Assembly (NCBI GenBank): GCA_035544895.1
Contig: DASZZM010000092.1
Location: 5,852 to 69,851, forward strand
Direction of reading: 5' to 3'
From: Thermoanaerobaculia bacterium
Lineage (GTDB): Bacteria; Acidobacteriota; Thermoanaerobaculia; Multivoradales; UBA5704
DNA length: 64,000 bases
Part shown: positions 1-64,000 of the stretch, one piece after another
Layout: each line of letters starts with the position of its first letter
Numbering within the stretch: the first letter of the stretch is position 1
The notes under the pieces: model-generated
Database searches by the model: none
Told to the model about the DNA's origin: nothing
Seen by the model: the letters and a program-made list of their open reading frames with translations, nothing else
Program-made: the position numbers and the translations under genes

Positions 1-1065
1 ACTTCACTCGACCGCGGAAGCCGCGGGGGGCGCGGCCGTGGGCGCGGAGCTGGCCGCAGGCGGCGCTGACGTCGTCGCCGCGGCGGCGGCGGATGGTTGC
101 GGTCATGCCGCGCTGGAGGAGGCGCTGGCGAAAGGCGTCGATGCGCCGGGCGTCGGGGGGTTGCAGGCGGTCGCCGAGGACAGGGTCGGGATTGACCGGG
201 ATCAGATTGACCTTGGCGCGCAGGCCGGAGAGCAGCTTGACCAGCTGGTCGGCGTCCGCCGGCGCCTCGTTGAAGTCGCGGATCAGGATGTACTCGAAAG
301 TGATCCGGCGCCCGTTCTCGAGCGGATAGCGGCGCAGGACCGCGATCAGATCGGCCAGGGGATGAGTGCGGTTGATCGGCATCACCTTGCCGCGGCGTTC
401 GTCGTCCGGGGCGTGCAGCGACACGGCCAGGTTCGGCCGGCGCTCCCACCGCGCCAGCTCCTCGATGCCCGGGATCACCCCCGCGGTCGACACCGTGATG
501 CGGCGAAGAGAAATCGACCCGGCAAGGATCTCGATGGCCGGCCGCAAGCTCGCCAGGTTGAGCAGCGGCTCGCCCATCCCCATGAAGACCAGGCGAAGGC
601 CGCTCGCCGGCAGGGGGCGGCCGGCGGCCAGCGTCAGCACCTGCGCCACGATCTCTCCGGCGGTCAGGTTGCGGCCGGCGCCCCAGAAGCCGGTCACGCA
701 GAAAGTGCAGCCGAGGGCGCAGCCCGCCTGGCTCGAAATGCAGAACGTGCGGCGACCGGGCTCCGGGATGTCGACCGCCTCGATAGTCGCTCCGTCCCGC
801 AGCTCGAGCAGGTACTTGCAAGTGCCGTCGTCAGACGTCACTTGCGACGACACCGCGGGCAGGCCGATCATGAAGTGCTCGGCGAGCTGGGCTCGCAAGT
901 CCTTCCCCAGATCGGTCATCTCGGCGAAGGCGCGCACGCCGCGGAGGTTCAGCGCCTGGTAGATCTGCTCGACGCGGTACGGACGATCCACCCAGGGCGC
1001 CAGCTCCTGGCGCAAACGGGCTCGCGGCAGTCCGAGCAGATCGACGCGCGGTTCCGCGGGTGCCA
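1..1065 (-). CDS. rlmN: 23S rRNA (adenine2503-C2)-methyltransferase RlmN, radical SAM; 3' end runs off window start
   Basis: My reverse-strand translation gives ...VDLLGLPRARLRQELAPWVDRPYRVEQIYQALNLRGVRAFAEMTDLGKDLRAQLAEHF...CISSQAGCALGCTFCVTG...VFMGMGEPLLN...SLHAPDDERR..., a typical RlmN/Cfr radical-SAM layout. GTG start at 1065. The listed + ORF 38..2575 is its antisense over this span. Confidence 0.8.
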
Positions 1066-1078
1066 CTTGGGATTGGGG

Positions 1079-1453
1079 TCAGACGCTGCGGCGCCGGCGC
1101 AGGCGTCGAGTCGGATCGATGCCGATCGATTTCAGGAACGAGAGGTCGCGGCCGTCGATTTGAAACACCGGATCGCCGGCGGGGAGCTTGCCGGCAGACA
1201 AGGGGAGCTGCTCCGGATCGTTCGCCTCTCGCTTGCAGTCCACGAGGAGGTAGAGCGAGTACCCCTCCTCGCGAATCTTGCGCAAGGTGCGACTCACCTC
1301 CGAGGACTCCGAGATGGCTTCGGAGAGCGCGCGACGCAGGTCGCGAAGCATGTGATGCAGCTTGTCGTCCAGCTCAAAAACCTCCCGGCAACCTTGCGGA
1401 GCCGACGCCGGATTATCCTCCGCTCCCAAGAGGGTGTCAAACCAGTCCCGCAT
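1079..1453 (-). CDS. hypothetical small protein (124 aa), co-oriented upstream of rlmN
   Basis: C-terminal 124 aa of minus ORF 1079..1750 from Met MRDWFDTLL...; protein-like composition (EVFELDDKLHHMLRDLRRALSEAISE...YLLVDCKRE). The N-terminal part of the listed ORF is low-complexity and overlaps the start of the next + gene. Confidence 0.45.
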   Translation of the reverse strand: MRDWFDTLLGAEDNPASAPQGCREVFELDDKLHHMLRDLRRALSEAISESSEVSRTLRKIREEGYSLYLLVDCKREANDPEQLPLSAGKLPAGDPVFQIDGRDLSFLKSIGIDPTRRLRRRRSV

Positions 1454-1561
1454 GCTAGCCTTGCAGACTTCCCGGGCCGTGCGCGGGGGGCGCGCATCGC
1501 CGCGCTTTGCGCGTTTGGCGCGTGTGGAGGCAGGGTCGAGAGACGCGGCCCGCGGGGCTGG

Positions 1562-2575
1562 ATGAGCCAAGGCATGAGAGACGAGCACGACCGCGCGCAC
1601 GCGGAGGTCGGCGATTGGCTTGCCGGGTGCGGCTTTCACCTGCGAGAGCTCGTGCCGCTTCCCGGCGACGTTTCGCCGCGACGTTACGCTCGGCTGGTGG
1701 CCAGGGATCGGAGCACCGCCATCCTCGCCACCTACCCGCCCGAAATCCACGCCGTCTGTCGACGCTTCCTGCGCACGACCGAGATCCTTGCCACCGCCGG
1801 CATCGCGGTGCCGCGCGTCCTCGCCGCCGCCTGCGAGCGCGGCTGGATGCTGCTCGAAGATCTCGGGTCACAAACGCTGGCGGACCTGAAGGAGCTGCCC
1901 TGGAGCGAGACCTCCGCCTACTTCGACGACGCGTCCGCGCTGGCCGGCCGCATCGCGCGTCTCCCTGCCGAAGCGCTGCGCGAGCTGAACCCGCCGCTGG
2001 GACGCGAGTTGCTGGAGCGCGAGCTCGCCCAGACCTGGGAGTTTTTTCTCGAGCCGCAAGGACTGGTCGGCGAGCGCTCCCTGGCGGCTGACCTCTCCGT
2101 CATCCTCGATTCGCTCTGCGCCGGCCTGGCGGCCGGGCCCCAGGTTCCCTGCCATCGCGATTTCATGGCGAGGAACCTGATGCCCTGCCGCGCGGGGAAG
2201 GTGGCGGTGCTCGACCACCAGGACCTGCGGCTGGGCCCATCCGCCTACGATCTGGCGTCGTTGCTCAACGACACGCTGTTCCCTCCGGCCGAGCTCGAAG
2301 AGAGATTGCTGGCCGGCTCCGCGTTCGTGGCCGACAGGACCTGCTATCACCGCGCCGCGGCACAGCGCACCCTCAAGGCGGTGGGCACCTACGCGGCCTT
2401 CGCCCGCAAGGGATCGTGCCGCCATCTGCCGCTGATCGCTCCGACGCTGCGCCGCTTCGTGAGCCATCTCGCGCGCCTGCCCGAGAGCGCAGCCCTGGCC
2501 GCCGACCTGGACCGCGCCTGGGCGCCCGCGCTGTCTTCATTACCCGGGGACGGGCGACAGCAGGCGATCTGCTAG
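1562..2575 (+). CDS. phosphotransferase-family kinase (aminoglycoside phosphotransferase/AmgK-like)
   Basis: Real portion of + ORF 38..2575 from MSQGMRDE...; contains the kinase catalytic motif CHRDFMARNLM and ...VLDHQDLRLGPSAYDLASLL (Brenner/DxxN-like), characteristic of the APH/choline-kinase-like fold. Confidence 0.7.
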   Translation: MSQGMRDEHDRAHAEVGDWLAGCGFHLRELVPLPGDVSPRRYARLVARDRSTAILATYPPEIHAVCRRFLRTTEILATAGIAVPRVLAAACERGWMLLEDLGSQTLADLKELPWSETSAYFDDASALAGRIARLPAEALRELNPPLGRELLERELAQTWEFFLEPQGLVGERSLAADLSVILDSLCAGLAAGPQVPCHRDFMARNLMPCRAGKVAVLDHQDLRLGPSAYDLASLLNDTLFPPAELEERLLAGSAFVADRTCYHRAAAQRTLKAVGTYAAFARKGSCRHLPLIAPTLRRFVSHLARLPESAALAADLDRAWAPALSSLPGDGRQQAIC

Positions 2576-2617
2576 ACTGGAAGGGGTCGGTCGAACGGAC
2601 CTCGTGGAGAACTGGTC

Positions 2618-2836
2618 ATGCTTCCTGGATTCCCAGTAGAACTGCTGCCGGCCGCCCTCATCATCAGCTTCAACGACCTGCTCATCATCGCCATCATCAT
2701 CGTCGTCCTGTTCGGATCGACGCGCCTGCCGGCTCTGGGCAAGGGCCTCGGGGAAGGCATCCGCAACTTCAAGAAGGGCCTGCAGGGCGGCGGCCACGAC
2801 GAGCCCCCGGAGCAACTCGACAAGAAGCGCGAATGA
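2618..2836 (+). CDS. tatA: twin-arginine translocase subunit TatA/E
   Basis: 72 aa; LLIIAIIIVVLFGSTRLPALGKGLGEGIRNFKKGL matches the TatA TM helix plus amphipathic helix signature; GGAGAA RBS before the ATG. Confidence 0.8.
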   Translation: MLPGFPVELLPAALIISFNDLLIIAIIIVVLFGSTRLPALGKGLGEGIRNFKKGLQGGGHDEPPEQLDKKRE

Positions 2837-2842
2837 GGCAGC

Positions 2843-3616
2843 TCACCTGCCGCGCTCGCTTCGCCCTTCGCCGGCCGACCCACGTTGCACGGCAGGTCCT
2901 CGGGCGACGAGAGCGAGCGACCTGCTGGCCACCTTCCGCTTGTGCTCCGCGTAGCGGGTCAGCACTCTCTTGACGAAGTCCCGGGTCTCGCGGTAGGGCG
3001 GTACGCCGCCGAAGCGGAGGACCACCTCGGGGCCGGCATTGTACGCCGCGACGGCGAGCTCCGGCCGGTGGCCGAAGCGCTCGAGCAAACCGCCCAGGTA
3101 GCGGCAGCCCGCATCCAGGTTGATGGAAGGATCGAGAAGGTTGCTCGCCCCGTAATCCGCGCCGGTCGAGGGGAGGATCTGCATCAGTCCCTCGGCCCCG
3201 CTTGGCGAGACCGCGTTCGGAATGAACCCCGACTCGGCCTCCACCACCGCGGCCAGCAGCAGGCCGTCCACGCGATTGCGCTCCGCCGTCTTCGCCATCA
3301 TCCGGCCGTATGGCAGTTTGCACAGCACGTCGCGCTGGGCCGCCAGGCTCGCCGGGCTCGGTTCGGCAAACAAGCTGAACCGTCGCGGCGTGGAGCCGAG
3401 CGCCGCGCTGAGATCACCGGGACTCACGACTCGCAGATCGGTGGTCGCGCCTTCCGCCAGCCAAGCCGCGAGATCCTCTCTGGCCAGGCTCTCCTCGGCC
3501 GGTGGAAAAGGCAGGCGGGAGTCGGGTTCGGCAATGTCGGACGGGACGGGTTGGGGAGAGATGACCAGCAGCAGGAAAAGCGCCAACGCGACTGCATGGC
3601 GTTCGATCTTCGTCAT
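2843..3616 (-). CDS. lytic transglycosylase (SLT domain), secreted
   Basis: AVVEAESGFIPNAVSPSGAEGLMQILPSTGADYG...AAYNAGPEVV SLT catalytic motifs; signal peptide MTKIERHAVALALFLLLV; start chosen at ATG 3616 with an AGGAGA RBS (listed ORF extends to 3715). Confidence 0.8.
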   Translation of the reverse strand: MTKIERHAVALALFLLLVISPQPVPSDIAEPDSRLPFPPAEESLAREDLAAWLAEGATTDLRVVSPGDLSAALGSTPRRFSLFAEPSPASLAAQRDVLCKLPYGRMMAKTAERNRVDGLLLAAVVEAESGFIPNAVSPSGAEGLMQILPSTGADYGASNLLDPSINLDAGCRYLGGLLERFGHRPELAVAAYNAGPEVVLRFGGVPPYRETRDFVKRVLTRYAEHKRKVASRSLALVARGPAVQRGSAGEGRSERGR

Positions 3617-3840
3617 AGTTCTCCTCTTGCTCGCATCTCGGCAGCTCGACATGAGCACGACCCCCAAGCCAAACCGGCCCTGGCCACGTCGAATGCTCCA
3701 ATGCGTACAAGCCATCCCCCGAGGAGCTGGGATGGCTCTTCACTAATTCTGCTCAAGAGTTATGCGATTCTTGTGCCAGACTGACCTTCTCGCTGGCGTG
3801 AACCGGGCGTGGTATTGGCGCCAGGGCGCGCCCGGTCTTC

Positions 3841-4179
3841 TCAGGAGCTCGGCATCGTCAAGTGCTTGCGGCGCGCCTGCCTGCGGCCAGGCAGATCGTA
3901 ATCCTCCGAACCGATGCCCAGGTCCGAGACCTTGTTGCGGAGTGTGTTGCGGTGCACGCCGAGGGACTTCGCCGAACGGCAGAAATTGCCCCGGTTCGAT
4001 TTCAGCGATGCGACGATGAACTGCCGCTCGAACTCCCGCCTGGCCTGCTCCAGCGTCAGGCCTCGGCGCACCAGCTCATCGACGATTTGGTAGAGACGTC
4101 CGTTGAGATTCTGTTCGGCCAAGGGAGCCCCCGCAGAAAAGCCACGAAAAAGACGAGCCCCTAGCCTACCACAGGACAC
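3841..4179 (-). CDS. Fis-family HTH DNA-binding protein
   Basis: C-terminal LEQARREFERQFIVASLKSNRGNFCRSAKSLGVHRNTLRNKV is a Fis-type helix-turn-helix; about 110 aa. Confidence 0.6.
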   Translation of the reverse strand: MSCGRLGARLFRGFSAGAPLAEQNLNGRLYQIVDELVRRGLTLEQARREFERQFIVASLKSNRGNFCRSAKSLGVHRNTLRNKVSDLGIGSEDYDLPGRRQARRKHLTMPSS

Positions 4180-4205
4180 GCGCAGGAGACCCTGGCGGCA
4201 GGCTG

Positions 4206-5411
4206 TTACTTCGGGTCCAGCCGGTCTCCCACGTAGATGGGATACCTGGACTCGGTGATCTTGGCGAGAGCGGACCTCTTCTGTACCGACAGCACGGCCA
4301 GCTCCCCGAGAACGATCGGCGGCAGGCCCGGGCGGTTCATCCGGTAGATGGTGAAGACATCCCCGGGCGTGAGCTCCTGATCAGCCCCGCGGTCGATGAA
4401 CACCATGTGGTCCTGGCCGAGCGTCACGATGTCGTCACGGGCGAAGAGGATGACCGGCGCATCCTTCAGCTTCTCGACGGTCGCCGGCAGGTTCACCGGC
4501 CGCATGCCGGTAGGCCGGCCCAGGGGCACCGGCTCGGGCTCGAAAGGCAGCAGGCGCGCTCCCACCCGGATGGCGTCGCAGGAGTGCACGATCTCGGCGA
4601 TCGCGCCGCTCTCCTGGACCGAGAGCACGCGAAGGCGGCCCAGATACTGGTAGTAGCGGCCGAACACGCCACGCTGGACCGGATGCACGACCTCGCGGCG
4701 GCTGGCCACGATGGTCAACAGCTTGCCCGCGGCGAGGCCTTGCGTCTGGCCGCCGCCGATATAGACGATGTCGCCGGTCGACAGGTCGAACTTGGCCGTC
4801 TCGGCCACTCCATAGATGCCGATCGGAGTCTTGCCGCTGTCGCCGATCAGCTTGGGGGTGAGCACCTCGTACTCGGAGCCCACGATGGCATAAGGGAACG
4901 CCTCGTCGCGGTCGCCGATGAAGCCGCTGCAGTAGATGTCGCTCTCGGCGCCCAGGGGCACCGGCGGCTTGGCGGCCATCCCCATGCCCGTCGCGCCCTT
5001 CTCGGCCGCGGGAGCTTCTGGCTCCGGGGCGGATTGCGGGGGCGCCAGGGCTGGAGAGCCGGCCGCGCCGACCGCGCTGACTGCAGCAAGGCTCTCGACC
5101 GGAGCCACCTTGATGCCGGTGACCAGCGGATCGCCCGGATAGATCCAGTGGGCATCCCTGATGTACTGGTTCTTCTCCCAGAGCTGCGGCCACAGGTACG
5201 GATTACCGTAGTAGCGCCTGGCCAGATCCCACAGTGTGTCGCCGCGGACGATGGTGTAGGTCTGAGTCCCTGCGTCCGGTGCGGGCGGGTTCCAGGCTGT
5301 CCAGTGATCGCCTTCGAGATGGAGGTTGTGCGGCGGCCGGTCCGCCCCGCGCAATGCGCCGAGCGGCAAAAGCAGAGTCGCGAGGATGAAACCTGAAAGC
5401 CGCACTCTCAT
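4206..5411 (-). CDS. LysM peptidoglycan-binding domain protein, secreted
   Basis: Signal peptide MRVRLSGFILATLLLPLGA; LysM motif YTIVRGDTLWDLARRYYGNPYLWPQLW...IYPGDPL. Confidence 0.75.
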   Translation of the reverse strand: MRVRLSGFILATLLLPLGALRGADRPPHNLHLEGDHWTAWNPPAPDAGTQTYTIVRGDTLWDLARRYYGNPYLWPQLWEKNQYIRDAHWIYPGDPLVTGIKVAPVESLAAVSAVGAAGSPALAPPQSAPEPEAPAAEKGATGMGMAAKPPVPLGAESDIYCSGFIGDRDEAFPYAIVGSEYEVLTPKLIGDSGKTPIGIYGVAETAKFDLSTGDIVYIGGGQTQGLAAGKLLTIVASRREVVHPVQRGVFGRYYQYLGRLRVLSVQESGAIAEIVHSCDAIRVGARLLPFEPEPVPLGRPTGMRPVNLPATVEKLKDAPVILFARDDIVTLGQDHMVFIDRGADQELTPGDVFTIYRMNRPGLPPIVLGELAVLSVQKRSALAKITESRYPIYVGDRLDPK

Positions 5412-5550
5412 AGGGTCCCCTCAAACGACCGAGGAATAGTGAAGTCTCTATGCTTTAAGCTACAGTGCCGGCTTTCTCCTGTCAAGTTTATCGCAGGACA
5501 CCTCAAGTGTTGCTTGAAGTTTCTAAGTGTCCCCCACCGGGTAGGGAGCA

Positions 5551-6636
5551 CTAGGGCAGCTTTGCCCGCCGCTCGTCGGCGACCGCGGCCACGGCAGTGC
5601 CGGGAAAACGGCGGATCACATCTTTGTAGCTTGCCCGCGCTCCCTCGAGGTCGCCCAGTCCCTCGAGCGACATTCCCGCCTTGAGCAGGGCATCCGGAGC
5701 CTTGCTGCCGTCCGGGTAACGCTCAACGGTTTCGCGAAACGCGGCCAGCGCACCCCGGAGGTCGCCGCGCGAATAGCGGCACTCGCCAATCCAGTACTGG
5801 GCGTTGTCGGCCAGCGCGCTCTTGGGGTTGGCCTGGAGGAAGCGCTGAAAGCTCGTCTCCGCATCGATAAAATGCTTCTGATGATAGAGGGTGTAGCCGC
5901 GGTCGTAGAGCGCCTGGATCGCCGGGGTAGGTGGCTCGGCCCCCGGCTGAGATTCCCCGCCCGCGGCTTTCGCGCCGCTCGCGCCGCTCGCGCCACCGGC
6001 GCCGCTGGCGACGCTGGCTCCAATCGTGCCGTGCGCCGGAGCCGCCGAGGGCGGCCGCCCTCCTCCAGGCGGCATCTCGATATCCGTCTCGCTGATTTCC
6101 GTCGCACCCGCCGTCGGCGGCGCCTCGGCGGCTCTCCGGGCCGGCGGGAGCTCCGCGGGCTTCGAGACCTCCGAGCTGGCGGCCCGCGGGCTCGGCGCGG
6201 CCGGCCGGGCGGGCTGGCCGGAAGGCGGCAGCGAGGCCGCCGGCGGGCTGGCGGGCGCCGCTGAGATCGCCATTCCTGCTTGAGGCGGCGCCGATTTGGC
6301 AGCGGACCGCTGGACGGGAGCCGAGCCCACGGGCTGGCGGCGGACCGGCGCCGACTTCGTCATCCGGTCCTGCGCGGCCCCCCGTGGCCCGGCATTCCCG
6401 GCGGACGGCGACGAGGTCCCGGCCAGGCGCGTCTCCAGATCGGCGACCTGTTGCCGCAACCGGGCCAGCTCGACCTCGCTGACCGCGGCTTTGCGCTGCA
6501 GCTCGAGGACCCGCGCCTGCAACTCGCGAATCTGGTCCTCCGGCGTGGGATCGGAACGGCTCCCCATGCTCGCGCAGCCGGCGCCGAGCAGCAGGACACC
6601 CGACAGGAGCAGCGGCGAAAGGCTGCGACGAATCAT
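5551..6636 (-). CDS. cpoB: Tol-Pal system protein CpoB/YbgF (coiled-coil plus TPR)
   Basis: Signal/lipo N-terminus, coiled-coil (QIRELQARVLELQRK...LARLRQQVADLETRL), Pro/Ala-rich linker, C-terminal TPR block (YDRGYTLYHQKHFIDAETSFQRFLQANP...AQYWIGECRY...). Confidence 0.75.
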   Translation of the reverse strand: MIRRSLSPLLLSGVLLLGAGCASMGSRSDPTPEDQIRELQARVLELQRKAAVSEVELARLRQQVADLETRLAGTSSPSAGNAGPRGAAQDRMTKSAPVRRQPVGSAPVQRSAAKSAPPQAGMAISAAPASPPAASLPPSGQPARPAAPSPRAASSEVSKPAELPPARRAAEAPPTAGATEISETDIEMPPGGGRPPSAAPAHGTIGASVASGAGGASGASGAKAAGGESQPGAEPPTPAIQALYDRGYTLYHQKHFIDAETSFQRFLQANPKSALADNAQYWIGECRYSRGDLRGALAAFRETVERYPDGSKAPDALLKAGMSLEGLGDLEGARASYKDVIRRFPGTAVAAVADERRAKLP

Positions 6637-7430
6637 AGCCCGGCCTTTCCTTCCGGGATCTCCCGGAGCAGCGGGCTCTTCGGGTACTCGGTGCGCAGCC
6701 GCTCGAAGGCTTTGCGGGCCTCGTCGGACTTCCGCATCTGCGCGTACGCGATTCCCAGGTTGTAGATGACCTTGTCTTTATCCGGATACTTGGGATAGGT
6801 TTGGAGCAGATACTCGAAGCGCTGGACCGCCGCGCCAGGGACTCCGTAACGCAGGTAGAACCGTCCGATCAGGAACTCGTGCTCGGCCAGCTTGGCTGCC
6901 ACGGCGCCGGCCTGCTCCTGGGCATGGGCCGCGTACTCGCTGGCCGGGTAGAGCCGGACCAGGTCCAGGAAGGCTTCGAGCGCCTTCCTGGTCACGGTCT
7001 GATCGCGGTCCGGCCGCTCCATGCGCTTGCTCAAGCTGTTGGCGATCTGGAACTGCACGTATGCCGCTTGCTCGCTGGTGGGAAAGCGGTTCAGGTAGTC
7101 GCGATACTTGGCCTCCGCCTGCACGTAGTTCGCGGAGCCCCCTTCCAGGTAGTAGGTGTCGGCGGCGAGCAGCAGGCTCTCCCGGCCGATCTTGGAATTC
7201 GGCTCGACCTCGAAGGCGTGCGAGAAATAGGGCCTGGCCCGAGAGTACTTCTCCTTGGCCAGCCACTGCTTGCCCTGAACGAGCGACTCCTCGGCCGAAA
7301 GCCGCAGGACCGGGTCCGCGGGCTTGCCTCCACCACCATGGCAGCCGCTGAGCGCCAGGGCGCCCAAACAAGCAAGACTGGCCAGGCGGACCAGCGCGGC
7401 GCACGGCGACAAAGGCCAGATCTTCTTCAT
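6633..7430 (-). CDS. bamD: outer membrane protein assembly factor BamD (TPR lipoprotein)
   Basis: MKKIWPLSPCAALVRLASLACLGALALSGC lipobox, then TPR repeats (YFSHAFEVEPNSKIGRESLLLAADTYYLEG...YVQFQIANSLSK...). Overlaps cpoB by 4 bp. Start taken at the internal Met (MKKIW). Confidence 0.8.
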   Translation of the reverse strand: MKKIWPLSPCAALVRLASLACLGALALSGCHGGGGKPADPVLRLSAEESLVQGKQWLAKEKYSRARPYFSHAFEVEPNSKIGRESLLLAADTYYLEGGSANYVQAEAKYRDYLNRFPTSEQAAYVQFQIANSLSKRMERPDRDQTVTRKALEAFLDLVRLYPASEYAAHAQEQAGAVAAKLAEHEFLIGRFYLRYGVPGAAVQRFEYLLQTYPKYPDKDKVIYNLGIAYAQMRKSDEARKAFERLRTEYPKSPLLREIPEGKAGL

Positions 7431-7539
7431 AGGCTCTCCAGGGCTCGGCGGGCCGGGGCGACGGAGCAACGCGCGCGCCTGGGGACCCCGACCGGCCGCT
7501 CTACATGTTACCGCGAACCGCGATCGACGGGAGAACTGG

Positions 7540-8313
7540 TCATGGCTCGCCCTCTGCCGTGGCCACCACCAGCGAGACCGGGTCGCCGCGGGTCAACGGA
7601 TGGCCGGGAAGCGGGAACTGCCGCAAGATCACTCCCGCCGCCACCCCTTCGTAGCGCTCGAATTTGACGCTGCCGAAACGAAAACCTCGGCGCTCGAAGA
7701 AGGGGCGCACCACGTCGTAATGGCGATACACCAGGTCCGGCATGAGATACCTCTCGCCCGTCGCCGTCATCGCCAGCAGCAGGTCCACCGTGGTGGCGGG
7801 AGCGACCGAGAAGCCGGGATCGGGATCCTGTTCCAGCACCGAGCCGGCCGGACGCCGCGCCTCGAACGCGCCGAGGATGCTGCCTACCCCGAGCCCGAGC
7901 GCCGAAAGGGTAACCTGCGCCGCGGGCAGCGCCTTGCCCGCGAGGTTGGGGACTTCGACCCGCCGCGGGCCCAGCGAGAGGACGAGCTCCACGCCGCTCC
8001 CCCGCTTGACGAACGTGCGGGCGTCCGGACTCTGACGGACCACGTGCCCGATCGGGATCTTGTCGTCGTAGCGTCCGGGATGGCTCACCTGGCGCAAGGC
8101 GAGCCCGCGGTCGGCGAGCAGGTTGGCGGCGTCGGTCCGCGACAGCCCCGTCACCTGGGGCACTGCAATGACGCCGCTGCGCACGAAGGAGCTGAAGGCG
8201 AAGTAGCCCGCCAGGATGAAAACGACCACGACGAGCAGCAGGTAAGCGACGAATCCGAGCGCGTGCAGGAGCTTCCGCAGCATGCCCGGCGAGTGTACCA
8301 AAGGGGGGCGCAC
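7540..8313 (-). CDS. membrane-anchored PASTA-domain protein
   Basis: N-terminal TM helix (LLHALGFVAYLLLVVVVFILAGYFAF) followed by two PASTA-like repeats (VPQVTGLSRTDAANLLADRGL...; VEVPNLAGKALPAAQVTLSALGL...). Confidence 0.6.
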   Translation of the reverse strand: MRPPLVHSPGMLRKLLHALGFVAYLLLVVVVFILAGYFAFSSFVRSGVIAVPQVTGLSRTDAANLLADRGLALRQVSHPGRYDDKIPIGHVVRQSPDARTFVKRGSGVELVLSLGPRRVEVPNLAGKALPAAQVTLSALGLGVGSILGAFEARRPAGSVLEQDPDPGFSVAPATTVDLLLAMTATGERYLMPDLVYRHYDVVRPFFERRGFRFGSVKFERYEGVAAGVILRQFPLPGHPLTRGDPVSLVVATAEGEP

Positions 8314-8342
8314 GGCAGGCGGGCGACGCTAGAATCACCACC

Positions 8343-9233
8343 ATGAAATTCAAGCCTGTCTTGGGCGCGCATGTCTCGGTGGCCGGCGGCGTCGCCTCGG
8401 CCTTCGGGCGCGCCGCGCGGCTCGGCTGCGATGCCATCCAGATCTTCGTCAAGAACGCCAACCAGTGGCGGGCCAAGCCGCTCGAGCACGCGGAAGCGGC
8501 CGCCTTCCGGCAGGCCCACGCCGCCAGCGCGGTCGGAGTCGTGGTGGCGCACGCCTCCTATCTGATCAATCTGGCCGCCGGCGACGGGCTCGTTCGCGAG
8601 AAATCGGCCGAAGCCCTGGCCGACGAGCTGGCGCGCTGCACGAAGCTTGGTCTCCGCGGTCTGGTCGTCCACCCTGGAGCGCATCTTGGAACCGGCGAAG
8701 AAACGGGCCTCGACCGCGCCGCCGCCGCGCTCGACCGCGTCCTGGCCGCGCTGCCCCGCGCCTCGTGCCGCCTCCTGCTCGAAAACACCGCCGGCCAGGG
8801 AAGCTGCCTCGGCTGCCGCCTCGAGCATCTCGCGGCGATCCGCGCCCGGCTGCCCGCGCCGCGCCGCCGGCGTGTGGGCTTCTGCATCGATACCTGCCAC
8901 GCCTTCGCCGCCGGCTACCCCATCCACCATGCCGCCGGCTGGAAAGCCTTCATGGCCGAGGTCGAGGCGCTCCTCGGCCTCGACGCCCTTGCCTGCATCC
9001 ACCTCAACGACTCGCTCCGCCCCTTCGCCTCGCGCCGCGACCGCCACGCCCACATCGGCGACGGCCAGATCGGCCTCGACGCCTTCGCCCGCTTCCTCGC
9101 CGAGCCGCGCCTCGCCGGCATCCCGATGATTCTCGAGACCGACCCCGGCAACGACCAGGAAGGCCACGCCCGCGACCTCGCCGTCCTCCGCGGCCTCACC
9201 CTCCCCGCCCGGCGCCGATCGTCGAAGAGATAA
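8343..9233 (+). CDS. nfo: deoxyribonuclease IV (endonuclease IV, AP endonuclease)
   Basis: MKFKPVLGAHVSVAGGV...AIQIF...VVHPGAHLG...LLLENTAGQG...GFCIDTCHAFAAGY...HLNDS... is a canonical Nfo TIM-barrel signature. Confidence 0.9.
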   Translation: MKFKPVLGAHVSVAGGVASAFGRAARLGCDAIQIFVKNANQWRAKPLEHAEAAAFRQAHAASAVGVVVAHASYLINLAAGDGLVREKSAEALADELARCTKLGLRGLVVHPGAHLGTGEETGLDRAAAALDRVLAALPRASCRLLLENTAGQGSCLGCRLEHLAAIRARLPAPRRRRVGFCIDTCHAFAAGYPIHHAAGWKAFMAEVEALLGLDALACIHLNDSLRPFASRRDRHAHIGDGQIGLDAFARFLAEPRLAGIPMILETDPGNDQEGHARDLAVLRGLTLPARRRSSKR

Positions 9234-9240
9234 GTCAGTA

Positions 9241-9345
9241 GTGCGTGAGAGGGCGGGGGCGTCCCCTTCCCCCCCGGAGGGGAGGGAAGGGGATCGAGGG
9301 GTTGCGGGGGGCGATCCAATAGATGCTTCGAGTAGTCCACCAGCG
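9241..9345 (-). repeat. REP/MITE-like hairpin repeat, copy A (inverted orientation)
   Basis: Reverse complement reads catctattggatcgccccccgcaacccctcgatccccttccctcccctccgggggggaaggggacgccccc, matching copies at 34971, 41984, 46841 and 54228. Lies between the convergent nfo and rseP ends. Confidence 0.7.
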
Positions 9346-9377
9346 CCACGTCGCAGCGCTGATTCGCCCTATGGGAT

Positions 9378-10691
9378 CTACGACCCCGGCGGGCCAGGCA
9401 GGTGCTTCGCGAGATCAAAATAAATCACCACCGCCATCAGCATCAGGATGAGCACGAAACCCACCTGGCTGATCACCTCCTTGACGCGCACGGAGAGGTC
9501 GCGGCGGATCACCTCCTCGATCAGCAGGATGAAGATCTGCCCGCCGTCGAGAATGGGAATCGGCATCAGGTTGAGCAGAGCGATGCTTATGCTAAAGAAG
9601 CCCATCAACTGCAAAAGGAACTTGAACCCGATGCGCGCCGCCTCCCCGCTCGCCTGGGCCATCCCGATCGGGCCGGCCAGGGCTCCCTTGGCCGACATCT
9701 CGCGGCGGAAGATCTTGCCCAGGATCCGGAAAGTGTCGCTGACGATCTGCAGGCTGTACCTTACGCTCTCGACCAGGGCCTTACCGGGCGGATAGCGCTG
9801 GAAGAAGCCCACTCCGACTCCGATCTTGCCCACCTTGCCCTCGGTCCGGGGGACTACGGCAAGGGAGAGGATCCTGCCGTTGCGCGCCACCTGGATGGTC
9901 ATCCGCTGGCCGGGCCGCTTCTCGATCGCCGCGATGAAGTCCCGGCGGTCGGCGATCGGACGCCCCTCGACAGACCGGATCTCGTCACCTGGGCGGAAGC
10001 CCGCCGCGGCGGCGGGGCTCCCTTTCTCGACCTGCATGATCTGCGGCCGGAAAGAGGGGATCAGGCCGGCGTAGTCCCCCATGCCGTACTTGGGCACCAT
10101 CTGGGGGACAACCCTGGCGGTGAACCGATGCCCGTCCCGCCGGGCTTCCAGCGCGACCGGGCGGTTTGGTGAAGTCATCAGCACGAACTCGACGTCTTGC
10201 CAGCTCGACACGTTCTCGCCATTGGCTCGCACGACGAGGTCGCCGCGCTGCAAGCCGGCCGCGGCGGCTGACGAGCCGGGTTCTACCCCGCCGACGAGCG
10301 GCGGCATGCCCGGGAGGTTCGGCAGCTCGATGCCGACCATGAAAAGGCCGGCGAACAGAGCGACCGCCAGCACCACGTTCATCGTCGGGCCGGCCAGGTA
10401 GACGAGCACCCGCTGCCAGCGCGGCTTGCTCAGGAACTCGCGTGGATCGCCGGTCGATTCCTCGGGGTTCTCGCCGCCCAGCCGCACGTAGCCGCCCAGG
10501 GGAACGAGCGAGATCCGGTATTCCGTCTCGCCGCGCGTGAAACCCACGAGACGCCTGCCGAAGCCGATCGAGAAGGTCATCACGCGGACCCCGAAGGCCT
10601 TGGCGACCATGAGGTGCCCGGCTTCGTGGACGATGACGATGACGCCGAGGGCGAAACCGAAGGCAAGGATGGTGATGAGGGTGTCGTTCAT
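9378..10691 (-). CDS. rseP: RIP zinc metalloprotease RseP (site-2 protease)
   Basis: HEAGHLMVAKAFGV HExxH in the first TM, PDZ region, LDGG motif (NLMPIPILDGGQI). Start taken at MNDTLITILAFG. Confidence 0.85.
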   Translation of the reverse strand: MNDTLITILAFGFALGVIVIVHEAGHLMVAKAFGVRVMTFSIGFGRRLVGFTRGETEYRISLVPLGGYVRLGGENPEESTGDPREFLSKPRWQRVLVYLAGPTMNVVLAVALFAGLFMVGIELPNLPGMPPLVGGVEPGSSAAAAGLQRGDLVVRANGENVSSWQDVEFVLMTSPNRPVALEARRDGHRFTARVVPQMVPKYGMGDYAGLIPSFRPQIMQVEKGSPAAAAGFRPGDEIRSVEGRPIADRRDFIAAIEKRPGQRMTIQVARNGRILSLAVVPRTEGKVGKIGVGVGFFQRYPPGKALVESVRYSLQIVSDTFRILGKIFRREMSAKGALAGPIGMAQASGEAARIGFKFLLQLMGFFSISIALLNLMPIPILDGGQIFILLIEEVIRRDLSVRVKEVISQVGFVLILMLMAVVIYFDLAKHLPGPPGS

Positions 10692-10802
10692 GATCGGTGG
10701 AGATCCGCGGCCTTCCGTTGCGAACGGCGGCATGCCTCCGCGCCGCGGCCGTCAGTCGAAAGGTCGATTATAGCGGAGCGCACCGGAGCGCCTGACAGGC
10801 GG

Positions 10803-11633
10803 CTACCATGCGGGAAGAGCGGTGGAAGGACCCAGGCGAAGCAGCCAGGCCCCGACGAACAGGACCGGGGCCGCGAACAGCAAGGCATCGCAACGGTCGA
10901 GTATGCCGCCGTGGCCGGGCAGGGCGTCGCCCGAGTCCTTGACGCCTAGCCCGCGTTTGAGCATCGATTCGACCAGGTCGCCGACCTGCGCGGCCACGGC
11001 GGTCAGCCCGGCCAGGGCTACCAGCCCGGGATCGAGGCGGCCGAGCCTCCAGATGCCCCACACCGCCGCGGCGAAGACGCCGGTGAGGAAGCCGGCGGCC
11101 GCCCCTTCCCAGCTCTTGAGCGGGCTGACCACCGGCGCCATCTTGTGGCGTCCGAACCGCGAGCCCACGTAGAAGGCGGCCGTGTCTCCCAGCCAGACGA
11201 TCGCCAGCAGCAGGAACACCAACCAGGGGTCGCGGTCCTGGAGCCGGTAAATGCTGGCGATCGGGACGGCGAAGTAGGGGATCCCGAAGCCGAAGATGCC
11301 GAAGCTCGCGATCGTCTCCTGGAGCGGCGTACGGCTGAGCAGCGCCAGGCTGCCGAGGCCCAGCGACACCACCATGCCGGCGATCAGGAGCTGCAACGGC
11401 CCGTCGGGAGCGGCCGGTTGACGCAGACTCATCGCCACCGCCGCCAGCGGCACCAGCGGCAGGAACAAGCCGAGCGGGGCATGGGGCGCGCGCGGCCGCA
11501 TCATGGCCAGGTACTCGCGCGCCGCCCAGGTGATGAAGAAGGCGTCGAAAACGAAGAACCAGACGCCGCGCAGCAGGAACACTCCTGCCAGCATCACGGG
11601 GGTGCCGATGGCGGCGGTCAGCAGTCGCTTCAT
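10803..11633 (-). CDS. cdsA: phosphatidate cytidylyltransferase
   Basis: Multi-TM; C-terminal CdsA signature SMLKRGLGVKDSGDALPGHGGILDRCDALLFAAP. Start at MKRLLTAAIG (the upstream extension of the listed ORF is low complexity). Confidence 0.85.
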   Translation of the reverse strand: MKRLLTAAIGTPVMLAGVFLLRGVWFFVFDAFFITWAAREYLAMMRPRAPHAPLGLFLPLVPLAAVAMSLRQPAAPDGPLQLLIAGMVVSLGLGSLALLSRTPLQETIASFGIFGFGIPYFAVPIASIYRLQDRDPWLVFLLLAIVWLGDTAAFYVGSRFGRHKMAPVVSPLKSWEGAAAGFLTGVFAAAVWGIWRLGRLDPGLVALAGLTAVAAQVGDLVESMLKRGLGVKDSGDALPGHGGILDRCDALLFAAPVLFVGAWLLRLGPSTALPAW

Positions 11634-11652
11634 CGCGGCGGCGGGAGAGCGG

Positions 11653-12471
11653 TCAGACCGGAAGGCTTCCCGAAGCGAAGAGGTCGACGCCGTCTTGCTC
11701 CCCGCCGGATTTGACGCCGCCGAAGCGGCGGTCGCGGCCCTGGAAATCGACGATGGCGGCAAACAGGTCGCCGCGGCGGAAGTCAGGCCAGAGCGTATCC
11801 GTCACCCAGATCTCGGTGTAGGCGAGCTGCCAGAGCAGGAAGTTGGAGATGCGCAGCTCGCCCGAAGTGCGGACCAGCAGGTCGGGGTCGGGCTGTCCCG
11901 AGGTGTAGAGGTAGCGGCCGAGCGTCTCCTCGTCGATGTCGACGTGCTTGCCCGCCGCCCAGTCCGCGACGATATGCCGGCAGGCGTCGACGATCTCGCA
12001 GCGGCCCGAGTAGTTCAGGGCCACGTTGAAGCACAGTCCCCGGCATGCACGGGTGGCGTCGAGGGCCTGCTCGAGCTCGGCGACGACCGAAGGATCGAGC
12101 TCCCGCCAGCGCCCGACGACGTTGAAGCGGATGTCGTTCTCGACCAGGGTGTCGCGCTCTCGCCGGACGTAATCCTTGAGCAGGTTCATCAGCGTCCACA
12201 CCTCGTAGCGCGGGCGCTTCCAGTTCTCGACCGAGAAGGCGTACAGGGTCAGCACCTCGAGTTTCAGCCTGGCGGCGGCCTCCACCGTGTCGCGGACCGC
12301 CTCCACTCCGGCCCGATGTCCCTCGACGCGGGGCAGCGAGCGGCGCTTCGCCCACCTGCCGTTGCCGTCCATGATGATTGCCACGTGGCGCGGCAGCCGG
12401 GTCATGTCGATCCGGCGGATGAGCAGCTCCTCGGGGGAGCCGGGCGCAGCAAGTGGAGGGAGCTCAGCCAT
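11653..12471 (-). CDS. uppS: isoprenyl transferase (undecaprenyl-diphosphate synthase)
   Basis: PRHVAIIMDGNGRWA...LTLYAFSVENWKRP...RTSGELRISNFLLWQLAYTE canonical UppS motifs; uppS-cdsA-rseP order matches the classical operon. Confidence 0.9.
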   Translation of the reverse strand: MAELPPLAAPGSPEELLIRRIDMTRLPRHVAIIMDGNGRWAKRRSLPRVEGHRAGVEAVRDTVEAAARLKLEVLTLYAFSVENWKRPRYEVWTLMNLLKDYVRRERDTLVENDIRFNVVGRWRELDPSVVAELEQALDATRACRGLCFNVALNYSGRCEIVDACRHIVADWAAGKHVDIDEETLGRYLYTSGQPDPDLLVRTSGELRISNFLLWQLAYTEIWVTDTLWPDFRRGDLFAAIVDFQGRDRRFGGVKSGGEQDGVDLFASGSLPV

Positions 12472-12579
12472 GGATCGAGGCGCGCCGGAGGAGAGGCAGG
12501 ACCCGTCGCCTCCGGTGAAATCGGCGGTGAACTTACCACAGGAGGGGAACTGTTCTAGTTGGAGCCGTGGGAGCTCGTT

Positions 12580-13347
12580 CTAGGCCGGGCCGAGGTCGAG
12601 GGGCTGCCATTCGGGAGGGAAGAGGACGCGCTCGAGGACCAGGCCGCGGGCGGGAGCGGTGGCGCCGGCTTCGCCGCGTGAGCGGCCCGCCAGCAGGGCG
12701 GCGAGCTCCTCGGGCGTGCGTCGCCCAAGGCCCACTTCCAGGAGGGTTCCCACCAGGGCGCGCACCATGCCGCGCAGGAAGCCTTCTCCGACGATGCGGA
12801 AACAGAGCTCCTCGCCGTGCTCCTCCCAGGCGGCGGACTGCATGGTGCGCAGGGGCTGGCGGTGAACGCCGCCGGCATTTGCGAAGGCGGAGAAGTCGTG
12901 TCTCCCGACGATCAGGCGGGCGGCGCGCGCCATGCGTTCGGGATCGATGCGCGCCGGCACGCGCACCGCGAAGGGGGCGTCGAGCGGCGACAGGACCGCG
13001 GCCCTGCTGACGCGATAGACGTACTCCTTGGCGACGGCACAGCCGCGGGCATGAAAGCCGAAGGGCATGTGCGCCGCCGCCAGGAGGCGTACGTCCTCGG
13101 GCAGACGATGATTGGTGCCGTGCAGCAGGCCGCCCAGCGGAAAGGGGTCCGCGAGCTCGAGGTGCGCCGCCTGGCCGCGGGCATGGACGCCGGCGTCGGT
13201 GCGGCTTGCCCCGACGACCCGCACCGGCCCGCCGAGAAGCCGCGCCAGGGCCTCCTCGACGACCTCCTGGACGGTGCGGGCGTTGTCCTGCCGCTGCCAG
13301 CCGGCATAGCCCGTGCCGCGGTAGCTGACGATCAGGCGGACGACCAT
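12580..13347 (-). CDS. truA: tRNA pseudouridine(38-40) synthase TruA
   Basis: MVVRLIVSYRGTGYAGWQRQ...GASRTDAGVHARGQAAHLE...FLRGMVRALVG is the TruA family; only the C-terminal 255 aa of listed ORF 12580..14055 is real. Confidence 0.85.
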   Translation of the reverse strand: MVVRLIVSYRGTGYAGWQRQDNARTVQEVVEEALARLLGGPVRVVGASRTDAGVHARGQAAHLELADPFPLGGLLHGTNHRLPEDVRLLAAAHMPFGFHARGCAVAKEYVYRVSRAAVLSPLDAPFAVRVPARIDPERMARAARLIVGRHDFSAFANAGGVHRQPLRTMQSAAWEEHGEELCFRIVGEGFLRGMVRALVGTLLEVGLGRRTPEELAALLAGRSRGEAGATAPARGLVLERVLFPPEWQPLDLGPA

Positions 13348-14810
13348 CGCCGCCCGGCCAGCGACAGGACGCCGAAAGGCGCCCAGATGGCAAGGAACAC
13401 CCAGGGCATCAGGTGAAGGCCTGTCGCCTGGGGCAGGTAAGAAAGGAGGATGAGACCGGACAGCGCCAGCCAGGCGGTGTGCCGGTACAACGCCGCCCAG
13501 GGCAAGACCCACAGCAGGTACCAGGGATAGACCGTGGCCGAGAGCAGCAGCAGCCAGGCGAACAACTTGCCGGTGCCGCGCGCCGGGCGGACCTGGCCGA
13601 GCGAGGCGGCGACCGCCGCGACCATACCGGCGCCGAGCAGGACCTTGGCCATGAGCTGCGGGTAGAGAAAGGGGTAGAGCGGATTGAACAGGGTATACTC
13701 GCCGCTCGCCCGCTTTGCCGCGTCGAGCAGCCTGGCGGCCGCGGGCGCGGCACCGGCGGCGTCGAGCAGGCGCCAGAGAGGCTCGAACAGCGGGCCGTTG
13801 AACTCCCACGAGACCGCATAGGTGACCAGGCCGCGCGGCAGCCCGCCGGTCGCTACCACGACCGGCAGGCCGGCGGCGGCCGCCATCACGAGCACGGCGA
13901 TCAGCACCCGCGCCGGCCGGCGGCTCTGCCGGCTCCACATGAGTAGGGCGGCCAGCGGCAGGAGCTTGGCGAGCACGCCCGCCGCCATCCAGGTGGCGGC
14001 GGCCCAGATGCCCCGGGCGGCACACGCATCCCGGGGAGAGGCGGCTGGCACGCATTTCTCATCAGTGGCCAGCGGTTGCCGCCGGGCGAGGCCGGTCAAG
14101 CAGAAAACCGCCCCCAGCGCCGCCGCTACCCCCAAGGCATCGACGTGTCCCATCCCGGCAACCTCCAGTGCCACCAGGGGGTTCCAGGCATACCAGACGG
14201 TCCTCTGCGGGGGTATGGAGAGCCGCCGGGCCAGGCCGAGCAGGAGCCAGCAGCCCAGGAGATCGGCCGCGGTGACCAGCGCTTTCCAGGCGAGGATTGG
14301 ATTGGGCAGCCGAGCCGCTATACTGAAGGCCGCGATCGAGAGCGGCGGATACACGGTCGGCACCTGAGGGTGGGGTACTCGCTGCCACGCCTCGTCGCGC
14401 AGGAGGGTGAGCGCCTCGGCTTGCGGCGTCAAGGCGTAAGGGTTATAGCCGGCCGCCGCCACCTTCCCATCCCAAAGGTAGCGCAGCGCGTCGTCCGACA
14501 GCGTCAAGGGCAGCGGCAGCATCGGCAGCCGTAAGAGCAGCGCTCCTGCCAGGACCGCTGCCGCGAAAGCGCGCCCGGAAGCGCGGGCCAGTTCCAGGCG
14601 GCGCGCTGACCAGGAGAGCCAGAGGAAAGCCGGCCCAAGAAGGGCCAGCACGAGGGGTAGATGATGAGCCAGGTCGAAGACGATCCACAGACCGACGTTC
14701 ACCGCAAGCAGCGGGAGCGCCGGGGCCAGCAGCGCCCAGGGCACCCTGGACCAGCCGGCCCGGAGCGCCGGCGATGAGCTTGGCCGTGGGAGGGCCGGCT
14801 CTGCTGGCAC
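13332..14810 (-). CDS. polytopic membrane glycosyltransferase-like protein (DUF2029/GT87-PMT-like)
   Basis: About 12 predicted TM helices, long hydrophobic protein with DUF2029-like pattern (…WNPLVALEVAGMGHVDALG…); overlaps truA by 16 bp. Start uncertain (divergent overlap with the next gene). Confidence 0.55.
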   Translation of the reverse strand: MPAEPALPRPSSSPALRAGWSRVPWALLAPALPLLAVNVGLWIVFDLAHHLPLVLALLGPAFLWLSWSARRLELARASGRAFAAAVLAGALLLRLPMLPLPLTLSDDALRYLWDGKVAAAGYNPYALTPQAEALTLLRDEAWQRVPHPQVPTVYPPLSIAAFSIAARLPNPILAWKALVTAADLLGCWLLLGLARRLSIPPQRTVWYAWNPLVALEVAGMGHVDALGVAAALGAVFCLTGLARRQPLATDEKCVPAASPRDACAARGIWAAATWMAAGVLAKLLPLAALLMWSRQSRRPARVLIAVLVMAAAAGLPVVVATGGLPRGLVTYAVSWEFNGPLFEPLWRLLDAAGAAPAAARLLDAAKRASGEYTLFNPLYPFLYPQLMAKVLLGAGMVAAVAASLGQVRPARGTGKLFAWLLLLSATVYPWYLLWVLPWAALYRHTAWLALSGLILLSYLPQATGLHLMPWVFLAIWAPFGVLSLAGRRWSSA

Positions 14811-16285
14811 TGTACTACCTCATTCTGGCGGTTCTCGCCTTCTATGGCGTGCATCGCCTGTGGATGGTGGTGCTCTACCTGCGCGCCCGCGGGCGCCAGC
14901 CGGCAAAGCCCGCCGACCCGCAGCAATGGCCCATCGTCACGGTGCAGTTGCCACTCTACAACGAGATGTACGTGGCCACGCGCCTGATCGACGCGGTCTG
15001 CAGGCTCGATTATCCGCGCGACCGGCTCGAGATCCAGATCCTCGACGACTCGACCGACGAGACCAGTGCCATCGTCGAGCGCCTGGTCGAGTTGCACCGC
15101 GGCCAGGGAATCGACATCAAGATGCTGCACCGCAACGACCGCACCGGCTTCAAGGCTGGCGCGCTCGCCGCCGGCCTGGACCATGCCAAGGGGTCGCTTC
15201 TCGCCGTCTTCGATGCCGACTTCGTGCCGCAGCCGGAGTTCCTCAGGGCGGCCGTTCCCTACTTCGCCGATCCCGCGATCGGCCTGGTGCAGGGACGGTG
15301 GATGCACATCAACCGCGCGTACTCGCTGCTCACGCGCGTGCAGTCCATCTTCCTCGACGGCCACTTCATGATCGAGCACATCGCGAGGAACCGCAGCAAC
15401 TGTTTCTTCAACTTCAACGGCACGGCCGGGGTCTGGCGCCGCGCCGCCATCGTCGAGGGCGGAGGCTGGGAGCACGACACGCTGACCGAGGATCTCGACC
15501 TTTCCTACCGCGCCCAGCTCATCGGGTGGAAGTTCCTTTACCTGCCCGACCTGGCCGTGCCCTCCGAGTTGCCGGTCGACGTCAACGGCTTCAAGACGCA
15601 GCAATACCGCTGGGCCAAGGGCGCCATCCAGACCGGGCGCAAGCTGACCGGGCGCGTGCTGCGCTCGAAGCTGCCGCGGCGGGTGAAGTTCGAGGCCTTC
15701 GTCCATCTCACCAACAACATCAGCTACCCGCTGATGCTGGTGCTGTCGCTGCTCATCTTTCCCGCCATGCTCCTGCGCCGCGGCACCTCGACGCGCATGC
15801 TGCTGCTGGTGGACCTGCCGTTCTTTCTGACGGCGACGCTGTCGGTGCTGCTGTTCTACCTGATGAGCCAGGTGGCCGGCGGCACGGGTTGGCGCCGGCA
15901 GATCCGTTACCTTCCCGCCCTCATGGGCATGGGAATCGGCCTCTCGGTGGTCAACGCGCATGCCGTGGTCACCGGATTGTTCCAGCGCGGCGGCACGTTC
16001 CACCGCACGCCCAAGTACAGCATCGAGGAGACCGGACAGGACTGGCGCGACAAACGCTACCGCGCCGGCGTGAGCGCTTCGTTCGTGGTCGAGGCGGTGC
16101 TGGCGCTCTACTTCATCGCCTGCACCACCTACGCCGTGGTGGCGGGTATGTGGATGTCCCTGCCCTTCCTCCTCCTCTTCGTGCAGGGGTTCGGCTATAT
16201 GGCGATTCTCTCGATCCTGCCGGCGCTGGACGCCATCCGGCTCGCGCGCACGAGCGTCCGCGGAGCGGGGGTTAATATGGGGTGA
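14774..16285 (+). CDS. family 2 glycosyltransferase (cellulose-synthase-like, processive)
   Basis: DDSTD...FDADF...QGRW.. D,D,D,QxxRW motifs (LDDSTDET, VFDADFVPQ, QQYRWAKG) plus C-terminal TM helices. Confidence 0.8.
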   Translation: MSLAVGGPALLALYYLILAVLAFYGVHRLWMVVLYLRARGRQPAKPADPQQWPIVTVQLPLYNEMYVATRLIDAVCRLDYPRDRLEIQILDDSTDETSAIVERLVELHRGQGIDIKMLHRNDRTGFKAGALAAGLDHAKGSLLAVFDADFVPQPEFLRAAVPYFADPAIGLVQGRWMHINRAYSLLTRVQSIFLDGHFMIEHIARNRSNCFFNFNGTAGVWRRAAIVEGGGWEHDTLTEDLDLSYRAQLIGWKFLYLPDLAVPSELPVDVNGFKTQQYRWAKGAIQTGRKLTGRVLRSKLPRRVKFEAFVHLTNNISYPLMLVLSLLIFPAMLLRRGTSTRMLLLVDLPFFLTATLSVLLFYLMSQVAGGTGWRRQIRYLPALMGMGIGLSVVNAHAVVTGLFQRGGTFHRTPKYSIEETGQDWRDKRYRAGVSASFVVEAVLALYFIACTTYAVVAGMWMSLPFLLLFVQGFGYMAILSILPALDAIRLARTSVRGAGVNMG

Positions 16286-16833
16286 TGTTTGCCGAGCGCA
16301 ACTCTTCGCCGGCGGTGAGTCTGCGGCCGGCGGCGCCGCGCGACGCGGACCTGCTGCGGCAGTGGCGCGCCGAGACCAGCGTGCGGCGCTACCAGCCGCT
16401 CAACGATTTGCCGACTTCGCAGCTGCGCGCCGACGTCTCCAATCAGCGCATCTCGGAGCTGTATCGCGGCCAGGGCGAGAAGTTCCAGTGGATCGTGCAG
16501 ATCGATGGGCAGCCGGCGGGCTGGATCACTCTGGTGGTGAGCAACTGGGAGCACGGCCTGGCGGAGGTCGGCTACGCGCTTTCTTCGACTTTCCAGACGC
16601 GCGGGCTGATGACCGAGGCGCTCGGGATGCTGGTGCACGACCTGTTCACCAATACTCCGCTCGAGCGTATCGAGGCGCGCTGCGCGGTGGACAACGTGGG
16701 CTCACGCCGGGTGCTGGAGAAGAATGGATTCCTGTGCGAGGGGCTGCTGCGCGGCTACTTCAAGCTGCGCGGCCGGCGGGTGGACAACTACCTCTACGCG
16801 TTGCTGCGCGAGGACTATAGGGCTCGGCGGTAG
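16285..16833 (+). CDS. GNAT family N-acetyltransferase (RimJ/RimL-like)
   Basis: LRPAAPRDADLLRQWR...IGYALSSTFQTRGLMTEAL...NVGSRRVLEKNGF is a GNAT fold; start overlaps the GT2 stop (ATGgggTGA). Confidence 0.75.
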   Translation: MFAERNSSPAVSLRPAAPRDADLLRQWRAETSVRRYQPLNDLPTSQLRADVSNQRISELYRGQGEKFQWIVQIDGQPAGWITLVVSNWEHGLAEVGYALSSTFQTRGLMTEALGMLVHDLFTNTPLERIEARCAVDNVGSRRVLEKNGFLCEGLLRGYFKLRGRRVDNYLYALLREDYRARR

Positions 16834-16865
16834 GGGAAGAGGGGGAGGGTGGTGGCAGTTGGCGG

Positions 16866-17834
16866 TCAGGGCAGGCGGGCGCTGACGGTGGCGGTGACGA
16901 GGGCGGCGGGCGCCAGGGCAGGGGCTGATGGGGCGGGGGCCGGAGCGGGGGATTTGCAGGCGGTCTGGGTGGCCGCGCGGAGCCAGGTGTGGTCGGCGGA
17001 GTAGGAGTAGACGAAGGTGCCGTCCTTGATGGTGTCGATCACGTGGTGGGCGATCTGCGGGGAAAGGGCGGGGCAGCCCCAGCTGCGGCCGAGGCGGCCG
17101 AGGCGCTGGGCTTGGGCGGTGCTGACGTACCAGGCGCCGTGGATGACGATCTTGCGCTGCTCGGCGCGCTCGTTGACGCCGGGGTCGAGGCCGCGCAGCT
17201 TGAGGGAGTAGCCGTTGCCGCCCTCGTAGGTGCCGGCGGTGAGGAAGAGGCCGAGGCTGGTCTGGCGGCTGTCGGCGGTGTCGGAGAAGCGGGTGGCGTA
17301 GTTGTCGCCGCTGCCGGAGCCGTGCGCCACGAGCTCGTGGAAGAGGACTTTGCCGTGCGCCAGGTCGAGCACCCAGAAGCGCGGAGTCGTCGAGGGCAGG
17401 GTGTAGTCGATGATGGTCAGCAGGTCGGCGTTGCCGGAGACGCCGCGGGCGCGCGCGCAGGAGACCGCCGCGAGCGCCATTCTGAGAGCGCGCGGCGAAA
17501 TCCCGGTGACCGCTGGGAGCGCCGGAAGGGCCGTCGCCGGCTTGGCGGAGTACTGGACGGCGCTGACGACAGGAAAAGCGTTGGCCGCGCTGACCGCGCC
17601 GACCGCAGGGGTGACGGCCGCCGCGGGAACGGTGCTCGCCACGGACCGGGTTGGCACGGATGCTGCTTTAAACGGGGATGCGGTGCCCGCCGGATCGGCG
17701 GCGCTTTCGGAGCCAGGGCCGCCCGGGCCGGCGGCGATCAGGAACGGGAGCGCGACGAGAAGGGCAATATTCCGGCGGCGGGAGAAGGGGCTCCTCGTGG
17801 ACGCGGCCTTGGCCGGGTGGCAGTTGTACTTCAT
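16866..17834 (-). CDS. L,D-transpeptidase catalytic-domain family protein (YkuD-like), secreted
   Basis: Signal peptide, Ala/Pro-rich linker, then ...HGAWYVSTAQAQRLGRLGRSWGCPAL..., with the conserved His and catalytic Cys of L,D-transpeptidase-like domains. Confidence 0.65.
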   Translation of the reverse strand: MKYNCHPAKAASTRSPFSRRRNIALLVALPFLIAAGPGGPGSESAADPAGTASPFKAASVPTRSVASTVPAAAVTPAVGAVSAANAFPVVSAVQYSAKPATALPALPAVTGISPRALRMALAAVSCARARGVSGNADLLTIIDYTLPSTTPRFWVLDLAHGKVLFHELVAHGSGSGDNYATRFSDTADSRQTSLGLFLTAGTYEGGNGYSLKLRGLDPGVNERAEQRKIVIHGAWYVSTAQAQRLGRLGRSWGCPALSPQIAHHVIDTIKDGTFVYSYSADHTWLRAATQTACKSPAPAPAPSAPALAPAALVTATVSARLP

Positions 17835-18049
17835 GCGAAGCGGGCCTCCAAGCTGGCGATTCTAGATGCTTGCCCAGCCGTGCGCAATGCTCGAGCTGGT
17901 GGGTTCTACCTATTAGACAATCCGTCGGCCTCGGCTATTCCCCATCTTCCAGCGGCTGGTGCGCCAACCGGCGACGCCGATCCTGAGGCTAAAAGGCTGA
18001 TCTTCCAAGACTTACGGTGAGCAAGCCCTCGCCGGGGCGTATTCTCGGC

Positions 18050-18223
18050 TCAGGAGCGGACCGTGACGAGAGGCCGGACCTGGCGAATGCGCTCGAAGTC
18101 CTCGTCCTCGTGCAGGAGCACGCAACCCGGTTGGACGAGTCGGGCGATGAAGCAATCAATGTAATTTAGGATTGTAAGTCCGCGTCGGCAGTCGAGGAAG
18201 ATTCGCGCAGAAAGGGGGCTGAG
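18050..18223 (-). pseudogene. PIN-domain (VapC-like) toxin C-terminal remnant
   Basis: Immediately after the uvrD TAG, in the same frame: LSARIFLDCRRGLTILNYIDCFIARLVQPGCVLLHEDEDFERIRQVRPLVTVRS*, which resembles the C-terminal strand-helix of VapC (…IDaliAA.A…LlTrDrDFeri…). No N-terminal PIN half and no antitoxin. Confidence 0.3.
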
Positions 18224-20554
18224 CTAGAGCATCTCCAGGTTGGCGTAACGGGCGATCAGCTTGCGCTTGCCGGCGTTCTGGAAGAAGACGGTGATCTTGG
18301 CGTCCTCGCCCTGGCCGTCGAGCTCCAGGACGACGCCCTGGCCGAGGGTGGGGTGGCGCACGCGGCTGCCGCGCTTGAGCGGCCGCCGGTAGGAGGCCGC
18401 CTGGGCTTCGCCCCTGTCGGGCTGGTCTTCCTCCCATGCCTCTTCGGCGAACCGGGCAGAGGCGCCGGAGCCCTGCCCGGCGGGTCGACCGGAAGCGCCG
18501 GGTCCCTGCCCAACTCGATTGGAAGCGCCGCCGAAAAAGGAATAGACGCCTTGCGCGCGGGAATCGAAGCGCCGGGCGCTTTCGGCTCCCGCCGAATAGT
18601 AGAGGGCCGGGCTGTGCCGCACCTCGAGCAGCTCGGCGGGCAGCTCGGACAGGAAGGCGGACTCCTCCTGGTCCTGGTAGCGCCCGGCGATGCGCCGCCG
18701 CCGGCAGCGGGACAGATACAGCCGCTCGCGCGCCCGCGTCATCCCGACGTAGAGCAGCCGGCGCTCCTCTTCGATGTCTTCCGGCAAGCCTTGCGAGTTG
18801 AAATGCGGCAGCAACCCCTTCTCCAACCCGGCCACCACGACGACCCTGAACTCCAGCCCCTTGGCGCTGTGCAGGGTCATCAGCGACACACCGCGGTCGG
18901 CCGCGAGCAGGTCGAGGTCGGTCACCAGCGAGACGTGGTCGAGAAAGGCGGTCAGCAGATCCGCGTCGCCGGCGTTGTAGCTGTTCTTCTCGGTGAACTC
19001 CTGGGCCGCCGAAAGGAACTCCCGGATGTTCTCCAGGCGCGCCTGGTCTTCGGGATCGTCCTTCTTGTAGAGGTCGTCGTAGCCGGTGGCGGCGAGCAGG
19101 CGGTCGAGCAGGGCGGGCAGCGGCAGCTCGGCGGCGGCTTGCTGCAAGTCCACGATCAGGTCGCGGAAGCGCCGCAAGGCAGTGGCGCTGCGCGCCGGCA
19201 GCCCACCCAGCTCGTCCAGGTAGAGGACGTCCCACAGCGGCTGACCGAGCTGCACGGCCTGGTCGCGCAGAAGCTCGAGCGTTGCCTTGCCGATGCCGCG
19301 CGGCGGCTGGTTGAAGATGCGGGCGAGCGAGAAATTGTCGCGCGGGTTGCGCAACACCCGCAGGTAGGCCACCAGGTCCTTGATCTCGGCGCGATCGTAG
19401 AAGCGCACTCCGCCGACGAGCGAGTAGGAGACTTCCTGCTTGAGCAGCTCGTCTTCGAGGGCCCGGGTCTGCGCGTTGGTGCGCACCAGGATCGCCATGT
19501 CCGCCAGCTTGTAACGCCCGCGCAGCCCTTGCAGCGTCTCAACCGCCCACCGCGCCTCGTCCCCTTCGTCGAGGGCGCGATAGAGCTCCACTTTGGCGCC
19601 CGCGCCGCTATCGGTCCACAAGCGCTTGCCGCGGCGGTTCACGTTGTGGGCAATGAGCGCCCCCGACAGGTCCAGGATGCTCTGGGTAGAGCGATAGTTG
19701 CGCTCGAGTTTCCTGACCACTGCGCCGGGAAAGGACTTTTCGAAGTCCAGGATGTTGTCGAGGTCGGCGCCGCGCCAGCGGTAGATTCCCTGGTCCTCGT
19801 CACCGACCGCGGTCAGGTTGCCTGCCGCGCCGGTCAGCTCCCGGATGAGCCTGAGCTGCGCATGATTGGTGTCCTGGTACTCGTCGACGAGCAGGTAACG
19901 GGTGCGCGCGCACACCCGGGCCCGTACCTCCTCGTCGGAGGCCAGCAGCTTGACCGACAGCGCGATGAGATCGTCGAAATCGACTCCGGAAGCCTGGTGC
20001 AGCAGCCCCTGGTAGCGGCGGTAGACGGCGGCGTGCTTGCGGTCGGTGAAGCCTTGGGCCGACGCCTCGAAGGCGGCCGGCTCGATCAGCAGGTTCTTGG
20101 CGCTACTGATCCTGGCGAGCACCGAGCGGGGCGAGAACGCGGTCTCGGAAAGGCCCTCGCCGGCCAGCGCCTCCTTGACCAGCGCGAGCTGGTCGGCAGC
20201 GTCGTGGATGGCGAAGTCGCGCTTGAGGCCGACGCGCTCGCCGTAGCGGCGTAGCAACAGCAGCCCAAAGCGGTGGAACGTGCCGACCGAGGCGGCCAGC
20301 GGATGCGTGCCCAGGAGGTTCTCGACGCGCTCGCGCATCTCGGCCGCCGCCTTGTTGGTGAAGGTCATGGCCGCGATGTGCCCGGGGTCCACGCGGCGCT
20401 CCTCGGCCAGCCACCAGATGCGGTAGGTGATGACCCTGGTCTTGCCCGACCCGGCGCCGGCGAGCACGAGCTGCGGCCCTTCGCCGTGGGTCACGGCGGC
20501 GATCTGCTCGGGGTTGAGATGTCGCTCCAGGCGGGCGGTGACGCTCTCGCTCAC
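18224..20554 (-). CDS. uvrD: ATP-dependent DNA helicase UvrD/PcrA family
   Basis: LNPEQIAAVTHGEGPQLVLAGAGSGKTRV (motif I), LLVDEYQDTNHAQ (II), ...ERNYRSTQSIL (IV), ...TLHSAKGLEFRVV..., plus C-terminal Tudor-like tail. GTG start at 20554 gives MSESVTARLERHLNPEQ. The listed 1218-aa ORF is extended upstream through antisense of the next gene. Confidence 0.9.
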   Translation of the reverse strand: MSESVTARLERHLNPEQIAAVTHGEGPQLVLAGAGSGKTRVITYRIWWLAEERRVDPGHIAAMTFTNKAAAEMRERVENLLGTHPLAASVGTFHRFGLLLLRRYGERVGLKRDFAIHDAADQLALVKEALAGEGLSETAFSPRSVLARISSAKNLLIEPAAFEASAQGFTDRKHAAVYRRYQGLLHQASGVDFDDLIALSVKLLASDEEVRARVCARTRYLLVDEYQDTNHAQLRLIRELTGAAGNLTAVGDEDQGIYRWRGADLDNILDFEKSFPGAVVRKLERNYRSTQSILDLSGALIAHNVNRRGKRLWTDSGAGAKVELYRALDEGDEARWAVETLQGLRGRYKLADMAILVRTNAQTRALEDELLKQEVSYSLVGGVRFYDRAEIKDLVAYLRVLRNPRDNFSLARIFNQPPRGIGKATLELLRDQAVQLGQPLWDVLYLDELGGLPARSATALRRFRDLIVDLQQAAAELPLPALLDRLLAATGYDDLYKKDDPEDQARLENIREFLSAAQEFTEKNSYNAGDADLLTAFLDHVSLVTDLDLLAADRGVSLMTLHSAKGLEFRVVVVAGLEKGLLPHFNSQGLPEDIEEERRLLYVGMTRARERLYLSRCRRRRIAGRYQDQEESAFLSELPAELLEVRHSPALYYSAGAESARRFDSRAQGVYSFFGGASNRVGQGPGASGRPAGQGSGASARFAEEAWEEDQPDRGEAQAASYRRPLKRGSRVRHPTLGQGVVLELDGQGEDAKITVFFQNAGKRKLIARYANLEML

Positions 20555-20701
20555 CTCCGCAGTCTCGCCGAGCCCGCGGGGCTTGGCAAGCCCGCGCAAG
20601 GCGCCGGCGGCGCTGCAGGCCGGACGGCGGGAATCCGCCCCTGCCAATGGCGCGTTGCGTGTGTTGTAGTACTGTACGCGGCCGGGCGCCTGTCTAGGCG
20701 C

Positions 20702-20734
20702 CGATGTCCGCCCGATGTCCGCCCGATGTCCGCC
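20702..20734 (+). repeat. perfect 11-bp tandem repeat x3 (cgatgtccgcc) spanning the candidate start codons of the ClpX-like gene
   Basis: Sequence ...gcg ccgatgtccgc ccgatgtccgc ccgatgtccgc cgccattgtg...; each unit carries an ATG in a different frame. Only the third (20726) is in frame with the downstream ORF. Confidence 0.85.
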
Positions 20735-21844
20735 GCCATTGTGAGCCAGCCAGCCATGAAACCGGTCGAGATCTACAACTTCCTGGAACAGCACGTCATC
20801 GGCCAGCAAGAGACGCTGCGCTACGTCTCGGTGGCCATCTTCAAGCACCTCCAGGGCGAGAAGTACGGCAACCTGCTGCTGATCGGCAACTCCGGCACCG
20901 GCAAGACCACGATCATGCGCGCCGTGGAGGCGCTCTACGGCGCCTACCCGGAGTTCAGCGAATACCGCGTGGTCCTCATCATGAACGCGAGCACCCTCGC
21001 CGCCGAGGACGGGTCGGTCGATACCAGCCGCCTGTTCAGCCGCCTCGAAGAGCGCGTCCGCCTGCTCCTCGGTGGCGCCGCCTCGGCCGAGGAGGTCGTG
21101 CGGGCGATGGAGCGCGCCACCATCTGCCTGGACGAGATCGACAAGATCTCCGGAGTGATCGGCGGCAAACCCTACGTGACCGGGATCAACATCCAGCAGG
21201 CCCTGCTGACGCTGATCGAAGGCGAGCGGGTGCCGCTTGCGCTGACCGCGGTCCGCGGCGGGATCCCCGAGTCGACGTCGCTGTGGATCGATACCAGCAG
21301 GATGCTCTTTCTGTGCGCCGGAGCGTTCGAGAACCTCTACGACCAGGTTTTCGCGCGCGTCACCTCGGCCAAGAGCGGTGTCAAGCTGCCGACCACCACT
21401 ACTTATGTCAACGGCAAGATCCAGATTCGCGAGTACTTCACTCTGCGCAACCATTTCCGTCAGGAGGATCTTTTCGAATACGGGATGCAGCCCCAGTTCC
21501 TGTCCCGCTTCGACAACGCCGTCATTCTCGACGATCTCAACCCCGGCGTGCTCTGCCGTATCTTCAAGGAGCCGGCCAGCGGCGTCTTGCAGCTGTCGCG
21601 GAATTTTTTCCGCAAGTACGGGATCGATCTCGAGATCACCGACGACGCCGTGCAGAAGATCGCCGAGGAAGCTGCCAGGAGCAGCCGCATCGGCGCGCGC
21701 GCCTTGAAATCGGTCTATGGGCGGGTCATCAAGCCTTTCGAGTTCGATCCCTTCGCCCAGGGACAGATCGAGGCGGCCGGCGGACGTCACCGCCTGGTCA
21801 TCGACGAGTCCCTGGTGAGCAGCGCTCTGAAGCCGCCGGTTTAG
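20726..21844 (+). CDS. ClpX-like AAA+ ATPase lacking the N-terminal zinc-finger domain
   Basis: KPVEIYNFLEQHVIGQQETLRYVSVAIFKHLQ...NLLLIGNSGTGKTTIMRAVE...ICLDEIDKISG...ARALKSVYGRVI... follows the ClpX/HslU family layout, but there is no C4 zinc ribbon. Alternative start at ATG 20756 (MKPVEIY). Confidence 0.7.
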   Translation: MSAAIVSQPAMKPVEIYNFLEQHVIGQQETLRYVSVAIFKHLQGEKYGNLLLIGNSGTGKTTIMRAVEALYGAYPEFSEYRVVLIMNASTLAAEDGSVDTSRLFSRLEERVRLLLGGAASAEEVVRAMERATICLDEIDKISGVIGGKPYVTGINIQQALLTLIEGERVPLALTAVRGGIPESTSLWIDTSRMLFLCAGAFENLYDQVFARVTSAKSGVKLPTTTTYVNGKIQIREYFTLRNHFRQEDLFEYGMQPQFLSRFDNAVILDDLNPGVLCRIFKEPASGVLQLSRNFFRKYGIDLEITDDAVQKIAEEAARSSRIGARALKSVYGRVIKPFEFDPFAQGQIEAAGGRHRLVIDESLVSSALKPPV

Positions 21845-21861
21845 CAGCCGGCCTCCCAATC

Positions 21862-23922
21862 TTGGCCCTCCCCGATCCATCGCCGCGCGCGCGGAGCGCG
21901 ATCACCGCCGAGGTGGCGCGGCAGACCGCCGACGCGTTGGCCGCCAAGCACGGCAGCGGTCATGCCGAGCGCATCCGGCTCGGCGTCGAACAGGCGGCGC
22001 GCCACTGGTGGGCCGAAGATGGCGGCGCCGGGGACTTCAGCGCTTTCTGCCTGGCCAACTTCCTGGCCGACGAAGCCGCCCTGGCGAAGTGCTTCGCCCG
22101 GGTCGAACAGGTTCTCGAGCAGGTGGACGGGCATCTCTTCGAGGCGAGGCGCGAGCTCACCACCCCGCTCGATCTCGATACCGGCCCCCTGTCGCAGGTG
22201 GACCGCCTGTTCGCCGACGTCGACCTCGCGCCGCACGTCGACGAAAACCTGTTCCGCGCCAGGGTGGCATTCGTGGCGCTCCTCAACTTTCCGGTGCATA
22301 CGCTGGGCGAGCGCCTGGCGGGCGGCGCGGCATGGGACCGCGAGACCTGGGCGCGGTCGCGCATGATGGACCGCTTCGCCGCGCGCGTGCCGGCGGAGGT
22401 GCAGCAGCACGTTTCCCTGGCCTTCACCGCGGCCGAGGAGTACGTCGGCTCGTACAACATCCGCATGGACCGCCTGATCGACGCGCAGGGCCGACCGCTC
22501 TTTCCTCCCGGACTTCGCCTCCTCTCCCACTGGGGGCTGCGCGACGAGCTCGCGGCGCACTACGCCAACTCCGACCGCCGGGCGGCGCTCGCCCGGCAAC
22601 GCCTGATCGCCCGTGTCATGGAACGGATCGTGCGCCAGGAGATTCCGGCGGCGGTCGTCGACAACCCCGAGCTGCTGTGGGAGCCCGAGAGCAATCGAGT
22701 GCGGCCGGCGGGCGGCGGCGAGGCGGCCGGCGGCGCTGGCGGCGCTGGCGGCGATGGTGGCGAGCGTGAAGCGGACCGCCGCTACGCGCACCTTCTGGCC
22801 ATCTGCCGCGCCGTGCGCCAGGTCGATCCCTACAGCCCGGCGGCGCCCACCTACATCGCGCGCAAGTTCGAGCGCGAGCGGCAGATTCCTGAACGGGAGG
22901 TCGAGGCGCTGCTCGTCTCGGTGCTCGAAGCGCCGGAGGCCGAGCGGCTGGCGCGGCTGATCGAACGCCGCCTCGGCCGGCCACTCGAGCCGTTCGACAT
23001 CTGGTACTCCGGCTTCAAGAGCCGCGCCGCCCATGGCGAGGAAGAGCTCGACGCACGGACGCGGGCGCTGTATCCGACGCTCGAGCGGTTCCAGGCCGCG
23101 GTGCCGGAGATCCTGGAGCGGCTAGGCTTCGCGCCCGACAAGGCGCGCTGGCTGGCCGAGCGCATCATGGTGGACCCGGCGCGCGGCGCAGGCCACGCGC
23201 TGCCCGCCATACGCCGGCAGGACCGCGCTCACCTGCGCACCCGCCTCGGCCGGGACGGCATGGACTACAAGGGATTCAACGTCGCGCTGCACGAGATGGG
23301 GCACAACGTCGAACAGGTGTTTTCGCTCAACGGCATCGACCACTGGTGGCTCGCCGGCGTGCCCAACACCGCCTTCACCGAAGCCTTCGCCTTCGTCTTC
23401 CAGAAGCGCGACACGGAGCTGCTCGGCCTCGCCCCGCCCGCCGAGGAGGCGCGTCGCGCCGATGCCCTCGGCACCCTGTGGAACACCTTCGAGATCGCCG
23501 GCGTCTCTCTGGTCGACATGCAGGTGTGGCACTGGCTGTACGACCATCCGGAGGCGGCGGCGGCGGAGCTGCGGCAGGCCGTGCTGGCCATCGCGCGCGA
23601 CGTCTGGAACCGTTACTTCGTTCCTCTCTTCGGGGCGGCGACCCGCGACGCGGAAATCCTGGCCATCTACTCGCACATGATCGCCTATGGGCTCTACCTG
23701 CCCGACTACGCGCTCGGCCACATCATCGCTTCCCAGGTGGCGGGCCGTCTGCGCGAAGGCGACTTCGCCGGCGAGCTCGAGCGCCTGGCGCGGCAAGGCC
23801 GCCTCACCCCCGATGCCTGGATGCAAGGCGCCGTCGGCGGCCCGCTCTCCGCCCGCCCCCTGCTGGACGAAGCACGCCAGGCGCTGGACGCCCCCGGGCT
23901 GAGCAGTTCCGCCGCCGGCTGA
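21862..23922 (+). CDS. putative zinc metallopeptidase (HExxH...E, gluzincin-like), about 690 aa
   Basis: Long frame-1 ORF continuing from a TTG at 21862, 18 bp after the ClpX-like stop; ALHEMGHNVEQVF...(about 26 aa)...FTEAFAFVF fits HExxH plus a downstream Glu ligand. The listed ORF 20704..23922 is spurious upstream of 21862. Confidence 0.6.
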   Translation: MALPDPSPRARSAITAEVARQTADALAAKHGSGHAERIRLGVEQAARHWWAEDGGAGDFSAFCLANFLADEAALAKCFARVEQVLEQVDGHLFEARRELTTPLDLDTGPLSQVDRLFADVDLAPHVDENLFRARVAFVALLNFPVHTLGERLAGGAAWDRETWARSRMMDRFAARVPAEVQQHVSLAFTAAEEYVGSYNIRMDRLIDAQGRPLFPPGLRLLSHWGLRDELAAHYANSDRRAALARQRLIARVMERIVRQEIPAAVVDNPELLWEPESNRVRPAGGGEAAGGAGGAGGDGGEREADRRYAHLLAICRAVRQVDPYSPAAPTYIARKFERERQIPEREVEALLVSVLEAPEAERLARLIERRLGRPLEPFDIWYSGFKSRAAHGEEELDARTRALYPTLERFQAAVPEILERLGFAPDKARWLAERIMVDPARGAGHALPAIRRQDRAHLRTRLGRDGMDYKGFNVALHEMGHNVEQVFSLNGIDHWWLAGVPNTAFTEAFAFVFQKRDTELLGLAPPAEEARRADALGTLWNTFEIAGVSLVDMQVWHWLYDHPEAAAAELRQAVLAIARDVWNRYFVPLFGAATRDAEILAIYSHMIAYGLYLPDYALGHIIASQVAGRLREGDFAGELERLARQGRLTPDAWMQGAVGGPLSARPLLDEARQALDAPGLSSSAAG

Positions 23923-24195
23923 GCAGGCCCGCGCCTGACACCCGGCGTTCGCCGCGCGGAGGCGCCGGAGCCGGCGTCGTCCGCGCCGTCCGCAGCGGTC
24001 CTACGCCAGCAAGCGGCTTTCGCCTATTGAAGCAAGCCAGGAAGGTCAATACCCTCAAGGAGTTAGAGAGGCGCGTGTGGTCCGGATGTGCTAGGATGGG
24101 CCGCTCGCTACAGTGAGATTCCCGCATAGTCGAGGCGATGCAGCGGTAGACCACGCGCGATCCCTGGCTATGAGAGGTGAAACGAGGAGATCGTC

Positions 24196-27100
24196 ATGAG
24201 CGTTCGCTGCCATTGCCTTTTCGCCAAATTCCTGGCCTGCGGCCTTGCTGTCGTCTTTTCCCACTCCGCGCCGGCGGCGCCACTGTGCGCGACTCCCGGA
24301 AAGGATGGAGTCGGCACGGCGATCACGGGCATCGTCAACAGCTACTTCCCGGGGACCGGCACGCCGGCGGCAGGAAACACCAGCCTCACTGTTGGAGCGC
24401 GTGCGGGCGCGGCAGCCAACATCGCGTCGGGCGATCTGGTGATGGTCATCCAGATGCAAGACGCCACGATCAACGGTTCGAACGATACCGACTACGGCCG
24501 GACGGGCGGCAATGGAGCCGGCTCTACGATCAACAATTCGGGCCTCTACGAGTTCGTCAAGGCGACGAGCGCGGTGGGGGCGGGGGGCGGAACGCTCACT
24601 TTTGTCGGCGCGGGTGCCAACTCGGGTCTGGTCAACTCCTATGCCACCGCGGCCGCGAGCGCGACGCGAGGTCAGCGCACCTACCAGGTGATTCGAGTGC
24701 CGCAGTACACCGGCGTGTCGCTAGCCGGCGGGTTGACCGCGCTGGCCTGGAACGGGTCCGCCGGTGGAGTGCTGGCGATCGACGCGAGCGGCCCCTTGTC
24801 TTGGAATGGCGCTACCGTGGACGTCTCCGGCCTGGGCTTCCGGGGCGGTGGCGGCGTGCTCAAGACGGGTGGGGCAGGGGGCGCCAACACGGACTATCGC
24901 ACCGTGTCCACGAATGCCTTCAATGGCGCCAAGGCGGAAGGGATCGCCGGCACCCCAATCGACATGTGGAGCGGTACCGCATTGGTCCATGGCCCGGCGG
25001 AAGGGTACCCCAACGGCGCCTACGCCCGGGGCGCTCCCGGGAATGCCGGAGGCGGCGGAACCGACGGCGACCCGCCTGCCAACGACGAGAATTCGGGCGG
25101 TGGCGGCGGGGGCAATGGAGGTGTGGGCGGGCAGGGCGGGAATAGCTGGAGATCGAATTTGGCTGTCGGCGGCCTCGGCGGCGATGCGTTTGCCAATGCC
25201 GGCGGCAGGCTGGCGATGGGCGGCGGTGGCGGCTCGGGAACGCTCAACAACGGTGACGACAACGCCGGCAACACGGGTCTGCTGAGCAACGGCGGGCTGG
25301 GTGGCGCGCTCGTTCACTTTCGCTTCAACACCACCGCTGGGACCGGCACGCTCCGCTCCGACGGCACGGCCGGTGCCAATATCGGGCGCGACGGCGCCGC
25401 CGGGGGAGGGGCCGGCGGGACCATCTTCGCGGCCGGTTGCGCCGGCCTCTCGGGGCTCACCGCCCAGGCGCGCGGAGGCGCCGGCGGCAACGTTCATTGG
25501 GCACTGTCTGACGGTAACGACCCTCCGGGCTATTCGCGGGACGATCACGGTCCTGGGGGTGGCGGCGCCGGCGGCGCGGTCCTGACGTCGGCGGCAGCTA
25601 CGACCGCGGTGACGGGTGGGGCCCACGGCGGCTCTGGCAAGCCGGAGAGCGGCATCGCCAACGTGGCCTATGGTTCTACCTCCGGTGCCGCCGGGACGGT
25701 CTCGGCGACGATCACGGCGGCCTCGCCCTCCGGCGTCGCCGCCGGTTGCACCTGCAGCCCGACGGCGGCCGTCGTGGTGTCGCTGCGAGCGGTCGAGGAG
25801 CCGGGAGGCGTCGTCGTGCACTGGGAGACTAGAGGGGAGGACGGCACCGCGGGCTTCGACCTCTACCGCTTGAGCTCTGAGAGCGGGCAGTTCGAACGCG
25901 TCAACGACAGCCTGCTGGTGGCGCCTCCGGGCGAAGTCCAGGGCGGTGCCTACAGCCTCGTCGATCCTCAGGCGCAGCCGGGTGCGGCCCATACCTACCG
26001 GCTGATCGAGCGCGAGGCCGGCGGGGTTGAGCGGGTGTTCGGACCCTGGCAGGTCGAAATCGAAAGACCGGTCGCGGCCCCGGATGCCGCCCGCGCCGGC
26101 AGGGAATACGGCGCCTCGCCGCGCGAGCGCGATGCGGCTCTGCTGGAGCGCCTCGCGGCGGCGGAGCGCGACTTCGCGGCGGAGAGCGGCTTCGCGATGT
26201 TCGCGACGAGGGAGAGCGGCGAGCTCCGCGGCGCCGCGCTCGATTCTCCACAGGCGAAGGATCTTCCCCGGCTGAGGCTTGCCGTAGACGGCGACGGGAT
26301 TTACTTCGTCTCGTCGCTCCACGCGGGTCAGCAGCTCGGATTGACCGAGTCCCAGGTGGCCTCGCTCATCAGCGCGGGTTCGTTGCGCCTCACCAGCCGT
26401 GGCCAGGAGGTGGCCTGGCTGCCCGTAGCCGGCGGCTTCTACTTCTACGCGCAGGCGATCGACAGCATCTACACTCGAACCAATGTCTACATGGCGCAGT
26501 TCGGACAGAAAGGCAAGCAGATCGTATCGAGCGCGCCTCCGCCGGCGCGACCGGCGACGGCGTCGCAGAGCTTCCTCGAGCGGCTTCACGCCGAGCAGGA
26601 GAACTTCGCCGCCACGGCCGTGGCTCGCGATCCGGCGTCGGACTACTGGTTCTGGGACTTTGTGATCGCCGGGGACCCGACCTACGGCACGCGCACCTTT
26701 ACGATCGACGTGCCCGATCTCGCCGGCGCCTCTCCAGGGGCCTTGCAAGTCTCGCTTTTCGGCGCTACCGATACTCCGGCGGCCCAAGACCATCACGCCC
26801 ACATGAGACTGAACGGTGCTGATGTAGGGGACGTCCGTTTCGACGGCATCGGCAGCTTCAGCAGCAGCTTCTCGCTGCCTCCTGGCCTCTTGCGGGCTGG
26901 AGCGAACTCGGTTGAGGTGAGCGGGATTCTCGACAGCGGCGCACCCTACAGCATCTTCTACGTCGATTCCTTCGACCTGACCTACCCGCGTCTCTACCGG
27001 GCGCGGTCGGACCGGCTCGAGCTGACCGCCAGCAGCGATGCGGTGGCAACGATTGCCGGCTTCAGCTCCGGCAAGATCACGGTCTTCGACGTCTCGAACG

Positions 27101-28338
27101 CGCGTTTTCCAACACGCGTGGAGTCCATTACCGACCAGGCGGACGGCTTCCGGGCCAGCTTCACTCAAAGGGCGGGCGGGCGTTACTTCGCCGCGGGCGC
27201 CAGTTCGATCGTCGAGCCGGGTCTGGGCATCACGCGAGCGACGAAGTTGCAGGTGCAGGACACCGACTATCTGATCGTAGCTCCTCGTTCACTCGTCAGC
27301 GCGGCCGGCGATCTTGCGAAATACCGGCGAAGCAGCGGTTTCTCGCCCCTCGTCGTCAGCCTCGAGGACGTTTATGACGAGCTCGGGGAAGGCATCGCAA
27401 GCCCGGAAGCCCTCAAGTCGTTTCTTGCGCAATTCAGCTACTCCGCGCAAGGGGAAGTGCGCTACGTGGTGCTGGTCGGCAAAGGCACCTTCGACTACAA
27501 GGACTATCTCAAAGTGGGTGGGAACTTGATGCCGCCGTTGCTCGGGTCGACGCCCTTCGGTCTTTACGCTGAGGACAGCCTTTTTGCACCGCTCGCAAAT
27601 GGGGCGCCCACGCTCAGCATCGGCCGGTTGCCGGTCGTCGGCGCGGCAGAGCTGACGGGGTACGTGGCGAAGCTGCAGGCCTATGAGCATGGAGCGCATC
27701 AGCCGTGGATGTCCCGGATCGTCTTGTCGGCCGACAGCGCCGGCGCCAGTGGAAATTTCCCGAGTGACAGCGAGGCGTTGGTGCCGTTACTACCAGCCGG
27801 CTTGGCCGTCGATCGCGTGTATCTGACGGGCGATCCGGCACAGATCGGCGCAGAGCGCTCAGCCCTTCTCAACGACCTCGCCAAGGGAGCCTTGCTCTGG
27901 AACTACGTGGGGCACGGTGCGCTGGATCGCCTTTCGGCGGAGAGCCTTTTCACCAATGCCGATGCACCCGCCCTGAACAACGCCGGCAGGCTGCCCGCTT
28001 TGGTCGCGATGACGTGTTCGGTCGGTCGATTCGAGGTCCCGGGCTTCGTGTCCCTGGCCGAGACCCTGGTCGTCGGCCAGGACAAGGGCGCAATCGTTGC
28101 CTGGGTTCCCGCCGGCTTGTCGGTCGATGCGGAGGCGGCGACGCTCAATCGAGCTCTCTTCGAGCAGCTTTTCGGTGCCCGTAACTCTCCGGTGAGCTTC
28201 GGCCAGGCGGTGGTGGCGGTGCTCCGGAAGTATGGACAGTCCGCGGCCCCTGAGCCATTCATGCGGACGCTGTACAACGTGATCGGCGATCCCGCGGTGC
28301 ATCTGCGAACCGGCGCCCGCAGCAACGTTGTACAGTGA
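24196..28338 (+). CDS. giant secreted protein: Gly-rich N-terminal repeat region plus C-terminal peptidase C25 (gingipain-like) domain
   Basis: Signal peptide MSVRCHCLFAKFLACGLAVVFS; about 550 aa of GGxGG/Asn-rich repeats; C25 hallmarks DTDYLIVAPRSL...LAKYRR..GFSPLVVSLEDVYDE, catalytic His WNYVGHGALDRL and Cys LPALVAMTCSVGRFE about 34 residues apart (clan CD spacing); AGGAG RBS. Confidence 0.8.
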   Translation: MSVRCHCLFAKFLACGLAVVFSHSAPAAPLCATPGKDGVGTAITGIVNSYFPGTGTPAAGNTSLTVGARAGAAANIASGDLVMVIQMQDATINGSNDTDYGRTGGNGAGSTINNSGLYEFVKATSAVGAGGGTLTFVGAGANSGLVNSYATAAASATRGQRTYQVIRVPQYTGVSLAGGLTALAWNGSAGGVLAIDASGPLSWNGATVDVSGLGFRGGGGVLKTGGAGGANTDYRTVSTNAFNGAKAEGIAGTPIDMWSGTALVHGPAEGYPNGAYARGAPGNAGGGGTDGDPPANDENSGGGGGGNGGVGGQGGNSWRSNLAVGGLGGDAFANAGGRLAMGGGGGSGTLNNGDDNAGNTGLLSNGGLGGALVHFRFNTTAGTGTLRSDGTAGANIGRDGAAGGGAGGTIFAAGCAGLSGLTAQARGGAGGNVHWALSDGNDPPGYSRDDHGPGGGGAGGAVLTSAAATTAVTGGAHGGSGKPESGIANVAYGSTSGAAGTVSATITAASPSGVAAGCTCSPTAAVVVSLRAVEEPGGVVVHWETRGEDGTAGFDLYRLSSESGQFERVNDSLLVAPPGEVQGGAYSLVDPQAQPGAAHTYRLIEREAGGVERVFGPWQVEIERPVAAPDAARAGREYGASPRERDAALLERLAAAERDFAAESGFAMFATRESGELRGAALDSPQAKDLPRLRLAVDGDGIYFVSSLHAGQQLGLTESQVASLISAGSLRLTSRGQEVAWLPVAGGFYFYAQAIDSIYTRTNVYMAQFGQKGKQIVSSAPPPARPATASQSFLERLHAEQENFAATAVARDPASDYWFWDFVIAGDPTYGTRTFTIDVPDLAGASPGALQVSLFGATDTPAAQDHHAHMRLNGADVGDVRFDGIGSFSSSFSLPPGLLRAGANSVEVSGILDSGAPYSIFYVDSFDLTYPRLYRARSDRLELTASSDAVATIAGFSSGKITVFDVSNARFPTRVESITDQADGFRASFTQRAGGRYFAAGASSIVEPGLGITRATKLQVQDTDYLIVAPRSLVSAAGDLAKYRRSSGFSPLVVSLEDVYDELGEGIASPEALKSFLAQFSYSAQGEVRYVVLVGKGTFDYKDYLKVGGNLMPPLLGSTPFGLYAEDSLFAPLANGAPTLSIGRLPVVGAAELTGYVAKLQAYEHGAHQPWMSRIVLSADSAGASGNFPSDSEALVPLLPAGLAVDRVYLTGDPAQIGAERSALLNDLAKGALLWNYVGHGALDRLSAESLFTNADAPALNNAGRLPALVAMTCSVGRFEVPGFVSLAETLVVGQDKGAIVAWVPAGLSVDAEAATLNRALFEQLFGARNSPVSFGQAVVAVLRKYGQSAAPEPFMRTLYNVIGDPAVHLRTGARSNVVQ

Positions 28339-28383
28339 TTGCAAAGCCGCCGGAGGCCGCACCGCCTCCTATAATACGGCCCC

Positions 28384-28809
28384 ATGGGTGCGGAGGCGGA
28401 GAAGATCGAGGAGAGACTGCGCAGCTTCCTCTCCGCCAGGGCTGAGGCGGAGGGGCTCGCCGCGGCATATCTCTTCGGCAGCGTCGCTCGCGGGACCGCC
28501 CGCCCGGAAAGCGACATCGACGTCGGGGTGCTGTACCGCGACGATCCACCCGCTTCTCTCGAAGGTCTTCCCGTTCGTCTCGAGGCCGATCTCGCAAAGC
28601 TCCTCCACCGTCCGGTGCAGGTGGTCGTCCTCAACCGTGCCCCGGTAGACCTTGTCCAGCGAGTGCTTCAGCACGGCAAGCTGCTGCTCGACCGCGACAG
28701 CTTCCGTCGCATCCGCTTCGAGGTCCGGACGCGCCAGGAGTTCTGGGATCTGGAGCCATACCTGCGCCAGTACCGCAGGATGGGTGGCGGAGACCGTGAC
28801 CGGTCCTGA
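28384..28809 (+). CDS. nucleotidyltransferase-domain antitoxin (MNT)
   Basis: AAYLFGSVARGTARPESDIDVGVLY is the GSxxRGxxxxxSDxD minimal nucleotidyltransferase motif. Confidence 0.75.
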   Translation: MGAEAEKIEERLRSFLSARAEAEGLAAAYLFGSVARGTARPESDIDVGVLYRDDPPASLEGLPVRLEADLAKLLHRPVQVVVLNRAPVDLVQRVLQHGKLLLDRDSFRRIRFEVRTRQEFWDLEPYLRQYRRMGGGDRDRS

Positions 28810-29230
28810 TCTCGCACTCGTCGCCAAGAAGCTGGCGCTGATCGAGACGTGCGTCGAGGAGCTGCGCACGCTGGGTCATCCTGAGCGTATTCGCTCCGAC
28901 CTTCGCGAGGAGCGTTTCTTCGAGCACACTCTCCAGATCGCCATTCAATCCATTCTCGACGTCGCGTCCCACATCGTTTCCGAGCGGCGCCTAGGCGAGC
29001 CGCGCAGCAACCACGAGCTCGTGGATCTGCTGGCTCGCCACGCTTGGATCGACATGGATCTGGCCTCCACCCTGCACCAGATGATCGGCTTTCGCAACAT
29101 CCTGGTCCATGGCTACGATAGCGTCGATCTCTCGATCCTCGAGGAGGTCGTGCGCAACCGGCTGGACGATCTCCTTGCCTTTGCAAGCGCAATCAGGAGG
29201 CGGATCTCTCATTCACCCGGTAACGGGTGA
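28784..29230 (+). CDS. HepT-like ribonuclease toxin (DUF86)
   Basis: MIGFRNILVHGYDSVD contains the HepT Rx4HxY motif; GTG start overlapping the MNT stop (coupled pair). Confidence 0.7.
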   Translation: MAETVTGPDLALVAKKLALIETCVEELRTLGHPERIRSDLREERFFEHTLQIAIQSILDVASHIVSERRLGEPRSNHELVDLLARHAWIDMDLASTLHQMIGFRNILVHGYDSVDLSILEEVVRNRLDDLLAFASAIRRRISHSPGNG

Positions 29231-29260
29231 GCTCGCCCAGGAGGAGCCCCAACAGGAGCC

Positions 29261-30259
29261 ATGAAAGCGGTGCGCGGGGATAAGACGGAGGCGGGACCAG
29301 TCGTCGACGGCGCGGGCATCGCCGGCGCCTATGAGGTCATCAAGCCGTACGTGCGGGTGACCCCAACCGTCGCCGCCGGCGGCGCGGACTTCGGGCTGCC
29401 GCCCTTCCCGCTGACCCTAAAGCTCGAGCAGCTGCAATACGCCGGATCGTTCAAGACGCGCGGCGCCTTCGCGAACCTTCTCCTGCGCGAGGTTCCAGCG
29501 GCGGGGGTCGTCGCCGCTTCGGGCGGCAATCACGGCGTCGCCGTGGCTTATGCCGCGATGCGCCGAGGCGTGCGCGCCAAGATCTTCGTCCCCGGCGTCG
29601 CCTCGCCCGCCAAGACCGCGAGCATCCGGGCCTATGGCGCCGATCTGACCATCGTCGGCGAGCGCTATGCGGACGCGCTGGAGGCGGCGGACGCCTGGGC
29701 CGACCGGACGGGGGCGCTCTCCGTGCACGCTTTCGACCAGGTGGAGACGATGCTGGGCGCGGGGACGGTCGGCATGGAGCTCGCGAGGCAGGTCCCCGGC
29801 CTCGACACCGTCCTGGTCGCCGTCGGAGGCGGCGGGTTGATCGGCGGGATCGCCGCCTGGTACGCGGCGCAAACCACAGGCGGCAGCCGAGCCGTCCGGA
29901 TCATCGGCGTCGAGCCCGAGGCCGCACCGACCTTGACCGCGGCGCTCGCGGCCGGCCGGCCGGTCGACGCCCCTGCGGGCGGCATCGCCGCGGACTCTCT
30001 CGCGCCCCGCCGCGTCGGCGAGCTGATGTTCCCGATCGCGCGGTCTCACGTCGATTCCGTGCTTCTGGTCGGCGACGACGCGATCCGCCGCGCCCAGCAG
30101 GCCCTCTGGGACGGCGTCAGGGTGGTCGTCGAGCCGGGGGGCGCGGCTGCTCTCGCCGCGCTGCTTTCCGGCGCCTACGAGCCGGCGGCGGCGGAACGGG
30201 TCGGCATCGTGGTCAGCGGCGGAAATACCACCGCGGTCGATTTCTCCACCCGGCGATGA
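29261..30259 (+). CDS. PLP-dependent threonine/serine dehydratase family protein
   Basis: AGSFKTRGAFANLL (PLP lysine motif), GGNHG, GGGGLIGG glycine loop. Confidence 0.8.
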   Translation: MKAVRGDKTEAGPVVDGAGIAGAYEVIKPYVRVTPTVAAGGADFGLPPFPLTLKLEQLQYAGSFKTRGAFANLLLREVPAAGVVAASGGNHGVAVAYAAMRRGVRAKIFVPGVASPAKTASIRAYGADLTIVGERYADALEAADAWADRTGALSVHAFDQVETMLGAGTVGMELARQVPGLDTVLVAVGGGGLIGGIAAWYAAQTTGGSRAVRIIGVEPEAAPTLTAALAAGRPVDAPAGGIAADSLAPRRVGELMFPIARSHVDSVLLVGDDAIRRAQQALWDGVRVVVEPGGAAALAALLSGAYEPAAAERVGIVVSGGNTTAVDFSTRR

Positions 30260-30265
30260 CCCCCA

Positions 30266-30961
30266 TCAGCGGCAACAGTGGGCGAGGGCGGCACGGTCGA
30301 GGACGCGGATGCGGTGGTCGCCGTCCACCGCGATGTAACCGCGCTGCTTGAAGTCGCCGATGGCCTGGTTGACGCGCTCGCGCGAGGCGCCCACGATCTC
30401 GCCCAGGTCGCTCTGGGTGAGGCGCAGCGGGATGCGGGCTTCCCCGCCGGCGCCCGGCCTGCCGTAGCGGTCGGCCAGCGCCAGGATCTGGCGCGCCACA
30501 CGGCCCGGCACGTCGAGGGTGCAGAGCGCCAGAATCTGCTCGTTGGCAAAACGCAGGCGATGCGACAGCAGGCGGACCAGGTTATTGGCCAGAGGAGCGA
30601 GGCTGCGGACGCAGGCGTGGAAAGTCGAGCGGTCCAGCCACAGCAGTTGCGACGGCTCCGTGGTCACCACGTTGGCGGAGCGCCCGGCGCTGTCCATCAG
30701 GCTCATCTCGCCGACCGTGTCACCCGGCCCGAGAAAGGCCAGGATCACCTCGCGGCCATCCGCCCGGCTGACGTAGATCTTCACCGTCCCGTCGAGCAGC
30801 ACGTACACGACCTCGCCCGGCTGCTCGGCGGTGATGAAGTGGGCTCCCGCCGGCACCGCCGAGGCATGCAGCAGCCCGTTGAGATGGGCGAGCTCCTCCG
30901 TGCTGAGCCCCTGGAACAGCTCCAGCTCTCCCAGCCGATTCGCGTCTTTCACCGCGGGCAT
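30266..30961 (-). CDS. Crp/Fnr family transcriptional regulator
   Basis: cNMP-binding beta-barrel (GEVVYVLLDGTVKIY...GPGDTVGEMSLMD) plus C-terminal HTH (LRLTQSDLGEIVGASRERVNQAIGDFKQRGYI). Confidence 0.8.
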   Translation of the reverse strand: MPAVKDANRLGELELFQGLSTEELAHLNGLLHASAVPAGAHFITAEQPGEVVYVLLDGTVKIYVSRADGREVILAFLGPGDTVGEMSLMDSAGRSANVVTTEPSQLLWLDRSTFHACVRSLAPLANNLVRLLSHRLRFANEQILALCTLDVPGRVARQILALADRYGRPGAGGEARIPLRLTQSDLGEIVGASRERVNQAIGDFKQRGYIAVDGDHRIRVLDRAALAHCCR

Positions 30962-31068
30962 CGTTTGCCTCTATCGTAGAACAAAAAGGGCGCTGCTCTC
31001 GCTCTGCGGGCGGTCCCTGCCCCAGCACCGTCCCGGACCTGAGAAACCCCTTCGCTGACTCTTTACTG

Positions 31069-32220
31069 CTACCGCCCCAGCAGGCCGGCGAGCACTTCGA
31101 CGCCGCGCTCGACGACGTCGGGGGGGGCGGCGGTGAAGCAGAGGCGGACGTGGTGGGGGTAGGGGCCGAAGCTGGGGCCGGGGGCGACGAAAAGGCCGCG
31201 CTCGACGCAGTCCTCGAGGAAGCCGCCCAGGCCGCGCTCGTCGAGACGGTCCGCGACGTCGAGGAACAGGAAGGTGCTGCCGCCCGGCGGCTCGAGCCCC
31301 AGGCGCGCCGCGACGCGCTCGCCGATGGCCTGGTATTGCGCACGGGCCTGGGCGATCCACGGCTCTCCGAGGCCGGAGAGCACCCGCAGGGCGGCGATCT
31401 GCGACGCGGTCGGCGTGCTGTAGAAGCTGTGCAGACCGACCTTGCGCAGCTCCACCATGGCGGTGGCAGGACCGATCACGAAGCCGCAGCGGTTGCCCGC
31501 CATGCCGTAGGCCTTGGAGAAGGAGTGGACCGCGAAGGTGCGCTCAGGGGCGAGCGGCCGGCTGTAGGTGTGCTCGCCGCCATAGACATAGTCCTCGTAG
31601 ACCTCGTCGGCCATCACCCAGAGGTCTTGCCGCGATGCCCAGGCGATCAGGGCCTCGACCCAGGTGCGCGGCAGGACCTGCCCGGTGGGATTGCAAGGAG
31701 TGTTCAGGTAAAGCGCAATCGTGCGCTCGCCCAGGTAGGAGGCCGCCACTTCCACGGCGCTCTCCGGCGAGTCGGCGACGCCGAAAAACGGAACCTCGAC
31801 CGGCACGCCGCGGAACGAGCGGACGATGCCGGAGATCAGCGGCCAGTGCGGCGAGAGCACCAGCACTTCGTCGCCGGGGCCGACAATCGCCCCGGCCACG
31901 GCGCCCAGGGCACCGGTGGCTCCAGTGGCGATCAAGACGTTGTCCCGCTCGGTGGGAACGCCGCTGCGCCCGCGGGTCTGTTCGACGATCGCGTCGAGCA
32001 GCGCCGGCATACCTTGGGGCGGAGCGTAACGATGCATTCCGGGCCACTCGGCCACTTTGAGGTCCTCCATGCGGCATCCTTCCGGAGGCTCCATCCAGGT
32101 ATCTCCGACGTGCAGCGGATAGACCTCGCCCTGGTGGCAAGCCAGGCGGTGGGCGAGCGCCGAATAGACGTTGCCGGCGATATCGCCCACCGAAGGGGAG
32201 AATGCGGGGTGGCGCGGCAT
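31069..32220 (-). CDS. pyridoxal-phosphate-dependent aminotransferase (class I/II)
   Basis: ...ADEVYEDYVY...HSFSKAYGMAGNRCGF... carries the PLP lysine in the SFSK context. Confidence 0.85.
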   Translation of the reverse strand: MPRHPAFSPSVGDIAGNVYSALAHRLACHQGEVYPLHVGDTWMEPPEGCRMEDLKVAEWPGMHRYAPPQGMPALLDAIVEQTRGRSGVPTERDNVLIATGATGALGAVAGAIVGPGDEVLVLSPHWPLISGIVRSFRGVPVEVPFFGVADSPESAVEVAASYLGERTIALYLNTPCNPTGQVLPRTWVEALIAWASRQDLWVMADEVYEDYVYGGEHTYSRPLAPERTFAVHSFSKAYGMAGNRCGFVIGPATAMVELRKVGLHSFYSTPTASQIAALRVLSGLGEPWIAQARAQYQAIGERVAARLGLEPPGGSTFLFLDVADRLDERGLGGFLEDCVERGLFVAPGPSFGPYPHHVRLCFTAAPPDVVERGVEVLAGLLGR

Positions 32221-32352
32221 CGCCAGATGCTATCGCAAGAGCTCTTTGCGCGGTCGAAGCTCCGGGTTGCCCGGGAGCTCCGCGATCTCACCGGCGCGGG
32301 CAGAAAGATGCCGCGGTTTCAGGTAGGATTCCGAATAACTACCTTGTTCGCA

Positions 32353-34626
32353 ATGAGATCGCAATTGCGCGCCAATCGAAACATCCGAACCACACTCGCC
32401 CTGATGCTGATCCCTGGCATCGCGCTCCTGCTGTACTTCCAGGGGGTGTACGCCGTTTCGAGCGCCGCGCGGCGGGTCGGTTTCCTGCCAGCCGAGTCCC
32501 CGGGAGGGCTGCGCGTCGGCGCGCTCCAGCCGGGGTTGCCGGCAGAACGCGCGGGCCTGCGCCGCAACGACCTGATCGTGGCCGTCGACGGCAGGGCAAT
32601 CGAAGGCGACCTCTCCTACCAGCGGGTGGCGCGCCAGTACCAACCGGGCAAGCCGGTCCACATGCGCATCCTCCGGCAGGGACGGCCCCTGGACATCACG
32701 GTCCGCCCCGGAGTCCCTTTCCCGTACTTGACCTTCTCGCTCAACCTTTTGGCCGCGCTGGGGTTCCTCGCCGTCGGTCTGCTCGCCCTCGGCCAGGGCT
32801 TGCGCGACCTGCGCACCCGGCTCCTCTTCGGATTCACCGCGGCCGTGGCCGTCGAGCTGGTCTTGCCAATCAACGTCATCGGCAGCGCCTGGCTGCGCGC
32901 CGCCGCGCTGTGCGCCTGGTACCTGCTGACCGGACTGCAGATCGGCCTCGAGCTGCACATGGCTTCGCTGATCCCCGAGCGGCACGCCTGGCTGCGCGGC
33001 CGCCGCTGGGTGGTCCCGCTCTACTACCTGGTCGGGCTCGGCCTGGGCGGCGCAAGCTGCGCCTCCTATGTCGCCGACGAGATCCTGGGCGCCCGCGTCT
33101 TGCCCTGGACCTCGGATCAGATCGATTCGCTGCTCTCGAACTTCGGGCTGCCGCTCTGGGGCGCCGTGGTCTCGCTCCTGCTGGCGAGCCAGGCGCTGCG
33201 CTATCCCGAGCCCCGGGGGCGGCACCAGGCCGGCCTGGTCCTCTCCGCGGTGATTCCCTGGTTTCTCCTGGCAACCACCCAGTCGGCGCTCAACCTGCTC
33301 GGGCTGCCGAGCCCGAACTGGCTCAACGCGGCCCAGTCGCTGATCCTGCTCCTCTATCCGCTGGCGCTGTTTGCGGCCGTCTACCTTTACAACCTGTTCG
33401 ACATCGAGCTGGTGGTCCGCCGTAGCCTGCTTTTCTCCACGCTTTCCGGCGCCCTCGTCGTGGTCTTCTATGCCGCCCTGGGCGGCGCGGGCCTGCTTTT
33501 CCCGCGCCTGGCACGCGGCACCCACTCGGTATCGGCGGTCGCCGTCGCCATGCTGCTGCTCGGGCTGCTCTTCGCTCCGCTGCGGCGCATTGCCCACCGG
33601 CTGATCGACCGCCAGTTCTTTCCCGAGCGCCACGAGATGCGCCAGCGCCTCATCGGCCTCGCCGGCGAGTTGCCGGCGCTCGGCAAGCTGCCGCGCATGG
33701 GGCAATACCTGGTGTCGCGGCTGGCCGAGATCTTCCACTCGCGTTCGGTGGTTCTCCTCATCGCCAGCCCCGAGACCGGCCTGCTCGACCTCCTGGCGAC
33801 CACCGGCGACGAGTGGCACGAGGCGGCGCGCAAATCCCTCCTGGCGCCGCTCGACGATCCCGGTATCGAAGCGCTGATGAGGAGCCCGCGGCCTCTCTCG
33901 GCGGCACAGCTGGCGCGCCGCAGCCCGACCCTCGCCCACCGCCTGGCCGGGCTCGCTCCAAGCGGCCTGGCCGTGCCGCTGCTCAGAAACGATCGTTTGA
34001 TCGGCGCCCTGGTGGTGGGCGACAAGGCCGGCGGCCAGGGCTATCCTTCCGAAGAGCAGGATCTGCTGACGCTGCTCGCCCACCACGTGGCCTCGGTGTT
34101 CGAGAACGCGCGTCTGTTCGAGTCGGCGACCTACGAGAGCCTGACCGGCCTGCTGCGCCGCGAGGCCATCCTCGAGCAGCTGGAGCGCGAACTGGAGCGC
34201 GCGCTGCGCTACGGCCGGCCGCTCACCCTGGCGATGGCCGACCTCGACTATTTCAAGGGCGTCAACGACCGCTACGGTCACCTCGCCGGCGACACGCTGC
34301 TCAAGGCCATCGCTCAGGCAGTCGCGGCCGGAGTGCGCAGCACCGACCTGATCGGGCGCTACGGCGGCGAGGAGTTCCTGCTGGTGCTGCCGGAAACCGA
34401 TATCGCCGGGGGGGCAAGCGTGGCCGAGAAGATCCGCACCCTGGTCCAGAAGACCGCCGTGCCGATGGACGACGGCTCTCTCTTGCGGGTCACCATCTCG
34501 ATCGGTCTGGCCGCGGTCAGCGATCACGAGAAACTCACGGCCCGCCACCTCATCGCGGCAGCCGACCGTTCCCTCTACGAGGCCAAGAACAGCGGCCGCA
34601 ACCGCGTCTACCCCCTGGTCGCTTAA
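32353..34626 (+). CDS. membrane sensor diguanylate cyclase (PDZ plus multi-TM plus GAF-like plus GGDEF)
   Basis: Real part of listed ORF 31150..34626 from MRSQLRANRNIRTTLALMLIP; PDZ (GLRRNDLIVAVDGRAI), about 8 TM helices, C-terminal GGDEF (RYGGEEFLLVLPETD...SIGLA..., DxLTGL). The opposite-strand ORF 32230..34638 is antisense. Confidence 0.8.
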   Translation: MRSQLRANRNIRTTLALMLIPGIALLLYFQGVYAVSSAARRVGFLPAESPGGLRVGALQPGLPAERAGLRRNDLIVAVDGRAIEGDLSYQRVARQYQPGKPVHMRILRQGRPLDITVRPGVPFPYLTFSLNLLAALGFLAVGLLALGQGLRDLRTRLLFGFTAAVAVELVLPINVIGSAWLRAAALCAWYLLTGLQIGLELHMASLIPERHAWLRGRRWVVPLYYLVGLGLGGASCASYVADEILGARVLPWTSDQIDSLLSNFGLPLWGAVVSLLLASQALRYPEPRGRHQAGLVLSAVIPWFLLATTQSALNLLGLPSPNWLNAAQSLILLLYPLALFAAVYLYNLFDIELVVRRSLLFSTLSGALVVVFYAALGGAGLLFPRLARGTHSVSAVAVAMLLLGLLFAPLRRIAHRLIDRQFFPERHEMRQRLIGLAGELPALGKLPRMGQYLVSRLAEIFHSRSVVLLIASPETGLLDLLATTGDEWHEAARKSLLAPLDDPGIEALMRSPRPLSAAQLARRSPTLAHRLAGLAPSGLAVPLLRNDRLIGALVVGDKAGGQGYPSEEQDLLTLLAHHVASVFENARLFESATYESLTGLLRREAILEQLERELERALRYGRPLTLAMADLDYFKGVNDRYGHLAGDTLLKAIAQAVAAGVRSTDLIGRYGGEEFLLVLPETDIAGGASVAEKIRTLVQKTAVPMDDGSLLRVTISIGLAAVSDHEKLTARHLIAAADRSLYEAKNSGRNRVYPLVA

Positions 34627-34946
34627 TGGATCCGGCAAAGCTTCTCACCGAGGTGCGGCGCCTGCCGGACGAACGGCACCTGCAGCTGACCTGGAGCGAC
34701 GGGCACAGCGCGGAGTACGCCTACGACTTCCTGCGCGGCTGGTGCCCGTGCGCCGCCTGCCAGGGGCACTCCGGCCTCGAGATCCTCTATCATCCGCCGC
34801 CGTCGCCGGTCACCGCGCGATCCATTCAACCCGTCGGCAACTACGCGATCTCCATCGGCTGGTCGGATGGGCATGGTACAGGCATCTACCGCTTCGAGTT
34901 CCTGCGCGAGATCTGTCCCTGCGGCCAGTGCTCAACTACTTCTTAA
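34626..34946 (+). CDS. DUF971 zinc-binding small protein
   Basis: MDPAKLLTEVRRL...WSDGHSAEYAYDFLRGWCPCAAC...GWSDGHGTGIYRFEFLREICPCGQC has two CxC/CxxC pairs typical of DUF971; ATG overlaps the GGDEF stop (TAATG). Confidence 0.7.
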   Translation: MDPAKLLTEVRRLPDERHLQLTWSDGHSAEYAYDFLRGWCPCAACQGHSGLEILYHPPPSPVTARSIQPVGNYAISIGWSDGHGTGIYRFEFLREICPCGQCSTTS

Positions 34947-34970
34947 TTGGCGCCGCCCAGTGGCCCCGAA

Positions 34971-35095
34971 GCATGAAACAGCGCTCGCTAGCTGGCGATG
35001 GCGGCCTCAGATCTATCGGATCGCCCCCCGCAACCCCTCGATCCCCTTCCCTCCCCTCCGGGGGGGAAGGGGACGCCCCCACCCCTGACGCACGA
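34971..35095 (+). repeat. REP/MITE-like hairpin repeat, copy B (full length)
   Basis: catgaaacagcgctcgctagctggcgatggcggcctcagatctatcggatcgccccccgcaacccctcgatccccttccctcccctccgggggggaaggggacgcccccacccctgacgcacg; stem CCCCTTCC/GGAAGGGG. Confidence 0.75.
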
Positions 35096-35104
35096 ACGAG
35101 ATTA

Positions 35105-35689
35105 CTGATCGGAGTCGCGCTCGCCGGCGGGGACTCGCGGCGCATGGGAAGCGACAAGATGGCTCTCGATCTGGGCGGAGAGACGCTGCCCGCCCTGGCC
35201 GCCGGGCGGCTGGCGGCGGTCTGCTCCGAAGTGGCGATCGCCGACCGCGGCCGGCGCCTGGTGCCCGGCTACCGTTCCCTGGAGGACGCTGCCGTCGAGG
35301 GACCAGCCGCCGGTATCCTGGGGGCGGCGCGAGCTTATCCAGGGAGCCTCCTGCTCGTCCTCGCCTGCGACCTGCCGCGCATCCCCCTCGCTCTCCTCGC
35401 AGAGCTGGCCGCCTCCTCGGACTGCGACTGGGCCGTGCCCCGCTGGCGCCGCGGCCTCGAGCCCCTCTGCGCCCTCTACGGCCCCGCCGCCCTGGACGCC
35501 CTCGCCCGCCTCGCCGCGCGCGGCCTGCCCGCTCCCCATCGCCTCGGCGACGCCGGCGGCCTCGCCATCCGCTACGTCGACGAGCCCGAGCTTGCCCGCC
35601 ACGGAGCGCTCGAGGACCTCTTCCTCAATGTCAACACCCCCGCCGATCTCGCCCGCTGGCGCCGGCTCGACCCTGCGGACGCCAGGTAG
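35105..35689 (+). CDS. mobA: molybdenum cofactor guanylyltransferase MobA (start codon unresolved)
   Basis: LLIGVALAGGDSRRMGSDKMAL...LLVLACDLP matches the MobA N-terminal GxxLAGGxSxRMGxDK motif. No ATG/GTG/TTG between the repeat and the motif; the only in-frame ATG lies inside the repeat (34973). Confidence 0.7.
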   Translation: MIGVALAGGDSRRMGSDKMALDLGGETLPALAAGRLAAVCSEVAIADRGRRLVPGYRSLEDAAVEGPAAGILGAARAYPGSLLLVLACDLPRIPLALLAELAASSDCDWAVPRWRRGLEPLCALYGPAALDALARLAARGLPAPHRLGDAGGLAIRYVDEPELARHGALEDLFLNVNTPADLARWRRLDPADAR

Positions 35690-35770
35690 TGCTACGATGC
35701 CGACCCGATTTGCCGGCGCTCTGCGAGAGGACGGCGCCGGATCCGTCACGAGATCACAAGGAGAATACGC

Positions 35771-36352
35771 ATGGACCTCAGCCTGACCTTTCTCGTCTGC
35801 CTCCTCGCTTTCGCCGGTGCCGCCCCGGGGGCCGCCCCCGCCAAGCCCGCCAAGACCAATCCCAAGGTCACGCTCGACACCTCGAAGGGCAAGATCGTCA
35901 TCGAGCTCTATCCCGACAAGGCGCCCAAGTCCGTCGAGAACTTCCTCGCCTACGTCCGCTCCGGCACGTACAATGGCACCATCTTCCATCGCGTCATCCC
36001 CGGCTTCATGGTCCAGGGCGGCGGCTATGACGCCAACGGCGAGCAGAGGCCCACGCGCGCCCCCATCCAGAACGAATCGGACAACGGCCTCGCCAACGAG
36101 CGCGGCACCGTCGCCATGGCGCGGACCAACGATCCGAACAGCGCCACGGACCAGTTCTTCATCAACGTCAAGGACAACGCCTTCCTGAACCGGGGGGCGC
36201 AGGGCGCGGGCTACGCGGTGTTCGGCAAGGTGATCGAGGGCATGGACGTGGCCGACAAGATCGTCGCCGTTCCGCGTGGGCACGGCAGCATCGGCGACGA
36301 TCAGCCCAACGAGCCGGTGGTCCTCAACAAGGCGGTGGTGTCGAGCAAGTAG
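35771..36352 (+). CDS. ppiA: peptidyl-prolyl cis-trans isomerase, cyclophilin type, periplasmic
   Basis: Signal peptide, then GTIFHRVIPGFMVQGGG...GTVAMARTNDPNSATDQFFIN...GYAVFGKVIEGMDV cyclophilin signature. Confidence 0.85.
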   Translation: MDLSLTFLVCLLAFAGAAPGAAPAKPAKTNPKVTLDTSKGKIVIELYPDKAPKSVENFLAYVRSGTYNGTIFHRVIPGFMVQGGGYDANGEQRPTRAPIQNESDNGLANERGTVAMARTNDPNSATDQFFINVKDNAFLNRGAQGAGYAVFGKVIEGMDVADKIVAVPRGHGSIGDDQPNEPVVLNKAVVSSK

Positions 36353-36384
36353 GGTCGCTGGTCTTCCCGAAGCCTGCAAGAGTC

Positions 36385-36503
36385 CGGGGGCCGCAGGAGG
36401 TCTCCCGCAGGTTCCCCTTTCGCGGCGGCTCGCATCACAAGACAGGTTCGGGTACACACCGCAGAGCCGCCAGCGAAAGGGGAACCTGCGGGAGACCTCC
36501 TGC
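36385..36503. terminator. long near-perfect hairpin (about 40-bp arms, about 33-nt loop) between ppiA and tRNA-Leu; bidirectional terminator or structured RNA
   Basis: ccgcaggaggtctcccgcaggttcccctttcgcggcggctc ... gagccgccagcgaaaggggaacctgcgggagacctcctgcgg; the arms are reverse complements with one indel. Confidence 0.6.
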
Positions 36504-36581
36504 GGCCCACCACCGTTCACGCTCAGCGCGCGACCCACCGGCCTCAGACACCGCCAGTGAAGCTAGAATTTCTAGGAGGGA

Positions 36582-36666
<85 letters not shown>

Positions 36667-36741
36667 TCAAAGAATAGTCTAGCAAGCCCACCGGCCGGCG
36701 CCCCGATCTAGGGCCCGTCCCGAGTGGGGACCCGAGAGACT

Positions 36742-37128
36742 CTAACGCGGCGGCGGCCCTCCTGGACGGCCGGGAGCTGCCGGCGCGGGCCGCGAGCCGC
36801 CCACCGGCGCGCCGGTCTTGCCGGGAACGGAGACCGGAGCGGTGGCAGGGCTCTTGGCGGGCTTGCCGGCGTTGGTCCTCGCGCCCTTCATCACCGAGCC
36901 CCCGGTCAGCTGTGGGATGCCGATCGCCAGCGTGGTCAAGATGAAGATGATGAACGAGGTGACGGTCAGCTTGTGCAGCAGCGTCGTTGCGCCGCGCGCG
37001 CCAAAGGCGGTCTGCGTGCTGCCGCCGCCGAAGACCGACAGGTCCGCCCCTTTGCCCTGCTGCAGCAAGACCACCAGGATCAAGAACACGCAGACCAGGA
37101 TATGCAGCACATACAGCAGATAGATCAC
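36742..37128 (-). CDS. secG: preprotein translocase subunit SecG (with Pro/Ala-rich C-terminal tail)
   Basis: [46 protein letters not shown]...LTTLAIG is the SecG signature; GTG start at 37128 (the listed ORF is extended upstream). Confidence 0.75.
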
Positions 37129-37240
37129 GGGTCGGGCCTCCAGCGCGGGGTAGGGACCCGGCGCTTTCCAGGGAAAGAGACGATCGAGTGCCGGCACGGC
37201 TGCGACGACTGCGACGACCGCAGCAGGGAGCGGCGGGCCG

Positions 37241-38020
37241 TCAGCCGGAAACACGAATGATAGCAAGGAATCGATGCGGGTCCAAACTGGCGCCGCCGAC
37301 GAGAAAGCCGTCGATGGCCTCCTGCTCAATCAGCCCGTCCGCGTTCTCCGGCGTGACCGAGCCTCCGTAGACGATGGGAATGGCGGGTGCCCCTTCGCCC
37401 ATCAGCTCCTCCACCACTCCGCGCATGAAGGCATGGGCCTCCTGAGCCATCTCGGGAGTCGCCGTGTCGCCGGTACCGATGGCCCAGACCGGCTCGTAGG
37501 CAATTGCCACCGGCTCCGGCCTGCCGGCGAGCGCGCGGCGCAGCTGGCGCCCGAGCACCTCGAACGTGCGACCGGCCTTGCGCTGGGTCCGGGTCTCCCC
37601 CACGCAGAGCATGGGAGTGAGCCCAAGCCGGACGGCCGTGGCCACCTTGCGGGCGATCAGCTCGTCGCTCTCGCCATGATCCCGCCGCCGCTCGCTGTGG
37701 CCGCACAGCACCCAGGAGCAGCCCGCGTCGGCAAGCTGGCGCCCTGAGACGTCGCCGGTGTGCGCCCCCTTGTCCTCGGGGTGCAGGTCCTGCCCGCCCA
37801 CGGCCACCTCGTTGTCCACCAGCTCACGCGCCACCACCGGGATGAGCGGGAACGAAGGAAAGATCACGATCCGCGCCGTCTGCTCGAGCAGGGCGTCGGA
37901 AGCCGCCAGGCCGCGGCGCAGCGCCCGGCAGAAGTCGATGGCCTCGGCCTTGAGCAGGTTCATCTTCCAGTTGGCCGCCACCACCGGCCGGCGTCTGCTC
38001 GGAGGGCGCTCGGCGCTCAT
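37241..38020 (-). CDS. tpiA: triose-phosphate isomerase
   Basis: VVAANWKMN...AYEPVWAIGTG...VYGGSV TIM motifs. Confidence 0.9.
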   Translation of the reverse strand: MSAERPPSRRRPVVAANWKMNLLKAEAIDFCRALRRGLAASDALLEQTARIVIFPSFPLIPVVARELVDNEVAVGGQDLHPEDKGAHTGDVSGRQLADAGCSWVLCGHSERRRDHGESDELIARKVATAVRLGLTPMLCVGETRTQRKAGRTFEVLGRQLRRALAGRPEPVAIAYEPVWAIGTGDTATPEMAQEAHAFMRGVVEELMGEGAPAIPIVYGGSVTPENADGLIEQEAIDGFLVGGASLDPHRFLAIIRVSG

Positions 38021-39273
38021 TGCCCGCGCTCCAGGACCGCGACGCCGGGAAGCTCCTTGCCGGCCAGGAGTTCCAGGGCCGCTCCGCCGCCGGTCGACAC
38101 ATGACCGATGCGGCCCGCCACTCCCGCCTGGCGCGCAGCGGCCACGGTCTCGCCGCCGCCGATCACCGAGTACCCCGCGCAGCCGGCCAGAGCCTGTGCC
38201 ATCTCACGCGTACCGGCATCGAAAGGCGGCTTCTCGAAGACACCGAGCGGGCCGTTCCAGAGCAGGGTGCGCGCCCCTGCCATCGCCCGCGCGAACGCCT
38301 GCCGAGTGGCCGGGCCGATATCCACCGCCCTGGTGCCCGGAGGCACCCGGTCAGCCGGCACCGTCTCGATCCGCCGCGGCTGGTCGAGGTCGTCGGTCAC
38401 CACCAGGTCGAGCGGCAGCAGCACCTCGACGCCGCGGGCGGCGGCGCGCTCCAGGATCTCGCGCGCCAGCGGAACCCGGTCCTCCTCGAAGAGCGAGGCG
38501 CCAAGCTGGTACCCGCGAGCCCGCAGGAAAGTGTTGGCCATGCCGCCGCCCAGCAGCAGGACGTCGAGCCGGGGTAGAAGGTTGGCGAGGGTATCGATCT
38601 TGCCTTCGATCTTGGCGCCTCCGAGCAGAGCGACAAAGGGCCGCTCGGCGTCACCGAGAAGCCGGGCCAGGGATGCGACCTCTCTCGCCATCAGGCGGCC
38701 GGCGGCCCTGCGGGTCAGCTGGCGCGTGATCCCGACCACCGAAGCGTGGGCGCGGTGGGCGCTGCCGAAGGCGTCGTCCACGTAGACCTCGGCCAGGGCT
38801 GCGAGCTGCGCCGCGAAGGCCGGATCATTGCGCGTCTCGCCGGCATGGAAACGCAAGTTTTCCAGCAGCAGCACCTCGCCGCGGCCCAGCGCGGCCGCCG
38901 CGGCCGCGGCCTTCTCGCCGACGCAGTCTTCGGCGAAGCCGATTTCCTGGCCGAGCAGCTCCGCGAGCCTTTCGGCCACCGGGCGCAGGCTGAACCGCGC
39001 GTCGCGCTCGCCCTTCGGCCGTCCACAATGGGAAGCGAGCAGCAGGCAGCCGCCCGCCGCTGCGAGCTCGCGCAGGGTCGGCAGCGCTTCGATCAGCCGG
39101 GAATCGTCCAAGACCCTGCGGCCGGTGCCGGCCGCGGCCTCGCCGCCGGTCCCGGCGTCCTCCGCCTTCCCGGACGGCTGGGCGAGAGGAACGTTGAAAT
39201 CCACGCGGACGAACACCCGCTTGCCCCCGAGAGCTCCGAGGTCGAGGTCCTCCAGGGTCAGCAGATCGCTCAT
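38017..39273 (-). CDS. pgk: phosphoglycerate kinase
   Basis: RVFVRVDFNVP...LLENLRFH...LLGGAKI..GKI...GGGMANTFL...NGPLGVFE...VIGGGET Pgk motifs; overlaps tpiA by 4 bp. Confidence 0.9.
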   Translation of the reverse strand: MSDLLTLEDLDLGALGGKRVFVRVDFNVPLAQPSGKAEDAGTGGEAAAGTGRRVLDDSRLIEALPTLRELAAAGGCLLLASHCGRPKGERDARFSLRPVAERLAELLGQEIGFAEDCVGEKAAAAAAALGRGEVLLLENLRFHAGETRNDPAFAAQLAALAEVYVDDAFGSAHRAHASVVGITRQLTRRAAGRLMAREVASLARLLGDAERPFVALLGGAKIEGKIDTLANLLPRLDVLLLGGGMANTFLRARGYQLGASLFEEDRVPLAREILERAAARGVEVLLPLDLVVTDDLDQPRRIETVPADRVPPGTRAVDIGPATRQAFARAMAGARTLLWNGPLGVFEKPPFDAGTREMAQALAGCAGYSVIGGGETVAAARQAGVAGRIGHVSTGGGAALELLAGKELPGVAVLERGQ

Positions 39274-39343
39274 GGATGCGCGTCCTTCTCAGTGGGCACC
39301 GGCTGTGCCGACCCGAAGGATGAGATGGTACTGCGAGTTCTTC

Positions 39344-40357
39344 TTAGAGACATAGCGTAGCCTGGCGGCTCAGCAGATCGGCAAGCCGATGGGCGTAGCC
39401 CCACTCGTTGTCGTACCAGGCCACGACCCGCGCCAGGTCGCCGACCGTCTGCACCAGGGCAAGGTCGACGACGGCCGACCGGGGATCGCCGACGAAGTCG
39501 GACGAGACGAGCTCTTCGTCGCTCACTCCCACGAGCCCCGCGAGAGGCCCCTCCGCGGCATCGCGGAACGCTTGCCGCACCTCTTCCAACGTCACTCGCC
39601 GGTCGAGCGACGCCACCAGGTCGAGCATGGCGACTGCCGGCGTCGGCACGCGCGCCGAGAATCCCTCGATCCGGCCGGCGAGCTCCGGACAGATGAGCCC
39701 GACGGCATGCGGCGCGGTCGTGGAAGTGGGAATGATGTTGAGCGCCGCCGCGCGCGCCCGCCGCGGCTCCGGGTGCGCGAGGTCGAGCAGCCGCTGGCTC
39801 TCGGTGTAGCTGTGCACGGTGCTGGCAAGCGCTCCACGCAACCCAAACCGCTCGTGCAGCACGCGAGCCACCAGCGCCAGGCAGTTGGTCGTGCACGAGG
39901 CGTTGCTGACCACGCTGTGAAGGCGCGGGTCGTAGTCGCGCTCATTGATTCCCTGGCAGACCGTGATATCGGCTGGATCGTCCGGATCGGCATTGGCCGA
40001 GATGACGACCGAGAGGGCGCCCGCCGCCAGATGGGCCGCCGCCCGGCCGCGCCCGGTGAAGCGGCCCGTGGCCTCGATCACCACCGTGACGCCGGCTTTC
40101 CGCCAATCGATCCTCGCCGGCTCCGGCTGGTGGCTGACCGGGACGTCGCGGCCGTCGATGCGCAGCGCCTCCGCCGCGGCCGCAACCGTGGCGCGGAAAG
40201 GCCCATGCACCGTGTCACGGGCCAGGAGGCGCGCCAGCACCGGTATCTCGACGATATCGTTGATCGCCGCGAGCTCGAGCTCGGGCCGGTCCCAGGCGAT
40301 GCGCAGGAGAGCACGGCCGATGCGGCCGAAGCCGTTGATGGCGTAGCGGAGGGGCAT
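39344..40357 (-). CDS. gap: glyceraldehyde-3-phosphate dehydrogenase (type I)
   Basis: INGFGRIGRALLR...SNASCTTNCLA...WYDNEWGY; start at MPLRYAING (the listed ORF is extended). Confidence 0.9.
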   Translation of the reverse strand: MPLRYAINGFGRIGRALLRIAWDRPELELAAINDIVEIPVLARLLARDTVHGPFRATVAAAAEALRIDGRDVPVSHQPEPARIDWRKAGVTVVIEATGRFTGRGRAAAHLAAGALSVVISANADPDDPADITVCQGINERDYDPRLHSVVSNASCTTNCLALVARVLHERFGLRGALASTVHSYTESQRLLDLAHPEPRRARAAALNIIPTSTTAPHAVGLICPELAGRIEGFSARVPTPAVAMLDLVASLDRRVTLEEVRQAFRDAAEGPLAGLVGVSDEELVSSDFVGDPRSAVVDLALVQTVGDLARVVAWYDNEWGYAHRLADLLSRQATLCL

Positions 40358-40485
40358 GGTCTCGGTGGGCGAGTCGGCAAACCGCCAAGCCACTCTATCA
40401 GCGGTGTCACGGGCCGGCACTTCGGGGCACTGATAGAATGGGCTGTGGCTCGCCGAGCGCGGCCTTCTATTACAGGAGGACGACA

Positions 40486-40848
40486 ATGGAAATGGGCAAG
40501 TATTGCAAGGCCTATCTCGCCAAGGACTTGCGGCAGTATCCCGGATGGAGCGAGAACAAGGCCAACGTGCGCAAGGAAAAGAAGGAGGTCGACGGCAAGG
40601 AAATCGAGGTCGACCGCGAGCTGGACGACGAGTCCATCCTCTACATCCAGGAGAACTATGTCGTCACCGACGACATCTTCAAGGACGAGCACATCATCTT
40701 CGACAACGTGACCGACGAATGGAAGCAGTTCTGCCACGAGACTCTCCACTTCGAGATCCCGGTCTATGAGCCGATCGAGATCCCGCGGGCCGAGGAGCCT
40801 GCTCCAGCGGCCGCCGCCGACACCGAGCCGGCACCCAGCAACGGATAG
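40486..40848 (+). CDS. conserved hypothetical protein (120 aa, acidic)
   Basis: AGGAGGA RBS, ATG, coding-like composition (MEMGKYCKAYLAKDLRQYPGWSENKANVRKEKKEV...); no recognisable domain. Confidence 0.5.
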   Translation: MEMGKYCKAYLAKDLRQYPGWSENKANVRKEKKEVDGKEIEVDRELDDESILYIQENYVVTDDIFKDEHIIFDNVTDEWKQFCHETLHFEIPVYEPIEIPRAEEPAPAAAADTEPAPSNG

Positions 40849-40852
40849 AGGG

Positions 40853-40897
40853 CGCGGGGGGGAAGGGGACGCCCCCACCCCTGGCGCACGCACCTTC
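40853..40897 (+). repeat. REP/MITE-like repeat, partial copy C (3' half only)
   Basis: gcgcgggggggaaggggacgcccccacccctggcgcacgcacc matches the 3' arm of copies B/D; directly abuts the conserved TsaD N-terminus. Confidence 0.6.
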
Positions 40898-41947
40898 GTT
40901 CTTGGCATAGAGACGTCGTGTGACGATACCGCCTGCTCCGTCCTCGATGGCGAGGGGCGGGTGCTCTCTTCGGTCGTCTCGAGCCAGCTCGCCGCCCATC
41001 GTCCCTACGGCGGTGTCGTTCCCGAAATCGCCTCGCGCGAGCATCTGGCCAACTGGCTGCCGGTGAGCGGGGAGGCGTTGGCGCTCGCCGGCGTCACACC
41101 CGCGCAGTTGGAGGTGGTGGCGGCGACGCGCGGCCCCGGGCTGGTCGGCGCGCTGCTGGTCGGCCTGGCCCTGGGCAAAGCCTTCGCCTTCGCGCTCGGC
41201 CGTCCCTTTCACGCCATTCACCATCTGGAGGGCCACCTCTACTCGCCTTTCCTCAGCGCGCCGGATCAGATCGCCGTGCCGGCCGAGCCGCCGCCGGCGC
41301 GCTTTGCCGGGCTGGTGCTCTCGGGCGGACATACCAGCCTGTTCGCGGTTTCGGAAGGGCGGATCGAGACGCTCGGCGAGACACGCGACGACGCCATTGG
41401 AGAAGTCTTCGACAAGCTGGGCAAGCGGCTCGGCCTGCCCTACCCGCAAGGGCCGCGGCTCGATGAGCTGGCCGAGCGCGGCGACCAGCAATCGCGCCGC
41501 TTGCCGGTCCCCGCCTGCGGCGGCACCCTCGACTTCTCCTTCTCCGGGTTGAAGAGCCACGCCCTGGTCGAGGTCGAAAAGTTGGAGCGCCGCCTCGGCC
41601 CGCTCTGGCTGGGCGGCCCGCGGCCGGACGCGCCGCAGGAGCTTCTCGACCTGCTCGCCGCCTTTCGCGCCGCCGCGATCGCCCAGGTGTTCGACCGCCT
41701 CGACCGCCTGCTGGATCGCCAGCCGGTCGAGCTCCTGGCAGTGTCGGGCGGCGCCGCCGCCAACCGTCTCCTGCGCCGCGAGCTCCCTTCCTGGGCCGCA
41801 CGCCGCGGCCTCGCCCTCCGCCTCGTGCCCCTCGCCTACGCCGGCGACAACGCCGCCATGATCGCCCACGCCGCCCTCCTCCGCCATCACCGTGGCCTGG
41901 CGGACGATCCCTTCACCGCGGAAGCCGAGAGCCGGATTCGGATCTAG
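40895..41947 (+). CDS. tsaD: tRNA N6-adenosine threonylcarbamoyltransferase TsaD (start codon unresolved)
   Basis: FVLGIETSCDDTACSVLDGEG...HHLEGHLYSP...GLVLSGGHTSL...LSGGAAANRLLR is the Kae1/TsaD family. No canonical start between the repeat and VLGIETSCDD; the listed ORF starts at 40766, reading through the repeat and overlapping the upstream gene. Confidence 0.8.
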   Translation, partial: FVLGIETSCDDTACSVLDGEGRVLSSVVSSQLAAHRPYGGVVPEIASREHLANWLPVSGEALALAGVTPAQLEVVAATRGPGLVGALLVGLALGKAFAFALGRPFHAIHHLEGHLYSPFLSAPDQIAVPAEPPPARFAGLVLSGGHTSLFAVSEGRIETLGETRDDAIGEVFDKLGKRLGLPYPQGPRLDELAERGDQQSRRLPVPACGGTLDFSFSGLKSHALVEVEKLERRLGPLWLGGPRPDAPQELLDLLAAFRAAAIAQVFDRLDRLLDRQPVELLAVSGGAAANRLLRRELPSWAARRGLALRLVPLAYAGDNAAMIAHAALLRHHRGLADDPFTAEAESRIRI

Positions 41948-41983
41948 CTAGTCTTAGCTGCCACCGCCTGCTGCGACTCCGAG

Positions 41984-42107
41984 GCATGAACAGCGCTCGC
42001 TAACTGGCGATGGCGGCCTCCGATCTATCGGATCGCCCCCCGCAACCCCTCGATCCCCTTCCCTCCCCTCCGGGGGGGAAGGGGACGCCCCCGCCCCTGA
42101 CGTACGG
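41984..42107 (+). repeat. REP/MITE-like hairpin repeat, copy D (full length)
   Basis: catgaacagcgctcgctaactggcgatggcggcctccgatctatcggatcgccccccgcaacccctcgatccccttccctcccctccgggggggaaggggacgcccccgcccctgacgtacgg; upstream of lrp. Confidence 0.75.
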
Positions 42108-42189
42108 AGAGTTTCGTCTTAACCTGGGGCCCGGCCTGCCAGATTTCTCCTGGGCTGGGTTATGATCGGGAGGGGGAGGGAGAGAGCGC

Positions 42190-42690
42190 ATGATCGACGG
42201 TATTGATGTGGAAATCCTGAAGATCCTTCAGCAGAATGCCCGGATCTCCAATGCGGAGATCGCTCGGAAGGTAGGAATGGCGCCGTCGGCGATACTCGAG
42301 CGCATTCGCAAGCTCGAGGGGAGAGGGGTCATCCAGGGATATGAGGCGAGGATCGACCCAGCGGCCCTGGGCCTGCATCTGCTGGCCTTCGTCTTCGTGC
42401 GTTCCGACGAGCTGGCCGGCGAGGCGCAGACGGCACAGGAGCTGGCGCGGATTCCGGAAGTGCAGGAGGTCCATCACATCGCCGGGGAGGATTGTTTCCT
42501 GCTCAAGGTGCGGGTCACCGATCCGAAGTCGCTCAGCCGCCTGCTGCGCGAGGGGCTGGGCAAGGGACAGGGGATCCGCTCGACCCGCACCACCATCGTC
42601 CTGGAGACGGCTCTCGAGAGCGCCCGGCTGCCGGTCACGGCGGTTGGCGCCACGGCGAAGCTGGAGGTGCTCCATGCCGACCAGCGCTGA
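42190..42690 (+). CDS. lrp: Lrp/AsnC family transcriptional regulator
   Basis: MIDGIDVEILKILQQNARISNAEIARKVGMAPSAILERIRKLE (HTH) plus RAM domain (…LLAFVFVRSDE…FLLKVRV…). Confidence 0.85.
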   Translation: MIDGIDVEILKILQQNARISNAEIARKVGMAPSAILERIRKLEGRGVIQGYEARIDPAALGLHLLAFVFVRSDELAGEAQTAQELARIPEVQEVHHIAGEDCFLLKVRVTDPKSLSRLLREGLGKGQGIRSTRTTIVLETALESARLPVTAVGATAKLEVLHADQR

Positions 42691-43678
42691 AACCCCGGCC
42701 CTTCGCGTGGCGCAATGGCGCATTGCCCTCGCCCTGGCGGCGGTCTACGTTGTTTGGGGATCGACCTATCTGGCCATGCGCGTCAGCATCGAGACGCTGC
42801 CGCCCTTGACGGCTGCCGGCCTGCGTTACCTCGCCGCCGGGGGCCTGGTCTACGGGTGGGCGCGCTGGCGCGGCGCGCCTCCCGCGAGCGCGCGCCACTG
42901 GCGCTCGGCGGCGGTGATCGGCGCCCTTCTCCTGCTCGCCGGCAACGGCGGCGTGATGTGGGCGGAGCAGCAGGTGCCGTCGGGGCTGGCGGCGCTGGTC
43001 ATCTCCACCGAGCCCCTGTGGATCGTTCTCCTGGTCTGGATGAGGCGGGGAGGAAGACGGCCGAGCTCTCGGGTCGCCATCGGCCTGGTGATCGGCTTCG
43101 CCGGCCTGGCGCTCCTGGTGCGCCCGAGCGCCGGCAATGGCCTGCCGCTCGCCGGCACCGTCGTGCTGGCGGTTGCCTCGGTCTGCTGGGCAGCCGGCTC
43201 GGTGTACTCGCAGCGCGCTCCGCTCCCCGCCTCCCCGCTGCTGGCCACCGGCATTCAGATGCTGTGCGGTGGCGCGCTCCTCTTCCTCGCGGGCGCCGTG
43301 GCGGGAGAGCCCGCACGCTTCGCCGTCGCCGCGGTCTCCTCACGCTCGGTCCTGGCCCTGCTCTACCTGATCGTCTTCGGCTCCATGGTCGCCTTCACCT
43401 GCTACAGCTGGCTCCTCCGCGTCGCCTCGCCGGTCCTCGTCTCCACCTACGCCTACGTCAATCCCGTCATCGCCGTCTTCCTCGGCTGGGCCCTCGCCCA
43501 CGAGCCCATCACCTCCGGCACCCTCCTCGCCGCCGCCGTCATCCTCGCCGGCGTCGTCCTCATCACCACCGCCGAAGCCACCCGCGCCCGTCGCCCCGCG
43601 CCCCACCGGCCGCAACCCTCCACCATCCCCACCCATCCGGCGGAGGAGCTCGTCGAAGCCGAGACCTGCCCCAGATAA
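42674..43678 (+). CDS. EamA/DMT-family transporter
   Basis: Ten TM helices with two EamA-like halves (…VYVVWGSTYLAMRV…; …LLYLIVFGSMVAFTCYSWLL…). Start at MPTSAETPALR; the listed ORF 42341.. is extended through lrp. Confidence 0.75.
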   Translation: MPTSAETPALRVAQWRIALALAAVYVVWGSTYLAMRVSIETLPPLTAAGLRYLAAGGLVYGWARWRGAPPASARHWRSAAVIGALLLLAGNGGVMWAEQQVPSGLAALVISTEPLWIVLLVWMRRGGRRPSSRVAIGLVIGFAGLALLVRPSAGNGLPLAGTVVLAVASVCWAAGSVYSQRAPLPASPLLATGIQMLCGGALLFLAGAVAGEPARFAVAAVSSRSVLALLYLIVFGSMVAFTCYSWLLRVASPVLVSTYAYVNPVIAVFLGWALAHEPITSGTLLAAAVILAGVVLITTAEATRARRPAPHRPQPSTIPTHPAEELVEAETCPR

Positions 43679-43725
43679 CCCCCCCCATTTTCTGGGGCGA
43701 CAACGGGGCCCTCTAGAATAAGCCT

Positions 43726-45540
43726 GTGTCTGACCTGACTCCGCCTCCGCACGAGCGCATCCGCAACTTCTCGATCATCGCCCATATCGACCACGGCAAG
43801 TCGACCCTGGCCGACCGCATCCTCGAGCTCACCGGCGCCGTCGCTCAGCGCGACATGATGGAACAGGTGCTCGACGACATGGACCTCGAGCGCGAGCGCG
43901 GCATCACCATCAAGGCGCGCGCCGTGCGCCTGGCCTACCGCGCGCGCGACGGCGAAACCTACCAGCTGAACCTCATCGATACCCCCGGGCACGTCGACTT
44001 CAGCTACGAAGTCTCGCGCAGCCTTGCGGCTTGCGAAGGCGCCCTGCTGGTCGTCGACGCCGCGCAGGGAGTCGAGGCGCAGACCCTCGCCAACGCCTAC
44101 CTGGCCATCCAGAACGACCTCGCAATCATTCCGATCCTCAACAAGATCGATCTCCCCGCCGCCGACCCCGAGCGCGTCCGCGAGCAGATCGAAAACGTCA
44201 TTGGCATCGACGCCCACGACGCCCTCCTGGTCTCTGCCAAGGCAGGCACCGGTGTGCAAGAAGTGCTCGAGCGCATCGTGCGCGACCTCCCGGCGCCGCG
44301 GGGCGATCCGCAAGCGCCGCTCGAGGCCCTGCTGTTCGACTCCTGGTACGACCCCTACCGCGGCGTCGTGTGCATGGTGCGCGTCTTCAACGGCACCCTG
44401 CGGCGGGGAGACAAAGTCCAGTTCATGGCCTCGAAGCGCGTCTACGAGGTGGCCGACCTCGGCATCTTCACTCCCAAGACGGGTGCCGTCGAGCAGCTCT
44501 CGGTCGGCGAAGTCGGATTCATCTTCGCCGGCATCAAAGACCTCATCCAGGCCAAGATCGGCGACACCATCACCCACGCCAACCGCCCCGCGGCCACTCC
44601 CTATCCCGGCTTCCAGGAGGTCAAGCCGATGGTCTTCGCCGGGCTCTATCCGCTGAGCGCCGACGACTACGAGGGGCTGCGCGACGCCGTCGAGAAGCTG
44701 CGCCTCAACGACGCCGCTTTCTCCTTCGAGCCGGAGAGCTCGTCAGCCCTCGGCTTCGGCTTCCGCTGCGGCTTCCTCGGCCTTCTTCACATGGAGATCG
44801 TGCAGGCGCGCCTGGAGAGGGAATTCAACCTCGATCTTCTCACCACCGCTCCCGGTGTGCGCTACCGGGTCCACACCACCGGCGGCAAGGTCGCCGAGAT
44901 CGACAGTCCGGCAAAGCTTCCCGATGCTGCCAAGATCGACTTCCTGGAAGAGCCCTACATCCAGTCGACCATCATCACCCGCGCGGATTTCGTCGGCGGC
45001 ATCCTCGGGCTGGCCGAGGAGCGCCGCGGCCAGCAGCGCAGCCTGCAGTACGTGTCGGCCGACCGGGTGGTCATCGAGTACGACTTCCCGCTGGCGGAGG
45101 TCATTCACGACTTCTACGACCGCCTCAAATCGGTCTCCCGCGGCTACGCGTCGCTCGACTACTTCTTCTCCGGCTACCGGCGCAGCGAACTGGTCAAGCT
45201 CGACATCCTGGTCAACGGCGAGCCGGTCGACGCTCTCTCGCTCATCATCCACCGCGACAAAGCGTACGGCCGCGGCAAGCTTCTCGCCGAGAAGATGAAG
45301 GAGCTCATCCCGCGCCAGCTCTTCGAGGTCGTCGTGCAGGCTGCCATTGGCTCTCGCGTGATCGCCCGCGAGACCATCCGGCCCATCAGCAAAAATGTCG
45401 TCGCCAAATGCTATGGCGGCGACATCACGCGCAAGCGCAAGCTCATCGAGAAGCAGAAAGAAGGCAAGAAGCGGATGAAGCGCGTCGGCCGCGTCGACAT
45501 CCCGCAGGAGGCCTTCCTGGCCGTCCTGCGGGTGAATTGA
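43726..45540 (+). CDS. lepA: translation elongation factor 4 (LepA)
   Basis: [20 protein letters not shown]...[10 protein letters not shown]...NKIDLP GTPase motifs plus LepA-specific C-terminal domain (…[16 protein letters not shown]…). Confidence 0.95.
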
Positions 45541-45582
45541 ATCAGCCCCACATGATGCGCGGGGTTCGCGGGAGGCAGGGCC

Positions 45583-46149
45583 TTACTTTCCGCCTGCGAG
45601 TTGCATCAGCTTCTTCGGGTGCTCGGCCATGGCTTCGGCGAACAGGCGGTCCAGGCGGCCGTTGATGCGGATCAAGGCGAGCTCGTCGCCGTCGAGCGCG
45701 ACCAGGTAGAGGTCGCTGATGGCGGCGCCCTGGTCGCCGCGGTAGAAGAGCCAGGTGCGGTCGCCTTGCTCGGCCACACGCAACACGGCAGTCCAGCCCG
45801 CCTGCGCCAGCCGCCGCTCGAAGCCAGGGGACCAGCGCATCTCGTCCGCCGCCTGCAGGGATCGGACCTTGTAGGTGGCGATCTCCACGCGGTGGATGGC
45901 GCGCGCCATCGCCAGGTTCTTGTCGTTCGGCTCGCCGGCCATGCCGGCCAGCCAGTGCACCAGACCCATGCTGATGGGGCCGAGTCGGAGGTGGACGTCC
46001 GGCTCGAAGCTGGCGCCGGGAAACCGCTCCTCGATCTCCGCCCTCACCTCGTCGACCGAAGGTGTCGCCTTGCACGCCCCGAGCTGCAGGGCAAGGAGGA
46101 GCGAGAGAACGAGGACGATCAGACCACGGTGCAGCGCTGTATGGTGCAT
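45583..46149 (-). CDS. DUF4252-like lipoprotein
   Basis: Lipobox LALQLGAC; …WLFYRGDQGAAISDLYLVALDGDELALIRINGRLD…; paralogous to the next gene. Confidence 0.55.
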   Translation of the reverse strand: MHHTALHRGLIVLVLSLLLALQLGACKATPSVDEVRAEIEERFPGASFEPDVHLRLGPISMGLVHWLAGMAGEPNDKNLAMARAIHRVEIATYKVRSLQAADEMRWSPGFERRLAQAGWTAVLRVAEQGDRTWLFYRGDQGAAISDLYLVALDGDELALIRINGRLDRLFAEAMAEHPKKLMQLAGGK

Positions 46150-46181
46150 GGTGCCATCTCCCGTGTGACTGCCGGCGCGTG

Positions 46182-46834
46182 TCAATGCTTGTCTTCCCGT
46201 TGCGGGACGCGCTCGAGCTGGCGCATGTGGAGGCCGCGGCCGAGGCGGCCGATCTCGGCGGGGTCGAGGCGGCCGACGATGTTGATCAGCGCTGCCTCGT
46301 CCCCGGGCTCGAACGAGAGGACGGTGAGGCCCACGATCTGACCGCCGACCTCCTTGAGGTAGATGTAGCTCTCGTCTTTCTCGCGCACCCGTACGACCAC
46401 CTGCCAGCCCCTGGCTTCGAGCCAGCGCACCGCGTCGTCGATACGGGCGCGAATCCTCTCATGGTCGGGACCCTTGAGCGGGGCGATCTGCACCCGGATC
46501 GCCTCGAGGCCGGAGATCAGCTTCGCGAACTCGGGATCATCCTGCCTGGCGGCCTCGGCGACCAGCTTGAGGATGGCGCCATCCAAGTGGATCTCGGTCG
46601 TCAGCTCCTGCCGCGAGAAGATGCCCAGCTCGCCGATCGGCACGTAGCCGGGAGAGTCCTCCAGGCGTGGCTGGGCCGGCGGCGGCGCGGCCCATGCCGC
46701 CGCGCCGGCAGACAGCCCTAGCGCGAGGGCGAGAGCGAACAGACGGAGCGAACCGGATGCCCCGACTCCGGGCGTTCGCGGGCTCCTCGGATTGCTCGGG
46801 CGCAGTGGACTTCTCGAGCTCATCGGACGCATCG
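46182..46834 (-). CDS. DUF4252-like secreted protein (paralog)
   Basis: Signal LRLFALALALGLSAGAAAWA; …YIYLKEVGGQIVGLTVLSFEPGDEAALINIVGRLDPAEI… parallels the upstream paralog. Start at ATG 46834 or GTG 46840. Confidence 0.55.
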
Positions 46835-47206
46835 TCACGGAGCATCTATCGGATCGCCCCCCGCAACCCCTCGAGAGGCCGCGGGCCGCCGGCAGAACGC
46901 CGGATCGAGCTCGCCGCTCGGCCTCGCCGCCGATTCGTCCGGGCCGATGGCGACGATCGCGACCATGCCGGCGCCGGCCGAGCGGCGCCGGCGCAGCAGG
47001 TCGAAGCAGGCGTTGCGGGTGACTCGTAGCAGCCATCCTGTCAGCATCTCGGGGTCGAGGCTTTCGCCGTGGCGCCACAAGCGCAGCAGCACCTCCTGGG
47101 TCACGTCCTCGGCCTCCTCGCGGCTGGCGAGGAGGTAGCGGGCAAAGGTGTAGACCCTGCGCTGGTGCCGCCTGACCGCCGCCTCGAAGTCCATCGGCAC
47201 CTCCAT
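46835..47206 (-). pseudogene. ECF sigma-70 factor, region 2 only (truncated; region 4 missing)
   Basis: MEVPMDFEAAVRRHQRRVYTFARYLLASREEAEDVTQEVLLRLWRH...LTGWLLRVTRNACFDLLRRRR is a canonical sigma-2 domain. The ORF then runs about 45 aa with no sigma-4 HTH and terminates in the repeat translation (…RGVAGGDPIDAP). Confidence 0.55.
46841..46875 (+). repeat. REP/MITE-like repeat, partial copy E (5' half)
   Basis: agcatctatcggatcgccccccgcaacccctcgag matches the 5' arm of the family; embedded in the 3' end of the sigma-factor ORF. Confidence 0.6.
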
Positions 47207-47292
47207 CTGAGCAGAACGCAAGACCGCCCACGGAAGTTACAAGACGGCCAAGACGCCAACCGCGCCGAGGTCGAAGCTCCCGCGCGGGCTGC

Positions 47293-48474
47293 TCAGACGC
47301 GATGCGAGAACTGGCTGCGGGGCGCCGCGGCGGGGATGTCGCGCAGGCGAGCGAGTGAGAGTTGCGGGTTGGGCACGGCTCGGCCGAGCACCAGGTCCGC
47401 CACGTGCTCGCCCAGGGCCGGCCCGAGCTTGAAGCCGTGCCCCGAGCCGCCGCCCACCAGCCAGACGTTGCCGGCCCGCGGATGGCGATCGATCAGCAGA
47501 TGGCCGTCCGGGCTGTTCTCGTACTGGCAGACACGGGCCTCGAGGAGTGGCGCGCCGGCAAGCTCGGGGAAGCGCCGGCCAAGGTGGCCGCGCACCCGCT
47601 CGAGGCCGAGCGGGCTCGCGATCCTCTCGCCGGAGGTGGGATCGAAGGGCTCTCCGCGCGTGTCGTCGGCCACCTTGAAGCCGCGGAGCTCGTTGCCAGG
47701 GATGCCATAGAACACTCCCCGCTCGCCGAGCTCCATCCAGACGGGAAAGGAGCCCTCGCCGAAGCGCGCGCCGCTGCCAGCCGGTGTCCCGAAGAAGAAA
47801 ACCTCCTGGCGCGTCGGCAGGATGAGCTGGCCGAGGACGTCGGGGAAGAGCTCGGCCAGCCAGGGGCCGCAGGCGAAGACGAAGACGTCGGCGGCGAGGC
47901 CGCCGCCGTCCGCGAGGTCGAGCCGCCTCATCGCGCGGCCTGCGATCTCTCCCGGCCGCGCCGCAAGCTCGCGCACCTCTCCTCCCTCCGCAGCGACCGC
48001 ACCGGCCACCGCCTGGCAGGCCCGCCTGGCCGCGAGATAGCCCGCCCGCTCCTCGTAAAAGACGCTCTCGATACCGTCGAAACAGACCTGGGGAAACCGC
48101 CGTCTGGCATCGGCCGGCGACAGTTCGGCGGCAGGCAGTCCGGCGGCGTGCAGCAGCGGCAGCGCGGCGCGGGCGTAGCCGTCCTCGCCGCCGAACATCC
48201 ACAGCGCGCCGGTCGGGAAGCACAGCCTCTGCCCCCAGCGCACCTCGCTTTCCTGCCAGAGATCGAAAGCGCGCGCCACCCAATCGACGTAGATGCGGTC
48301 GGGGCCGTAGATGCCGCGGATGATCCGCGTCTCGCCGCCGGAGCTGGAGCGCGAGTTGCCAGGTCCCCAGGCATCGACCAGGGTGACCCGCGCGCCAGCG
48401 CGCCGCAGCCAGAGCGCCGTCCAGCCGCCGAAGGCGCCGGCGCCCACGACCACGACCTTCAACTCTCGGACCAT
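47293..48474 (-). CDS. FAD-dependent oxidoreductase (DAO family; glycine/D-amino-acid or sarcosine oxidase-like)
   Basis: KVVVVGAGAFGGWTALWLRRAGARVTLVD Rossmann dinucleotide motif; …LLIDRHP…VWLVGGGSGHGFKLGPALG C-terminal FAD motif. Confidence 0.8.
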   Translation of the reverse strand: MVRELKVVVVGAGAFGGWTALWLRRAGARVTLVDAWGPGNSRSSSGGETRIIRGIYGPDRIYVDWVARAFDLWQESEVRWGQRLCFPTGALWMFGGEDGYARAALPLLHAAGLPAAELSPADARRRFPQVCFDGIESVFYEERAGYLAARRACQAVAGAVAAEGGEVRELAARPGEIAGRAMRRLDLADGGGLAADVFVFACGPWLAELFPDVLGQLILPTRQEVFFFGTPAGSGARFGEGSFPVWMELGERGVFYGIPGNELRGFKVADDTRGEPFDPTSGERIASPLGLERVRGHLGRRFPELAGAPLLEARVCQYENSPDGHLLIDRHPRAGNVWLVGGGSGHGFKLGPALGEHVADLVLGRAVPNPQLSLARLRDIPAAAPRSQFSHRV

Positions 48475-48502
48475 GTCGCGGCGCGCCTGCTCGCGGCGGG
48501 TG

Positions 48503-50209
48503 TCAGGATTGGCGGCGCCCGCCGGTCATCGCGTCGCCGCTCTTGGCAAAGCCGGTGACGATGTAGGTGCCCGAGCGCTGGTCCTTCTTGAGCTTGATGA
48601 TGTTCTTGCGCTCGGCATCCTCGAGCAGCTCCGAGAACGTGCTGTAGCCGTAATAGCCCTCGTTGAAAGAAGGCTTCTTGCGCTGCATGGTCTGCTTGAT
48701 CATCGAGCCCCAGAGCACGTCCTTGTTCTCGCGCAGCAGGGCCTGGATCGATTCGACCATCAGACTGAAAGCCTCGGCGGTCTTCTTGTTGAGGCCGTCC
48801 AGCTTCGGGCCCTTCTGCGCGTCGCGCCAGACGTCCTCGTAGTAGATGAACTCGTCGCAGTTGTCGACCAGCAGGTTCGACGACGAGTTCTTGACTCCGA
48901 TGCCGATGACGTATTTGTTGTTCTCCTTGAGCTTCGAGACCAGGGGAGAGAAGTCGCTGTCGCCCGAGAGAATCACGAAAGTATCGAGGTGCTCCTTGGA
49001 GTAGGAGAGGTCCATGGCGTCGACGACCATCTTGATATCAGCGCTGTTCTTGCCCGAGTAGTACTTCTGCGGAATGTCGATCAGCTCGATCGCCGCCTCA
49101 TGGAAAGGACGCTTGTAGTCGCTATAGCGCTCCCAATCCGCGTATGCCTTCTTGACGATGATCTTCCCCTTCTCGAGCAGCCGCTCGAGGATGAGTCCGA
49201 TGTCGAACTTGCTGATCTCGGAGTCGCGGACGCCCAGGGCGATGTTCTCGAAGTCGCAGAAGACGGCGATCTTGCGCTCTTCGTGGACCGCACGTTGCCG
49301 GTCGGGGACCGAGATGACGATCTCCCTCATGCTGTCCAGGTCGCTGGGCGAGATCACGTAGCTTTCGCTGCCGCGGCCGGCGCGGGAAGAAGCGAAGCCT
49401 TCGCCTGTCTCCCAGCGGCGCGCCACTGGCAGGGGCGGACCGCTTTCTCGGCCCGCCGCGGCGGGTCCTACCGCGGTGAAGCGCGGAGCCGGCTCGTCGT
49501 GAAGCGGCGCCTCGTCCTCCTCGTCTTCCGCGGCCGGCTCGGCTGGAGCCGCCGCGCGGCCATTCTTGCGCCGGCCGCCGCGGCCGCGCCGCGAGCGCTT
49601 TCTCTTGCCTTCGGACCGAGCCTCCTCTTCCTTGTCTTCCGCGTCTTCCGCCCGGGCCTCGCCGATCTCGCCCCTCTCCTCGCCGGCGCCGGGGCTGGCG
49701 AGGTCGGCGATGTCGTAGACCCGGGCCGTACCGGCCCCGGCCTCGAGCTCGTCCGCGGCGCCAGGGCCGGCGGCCATGGGCTCGCCGGGACGCCAATCCG
49801 CATCCGTCTCGCCGGCGGAGCCGGTCGGGGCAGAGTCGTCTTCGCGTCCCCAGCTCTCGCCGGAATGGAGCGCCGGGGGGACCGGGGCCTCGCCGCGCCA
49901 GACGTGCCAGGGTTCCTGCACGGACTGAGGAGCGGGGGAATCGGCTGCAGGCGCCGGAGCGGCCGAGACGATCTCGGCCGGCGGAGCGAACCCGCGCGAG
50001 GACGGCTCCGGCCGAGGCGCGTCGTGCTCATGGGCACTCTCGGGAAAGGCGTTCTCGGGGATGCTGCCGGCGGCTGTGCTCCCAGGGACTGTCTGATCTG
50101 GGGTGCTGCTCGAGGAGGAGCTTTCAGGGGTTTCCCGGCCGGATCTCTCCTGCTCGGATTTGTCTTCGTCTGCGCCCTCGGATGTGGGGCGTAGCCACCA
50201 TGGAGTCAA
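48503..50209 (-). CDS. NYN (LabA-like) domain plus OST-HTH/LOTUS domain protein with long acidic disordered N-terminus
   Basis: C-terminal 250 aa: IAVFCDFENIALG...KKAYADWER...SGKNSADIKMVVDAMD...VILSGDSDFSPLVSKLKE..YVIGIGV (NYN), then a LOTUS-like winged helix (SLMVESIQALLRENKDVLWGSMIKQTM...GYSTFSELLEDAE). N-terminal 300 aa is Ser/Pro/Ala/Glu-rich. Confidence 0.7.
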   Translation of the reverse strand: MTPWWLRPTSEGADEDKSEQERSGRETPESSSSSSTPDQTVPGSTAAGSIPENAFPESAHEHDAPRPEPSSRGFAPPAEIVSAAPAPAADSPAPQSVQEPWHVWRGEAPVPPALHSGESWGREDDSAPTGSAGETDADWRPGEPMAAGPGAADELEAGAGTARVYDIADLASPGAGEERGEIGEARAEDAEDKEEEARSEGKRKRSRRGRGGRRKNGRAAAPAEPAAEDEEDEAPLHDEPAPRFTAVGPAAAGRESGPPLPVARRWETGEGFASSRAGRGSESYVISPSDLDSMREIVISVPDRQRAVHEERKIAVFCDFENIALGVRDSEISKFDIGLILERLLEKGKIIVKKAYADWERYSDYKRPFHEAAIELIDIPQKYYSGKNSADIKMVVDAMDLSYSKEHLDTFVILSGDSDFSPLVSKLKENNKYVIGIGVKNSSSNLLVDNCDEFIYYEDVWRDAQKGPKLDGLNKKTAEAFSLMVESIQALLRENKDVLWGSMIKQTMQRKKPSFNEGYYGYSTFSELLEDAERKNIIKLKKDQRSGTYIVTGFAKSGDAMTGGRRQS

Positions 50210-50392
50210 GGTCTGTTCCCTTTCCTGGGCCCGTCGCGGGCCGGTCTAGCGAGATCTTCGGTTTTGAGCTGGGGCACAAGGACAACGGGGAGTGCACAAA
50301 GCACAAGAAATTGTACCACATCGACCACTTGGTACCGGAAATTACCCGATCGGACCGCCCGGCGGGTGCGGCTGCACCCGCGCTCTCGTGTT

Positions 50393-50701
50393 CTAGTCGA
50401 GGTCGAAGGGGCGGAGGGGAGGGCCCTCGTCGGGCTCTTCTTCGGCGCGGCGCATGGCCTCGCGGAATTTCTCTTCGAGAAGGCGGTCGCGGTCTTTCAT
50501 GGCGGCGACCTCGCGCTGGAACACGTCCTCGGCCCTGGCCTTGTCCTGGTCGAGGCCCTTGAGCAGCGCCTCCAGATCCTTGCCTCCCGCCGGCGGCTGC
50601 TTGGCTCGGCGGTGAGAGAGCACCTCGCCCGTCGCGGCGTCGATCACCAGATCGGAGCCGCATTCAGGACAGCGCACAGTCAGCTTCCGCGTCTCGCTCA
50701 C
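50393..50701 (-). CDS. small zinc-ribbon-like protein (103 aa)
   Basis: GTG start; MSETRKLTVRCPECGSDLVIDAATGEVLSHRR… then coiled-coil acidic tail. The overlapping + ORF 50264..50740 is antisense. Confidence 0.45.
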   Translation of the reverse strand: MSETRKLTVRCPECGSDLVIDAATGEVLSHRRAKQPPAGGKDLEALLKGLDQDKARAEDVFQREVAAMKDRDRLLEEKFREAMRRAEEEPDEGPPLRPFDLD

Positions 50702-50773
50702 CCCCCTATTGTAGCGCCTACTGACCCCCGGCTGCCTTGACACTCGTTCGGGGCTGTAGGAAAGTCGCCGCGG

Positions 50774-51583
50774 ATGTTCCGGGTCGCCCGCCAGCTTTTC
50801 CGCTTTCGCGGTCTCCTGGCGACCCTCACCGCCCGGGAGCTCAAGGCGCGGTACCGCGGATCGGTGCTCGGCTTCCTCTGGTCGTTGGCCAATCCCCTTC
50901 TGCTGCTCGCAACCTATACCTTCGTCTTCAGCGTCATCTTCGATCCGCGCATCAAAGGCATCGATCCCTACGCCCTGTTCGTCGTGAGCGGGCTCTTCCC
51001 CTGGATCTGGCTGGCTTCGTCGACCCTCGAAGGCTCGATATCGCTGACCGCCAACGCCGGGCTGATCCGCAAGGCGGTCTTCCCCGCCGAAGTCCTGCCC
51101 ATGGTCGCCGTGCTCTCCAATGGCGTCCACCTGCTGCTCGCCATACCGATCCTCGCCGCCGGTCTCGCCACCGGGCGGCTGCTTGGCTACCCGGTCGGCG
51201 GGCTCGCGGGCCTGCTGCTGCCGGCGATCCTGCTCATCGAGCTGCCCCTGGTCGCGGGACTCGCGGTCGGCGCCGCGGCGCTCACCGTCTACTTCAAAGA
51301 CACCCGTGACTTGCTCGCCAACCTGCTCAATCTGCTGTTCTTCGTCACGCCGATCATCTACTCGCTCGACACCCCTGCCCTGGTCGCGCGGCCGATCATC
51401 TGGTGGCTGGTGCGGCTCAACCCCTTCACGCCTTTCACTCTCGCCTACCAGAGGACACTGTTCTTCGGCCAGCCGCCGACCACGTCCCTTTGGGTGCAGA
51501 TGGGCCTGGTCAGCCTGGCCGCCTGGATCTGCGGCGCCGGGCTGTTCGACCGCCTGCGCGAAACCCTGGTGGAGGCGGCATGA
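50774..51583 (+). CDS. ABC-2 type transporter permease (Wzm/TagG-like polysaccharide exporter)
   Basis: Six TM helices; N-terminal LTARELKARYRGSVLGFLWSLANPLL is the ABC-2 permease signature. Confidence 0.8.
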   Translation: MFRVARQLFRFRGLLATLTARELKARYRGSVLGFLWSLANPLLLLATYTFVFSVIFDPRIKGIDPYALFVVSGLFPWIWLASSTLEGSISLTANAGLIRKAVFPAEVLPMVAVLSNGVHLLLAIPILAAGLATGRLLGYPVGGLAGLLLPAILLIELPLVAGLAVGAAALTVYFKDTRDLLANLLNLLFFVTPIIYSLDTPALVARPIIWWLVRLNPFTPFTLAYQRTLFFGQPPTTSLWVQMGLVSLAAWICGAGLFDRLRETLVEAA

Positions 51584-52896
51584 CCGAGGCCGCCGCGGCC
51601 ATCCAGGTCGAGCAGGCGAGCAAGCTCTACCGCCGCTCCCTGCCGGGCGACCGGCTGCGCACGTTGAAGAGTGCTCTGCTCGGCGGCGGCCTGGTCCGCG
51701 ACCTGGCGCGCGAGAACGCCATCGTGGCGCTCGAACAGGTGAGCTTCACGGTCGGGCGCGGAGAGGCCTTCGGGATCATCGGCGGCAACGGCTCGGGCAA
51801 GTCGACCCTGCTCAAGCTGGTGGCCGGCATGCTGAAGCCGACCTCCGGGCGCATCCAGGTCGCCGGCCGGGTGGCGGCGTTGATCGAGCTGGGAGCCGGA
51901 TTCCACCCGGAGATCTCGGGGCGGGAGAACGTCTACATCAACGGCGCCGTGCTCGGGCTGTCGCGCCGCCAGGTCGCCGAGCGCTACGACGCGATCGTCG
52001 AGTTCTCCGGCCTTGGCCGTTTCATGGAGGAGCCGGTCAAGAACTATTCCTCCGGCATGTACGTGCGCCTGGGTTTCGCGGTGGCGATCCATACCAGCCC
52101 CGACGTGCTGCTGGTCGACGAGGTTCTGGCGGTCGGCGACGAGGCGTTCGCCCACCGTTGCGTGCGGCGGATCGAGGAGTTCCTGGCGAGCGGCAAGACG
52201 CTGCTGCTGGTCAGCCACTCCCTCGATCTGGTCGCCGAGCTCACTGACCGGGCGCTCTGGCTCGACAACGGACAGCAGCGCCTGCTGGGGTCTCCGCGGC
52301 GGGTGGTCGACGCCTATCGCCAGGCGGTCGCCGAAGCCGAAGGCGAGGCGCATCTCACCGCCAAGCAGCACCGTGATCCCGCTCCTGGCGGCCCCGAAGC
52401 TGCCGCCGGCACCGCGGACGAGCCCTTGCGCTGGGGATCGGGCGAGGCCGAGATCGCGGCGATCCGCCTGGTCGGGGGCGACGGCGCCGAGCGCTACCAC
52501 CTGCGCAGCGGCGAGCCGGCGATTTTCGAGATGCGGGCCCGGGCCGCGCGGCCGCTGTCCGATTTCGTGTTCGGCATCGCGATCGCGACGCCGCGCGGCT
52601 TCGAATGCTGGGGCACCAATACCGACCTCGAGGGCTTCGTTCCCGCGAGCTTCGAGGGAGAGGCAACCGTGCGCTTGACCTGCCCGGCGCTCCGCCTCGC
52701 TCCCGGCGAGTACGCGGTCGACGTCGCCGTGCACAGCCGGTCAGGCGCGCCCTATGACTACCGCCGCCGCGCCCTCACCTTCACGGTGACGGCCGCGACT
52801 GGCGGGGTCGGCGTCTACTTCCCCGAGCACCGATGGGACTTCGCCGGCGGCGTGCGCTGGCAAGACCCCGCAGCGGCCGCCGGGCAGGAGGGTTAG
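51580..52896 (+). CDS. ABC transporter ATP-binding protein (Wzt/TagH-like) with C-terminal carbohydrate-binding extension
   Basis: GIIGGNGSGKSTLLKL (Walker A), YSSGMYVRLGFAVA (signature), LLVDEVLAVGD (Walker B); about 180-aa C-terminal extension. ATG overlaps the permease stop (ATGA). Confidence 0.85.
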   Translation: MTEAAAAIQVEQASKLYRRSLPGDRLRTLKSALLGGGLVRDLARENAIVALEQVSFTVGRGEAFGIIGGNGSGKSTLLKLVAGMLKPTSGRIQVAGRVAALIELGAGFHPEISGRENVYINGAVLGLSRRQVAERYDAIVEFSGLGRFMEEPVKNYSSGMYVRLGFAVAIHTSPDVLLVDEVLAVGDEAFAHRCVRRIEEFLASGKTLLLVSHSLDLVAELTDRALWLDNGQQRLLGSPRRVVDAYRQAVAEAEGEAHLTAKQHRDPAPGGPEAAAGTADEPLRWGSGEAEIAAIRLVGGDGAERYHLRSGEPAIFEMRARAARPLSDFVFGIAIATPRGFECWGTNTDLEGFVPASFEGEATVRLTCPALRLAPGEYAVDVAVHSRSGAPYDYRRRALTFTVTAATGGVGVYFPEHRWDFAGGVRWQDPAAAAGQEG

Positions 52897-52928
52897 CTTT
52901 AGTGTCCCTAGCTCTCCCAGAGCCGGCC

Positions 52929-54203
52929 ATGCGGGATCTCGTGGACCTTGCCCGGCGGATGGCCGCCACGGCGCTCGCCGCCGTCGATCCGGAGCGGCTT
53001 GTCCGCGAGCCGCTGGCGCGGCGCGGCGAGCGCTTTCCGGCGGTCCTGGCGGTGGGCAAGGCGGCCCCGGCGATGGCGCGCGGCGCCCTCCCCTTCCTCG
53101 AGCCCGCGGCGCGGCGCTTGCTGATCCGGCCGCACACCAGCCCCGGCCTGCTCGACCCCGCCTGGGAGCAGCTCTCCGGCGGCCATCCGCTGCCCGACCG
53201 TCAGAGCCTTGCGGCCGGGGCGCGCCTCCTCGGCTGGCTGGCCGAGCTGCCGCCGCCGCGGCCGCTTCTGGCGCTGATCTCCGGCGGCGCGTCGGCCTGC
53301 CTGGAAGCGCCCGCCGCCGGCCTCACTCTCCACGACCTGGCGGCGACCCAGGAAGCGCTCCTGGGCTCCGGGCTGGCAATCGATCGCGTCAACGCCGTGC
53401 GCAAGCACCTCTCGGCGCTCAAGGGGGGCGGCGCCCTGCGCGCCACGCGTACCCGAGTCGTCGCGCTCCTGCTCTCCGACGTGCCCGGCGACGATCCGGC
53501 CACGATTGCCTCCGGACCCTTCGCCGCGGATCCCACCACCTTCGCCGAGGCGCTGGCTTCAGTCAGCACGATCGGCGGCCTCCCCGGGGTGCCCGAGGCC
53601 GTGCGCCGGCACCTGGCCCGCGGCGCTCGCGGCGAGCTGCCGGAGACGCTCGAGCCGGGAGATCCGGCGCTCGAGCGTGTCGAGAGCCTGCTGATCGGCA
53701 GCGTTGCCACGGCCATGGCCGCCGCGGTGGCCGAGGCGCGGCGGCGCGGCATGACGGTCGGGGAAGGGGAGCTCACCGGCGAGGCGGCGGAGGCAGCGTG
53801 CCTGATGGTGGCCAAGGGACGGGCCATGCCGGGTCCTCGGGTGGCGCTGGTCTTGGGCGGCGAGACCACCGTGACGCTCGCCGGTGCCGCGGGCAGCGGC
53901 GGCCGCAATCAGGAGCTGGCCCTGGCCGCGGCACGAGAGCTGGCGGGCAGCGGCGACGAGGTCGCCGTGGCGCTTGCCTCGGACGGCGTGGACGGTCCGA
54001 CCCGCTTTGCCGGCGGCCTGGTTCACGGCGGGACCTGGGAGGCCATCCGGCGGGCCGGGCTCGATCCGGCTAGTTCCCTCGCCCGGCACGACGCGCAGCG
54101 GGCACTTGCCGCCGTCCCCGGGGCCCTCCTCGAGACCGGCCCCACCGGGACCAACGTCAGCGATTTAGCCATTTATTTGAGGATGGCCCCCAGCACAGGC
54201 TAG
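52929..54203 (+). CDS. glycerate kinase / hydroxypyruvate reductase family (MOFRL)
   Basis: …AVGKAAPAMARGA…LISGGASACLE…KHLSALKGGG…LLSDVPGDDP…GGETTV…GGRNQELALAAA… is the MOFRL/GckA family. Start at MRDLVDLARR; the listed ORF is extended upstream into the ABC gene. Confidence 0.75.
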   Translation: MRDLVDLARRMAATALAAVDPERLVREPLARRGERFPAVLAVGKAAPAMARGALPFLEPAARRLLIRPHTSPGLLDPAWEQLSGGHPLPDRQSLAAGARLLGWLAELPPPRPLLALISGGASACLEAPAAGLTLHDLAATQEALLGSGLAIDRVNAVRKHLSALKGGGALRATRTRVVALLLSDVPGDDPATIASGPFAADPTTFAEALASVSTIGGLPGVPEAVRRHLARGARGELPETLEPGDPALERVESLLIGSVATAMAAAVAEARRRGMTVGEGELTGEAAEAACLMVAKGRAMPGPRVALVLGGETTVTLAGAAGSGGRNQELALAAARELAGSGDEVAVALASDGVDGPTRFAGGLVHGGTWEAIRRAGLDPASSLARHDAQRALAAVPGALLETGPTGTNVSDLAIYLRMAPSTG

Positions 54204-54227
54204 CGCTGCGATGTGGCGGTAGATGAC

Positions 54228-54352
54228 TACTCAATGCATCTATCGGATCGCCCCCCGCAACCCCCGCAGATCCCCTTCCCGGTTTTCCAGAGCCGCCGGG
54301 TCCCTGCCCGGCGGTAGCCGGAGGGGAAGGGGACGCCCTCTCCCCTGGCGCG
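54228..54352 (+). repeat. REP/MITE-like repeat, copy F (variant with internal insertion)
   Basis: atgcatctatcggatcgccccccgcaaccc..gatccccttccc…ggaggggaaggggacgccctctcccctggcgcgc shares both arms with the other copies. Confidence 0.65.
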
Positions 54353-54470
54353 CTAATCGTTTCGCTCTTGTTTTAGGCCCGGCTGGTTGGCTGGGGCTGG
54401 ACTAGCCCGCCCTCGCCACAGATGCGGTAGCATCGGAGGGCCAGCCCGCCCACAGGACAAGGAGGCAGTG

Positions 54471-54752
54471 ATGGCTGAGCCCGCCGAGGGACTCAACGTC
54501 AAGATCAGTGACGAGGAGCTGAAGGGCCGTTACTCCAATCTTCTCCGCATCACGCATACGCGCGAAGAATTCATCCTCGACTTCATCAACTTGCTGCCGC
54601 CGCAAGGCATCGTCACCGCGCGCATCGTTTGCAGCCCGGGTCACCTGAAACGGATCATCCGCGCCCTTTCCGCCAATCTCGAGCGCTACGAGCAGGCGTA
54701 TGGCACGATCGACGAGGCCCCCGAGCCGGCCGGCGACAGCAGCATTCACTAG
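54471..54752 (+). CDS. DUF3467-like small protein
   Basis: AAGGAGG RBS; MAEPAEGLNVKISDEELKGRYSNLLRITHTREEFILDFINLLPPQGIVTARIVCSPGHLKRIIRAL. Confidence 0.6.
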   Translation: MAEPAEGLNVKISDEELKGRYSNLLRITHTREEFILDFINLLPPQGIVTARIVCSPGHLKRIIRALSANLERYEQAYGTIDEAPEPAGDSSIH

Positions 54753-55404
54753 CCGCCCGGCGGCCGCTCTGGCCCTGCTTTTCTGCCCGCTGGCCGGCTG
54801 GCTCGCCGGCGCGCTGGCCGCGGGCTGCCGCTCGACGGACGAGCGCCCCCAGCCCGCGATGGCCGATGCCTTGACCGATGGGCCGATGCGCTGGCTGCTG
54901 CTGCCCGAGGAGCGCCGGCAAGCGCGGCGGTTGCACAACTCCGCCGAGGCCGTCGAGTTCATCGGGAATTTCTGGCGGCGCCGCAACCCTGACCCGCGGT
55001 CGCCGCAGAACGACTTCGCGCGCGTGTTCTACGAGCGGGTCGAAAGCGCGGACCGCCTGTACGGCGAAGACGGCAGCCGCGGCAGCCTGACCGACCGCGG
55101 GAGGGCGTTGATCGTGCTCGGTCCGCCGCCGGAGCTGCGCTATGGCCAGAGGCGCCTCCCTTCCTGGGAGCCCGGCCAGCCGAGCTCCCGGCCTGCCATC
55201 CACACCCGCAACGTCGGAGTCGAGACGTGGAAGTACGAGTGGTCCGATCTGCCGCCGAAACTGGTCGCCCTGCTCGCCGCCGAGGCGCCGGGCCAGGAGG
55301 TGGTCCTGGTCTTCCTCGTCGACACCCACCACACCCGTCTCATCGAAGGCGGCCATCTCCTCGACCTTGCCGCCCGCGCCGCCGTCCACGACCCGATCCG
55401 CTAG
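54700..55404 (+). CDS. GWxTD-domain lipoprotein
   Basis: Lipobox LAGALAAGC; FWRRRNPDPRSPQNDFARVFYERVESADRLYG…SLTDRGRALIVLGPPPELRYG…ETWKYEW fits the GWxTD family. Confidence 0.65.
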   Translation: MARSTRPPSRPATAAFTSRPAAALALLFCPLAGWLAGALAAGCRSTDERPQPAMADALTDGPMRWLLLPEERRQARRLHNSAEAVEFIGNFWRRRNPDPRSPQNDFARVFYERVESADRLYGEDGSRGSLTDRGRALIVLGPPPELRYGQRRLPSWEPGQPSSRPAIHTRNVGVETWKYEWSDLPPKLVALLAAEAPGQEVVLVFLVDTHHTRLIEGGHLLDLAARAAVHDPIR

Positions 55405-55554
55405 TGTCCCGTCTGTGAAGGGCAGATGGAGACGCTGATGATAACTCAATATCATAGAGTAAGTTGCGAGATTCAAGGTGAAGACGCAGTAGACCCTGGG
55501 GAAGCGCCGGGGAAGCACGCGGAAGGCAATGAAAGCGCAGTGTGGAGCATGCGA
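55405..55554 (+). repeat. left arm of about 150-bp inverted repeat pair (IR-L)
   Basis: tgtcccgtctgtgaagggcagatggagacgctgatgataactcaatatcatagagtaagttgcgagattcaaggtgaagacgcagtagaccctggggaagcgccggggaagcacgcgg…gtggagcatgcgagcgtagctgag is about 95% identical to the reverse complement of 62660..62810; contains an IS66-like GTAAG terminus motif. Confidence 0.8.
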
Positions 55555-55570
55555 GCGTAGCTGAGCCCGA

Positions 55571-55888
55571 TTGGCCGCCATCGCCGGGCAAGTGACACGC
55601 TATGTCGAGGACGGCATCCTCGACATCGACAACAACCGCGCCGAACGAGCACTGCGGCGCGTGGCGGTGGGTCGCAAGAACTGGATGTTCGCCGGCAGCG
55701 ATGAGGGTGGGCGCCGAGCGGCGATCATCTACAGCCTCGTCGCCAGCTGCGCTCTGCTGAAGGTGAATCCGTTTGCCTACCTTCGCAACGTCCTGGAGCG
55801 CTTCCCCTCCTGCTGCCCTGCCGACCTCAGCCAGCTCACGCCGAAGGTCTGGCAAGAGAGCCACACCAACCCTGCCACGACCGTCTGA
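55571..55888 (+). mobile_element. IS66-family transposase (TnpC) C-terminal remnant, about 105 aa, 5' about 80% deleted
   Basis: VEDGILDIDNNRAERALRRVAVGRKNWMFAGSDEGGRRAAIIYSLVASCALLKVNPFAYLRNVLERF…LTPKVW matches the conserved C-terminus of IS66 TnpC (IDNNxAERALRxxAxGRKNWLFAGS…YSLxxTCKLNGVNPxxYL). Confidence 0.75.
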
Positions 55889-56137
55889 GCCGGCTGCTCG
55901 ACCCGGCTCCTCCGTTCGCCGGTCCGCCAGCAGGTGGTCAGCGGACCACCCTGGTTACTTGTGGTTGGCCGGACGGTTACCGAAGTCTCACAAACGGGTA
56001 AGCTTCGGGTAAACACTCGGGATCTCATCGAAGGGTGGTGTAGGGTAGGCGTGCGGGTGAGCCCGGCCAGCACGCGAGGCGCCGGGGTTGCCAGTGCGCG
56101 CGTTACCTTTTACGCACCCCGAAGGCCGCTTTCTAGA

Positions 56138-56836
56138 TCAAATCAGTTGTTTTATAGCTCCCGCTAATATTTGTATGCCGCGTGTTACGTAAGGCGCCAC
56201 AAAGACGCTGTGTAGCGCCAAGACAGGAAAGGCAATTAGCACGAATGCAGCGAATGTCCGAAGCAGACTGATCCCCTGAACATCCGCCAACCATCTCGCG
56301 ACAATGGGCGCGCCAAATATTACTATAATAGCAAATGTTGCGAAGCCGAAGATCATGGCCCATGCAGGGACAGCTGCCGTGGGGGCATGGCTTGTGTCTA
56401 TGAAATCGGTTGGCGAAAGGTACCAAAGCATTGGAAAAGAGCAAATTAGCATCAACGGTCCAGAGAAACTTACCCAGATGCAATATGCCACGAATGTTCG
56501 ACCGATGGGGGCGGTCCCGCGAAACGCTCTCAACGCCAGATGAACAACCAGGACGAGCAGGAGCTGGCCATACAAGAACTGAAGCAGGAAGGAGATTTTG
56601 TCCAATTCCAGTTTCTTGTGTAAAATTATTGGTATATAAATAACAAATGATATCGCAACGCTATAGAGAAAAATCTTCAGCGCTTTAGAGACACAGAAGA
56701 GTTCTAACCTCCGCTTTGCAAACTGGCCCCGAAGCCGTACGATTTCTACTACGGTCGCGTAATACATTCCAAATCCCTCGAGAATATTCGTAGGACTTAT
56801 CGCATCCGCGAAAGGATCCATATCCGTTTCTTTCAT
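56138..56836 (-). CDS. hypothetical polytopic membrane protein in AT-rich (about 48% GC) segment
   Basis: MKETDMDPFADAISPTNILEGFGMYYATVVEIV… with five or six hydrophobic helices; local GC about 20 points below the surroundings; GGGGAG RBS. Confidence 0.5.
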   Translation of the reverse strand: MKETDMDPFADAISPTNILEGFGMYYATVVEIVRLRGQFAKRRLELFCVSKALKIFLYSVAISFVIYIPIILHKKLELDKISFLLQFLYGQLLLVLVVHLALRAFRGTAPIGRTFVAYCIWVSFSGPLMLICSFPMLWYLSPTDFIDTSHAPTAAVPAWAMIFGFATFAIIVIFGAPIVARWLADVQGISLLRTFAAFVLIAFPVLALHSVFVAPYVTRGIQILAGAIKQLI

Positions 56837-58698
56837 TCTGACTCCCCGTCCCTCGCGGGATCTTGCGTTGCTTTCACGCCACCTAAGAAGCAAAGATGTC
56901 GTGCTCGCTTGTCGCGAGCTCGGGCCGGGTCTCCCAAGACTCGAGTAGAACATCACGGGCAATCTTGCGCTCCGTCGCTACGTCGGAAGGAGAAGCAATG
57001 AAGACTTTGAAAACCGTTGCGCCGTAGGGCACGCTCAACTCTCCTATCTTCGGAGTATGTCTCGCCGTCGAACGCACTCGAGACGATGGCGTGACTTCTG
57101 GGCCTGCCCGCAAAGTGCGCCCGGTCTTTCCTATTGTCAACCTCCAAGGTAGAGGATAGTGCCCGCTATGTGGTTAAGACAAATAGCAATTTGCGTATGG
57201 ACGAAGAAGCAGCCGGGATCCGAGTTTGGAGGATCTCGGAATCTTGCCTGGCTGGCTGGTCGGCCTTCTCCTATTTTCCCAGAGATGGCTGTTCCTCGAT
57301 CGGTACCGGGTCGGGGTTACGGGTACCGCCATAAACGTCAGTGCCCGCGAGCGAAGCGAGCGTGGCACAACAACCCGGCGGCGATCCGGCCTCGACCCTT
57401 ACGAGAAGCGGGGTGCAGGGGGGAAGCCCCCCTGCTCCGATTGGCCCGGCCGGGGCGCTGACCGTTGCAGGAGCGAAGAAGGGTGCGGGGTGAGGGGGGG
57501 AGCGCCGGGCTGCCGGGACGGGCCTTGGAAATGGACGCCTACGGCCAGCTGGTGCGGCCGGTGCTCGGGATCGACGGCGAGTTCGCCGCACCAGCACCGG
57601 CGGCGACTTACACCGCTTTCGTGCCTCTGGCCAGCCTACCAACGCCGGGTGGCCGGGCGTCAAGGGTGAACCGCGCTGCGCGCGGCGGCTGCGCCGCCCT
57701 TGACCCCCGGCCACTCGGCGTGGTGCAAGTAGACTGTGGCGAGGGGGGGAGAAGCCGGCTCAGGAAGGAAGATCACCTTCCCCCGCCCACCCACCCTCTC
57801 TCCTAATCCCGACTGCGAGGGGGCCGGCGCGGTCCCCGCGGCGGCCCCCGCCACCGTCCGTAGGGAGTCCACACCGAGCGGCGGCCGAGCCGCTGCCGCG
57901 ATCACCAGCCGGCACGCCGCCGCACTCTGCCGGCACCGCCATCTGTACCGAGCCGGCACACCTGCGCAGAGCGCTCGCAGTCTGCCGGCAGGCTGCCGCA
58001 GAAACCGGGATGCAAGCGGCAAGGCAATCCCGCCTGGTCGACGGCATAAAACCCGGTGCTCGCGTGCGGGCGGTCACCAGGCCGAACTGGACGTGGGCGC
58101 CCCGGCCTTCTGCTGGGGCGACCTTCGCCGCGTTCGTGCCTCCTGTTCGTTCGTACGGTGAGGTTTCGTGAAGCTCACGACCCCCATCACCCGTGAAACC
58201 GCACCAGGATGCGCGCTCGGACGCCGTCCCCTCCCCGATTCCGACCTCCGCCGCCTCTACGGCCGACAATCCCTCGCGCTCGGATCTTTCCCGATTCATG
58301 GCGAGCGAGAAAATGGGGTGCCCCGTGAAGGCGAGATTCCACGCCTCCACGTCAGGAGAATGAGAATGGCGCCGGCAGCTCGAGTCCGAGACGCTCTCTT
58401 GCAGGGTGAGTAGCAAGCCGGGTTCCTGTGCTACGCACAGGAACCGCTCGCTTCGCTCGCGATAGCTTGGCGGCTCACTTCGTTCGCCAACAACGGTTCC
58501 TCCGACGGGGCTGGCGCCCCGCCTCCGGTCGCTTCAAGTGACGCGTCCGCTGGCCTCCTCGTGCTCTCTCTAGTCGCGGCACAGCGCCGCCCGGGCGGTG
58601 TTAAGGTAGAGACTCGGCCGATACGGGAATCACGCACGTTCGAGCCTGCCAGATTTCCGCAAGCTGCGAATCGAGACCTGTCCGCAAGGACCGAGGAC

Positions 58699-61600
58699 AT
58701 GCCGCCGCTCCTCTTGCTCCACCTCTCCGACCTTCATTTCGGTCCTCACAGTCGCTTCGTTAGCGAGAGCCCCGAGCGGCTGGGCGAGAGCTTCCACCGC
58801 GCGTTGGTCGCCGCCCAGGACAAGATCGGGCTTGCCGATCACAGAATCGAGTTGGTGTTGGTCACGGGCGATGTCGCTGAGGCGGGGAAGCGCTCCGAAT
58901 TTGAGAACGCCCGGCGCTTCCTCGCGGCCCTCGCCGGTGGACTCGGCCTCGTCGCCGGCCGATTCGTCTTCGTTCCCGGTAACCACGACATCAACTGGGC
59001 CTCCTGCAAGCGGGTCGAGGCCGAACTTGAGGAGCGGGAGGAACTCGCCCCCGAGCTTCTGCGGCGCCGCCTTGACGAGGTCAAGCTCGACATCTACTTC
59101 GAGTTCCTCAGATCCTTCTATGGCGTCGCGGACCTCGCGGAAGTAGCCGCGCCGCTGGGCCGGGGCGCGAATCTTTTCCGCTTCCCCCAACTTCGACTTG
59201 CCGTGGCCGCGCTCAACTCCTGCGAGAAGGAATCTCATCGCCCGGCGGACCACGCGGGCCTGGTGAGCCGGGAACAGGCCGAGGCTGCGCTTTCGGCCTT
59301 GAGGGGTGCCGAGGTCGCCGCGTGGCTCAAGCTCCTCGCGGTCCACCACAATCCGGTTGTCACGACGCCCGGCAACCTCGCAGCTTGGCGACGATTCCTC
59401 GAGGTGAAAGGCGGGTTCGACGCCGAACTTCTCGCTCGCTATGAGAGCGACGCCCTCGGTTTTGATGGGCGAGGGCTCCGAGCGGTAGCGGCGGATGCCA
59501 GAGTCCAGCTCGTCCTCCACGGTCACCATCACGCCCAGGACAAGCAGACCTGGGACTGGAGCGGACCTGGGCACACGCACGTGCTCTCAGCGGGTAGTCT
59601 GGGTCTCCAGCCCGAGGTGCTCCCCAAAGACGAACCTGCCTCCGCCCGCCTGATCGTGCTTGACATTGAGCGGCAGGAGATCCGCGCCCATTCGGTCGTC
59701 TACATCGCCTGGCACCGCCCGGCAGGCGCGGTCGAGTGGGGCGCCTTCGCTCCAGACCCGGCCGGCTGGATGGTCCAGCGCCTCGATCTGCCAGAGGGAT
59801 ATGCAACCGCCGCAACCGCGGCGGCCCACGCGCCGCCTCCTGCCCTCGATACCGACTTCCTTCGCACCTTCCGCCAGCGCCTCCGCGACACCTATAGCCG
59901 TTGGGACATCGGGTCGCTCGGCGCGCTCCGGCCAGGTGGCGTTCAGGCCGGCGACGCCCCGCTCGATGACATGTATCTCGAGCTTCGCTTCACCTCCTGG
60001 CTCGATCCGATAAACACCTTTGACAATCGACCTCTGCGCCCGGACGACCTTCTCGGCCGGAACCGACCGCTTGTGCTTCGGGGCGCCGGCGGCTCCGGCA
60101 AGACCACCTGGGCACGTTTCACCTTCAGCCAGCTGGCGCTCGACGACCGAGCCCTGCCGCTGATGCTCGTTCTGCGCGATGTCGCGCGGCGGTGGCAGCT
60201 CCCGGAGAGCGCGGGCGAGGAACGCTCGATTGACGCAGCGCTCGACGCCTGGATCGGCAGCCAGATGGGGATCGGCTGGCGCGGCCGCCTTGCGAGCCTT
60301 CTCAAGGCCGGGGACGGCCCGCGGCCCATCCTTCTGGTGGACGGTTGGGACGAACTCGGCCCGCTCGGCAGCGAACTGCGGGGCAAGCTTCTCGGTTTCA
60401 TCCGTGAGCACCCGCGCGTTCTCGCTGTCGTCACCAGCCGGCCCTACGGGCAGGACCCGCCTTCGCATAGCGAGGGCTTCGAGGTCGTCGACCTCCAACC
60501 GCTCTCGGACAGCGACATCAAGCAGCTGACCCGCAAGTTCTTCCGCCGCTTCGCGAGCGGCGGCGAGGCCAGCGTAGGCGACGAGTGCTGGCGCTTCCTT
60601 GAGGCGCTCGAACACAACCGCGACGCTCAAGATCTTGCGCGGACGCCGCTGCTGCTCACCATGCTGCTCCTCGTCGGGCACTCTCAACCGCTTCCCGACA
60701 AGCGGCACCTGCTCTACGAGAAGTGCGTCGACGCGCTCCTCCACGCTAGGCCGGAGCAGAAGACTGCTGAGGGCGCCCTCGCAGGTAGCCACCTCTGGAC
60801 TCCGCCGGACCTCGACCGCCGCCGGCGGTGGGTCGCCACCCTCGCATACAACGTTCAAAGCGCCGGGTACAGGGAGACTTCCCGTGGTCCCATCGTCCGT
60901 TCCTGGGAGGAGATGAGGACACTGCTACCCGAAGAGTGCGCGCGTGATCGCCGCGACGGCTTCCTCGCCTGGCTCGTCGAGACCGCGGGCCTCCTCTCCG
61001 ACCGCGCCGATGGTACTCTTGCCTTCTCCCACTTAAGCTTTCAGGAGTACCTCGCCGCTTACCATCTGGAAACCACCGCCGCAGATGCCGGCGAGCGGCG
61101 CGCGGCCTTCGGTCAAAGGATCCCGGATTTCCAGTGGTGGGAAACGCTCCGCCTGCTCGGCGCGCAGATCGAGACGCGAAACCCAGCCTTTCTCGATGCC
61201 GTGCTTGACGGCCTTGTTCAGGCGCCGGCCTCCGAGTACGCGCTCGCCTTCGCAGGCACTGTCTTCGCCGACGGCCTCGGTCCTGTCCTCCTTTTCCAGG
61301 AATGGCTGTCGCTCTGGTTGAAGGCTCTCGCGCGCGCGTTCCCACCGGGGGTCGGCTACTGCTGGGGAGCCTGGCGCTCTTCACGACAGGAGAAGCGTAA
61401 GGGTCTTCTGCGGGAGGCGCTCTCCACACAAGCCTCAGGACAGACCTGGCTCGGTTGGGTGCGATTCGAGGAATTCGACCCGGCGTCGTACACTGTCCTC
61501 TCCAGGCCCACGGGCAGGCTCGCACGCCTCCTGATCGATGGGCTCAAGGATGGACCGCTGACTCAGGAGGGCATCGCCGCCGGGCGTGTGCTGGCCGGCT

Positions 61601-62571
61601 TCGAGCCTTTGTGGCCAACCTGGGAGGAGGTTGGGCACCTTCAAGCGTGGCCTTCGCGGCGGCGGCGGTTCGGCCTTCAGCTGCAGGCCTTTCTCGCCGC
61701 GGGAGTTCCAACCAGTTCCCTCGTTAAGCTTGCGCGTGCGATTGCACCGCAGGCCTTGGACGCCGCGAGTCGCGGCTTGGCTCGAGATTTGGCGCGCAAC
61801 TTGGCTCACGAGTTGGCTCTGGACCTGGCGCCTCACTCCGGGGCTGACAAAGTTGGCGAGGCAATTGGCTACTTGGCGTGCGACTGGGCTTCGCACTTGG
61901 CTTCGCACTTTACTTCGGACCTGGAGACCCGCCAGTTGCCTTTCCACTGGCCTCCCCGATTCGGCCAGATCTGGGTTTTCAGCCAGCTTTTCCCGGGCTT
62001 TGCTTCCTTTATGGCTCGCAACTTGGTTCGGGAAGATCCTGACAAACCGTCTTTCCTCTGGGCCGGCGCCTGGGCTCGCGGCTTGGCCTCCAAGCTTGCT
62101 CTCGATCCGATTCCGGACTTCACCCTCAGCTGGGTCCTCTCCTCTGGATTTGCCGCTGGCCGTGCATTCCTCGCCGCCCAGCGAGATTTCAGTCATCCCG
62201 AAACGTTATCAGCGTTATCGCGCCTCCTTTCTGCGGCCTGCTGCCTCTCGTTCCGCCCGGAGAGTCAAAGCGAGCTCCCAGTCTCAGTCGGCCCTCACTT
62301 AGATTGTCTTTGGCCCGCGCTAGCGCGGCACCTCGCGCGGCGCAGCACTGCCCAAGATCGCGAGCTCCTTGTCGATCTCGCTCGCGATCCCGCAAAACGC
62401 GAGCCGCCGCTGCAATGGGGTCTCCGCTTCATCGTCCGCGGTGATCTGCTTCTAGACGACGGTTCGTTCCTGGCCCTCGACGAGCTAACTGACCAGGCCG
62501 GCATCGAGCGCCTTCCTCTGCTTGACGAGATGGAGCCCGAGCTGGACGTGGCCTGGGAAAACGGCTCTTGA
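58699..62571 (+). CDS. STAND NTPase: N-terminal calcineurin-like metallophosphoesterase plus NACHT P-loop NTPase plus C-terminal helical repeat region (1290 aa)
   Basis: MPP motifs LHLSDLHFG (DxH), LVTGDVAEAG (GD), FVPGNHD (GNHD), LAVHHNP (H), VLHGHHHAQ (GHxH). NACHT: Walker A LRGAGGSGKTTWA, Walker B ILLVDGWDELG, VVTSRP (NACHT TSR motif). C-terminus has LARDLARNLAHELALDLA-type repeats. Start at ATG 58699 (MPPLLLLHLSDL). Confidence 0.8.
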   Translation: MPPLLLLHLSDLHFGPHSRFVSESPERLGESFHRALVAAQDKIGLADHRIELVLVTGDVAEAGKRSEFENARRFLAALAGGLGLVAGRFVFVPGNHDINWASCKRVEAELEEREELAPELLRRRLDEVKLDIYFEFLRSFYGVADLAEVAAPLGRGANLFRFPQLRLAVAALNSCEKESHRPADHAGLVSREQAEAALSALRGAEVAAWLKLLAVHHNPVVTTPGNLAAWRRFLEVKGGFDAELLARYESDALGFDGRGLRAVAADARVQLVLHGHHHAQDKQTWDWSGPGHTHVLSAGSLGLQPEVLPKDEPASARLIVLDIERQEIRAHSVVYIAWHRPAGAVEWGAFAPDPAGWMVQRLDLPEGYATAATAAAHAPPPALDTDFLRTFRQRLRDTYSRWDIGSLGALRPGGVQAGDAPLDDMYLELRFTSWLDPINTFDNRPLRPDDLLGRNRPLVLRGAGGSGKTTWARFTFSQLALDDRALPLMLVLRDVARRWQLPESAGEERSIDAALDAWIGSQMGIGWRGRLASLLKAGDGPRPILLVDGWDELGPLGSELRGKLLGFIREHPRVLAVVTSRPYGQDPPSHSEGFEVVDLQPLSDSDIKQLTRKFFRRFASGGEASVGDECWRFLEALEHNRDAQDLARTPLLLTMLLLVGHSQPLPDKRHLLYEKCVDALLHARPEQKTAEGALAGSHLWTPPDLDRRRRWVATLAYNVQSAGYRETSRGPIVRSWEEMRTLLPEECARDRRDGFLAWLVETAGLLSDRADGTLAFSHLSFQEYLAAYHLETTAADAGERRAAFGQRIPDFQWWETLRLLGAQIETRNPAFLDAVLDGLVQAPASEYALAFAGTVFADGLGPVLLFQEWLSLWLKALARAFPPGVGYCWGAWRSSRQEKRKGLLREALSTQASGQTWLGWVRFEEFDPASYTVLSRPTGRLARLLIDGLKDGPLTQEGIAAGRVLAGFEPLWPTWEEVGHLQAWPSRRRRFGLQLQAFLAAGVPTSSLVKLARAIAPQALDAASRGLARDLARNLAHELALDLAPHSGADKVGEAIGYLACDWASHLASHFTSDLETRQLPFHWPPRFGQIWVFSQLFPGFASFMARNLVREDPDKPSFLWAGAWARGLASKLALDPIPDFTLSWVLSSGFAAGRAFLAAQRDFSHPETLSALSRLLSAACCLSFRPESQSELPVSVGPHLDCLWPALARHLARRSTAQDRELLVDLARDPAKREPPLQWGLRFIVRGDLLLDDGSFLALDELTDQAGIERLPLLDEMEPELDVAWENGS

Positions 62572-62659
62572 GGAGAGGGAGCATTTTGAGGCCGTGGTGA
62601 TGGCGCCGCGGGCGGTTGCCCTGTCCGCAGCTGTCTCTCGAAAGGAGCCCCGCATCGAC

Positions 62660-62810
62660 CTCAGCTACGCTCGCATGCTCCACACAGCGCCTTCATTGTC
62701 TCCCGCGTGCTTCCCCGGCGCTTCCCCAGGGTCTAGTGCGTCTTCACCTTGAATCTCGCAACTTACTCTATGATATGGAGTTATGATCAAGGTCTCCTTC
62801 AGCCCTTCAC
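62660..62810 (-). repeat. right arm of about 150-bp inverted repeat pair (IR-R)
   Basis: Reverse complement of 62660..62810 aligns with 55405..55554, including tgtcccgtctgtgaagggc…ataactc(a/c)atatcatagagtaagttgcgagattcaaggtgaagacgca…ggaagcacgcgg…gtggagcatgcgagcgtagctgag. Confidence 0.8.
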
Positions 62811-62870
62811 AGACGGGACACCAGTACCTCGCTCTACCCCTCGCCCACGTCGCCAGCGAGGCTCGAGTGT

Positions 62871-63395
62871 CTATCCGGGCTGAGCGATCTTGAGCAGCTC
62901 GACTTCGAAGCGCAACGAGGCGCCGGGGGGAACGATGGCGCCGGCGCCTTGCCGGCCATAGCCGAGCTCGGGGGGAACGACCAGTCGCCGCTTGCCGCCC
63001 ACGCGCATGCCGGCGATGCCCTCGTCCCAAGCCTTGATCACCTGGCCCTTGCCGAGCTGGAAACGGTACGGCTGCTTGGGATCGAGACTCTCGTCGAACT
63101 TGCGCCCATCGCTTTCGAGCCAACCGGTGAACAGGACCTCGACGATGCTTCCGGACTTCGCTTCCGCGCCTTCGCCGACCTTGAGATCGAAATACTTCAA
63201 GCCCGAAGGAGTGACGATCTCCTTGGCCTCTTCTTTCGCCGGTTCCACCGGCTTGAGCTCCTGCTGCGCCACGCCAGTGGCCGGCGGCGTGGATTGCACG
63301 GCCATCGCGGCCATCGCAGCCATCGCGGTCATCGCAGCCATCGCAGCCATGGCGGTCGCCAGGAGAGCAGGCGCCAAAAACCGGAAATGACTCAT
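62871..63395 (-). CDS. FKBP-type peptidyl-prolyl cis-trans isomerase, secreted
   Basis: …GLKYFDLKVGEGAEAKSGSIVEVLFTGWLESDGRKFDES…FQLGKGQVIKAWDEGIAGMRVGGKRRLVVPPELGYG…GASLRFEVELL is an FKBP domain; signal peptide carries (AMA)n. Confidence 0.85.
   Translation of the reverse strand: MSHFRFLAPALLATAMAAMAAMTAMAAMAAMAVQSTPPATGVAQQELKPVEPAKEEAKEIVTPSGLKYFDLKVGEGAEAKSGSIVEVLFTGWLESDGRKFDESLDPKQPYRFQLGKGQVIKAWDEGIAGMRVGGKRRLVVPPELGYGRQGAGAIVPPGASLRFEVELLKIAQPG
63301..63354. repeat. 9-bp tandem repeat x6 (gccatcgcr) inside the FKBP signal-peptide coding region
   Basis: gccatcgcg gccatcgca gccatcgcg gtcatcgca gccatcgca gccatggcg encodes AMAAMAAMTAMAAMAAMA on the minus strand, in frame. Confidence 0.8.
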
Positions 63396-64000
63396 GACGG
63401 ATCTCCCTTCCGCGAGCGATGGCGGGCTGGCAAGCCAGGATCATACCCCGCCGGGCGCGCGCGCGGCTTTGCGTCCGGGCCGCCCGTGTTCGCCACCGGG
63501 CCCCGGCGGTGCGCCACTCTCCCTCGCTTGACCACCGCGGCGACCGGGTTGATGCCGAAGTGATAAGCGAGGTGCAGAAGGTTGGGCGCGTCGAGCAGCA
63601 CCAGATCGGCCTGCTTCCCCGCCTCGATCGATCCCAGCCGGTCGCCCAGCCCGAGGCAGCAGGCGGCGTTGAGAGTGGCGGCGGTGAGGCTCTCCTCGAC
63701 CGACAGGCCGAGCTCGAAAACGGCGAGCACCAGAACCATTGGCATCGACTCGGTGTGCGACGACCCCGGGTTGCAATCCGTCCCCAGCGCCACCGGCACA
63801 CCCGCCTCGATCAGCCGCCTTGCCGGAGCATAGCGGTGCTGGCGCAGGAAGAAACTCGTGCCGGGCAGCAGCACGGCGGTGACCTGCGAGCACGCCAGTG
63901 CCTCGATGCCGGCGGGCGACACCGCCATCAGATGGTCAGCCGAGAGGGCGCCGAGCTCGGCCGCCAGCCGCGCGCCACCGGAATCGACGAACTCGTCGGC
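63392..64000 (-). CDS. amidohydrolase, imidazolonepropionase (HutI)-like; 5' end beyond window
   Basis: …VALGTDCNPGSS…LGSIEAGKQADLVLLDA… are C-terminal HutI/amidohydrolase motifs; ATG-TGA overlap with the FKBP gene. Confidence 0.65.
   Translation of the reverse strand, partial: ADEFVDSGGARLAAELGALSADHLMAVSPAGIEALACSQVTAVLLPGTSFFLRQHRYAPARRLIEAGVPVALGTDCNPGSSHTESMPMVLVLAVFELGLSVEESLTAATLNAACCLGLGDRLGSIEAGKQADLVLLDAPNLLHLAYHFGINPVAAVVKRGRVAHRRGPVANTGGPDAKPRARPAGYDPGLPARHRSRKGDPS

Follow-up and report, generated by a model that had tools for sequence, protein, structure and literature searches.

The tsaD locus and its 5' junction

The stretch of DNA analysed here, hereafter called the window, comprises 64,000 nt from a Thermoanaerobaculia bacterium and has a GC content of 68%; the features described below lie on the plus strand unless otherwise stated. 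A hypothetical gene encoding a protein of 120 aa (40486-40848; HVT18926.1), which is preceded by a strong Shine-Dalgarno (SD) sequence and has no Pfam match, is followed by tsaD. The same gene also adjoins tsaD in a syntenic outgroup contig, L106. The conserved core of tsaD, running from FVLGIETSCDD to the stop codon, occupies positions 40895-41947, as defined by the NCBIfam model TIGR03723, by the relatives and by dN/dS. The product, the essential tRNA t6A37 threonylcarbamoyltransferase of tRNA modification, scored 324.6 bits against TIGR03723 (cutoff 296.1) over model positions 1-312 of 314, position 1 being aligned with the V of FVLG, and matched Pfam PF00814 with E=5e-71. Its FVLGIETSCDD satisfies the N-terminal motif (V/I)LGIETSCD(D/E) and aligns to MRVLGIETSCDET of solved TsaD structures; the residues preceding VLG are the sole difference from the relatives in the motif region.

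All relatives at 70-88% identity start with M-x-(x)-P-L-V-L-G-I-E-T-S-C-D-D. A second protein search, with partial TsaD N-termini, revealed no more close haplotypes; all matches were at most 88% identical and had canonical MxxPLVLG starts. In the outgroup, the upstream gene is followed by a spacer of about 100 nt and then by ATG CGT CAC CCG CTG GTG CTC GGC ATC GAG. In the window, by comparison with the relatives, no canonical start was found two to five codons before (V/I)LGIETS, and the frame holds no ATG, GTG or TTG between 40766 and 40895. The sequence-only reading of this DNA had described tsaD as devoid of a conventional start at its homology-defined N-terminus, and the sequence is as it described: the nearest in-frame ATG, at 40766, lies 129 nt upstream of 40895 and overlaps the preceding gene by 83 nt. 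The in-frame leader at 40766-40894 consists of this ATG and 42 further codons. Gene calls at the locus differ; the NCBI protein HVT18927.1 (TsaD, 393 aa) is exactly the ORF from ATG 40766 and extends through the repeat described below, and JGI cuts tsaD to 328 aa.

The junction reads ...AAC GGA TAG, agggcgc, GGGGGGGAAGGGGACGCCCCCACCCCTGGCGCACGCACC and then TTC GTT CTT GGC ATA GAG ACG TCG TGT GAC GAT, and its translation in the tsaD frame is ...GGEGDAPTPGART-FVLGIETSCDD. By repeat search and comparison with canonical tails, positions 40855-40904 were recognised as the 3' portion (right hairpin arm and tail) of an interspersed repeat, from which the final 15 codons of the leader are derived. The canonical tail, taken from copies in other genomes, is ...CCCCTGGCGCACGGACCAATTTCGTTCT(T)AG, the endings compared being ...CTGGCGCACGGACCAATTTCGTTCT(T)AG and ...GCGCACGGACCAATTTCGTTCT(T)AG. 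The tsaD copy follows this tail, save for a 3-nt gap, through TTCGTTCTT, so that the TsaD codons F-V-L, which are formed by these last 9-10 nt of the fragment (40895-40903), are themselves repeat DNA. The rarity of GTT, CTT and ATA (3.3%, 7% and 1.3% codons in this genome, respectively) agrees with this origin. The repeat had been read as ending two codons before FVLG, which is to be corrected accordingly. T-F-V-L now occupies the place of the ancestral P-L-V-L; from the ancestral MxxPLVLGIETS and the ATG and spacer of the outgroup, it follows that the spacer and the start codon, with about 5 codons, gave way to the repeat fragment.

The repeat arm contributes a run of seven G residues (G7 run, 40856-40862), which resembles an SD sequence (-10 kcal/mol with the anti-SD) and is kept in all three haplotypes described below; the stop codon of the upstream gene, TAG 40846-40848, lies 7 nt 5' of it. 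RNA folding predicted the run to be partly sequestered in a local hairpin, and the z-scores of the repeat and the junction were unremarkable (-0.2 to -1.4). A promoter and terminator scan of 40300-41000 found none. The junction is also flanked by an 8-nt direct repeat, with the left copy GGATAGAG at 40843-40850 and the right copy G(C)ATAGAG at 40905-40912 in the G-I-E codons of tsaD; in L113, a contig introduced below, the match is perfect (8/8). This direct repeat is possibly a footprint of rearrangement. GGATAGAG was rejected as a simple target-site duplication, since the rebuilt empty site would read ...QQRIETS, which is not a TsaD N-terminus.

The interspersed repeat family

A 23-mer of the repeat has 5 matches in the window, against 0.01 expected. 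The element is about 170 nt in length (full copies about 160-180 nt), and 6 copies or fragments are present in the 64-kb window. Besides the tsaD fragment, full copies were found between the DUF971 stop codon and the mobA core (34947-35107, containing ATG 34973), between the tsaD stop codon and an lrp-like gene (41948-42125) and, on the minus strand, between two convergent genes whose stop codons both abut the element (9234-9377). A long-loop variant with a nested hairpin in its central loop lies at 54195-54375, and a fragment corresponding to the central part just 5' of the main hairpin at 46838-46874.

The core of the repeat is a 14-bp G/C hairpin (GATCCCCTTCCC...GGGAAGGGGAC), whose loop is either short or long and nested. 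The head begins with TCTTAG-TTGGCGCCGCC... and the tail ends with ...GGACCAATTTCGTTCTTAG; TCTTAG is common to both ends as a direct, not an inverted, repeat, and the terminal inverted similarity, judged by eye only, is a weak TTGG...GCGCC. TTAG, TTAA or CTAG is present at both ends of several copies. The repeat is non-coding: full copies have stop codons in two of the three frames, and only the frame reading GGEGDAP is open across the full element. In the half copy at tsaD, all three frames are open. At the gathering threshold, Rfam returned tRNA-Leu only and no family for the repeat; the central hairpin has the general look of a REP, with no GTAG motif by eye. In a scan of one genome per species, many MAGs of Thermoanaerobaculia and of other Acidobacteriota contained the family, which appears, within the scope of this search, to be undescribed.

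We surveyed 35 copies by using crude ORF calls. About 12 of them have their tails on a convergent gene's stop codon, the heads sit on the stops of co-oriented genes, and co-oriented genes downstream start at variable distances. Contigs often end within the repeat (L115, L116 and L120).

Structural variation at mobA and neighbouring sites

The mobA core (35108-35689) opens with ATC, which encodes the I of IGVALAGG, and ends with the stop codon; position 3 of the NCBIfam model TIGR02665 aligns with residue 2. The NCBI protein HVT18920.1 (238 aa) is the ORF from ATG 34973 within the repeat. The copy at mobA reads GGEGDAPTPDARTR in the same frame as the copy at tsaD, as the sequence-only reading had pointed out; the significance attached to this recurrence is not supported, since the frame at mobA is forced by the single open frame of the element and the match at tsaD has a chance of one in three.

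In L115 and L119 the mobA site is empty: the DUF971 stop TAG is followed by 13 nt and then ATG ACA CCG ATC/GTC GGA GTC (MTPIGVALAGG). The copy in the window replaced about 31 nt of this site, including mobA's own ATG, with no duplication. In L113, the core of the element is reversed and accompanied by an inverted copy of the spacer and ATGACAC, which places an inversion breakpoint inside codon 3 of mobA; an intermediate reconstructed for L113 would be consistent with insertion at CTAG, the stop of DUF971. Taken together, the three mobA alleles (empty, forward and inverted) indicate that the element did not supply the start but that rearrangement destroyed it. On their evidence, the rearrangements at the element were recent and took two distinct forms.

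Four sites within 12 kb vary among genomes at least 97% identical to one another. These are mobA, the tsaD-lrp spacer (a full copy in the window, the head module only in L113), the PGK-GAPDH spacer (a copy in L113 and L114 only) and the region downstream of the PPIase gene (a difference in L119). The 21 kb of syntenic sequence in the outgroup contains no copy of the repeat, and mobA is inverted there. Judged from the genomes compared, Thermoanaerobaculia populations have a hotspot of structural variation in this repeat.

Haplotypes sharing the junction and selection on tsaD

Close relatives were obtained by exact-protein look-ups; a scan of metagenome contigs with a window-specific 25-mer gave 4 unrelated loci only. 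The tsaD junction is also present in L113, L114 and L118, which are JGI metagenome contigs of three separate samples, and partly in the contig-end fragments L116 and L120. L113 and L114, from two samples, are identical to each other at the junction and 97% identical in nucleotide sequence to the window, and L118 is the most divergent of the three haplotypes. The junction codons are ACC TTC GTT CTT GGC ATA GAG ACG in the window, ACC TTT GTT CTA GGG ATA GAG ACC in L113 and ACC TTC GTC CTG GGC ATA GAG ACC in L118. Among the three haplotypes, the F, V, L and G codons underwent 5 substitution events, all synonymous and at third positions, for which the chance would be about (1/3)^5 = 0.004 if the region were non-coding. 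This synonymous-only pattern indicates that the F-V-L-G codons are translated.

The 15 repeat-derived codons upstream changed differently, with 5 nonsynonymous and 2 synonymous changes; the amino-acid differences (window/L113/L118) are R/P/P, G/G/D, P/P/S, G/G/R and R/R/S, and the repeat part GAAGGGGACGCCCCC became GAAAGGGACGCCTCC in L118. The region upstream of T-F-V-L-G is therefore probably untranslated or an unconstrained leader. The suggestion that read-through of the repeat is tolerated gained support, as the frame is open across the fragment, the repeat codons drift neutrally and NCBI annotates read-through ORFs for both tsaD and mobA.

In the gene as a whole, pS and pN were 0.064 and 0.010 between the window and L113 (ratio 0.15) and 0.14 and 0.032 between the window and L118 (ratio 0.23), and tsaD is free of frameshifts and stops in the three haplotypes. 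These estimates of dN/dS (0.15-0.23) show tsaD to be under purifying selection. Comparison of the haplotypes likewise establishes the age of the junction and the polymorphism of the ATG considered below, and its repeat origin is established by the comparison with canonical tails.

The start of tsaD translation

The codon at which tsaD translation starts is inferred. The only canonical start in the tsaD frame, ATG 40766, is also the one chosen by NCBI. It lies out of frame within the well-translated upstream gene and lacks an SD sequence (-3 kcal/mol); an SD is also absent at the GAPDH and DUF971 genes here, and SD-less genes are common. The ATG is formed by the codon TAT for Tyr94 of the upstream gene. 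L118 and the outgroup have TAC at Tyr94, which gives ACG in the tsaD frame at the position of 40766, and the open tsaD frame of L118, a single 1.5-kb contig on which this base call rests, has no ATG, GTG or TTG anywhere. Since the junction is common to the three haplotypes and L118 branches first, ATG 40766 is younger than the junction; as L118 has no canonical start, the ATG is dispensable for viability in that lineage. It may be that ATG 40766 is not the true start in the window genome either. On these data, some non-canonical route must have sufficed for a time before the ATG arose, and apparently still does in L118. The view that some non-obvious initiation operates at tsaD is therefore fair for the lineage, L118 having no canonical in-frame start. 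An adaptive origin of the TAT that created the ATG is not claimable, since the upstream gene has drifted to TAT at most of its Tyr codons.

Several other starts were considered and rejected. ATA 40907, which the sequence-only reading had put forward, is preceded by the F, V, L and G codons, in which the five changes were only synonymous. GTT and CTT are double mismatches to AUG, and CTG stands at the Leu codon in L118 only. Read-through of TAG 40846 would be in the wrong frame and would stop at 40921. Initiation in a different frame with subsequent slippage at the G7 run fails because no canonical start exists in any frame at 40770-40900. No near-cognate codon was found in frame 5-9 nt after the G7 run.

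In E. coli, near-cognates initiate at 0.02-3% of the AUG level and other codons at 0.01-1% (bioRxiv 10.1101/063800), and rates of this order, if they applied here, may be enough for a low-abundance enzyme. In PDB chain 13fn_D, MRVLGIETS is preceded by some 27 additional residues that look like a tag and include an IEGR site, a sign that N-terminal extensions could be compatible with TsaD folding. The possible N-terminal or leader peptides of TsaD from this locus are MSRSRSR..., GGEGDAPTPGAR and (f)Met- or Thr-initiated TFVLGIETSCDDTACSVLDGEGR.

Proposed history of the locus and alternative explanations

The explanation that best accounts for the observations jointly, and which we hold with moderate confidence, is that a repeat fragment replaced the start of tsaD and that in the window the protein is made with a leader from ATG 40766. 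The repeat, a non-coding element of about 170 nt that is abundant and currently rearranging in this Thermoanaerobaculia lineage, normally lands on or beside stop codons, and one copy would formerly have separated tsaD from the upstream gene. Of this copy, a secondary rearrangement would then have kept only the 3' arm and tail and, in the same event, removed the spacer, the start codon and the first approximately 5 codons of tsaD (ancestral MxxPLVL-GIETS). The gene would have survived because TTCGTTCTT reads F-V-L in frame, rebuilding the first beta-strand, and because the frame is open upstream through the fragment into the 3' end of the preceding gene. TsaD would thus be made with a non-conserved N-terminal leader, which here most likely starts at ATG 40766 and adds 43 residues, as in the NCBI annotation. 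This ATG would have arisen later, when a Tyr codon of the overlapped gene changed synonymously from TAC to TAT; until then, and still in L118, low-level near-cognate initiation or re-initiation after the upstream stop would have served. The order of the rearrangements at tsaD is likewise inferred. A further reading, which is tentative and in our estimate rather unlikely, holds that an essential gene has lived for long (synonymous divergence at least 0.14) without a canonical start, through near-cognate initiation or re-initiation assisted by the SD-like G run donated by the repeat, and that one sub-lineage was 'repaired' with an ATG by a synonymous change in the upstream gene.

It would also be conceivable, if doubtful, that a non-canonical start is used in all haplotypes and ATG 40766 is irrelevant. 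The candidates would be ACG 40841, whose 8-nt overlap with the upstream stop (ACGGATAG) gives a geometry of termination-reinitiation, CTG 40799, a codon placed by the G7 run and, in the L118 state, ACG at 40766 itself. The constrained tsaD of L118 with no canonical in-frame start speaks for it, as do the E. coli near-cognate rates, the pairing of the G7 run with the anti-SD in all three haplotypes, and the retention of ACG 40715, ACG 40736, AGG 40793, CTG 40799 and ACG 40841 in all three; these codons, however, are also fixed by the overlapping upstream gene, so that their conservation says little. Moreover, no near-cognate follows the G run at 5-9 nt in frame, CTG 40799 is only 1 nt from the SD-like GAGGAG, and a true ATG, where present, should outcompete such codons. 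That the 3' end of the repeat is an evolved initiation module capturing gene starts, the function suggested in the sequence-only reading, seems to us very improbable. In its favour, the tail adjoins both tsaD and mobA, in one frame and with no start close by, and an SD-like G run lies in the repeat arm; yet mobA in L113 abuts the opposite end of the element and in L115 and L119 keeps its ATG, the tails on convergent stop codons and the variable start distances of the survey do not fit, the shared frame is accounted for as above, the G run lacks a suitably spaced near-cognate, and the repeat part at tsaD decays neutrally.

Non-expression of this tsaD copy, either as a recent pseudogene or as a gene backed up by a second tsaD, would explain why no canonical start stands at the right place and why gene callers truncate the gene to 328 aa, and only 64-79 kb of the genome are in view. 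We consider it improbable, as the low dN/dS has been maintained over a pS of 0.14 since the junction, the reading frame is intact in three haplotypes and the TIGR03723 score is above the equivalog cutoff; bacteria normally have one tsaD. Fusion of TsaD to the upstream 120-aa protein by a +1 frameshift somewhere in the 135 nt that are open in both frames would draw on the strong SD and ATG of the upstream gene, and the tsaD frame is indeed the +1 frame of that gene and open from 40712 in all three haplotypes. But 61 open codons have a chance of about 27% at this GC content, no conserved slippery site is recognisable (CCC-A at 40832 is CCG-A in L118) and the genes are separate in the outgroup, which makes such a fusion very hard to credit. 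An assembly or sequencing artefact at the repeat, to which the frequent breaking of contigs (the ends of L115, L116 and L120) might point, is next to negligible: the NCBI MAG contig shares its junction with three JGI contigs, each of a different sample, and these show haplotype-specific substitutions and conserved synteny.

Comparison with known systems

The preferred reading, replacement of the tsaD start by a repeat fragment, was compared with known systems. Some genes do not start with AUG, GUG or UUG; infC, for example, uses an AUU start. The likeness is that a functional gene has no canonical start at the expected N-terminus and that one haplotype has none at all. The difference is that those genes use a defined, conserved near-cognate at proper SD spacing, often for autoregulation, whereas here no such codon-SD pair was found in the 5-9 nt after the SD-like site and the origin would be accidental, by rearrangement. 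Overlapping-gene starts are similar in that the annotated ATG 40766 is embedded in the preceding gene, in its +1 frame and with an overlap of 83 nt; however, coupled genes typically overlap by 1-4 nt and more rarely by 8 nt, so that 83 nt with no SD is atypical, and the ATG is absent in L118.

MITEs, including the Rickettsia palindromic elements (RPEs), make in-frame fusions with host ORFs (review PMC10969869). As in the RPEs, a short palindrome-bearing repeat lies within a reading frame and is read through, and the host gene is functional. Unlike the present case, an RPE enters a gene as a complete element and does not affect the host start codon; here a fragment of about 50 nt at the extreme 5' end replaced the start and first codons, and its tail stands for conserved residues. 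Nor is the repeat-encoded peptide conserved here, the upstream codons having more nonsynonymous than synonymous changes. The repeat also resembles MITE, REP, ERIC and Correia elements: it is about 170 nt long, non-coding and intergenic, has a strong central hairpin and occurs about once per 10 kb in full and partial copies, its presence and orientation differ in near-identical genomes, and its flanks are TTAG/TAG-like. As expected of a MITE, the copies are short, non-coding and dispersed, and filled and empty sites occur in related genomes (the mobA site holds a copy in the window and L113 but none in L115 and L119). It differs in having no clear terminal inverted repeats and no Rfam family and in its strong tendency to sit on stop codons, supplying neighbours with new stops. 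An essential gene whose start and first codons have been replaced by a repeat fragment, with co-option of that fragment as coding sequence, does not appear among the known RPE/MITE fusion cases compared (PMC10969869).

The locus can be regarded as a natural experiment on how much damage to its start an essential gene can absorb. In tsaD, the promoter-proximal region was lost to the mobile repeat together with the start codon and the first codons, and repeat DNA would have been co-opted twice, once to encode a conserved beta-strand and once as a junk leader. Gene callers err both ways at such genes, truncating them as JGI does or extending them through the repeat as NCBI does. If confirmed, the ATG-less haplotype would represent natural, sustained non-canonical initiation of an essential gene, with repair of the start by the overlapping frame.

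Repeat sequence at the 5' end of tsaD

In the syntenic outgroup locus L106, where tsaD has its own ATG, the hexamer TACACT lies exactly 6 nt 5' of the start codon (L106 4070-4095) and no SD sequence precedes the ATG in this segment. From the sequence, this spacing is that of a putative -10 box serving a leaderless mRNA, and the same DNA codes for 'AYTVA', which is present in the over-extended tsaD gene calls of several relatives.

The 3' repeat fragment at tsaD in the window is flanked on both sides by an 8-nt direct repeat, GGATAGAG, at 40843-40850 and 40905-40912; the stop codon of the upstream gene lies within the left copy, and the right copy forms the G-I-E codons of tsaD. In L113, a metagenome contig of about 97% nucleotide identity to the window, both copies match perfectly (9882-9889 and around 9944). 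The direct repeat would account for the conservation of the rare ATA codon of tsaD, for which the outgroup has ATC. A simple target-site duplication model for this direct repeat fails.

When the first 8 tsaD codons (40895-40918) were compared with L113 and the more divergent relative L118, synonymous changes were found to be about 6 times denser there than over the remaining codons. The repeat tail here resembles the CTTAG variant in the window and the CTAG variant in L113. This pattern hints that other repeat copies have acted as donors in gene conversion, presumably filtered by selection on the protein.

Directly upstream of tsaD, in a position conserved in this clade, lies a gene for a 120-aa protein (40486-40848) that has no Pfam match. 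Its C-terminal tail is of low complexity and variable, and a (GCC)n run in the gene has 2, 3 or 4 units depending on the haplotype.

Structural alleles of the DUF971-mobA spacer

Among near-identical genomes, the DUF971-mobA spacer occurs as three structural alleles: empty (relative L115, 4740-4790), with a forward element and a deletion of 31 nt (window 34930-35115), and with an inverted element core that has carried away the ATG of mobA (L113 3990-4225). The C-terminus of DUF971 is rewritten by the head of the element, which also provides the new stop (SPA*, SPGT*, STTS*). L108, from the outgroup at 80% identity, has its mobA orthologue in reverse orientation (4120-4830, minus strand) but flanked, as in the window, by DUF971 and PPIase, which indicates that the mobA segment was inverted between lineages.

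Other inverted repeats in the window

The stretch that separates tRNA-Leu(GAG) (36582-36666, minus strand) from the PPIase gene contains an inverted repeat whose two 36-nt arms match perfectly and stand 49 nt apart (36388-36423 and 36473-36508). Two 171-nt inverted repeats, 92% identical and 7.1 kb apart (55401-55571 and 62654-62824), enclose 56000-62571 and a low-GC patch (0.50-0.53). Between them is a 1336-aa ORF with Metallophos and NACHT (STAND/NLR-like) domains (58561-62571), and the region may be a mobile defence island.

The element in other MAGs

In L084, a contig of another Acidobacteriota MAG, the repeat core forms a tandem array of at least 3 units with a 69-nt period (1660-1870). 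In other Thermoanaerobaculia/Acidobacteriota MAGs (L002 2550-2900 and L073 2780-2900), the 3' ends of adjoining genes read into the element, and a RluD-like ORF of L002 traverses it entirely in the GGEGDAP frame. The element thus often supplies C-terminal residues and stop codons.

Follow-up and report, generated by a model that had tools for sequence, protein, structure and literature searches.

A probable NLR-related immune protein with a metallophosphoesterase effector, a NACHT NTPase and a hypervariable helical sensor in a Thermoanaerobaculia bacterium

The window analysed here is a stretch of 64,000 nucleotides from contig DASZZM010000092.1 (GenBank assembly GCA_035544895.1) of a Thermoanaerobaculia bacterium. 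It contains on its + strand a real, intact gene, which starts at an ATG at position 58699, ends with a stop codon at 62571 and is preceded by a GAGGA Shine-Dalgarno-like element located 4-8 nt upstream of the ATG. Homologues have the same start point, the ORF shows no frameshifts and keeps every motif intact, and its 1290-aa product matches at 100% identity a public entry named 'metallophosphoesterase [Thermoanaerobaculia bacterium]'. The features of the gene and of its surroundings are the following:

55401..55571, no strand: inverted-repeat arm 1 (171 nt), 92% complementary to 62654-62824
55571..55888, + strand: C-terminal remnant of an IS66-family transposase, abutting arm 1 (Pfam)
56138..57140, - strand: low-GC foreign cargo within the bracket (GC 0.44-0.54 against 0.68)
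56138-56962, - strand: TM-rich ORF in the low-GC cargo
56883-57140, - strand: 85-aa ORF in the low-GC cargo, resembling the N-terminal stub of a DUF4062/TIR-like effector
58699..62571, + strand: metallophosphoesterase (MPP)-NACHT-helical sensor gene, 1290 aa plus stop (ORF list and translation)
58699..59733, + strand: N-terminal calcineurin-like metallophosphoesterase effector, aa 1-345 (five motifs)
58729-58737, + strand: MPP motif D11-x-H13
58867-58872, + strand: MPP motif G57-D58
58978-58989, + strand: MPP motif G94-N95-H96-D97
59344-59349, + strand: MPP motif H216-H217
59518-59532, + strand: MPP motif H274-G275-H276-x-H278
59734..60063, + strand: beta-rich extension and low-confidence linker from effector to NACHT, aa 346-455 (model, alignment)
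60064..61245, + strand: NACHT NTPase module with NBD, helical and winged-helix subdomains, aa 456-849 (Pfam, motifs, Foldseek)
60082-60108, + strand: Walker A, G462-AGGSGKT-T470
60331-60354, + strand: Walker B, LLVD548-G-W-D551-E552
60433-60444, + strand: T-S580-R581-P582 (TSRP)
61024-61053, + strand: winged-helix His motif, F-S-H778-LSFQEYL
61246..62568, + strand: C-terminal all-alpha sensor region, aa 850-1290 (model, alignment)
61774..61917, + strand: what decay has left of the tetrapeptide tandem array of the family (12-nt unit, in frame), LARD-LARN-LAHE-LALD-LA..., LASHLASHFTSDL (direct repeats, TRF)
62299-62478, + strand: conserved C-terminal cap, aa 1201-1260
62654..62824, no strand: inverted-repeat arm 2, pairing with arm 1 and beginning 83 nt past the stop codon of the gene

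A sequence-only reading of this DNA had placed the gene in an island bracketed by inverted repeats beside IS remnants, and the 171-nt arms, the IS66 remnant and a GC trough (44-54% at 56.1-57.3 kb, compared with 68% overall) bear this out. The inverted repeat has only two copies in the window, and its core 37-mer is found twice where 0 occurrences are expected by chance. The transposase remnant covers positions 242-283 of the 284 of Pfam DDE_Tnp_IS66 (E 2.5e-14) and matches IS66_C (E 3.3e-8). A Pfam search of the ORFs of the low-GC cargo gave no match; the 85-aa ORF matches the PADLOC PDC-S60 model PDLC05050 (positions 4-32 of 906, E 3.1e-5). In the window, the gene sits in an acquired, mobile-island context.

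The order of effector, NTPase and sensor proposed in that reading is supported by Pfam domains, conserved motifs and structure models. Pfam Metallophos (PF00149) is found on aa 6-279 with 41.7 bits (gathering score 21.5) and Pfam NACHT (PF05729) on aa 456-616 with 34.0 bits (gathering score 26.7), so both assignments exceed their gathering scores. The five metal-binding motifs, which had been noticed near the N-terminus, all lie at aa 11-278 in the Metallophos domain, and they are invariant or near-invariant in an alignment of the 86 full-length homologues (33-69% identity) in which motif conservation was scored. In the same 86 homologues Walker A, Walker B, TSRP and the winged-helix His are all invariant, in agreement with the NACHT-type P-loop NTPase initially recognised. 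Confident AlphaFold2 models were obtained for aa 1-440 (pLDDT 87.0, pTM 0.83) and aa 401-1290 (pLDDT 86.6, pTM 0.84), and the best Foldseek matches of the NACHT model are NOD2, NLRP3 and NLRC4 (E 2.7e-9 to 1e-6). Both modules are joined by the extension and linker at aa 346-455, which exhibits high entropy and indels in the homologue alignment and, at aa ~380-440, a pLDDT of 41-65.

The NCBIfam 'anti-phage phosphoesterase' model DS9_1 matches the MPP domain with its entire calcineurin part (E 5.5e-30), and the NCBIfam model DS8 matches it with its start (E 5.1e-13). Judging from these profile matches, it is homologous to the MPP domains of two validated antiphage systems, DS-9A and DS-8, and its closest characterised relative is the "Calcineurin-CE" of DS-9A/MisA. 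It is proposed that the domain belongs to a 'conflict-effector' branch of the calcineurin-like phosphoesterases. Elsewhere, the same domain is joined to NB-ARC, TPR, WD40+TIR, FGE-sulfatase sensors and CHAT+SAVED.

Two other activities can be considered for this domain within the same NLR-like immune logic. According to the first, which is judged improbable, the MPP would be a cyclic-nucleotide or signal phosphodiesterase that, once activated, degrades a cyclic (oligo)nucleotide messenger and not bulk metabolites. Among solved structures, the nearest folds include those of Rv0805 and Lmo2642, which are class-III cNMP phosphodiesterases, and of SMPDL3A/B; homologues carry the JGI annotation 'CpdA', although the NCBIfam CpdA model gives 12.6 bits where its cut-off is 225. 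The relative fused to CHAT+SAVED (P0111) lies in a context of cyclic-oligonucleotide signalling, and the authors of the DS-8 study propose an unidentified cyclic nucleotide as the substrate of that protein, by analogy with SMPDL3A and cGAMP. However, the nearest characterised relative, DS-9A/MisA, is an NAD+/(d)NDP phosphoanhydride hydrolase and not a cNMP phosphodiesterase, no cyclase or other signalling partner was found in the window or in the homologous loci, and messenger removal is not an obvious terminal output for a stand-alone NLR with sister proteins that bear killers of the TIR, SIR2 or NIR type.

The second activity, less probable still, is that of an Mre11/SbcD-type nuclease which would degrade phage or host DNA/RNA once activated. 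The best named PADLOC match is indeed a CBASS-type 'Effector / Endonuclease' (PDLC00736, E 1.1e-6, aa 7-115), and an Mrr nuclease stands in for the MPP in one relative with the same chassis (L035). The SbcD matches are weak (TIGR00619, E 0.005, 16.6 bits where the cut-off is 77.65; in the PDB, SbcD/Mre11, E ~8e-4 when the family profile is used), and the homology that spans the full domain is to DS-9A, whose activities have been measured on nucleotides.

The C-terminal ~490 aa had been described as some 500 aa of degenerate helical repeats. This part is certainly all-alpha, being modelled entirely as helices with pLDDT mostly of 80-97, but it holds no uniform repeat; instead, it combines a hypervariable stretch with a conserved helical domain that flanks it. 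This sensor core (aa ~870-1200) has an identity to homologues of 0.10-0.30 with many indels, while the cap reaches 0.6 and the enzymatic parts are conserved. In the family, the hypervariable segment is an in-frame 12-nt tandem array that can reach ~28 copies, with as much as 95% identity among them, and its unit encodes [L/F/W]-A-R-[D/Y]. In the window copy, 'LARDLARNLAHELALDLA' is a short, decayed leftover of this tetrapeptide array, which is much longer in homologues: the direct repeat family D1 keeps the 12-nt spacing and TRF reports period 12 with 3.3 copies at 82%, compared with 18-28 copies at the same position in homologues. The repeats turn over rapidly within the family and, given the decay of the array relative to close relatives, sensing by the window copy may be reduced or altered.

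The sensor family is rare (262 clusters among 1.84 billion representatives), is hosted by Acidobacteriota, Myxococcota and Magnetococcales, and has a patchy phyletic distribution in which some genomes hold paralogues. The plasmid and phage collections searched contain no member, and viral contigs hardly any. The same NACHT and sensor chassis bears other N-termini in place of the MPP, namely TIR (9 of 36 shorter members, plus L032, L039 and L044), DUF4062/NIR (three members), SIR2 (two members, plus L045), PNP, Mrr, CHAT and a bacterial Death-like domain. No conserved partner gene appears across the homologous loci, where the 119 immediate neighbours (31 loci) are heterogeneous and include few PIN, Uma2, AbiEii-like, MkoA-like or STAND genes.

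The island had been taken as the usual context for defence cargo, but this does not generalise, as most homologues have ordinary genes around them; five Acidobacteriota loci keep the gene in a stable position between a Methyltransf_28 gene and nuoA of the nuo operon. In these five loci the gene shows 68-77% identity and its neighbours 79-93%, so that its divergence is only moderately faster. The association of the family with defence islands is weak. These data bear on a further explanation, in which the protein would not be antiviral but would serve Acidobacteriota and Myxococcota, as a STAND-type protein, in signal transduction or in self/non-self discrimination (kin recognition, programmed cell death), its phosphoesterase tuning metabolism or nucleotide signalling, perhaps in connection with respiration. 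The nuo synteny (in L005 the stop codon of the gene overlaps the nuoA start), the mostly ordinary neighbours, the absence from phages and plasmids, and the enrichment in Myxococcota, social bacteria rich in STAND proteins, are consistent with it. Nevertheless, the N-termini found on the chassis are the canonical repertoire of immune and cell-suicide effectors and not regulators, the sensor is hypervariable with repeats turning over fast, the phyletic pattern is patchy, the surroundings are mobile or defence-like in the window and in Corallococcus, and DS-8 and DS-9 show the MPP clade working in defence, which makes this explanation rather implausible. The antiphage role first suggested for the gene is likely in view of the effector swaps and of the MPP homology to DS-8 and DS-9A.

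The protein is very probably an NLR of immunity or conflict whose MPP effector acts as an enzyme. The preferred reading, which is probable as a whole, is that of a stand-alone bacterial NLR-related (bNACHT-type) immune protein in which an MPP activated by NACHT oligomerisation depletes NAD+ or nucleotides. We infer the trigger, the activation by oligomerisation, the substrate and the protection against phages as follows. The protein would probably be an auto-inhibited monomer at rest, and its hypervariable helical region would sense a cue of infection, a phage protein being the likeliest candidate. Sensing would license nucleotide-dependent oligomerisation of the NACHT module, which would gather the N-terminal MPP domains and activate them. 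[quoted passage not shown]

Among known systems, DS-8 (E. coli WP_032203427.1; NCBIfam NF053861) resembles the window protein in joining, within one polypeptide, a metallophosphatase at the N-terminus and a NACHT NTPase behind it. Its mutations D52A, N84A and Walker A K375A abolish defence, and D52 (Asp of GD), N84 (Asn of GNH) and K375 would correspond, by motif position, to the intact D58, N95 and K468. Orthology was rejected: the score is 47.7 bits, the equivalog cut-off is 790, and of the 994 profile positions only 1-94 align, over the first ~100 aa of the 1290-aa protein. The window protein is also ~280 aa longer than DS-8, with a longer spacing from MPP to NACHT, its helical tetrapeptide-repeat sensor is a separate small family, and its family is hosted by Acidobacteriota and Myxococcota and not by E. 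coli.

The similarity to the Calcineurin-CE of DS-9A/MisA (NCBIfam NF053862) extends over model positions 196-483 of 486 with the same metal-binding motifs, and here too orthology was rejected (104.6 bits, equivalog cut-off 420). This enzyme (PUA-Cal-HAD / DS-9A / Metis MisA) has been biochemically characterised as converting NAD+ to NMN+AMP and (d)NDP to (d)NMP; it depletes dNTPs or NAD+, two papers disagreeing on the physiological substrate. In contrast to DS-9A/Metis, the window protein has neither a PUA sensor nor a HAD partner, and a NACHT oligomer would take the place of the higher-order assembly (m6-dAMP-induced filaments) that activates that system.

With the bNACHT proteins of Kibby et al. 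2023 and the Avs STANDs, the protein shares the tripartite effector-NACHT-sensor layout, the NACHT motifs including the winged-helix His, a fold nearest to those of NOD2, NLRP3 and NLRC4, and a chassis that is conserved while its N-terminal effector varies. However, no tested member is closely related (the best NCBIfam NACHT antiphage match is EruA, E 0.003), the sensor matches none of the listed types (LRR, TPR, HEAT, beta-propeller, pentapeptide, FGS), and the link of the family to defence islands is weak. The N-terminus also matches PDLC05051 of PADLOC PDC-S60 (positions 3-93 of 1027, E 6.4e-7), sibling of the model that matches the neighbouring 85-aa ORF, although only ~90 N-terminal positions align; the two models suggest that PDC-S60 groups proteins of ~1000 aa, each encoded by a single gene, that differ in their N-terminal effector. 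Fungal NLRs with highly internally conserved (HIC) repeats (Podospora het-d/het-e type) likewise have tandem-repeat sensors of DNA near-identical within a gene and differing between genes, which suggests that the sensor repeats diversify by gain, loss and shuffling as in those proteins. This is an analogy that implies no homology, as the unit here is 4 aa (12 nt) and not a WD40, ANK or TPR of ~30-40 aa, and the array is no longer regular in the window copy.

The sequence-only reading had held that a phosphoesterase effector in this position was not a characterised type. This is contradicted by the list of N-terminal bNACHT effectors of Kibby et al. 2023, which includes calcineurin-like phosphoesterases, by DS-8, a single metallophosphatase-NACHT protein found with DefensePredictor and validated as antiphage, and by the biochemistry of Calcineurin-CE; calcineurin-like phosphoesterases are now counted among the NAD+-depleting types of immune effector. 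Since the MPP-NACHT architecture was catalogued in 2023 and its protection against phages shown in 2025-26, the gene described here adds a member to a family and not a new kind of system.

The best-supported reading of the MPP-NACHT protein, which joins an N-terminal metallophosphoesterase (MPP) domain to a NACHT NTPase and a C-terminal all-alpha sensor region (aa 850-1290), is that of a putative bNACHT-type immune protein. The order effector, NTPase, sensor, which had been proposed in the sequence-only reading, proved right, as the Pfam Metallophos and NACHT matches, both above their gathering scores, are followed by a C-terminus of about 490 aa that is all-helical in the structural model. 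The start codon ATG 58699 had also been correctly chosen, because homologues start at 'LLHLSDLHFG' and this codon is preceded, at 4-8 nt, by a GAGGA element; an alternative GTG at 58561 would extend the protein by 46 aa. ORFs overlapping the gene in other frames or on the other strand were discarded as high-GC artefacts. A public entry annotated as 'metallophosphoesterase [Thermoanaerobaculia bacterium]' has an identical sequence, which assigns the window to an Acidobacteriota MAG. The main features of the MPP-NACHT protein are the following.

Features of the MPP-NACHT gene and protein
58699-62571, + strand: ORF from ATG to stop codon, 1290 aa
aa 6-279: Pfam Metallophos PF00149, profile positions 3-190/191, 41.7 bits (gathering score 21.5)
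D11/H13: MPP motif DxH
G57-D58: MPP motif GD
G94-N95-H96-D97: MPP motif GNH[DE]
H216-H217: MPP motif H
H274-G275-H276-x-H278: MPP motif GHxH
aa 456-616: Pfam NACHT, profile positions 1-165/167, 34.0 bits (gathering score 26.7)
G465/G467/K468/T470: NACHT Walker A
D548-G-W-D551-E552: NACHT Walker B with acidic residues
S580-R581-P582: NACHT sensor-1 Arg (TSRP)
H778 in F-S-H778-LSFQEYL: NACHT winged-helix His

Every one of the five metal-binding motifs recognized earlier is present, being invariant or at least 90% conserved in an alignment of 86 full-length homologues (33-69% identity). The NACHT motifs, including the Walker A, Walker B and TSRP sequences that had been noticed before, are invariant in the same homologues. 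We take H778 to be the counterpart of H443 of NLRC4.

The protein was modelled as two pieces, each with its family alignment, and both models are confident (pLDDT 87.0 and pTM 0.83 for aa 1-440; pLDDT 86.6 and pTM 0.84 for aa 401-1290). The MPP domain shows the beta-sandwich fold of the PF00149 superfamily, with the following scores in fold comparisons.

Fold comparison of the MPP domain (score)
Lmo2642: 21.8
Rv0805: 20.3
GpdQ: 19.9
purple acid phosphatase: 19.5
SMPDL3B: 19.1
zebrafish dimetal phosphatase 2nxf: 19.0
SbcD/Mre11: about 12-15

An output as Mre11-like nuclease, to which weak HMM matches point, is very unlikely given its lower structural rank. An identity as SbcD/Mre11 nuclease was rejected, with 16.6 bits against a cut-off of 77.65 for TIGR00619 and a fold that is not the closest one. 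A PDB search by sequence returned weak matches only (Rv0805, GpdQ, SbcD) and did not detect a PUA-Cal structure. The best Foldseek match of the MPP domain was PDB 9a6c_B (E 6.9e-15), an integrative model of YydB with YydD from B. subtilis, for which reason yydB-yydD may be another conflict system using the MPP effector clade. In the NACHT part, the top 24 Foldseek hits all correspond to NOD2, NLRP3 and NLRC4 (E 2.7e-9 to 1.6e-6), above other AAA+/STAND proteins; the modelled middle part of the protein is closest to animal NLRs.

A word-indexed search retrieved more than 100 full-length homologues, and a genome scan 388 relatives. These are found in Acidobacteriota (Thermoanaerobaculia, Holophagales), Myxococcota (Polyangium, Kofleriaceae, Haliangiales, Enhygromyxa, Corallococcus), Magnetococcales, Hydrogenedentes and Planctomycetota, with two copies in some genomes. 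The NACHT and sensor parts constitute a chassis on which the N-terminal effector is exchangeable. This chassis is rare and well delimited: when 1.84 billion representatives were searched exhaustively with HMMER, using just the sensor (aa 850-1290), no more than 262 clusters at 50% identity were obtained, 226 of them at E<=1e-10. Confirmed alternatives to MPP are TIR (protein P0102 and homologue loci L032, L039 and L044), Mrr (L035) and SIR2 (L045), while the case for CHAT (L040) is weak. Among 36 chassis proteins of the shorter class, the domains found were NACHT (35), TIR_2 (9), Metallophos (4), DUF4062/NIR (3), SIR2 (2), and PNP, CHAT and a bacterial Death-like domain (bDLD3), with one each.

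With its TIR, SIR2, DUF4062, PNP, CHAT, bDLD3 and Mrr variants, the family shares with antiphage bNACHT and Avs systems the exchange of immune effectors on a conserved NTPase and sensor. Conversely, the MPP domain is found fused to NACHT, NB-ARC, TPR, WD40+TIR, FGE-sulfatase sensors and CHAT+SAVED and, like Calcineurin-CE domains, is placed as effector in diverse conflict systems. This mix-and-match of domains is the strongest in-silico argument that the protein probably has an immune or conflict role and that MPP is its putative output domain. The family represents a compact natural experiment, with no fewer than eight different effectors on one chassis, and its repertoire is dominated by enzymes targeting NAD+ and nucleotides, which fits the substrate suggested by homology to DS-9A, the PUA-Calcineurin-CE protein also known as MisA.

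The most interesting lead, a property of the family more than of the copy in the window, lies in the sensor. Identity to homologues is 0.45-0.67 in MPP and NACHT, falls to 0.10-0.30 with many indels at aa ~870-1200, and is about 0.6 at aa 1201-1260. The hypervariable segment (aa ~1020-1140) consists of a tandem tetrapeptide array, [L/F/W]-[A/S]-R-[D/Y/N], whose consensus over 683 units is L/F/W at position 1, A (62%) at position 2, R (89%) at position 3 and D/Y at position 4. In homologues, the variable region of 240 aa contains a median of 12 units (range 2-34), and the longest in-phase run of consecutive units is 23. The 'degenerate helical repeats' described earlier over some 500 aa were therefore right in spirit, although the repeats are confined to a limited segment. 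At the DNA level, many orthologues exhibit in-frame 12-nt arrays at a common position of the gene.

In-frame 12-nt arrays in orthologues (locus handle, coordinates in the locus)
L037, 13106-13419: 26.2 copies, 95% match
L006, 13069-13287: 18.2 copies, 95% match; translation includes ...WARDWARDWARDLARDWARD...
L019, 13119-13434: 26.3 copies, 88% match
L034, 13203-13498: 24.7 copies, 84% match
L036, 12885-13184: 25.0 copies, 86% match
L042, 13240-13578: 28.2 copies, 66% match

The unit sequences vary from gene to gene, and this specificity, together with the high identity within arrays, indicates recent and independent expansions. Array lengths of 2-34 units, up to 95% DNA identity within a gene and gene-specific units suggest that such expansions recur, probably by slippage or unequal recombination. 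The window gene conserves a decayed array, of which a remnant is found at 61774-61917 (LARDLARNLAHELALDLA; TRF period 12, 3.3 copies, 82%). It can be tentatively proposed, as a possibility more doubtful than probable, that a bacterial NLR family diversifies its sensor by means of an in-frame 12-nt minisatellite. If so, ligand specificity or activation threshold would change in the manner of a contingency locus, which would provide bacterial NLRs with a new route to vary recognition and might be useful in sensor engineering. The sensor types reported in the bNACHT paper (LRR, TPR, HEAT, beta-propeller, pentapeptide, FGS) include nothing resembling this array, and a literature search found no tetrapeptide-repeat sensor described for bacterial NLR, NACHT or STAND proteins. 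Fungal NLRs, with their highly internally conserved repeats, offer the nearest concept, as a conceptual parallel.

In the window, the gene is located within about 7.1-7.4 kb bracketed by inverted repeats, next to the end of an IS66 transposase gene, so that the island beside an IS remnant described from the sequence was borne out.

Features of the bracketed segment and its flanks (window coordinates)
left of arm 1: DUF3467 gene
54700-55404, + strand: GWxTD-domain ORF, 234 aa, Pfam match to profile 29-118/172, ending exactly at arm 1
55401-55571: inverted-repeat arm 1, 171 nt
directly inside arm 1: last ~100 codons of an IS66 transposase
1.2 kb: GC trough (44-54% vs 68%) containing a TM-rich ORF and an 85-aa ORF
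56138-57140, - strand: multi-TM ORF (232-274 aa, no family match) and overlapping 85-aa ORF of the trough
57300-58700: GC-rich region of ~1.4 kb directly 5' of the MPP-NACHT gene
62654-62824: inverted-repeat arm 2, 171 nt, 92% match to arm 1, beginning 83 nt after the MPP-NACHT stop codon
right of arm 2: FKBP-type isomerase and amidohydrolase genes

The inverted repeat has no further copy in the window, its core gave no match in two exact-match scans of metagenome contigs, and its arms have no match in Rfam. Their outer ends show no visible target-site duplication, and they were not recognised as IS end, MITE or RNA. They hold a promoter-like TTGAAT...TATGAT stretch and a small palindrome, and possibly represent transposon ends, an inversion/duplication scar or an invertible segment. 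The insertion may have cut short the GWxTD-domain ORF. The 85-aa ORF overlaps the multi-TM ORF in another frame and holds a 'FKVFIASPSDVATERKIARDVL' motif similar to the N-terminus of the PDC-S60 model PDLC05050 (PADLOC, E 3.1e-5), and may be what is left, after frameshift or truncation, of a further effector gene of DUF4062/TIR-like type. Region 57300-58700 has no family matches and no ORF with coding-like GC3, for which reason its ORFs were dismissed; it may consist of pseudogene debris or be an unusually long leader. The MPP-NACHT gene itself (GC 0.66, GC3 0.76) is slightly under the host genes. The bracketed segment is an old, decayed insertion mosaic, and the result for the window is mostly ordinary, namely plausible single-gene defence cargo in such an insertion.

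Two other features of the window deserve mention. The ORF 62871-63395 (- strand), whose product resembles FKBP-type peptidyl-prolyl isomerases, contains a 9-nt tandem repeat (five copies, 63290-63352) that encodes a 'AMAAMAAMTAMAAMAAMA' run in a signal-peptide-like region at the N-terminus. A 1218-aa ORF (18227-21880, - strand) with a UvrD-type helicase core at aa ~450-1080 gives strong matches to the GajB and DRT-helicase models of PADLOC (E to 1e-103); it was rejected as evidence of a defence system, as UvrD/AddA-like helicases with housekeeping functions are detected by these models as well.

In other genomes, an all-against-all BLAST of neighbours in 31 loci revealed no conserved partner gene beyond lineage-specific synteny, which fits a single-gene system. 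In one Thermoanaerobaculia genome the gene is found between arginine-biosynthesis, tyrS and topoisomerase genes. In five Acidobacteriota loci (L002/L007, L004, L005/L008, L037 and L048), the orthologue occupies one conserved site between a Methyltransf_28 gene, presumably of the MidA/NDUFAF7 type, and nuoA of the NADH dehydrogenase operon. In L005 the stop codon of the orthologue and the start of nuoA overlap (13996-13999), suggesting co-transcription. A STAND role other than antiviral, to which this nuo synteny could point, is regarded as highly improbable. Between genomes of this clade the orthologue is 68-77% identical, versus 79-93% for its neighbours, and it therefore evolves faster than them, albeit not dramatically so.

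With respect to the immune reading, only a few PIN, Uma2, AbiEii-like, MkoA-like or STAND/WD40 genes were found among 119 immediate neighbours. Plasmid and phage records gave no match in a tblastn search with the MPP domain, and a scan of viral contigs gave just two weak, MPP-only matches. The association of the family with defence islands appears weak, and context is regarded as neutral to mildly negative for a defence role. The island had been regarded as the usual setting of defence cargo, which is not generally true of homologues, most of them being surrounded by ordinary genes. DS-8, the antiphage metallophosphatase-NACHT protein of E. coli, was found by a method built for systems outside defence islands.

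The sequence-only reading had considered a phosphoesterase effector joined to NACHT to be uncharacterised, and this claim is contradicted by the literature. In the list of Kibby et al., the enzymatic effectors at the N-terminus of bacterial NACHT proteins include calcineurin-like phosphoesterases. DefensePredictor (bioRxiv 2025, Science 2026) led to the validation of DS-8, in which one E. coli protein unites metallophosphatase and NACHT, and whose defence is abolished by D52A, N84A and the Walker A mutation K375A. The observation itself was thus confirmed, and its interpretation was right on architecture and on the probable immune role, but wrong on novelty. DefensePredictor also validated DS-9, the first gene of which carries a homologous metallophosphatase. 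DS-9 has since been dissected as PUA-Calcineurin-CE-HAD, in which Calcineurin-CE (defined by Nicastro et al. [quoted passage not shown] The same system has been published as Metis, with MisA being an NAD+ diphosphatase switched on by m6dAMP. Within the Calcineurin-CE clade, NAD+ diphosphatase and/or (d)NDP phosphohydrolase activity is known from E. coli PUA-Cal/MisA alone, and a 2026 preprint counts calcineurin-like phosphoesterases among the NAD+-depleting types of immune effectors.

From the parts present in the MPP-NACHT protein and their homologies, we infer the trigger, mode of activation, substrate and protection as follows. Engagement of the sensor would release auto-inhibition, and oligomerisation of NACHT would then cluster and activate a phosphoanhydride hydrolase of the Calcineurin-CE type, which would drain the NAD+ and/or (d)NDP/(d)NTP pools and lead to abortive infection. 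The authors of the DS-8 study suggested a cyclic-nucleotide phosphodiesterase output, which is considered unlikely for the MPP domain. JGI annotates many homologues as CpdA or class-III cAMP phosphodiesterase, an assignment that was rejected (PRK11148, 12.6 bits against a cut-off of 225).

Compared with the known systems by means of NCBIfam models rather than direct pairwise alignment, aa 6-311 of the protein match positions 196-483/486 of the DS-9A model NF053862 (E 5.5e-30), which is exactly its calcineurin part, with 104.6 bits against an equivalog cut-off of 420. DS-9A/MisA consists of PUA and Cal and has a HAD partner; in contrast, the MPP-NACHT protein lacks the PUA region, no HAD gene adjoins it in the window, and it does not belong to this equivalog. 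With DS-8 it shares a metallophosphatase followed by NACHT on one polypeptide, but the match to NF053861 covers profile positions 1-94/994 only (E 5.1e-13) and, with 47.7 bits, stays below the cut-off of 790. PADLOC gave N-terminal partial matches only, to the candidate system PDC-S60 and a CBASS 'endonuclease' effector model. The strong partial match to DS-9A and the match to DS-8 over 94 positions, both below the cut-offs, place the MPP effector, as judged by profile comparison, in the same conflict-effector branch of the superfamily as DS-8 and DS-9A, with the protein orthologous to neither. The family extends the metallophosphatase-NACHT class into Acidobacteriota, Myxococcota and Magnetococcales, and ties it by sequence to biochemically characterised Calcineurin-CE effectors, from which a testable hypothesis of NAD+/nucleotide phosphoanhydride hydrolysis follows for DS-8-like proteins. 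The MPP-NACHT protein represents a new, uncharacterised family inside a known and now validated kind.
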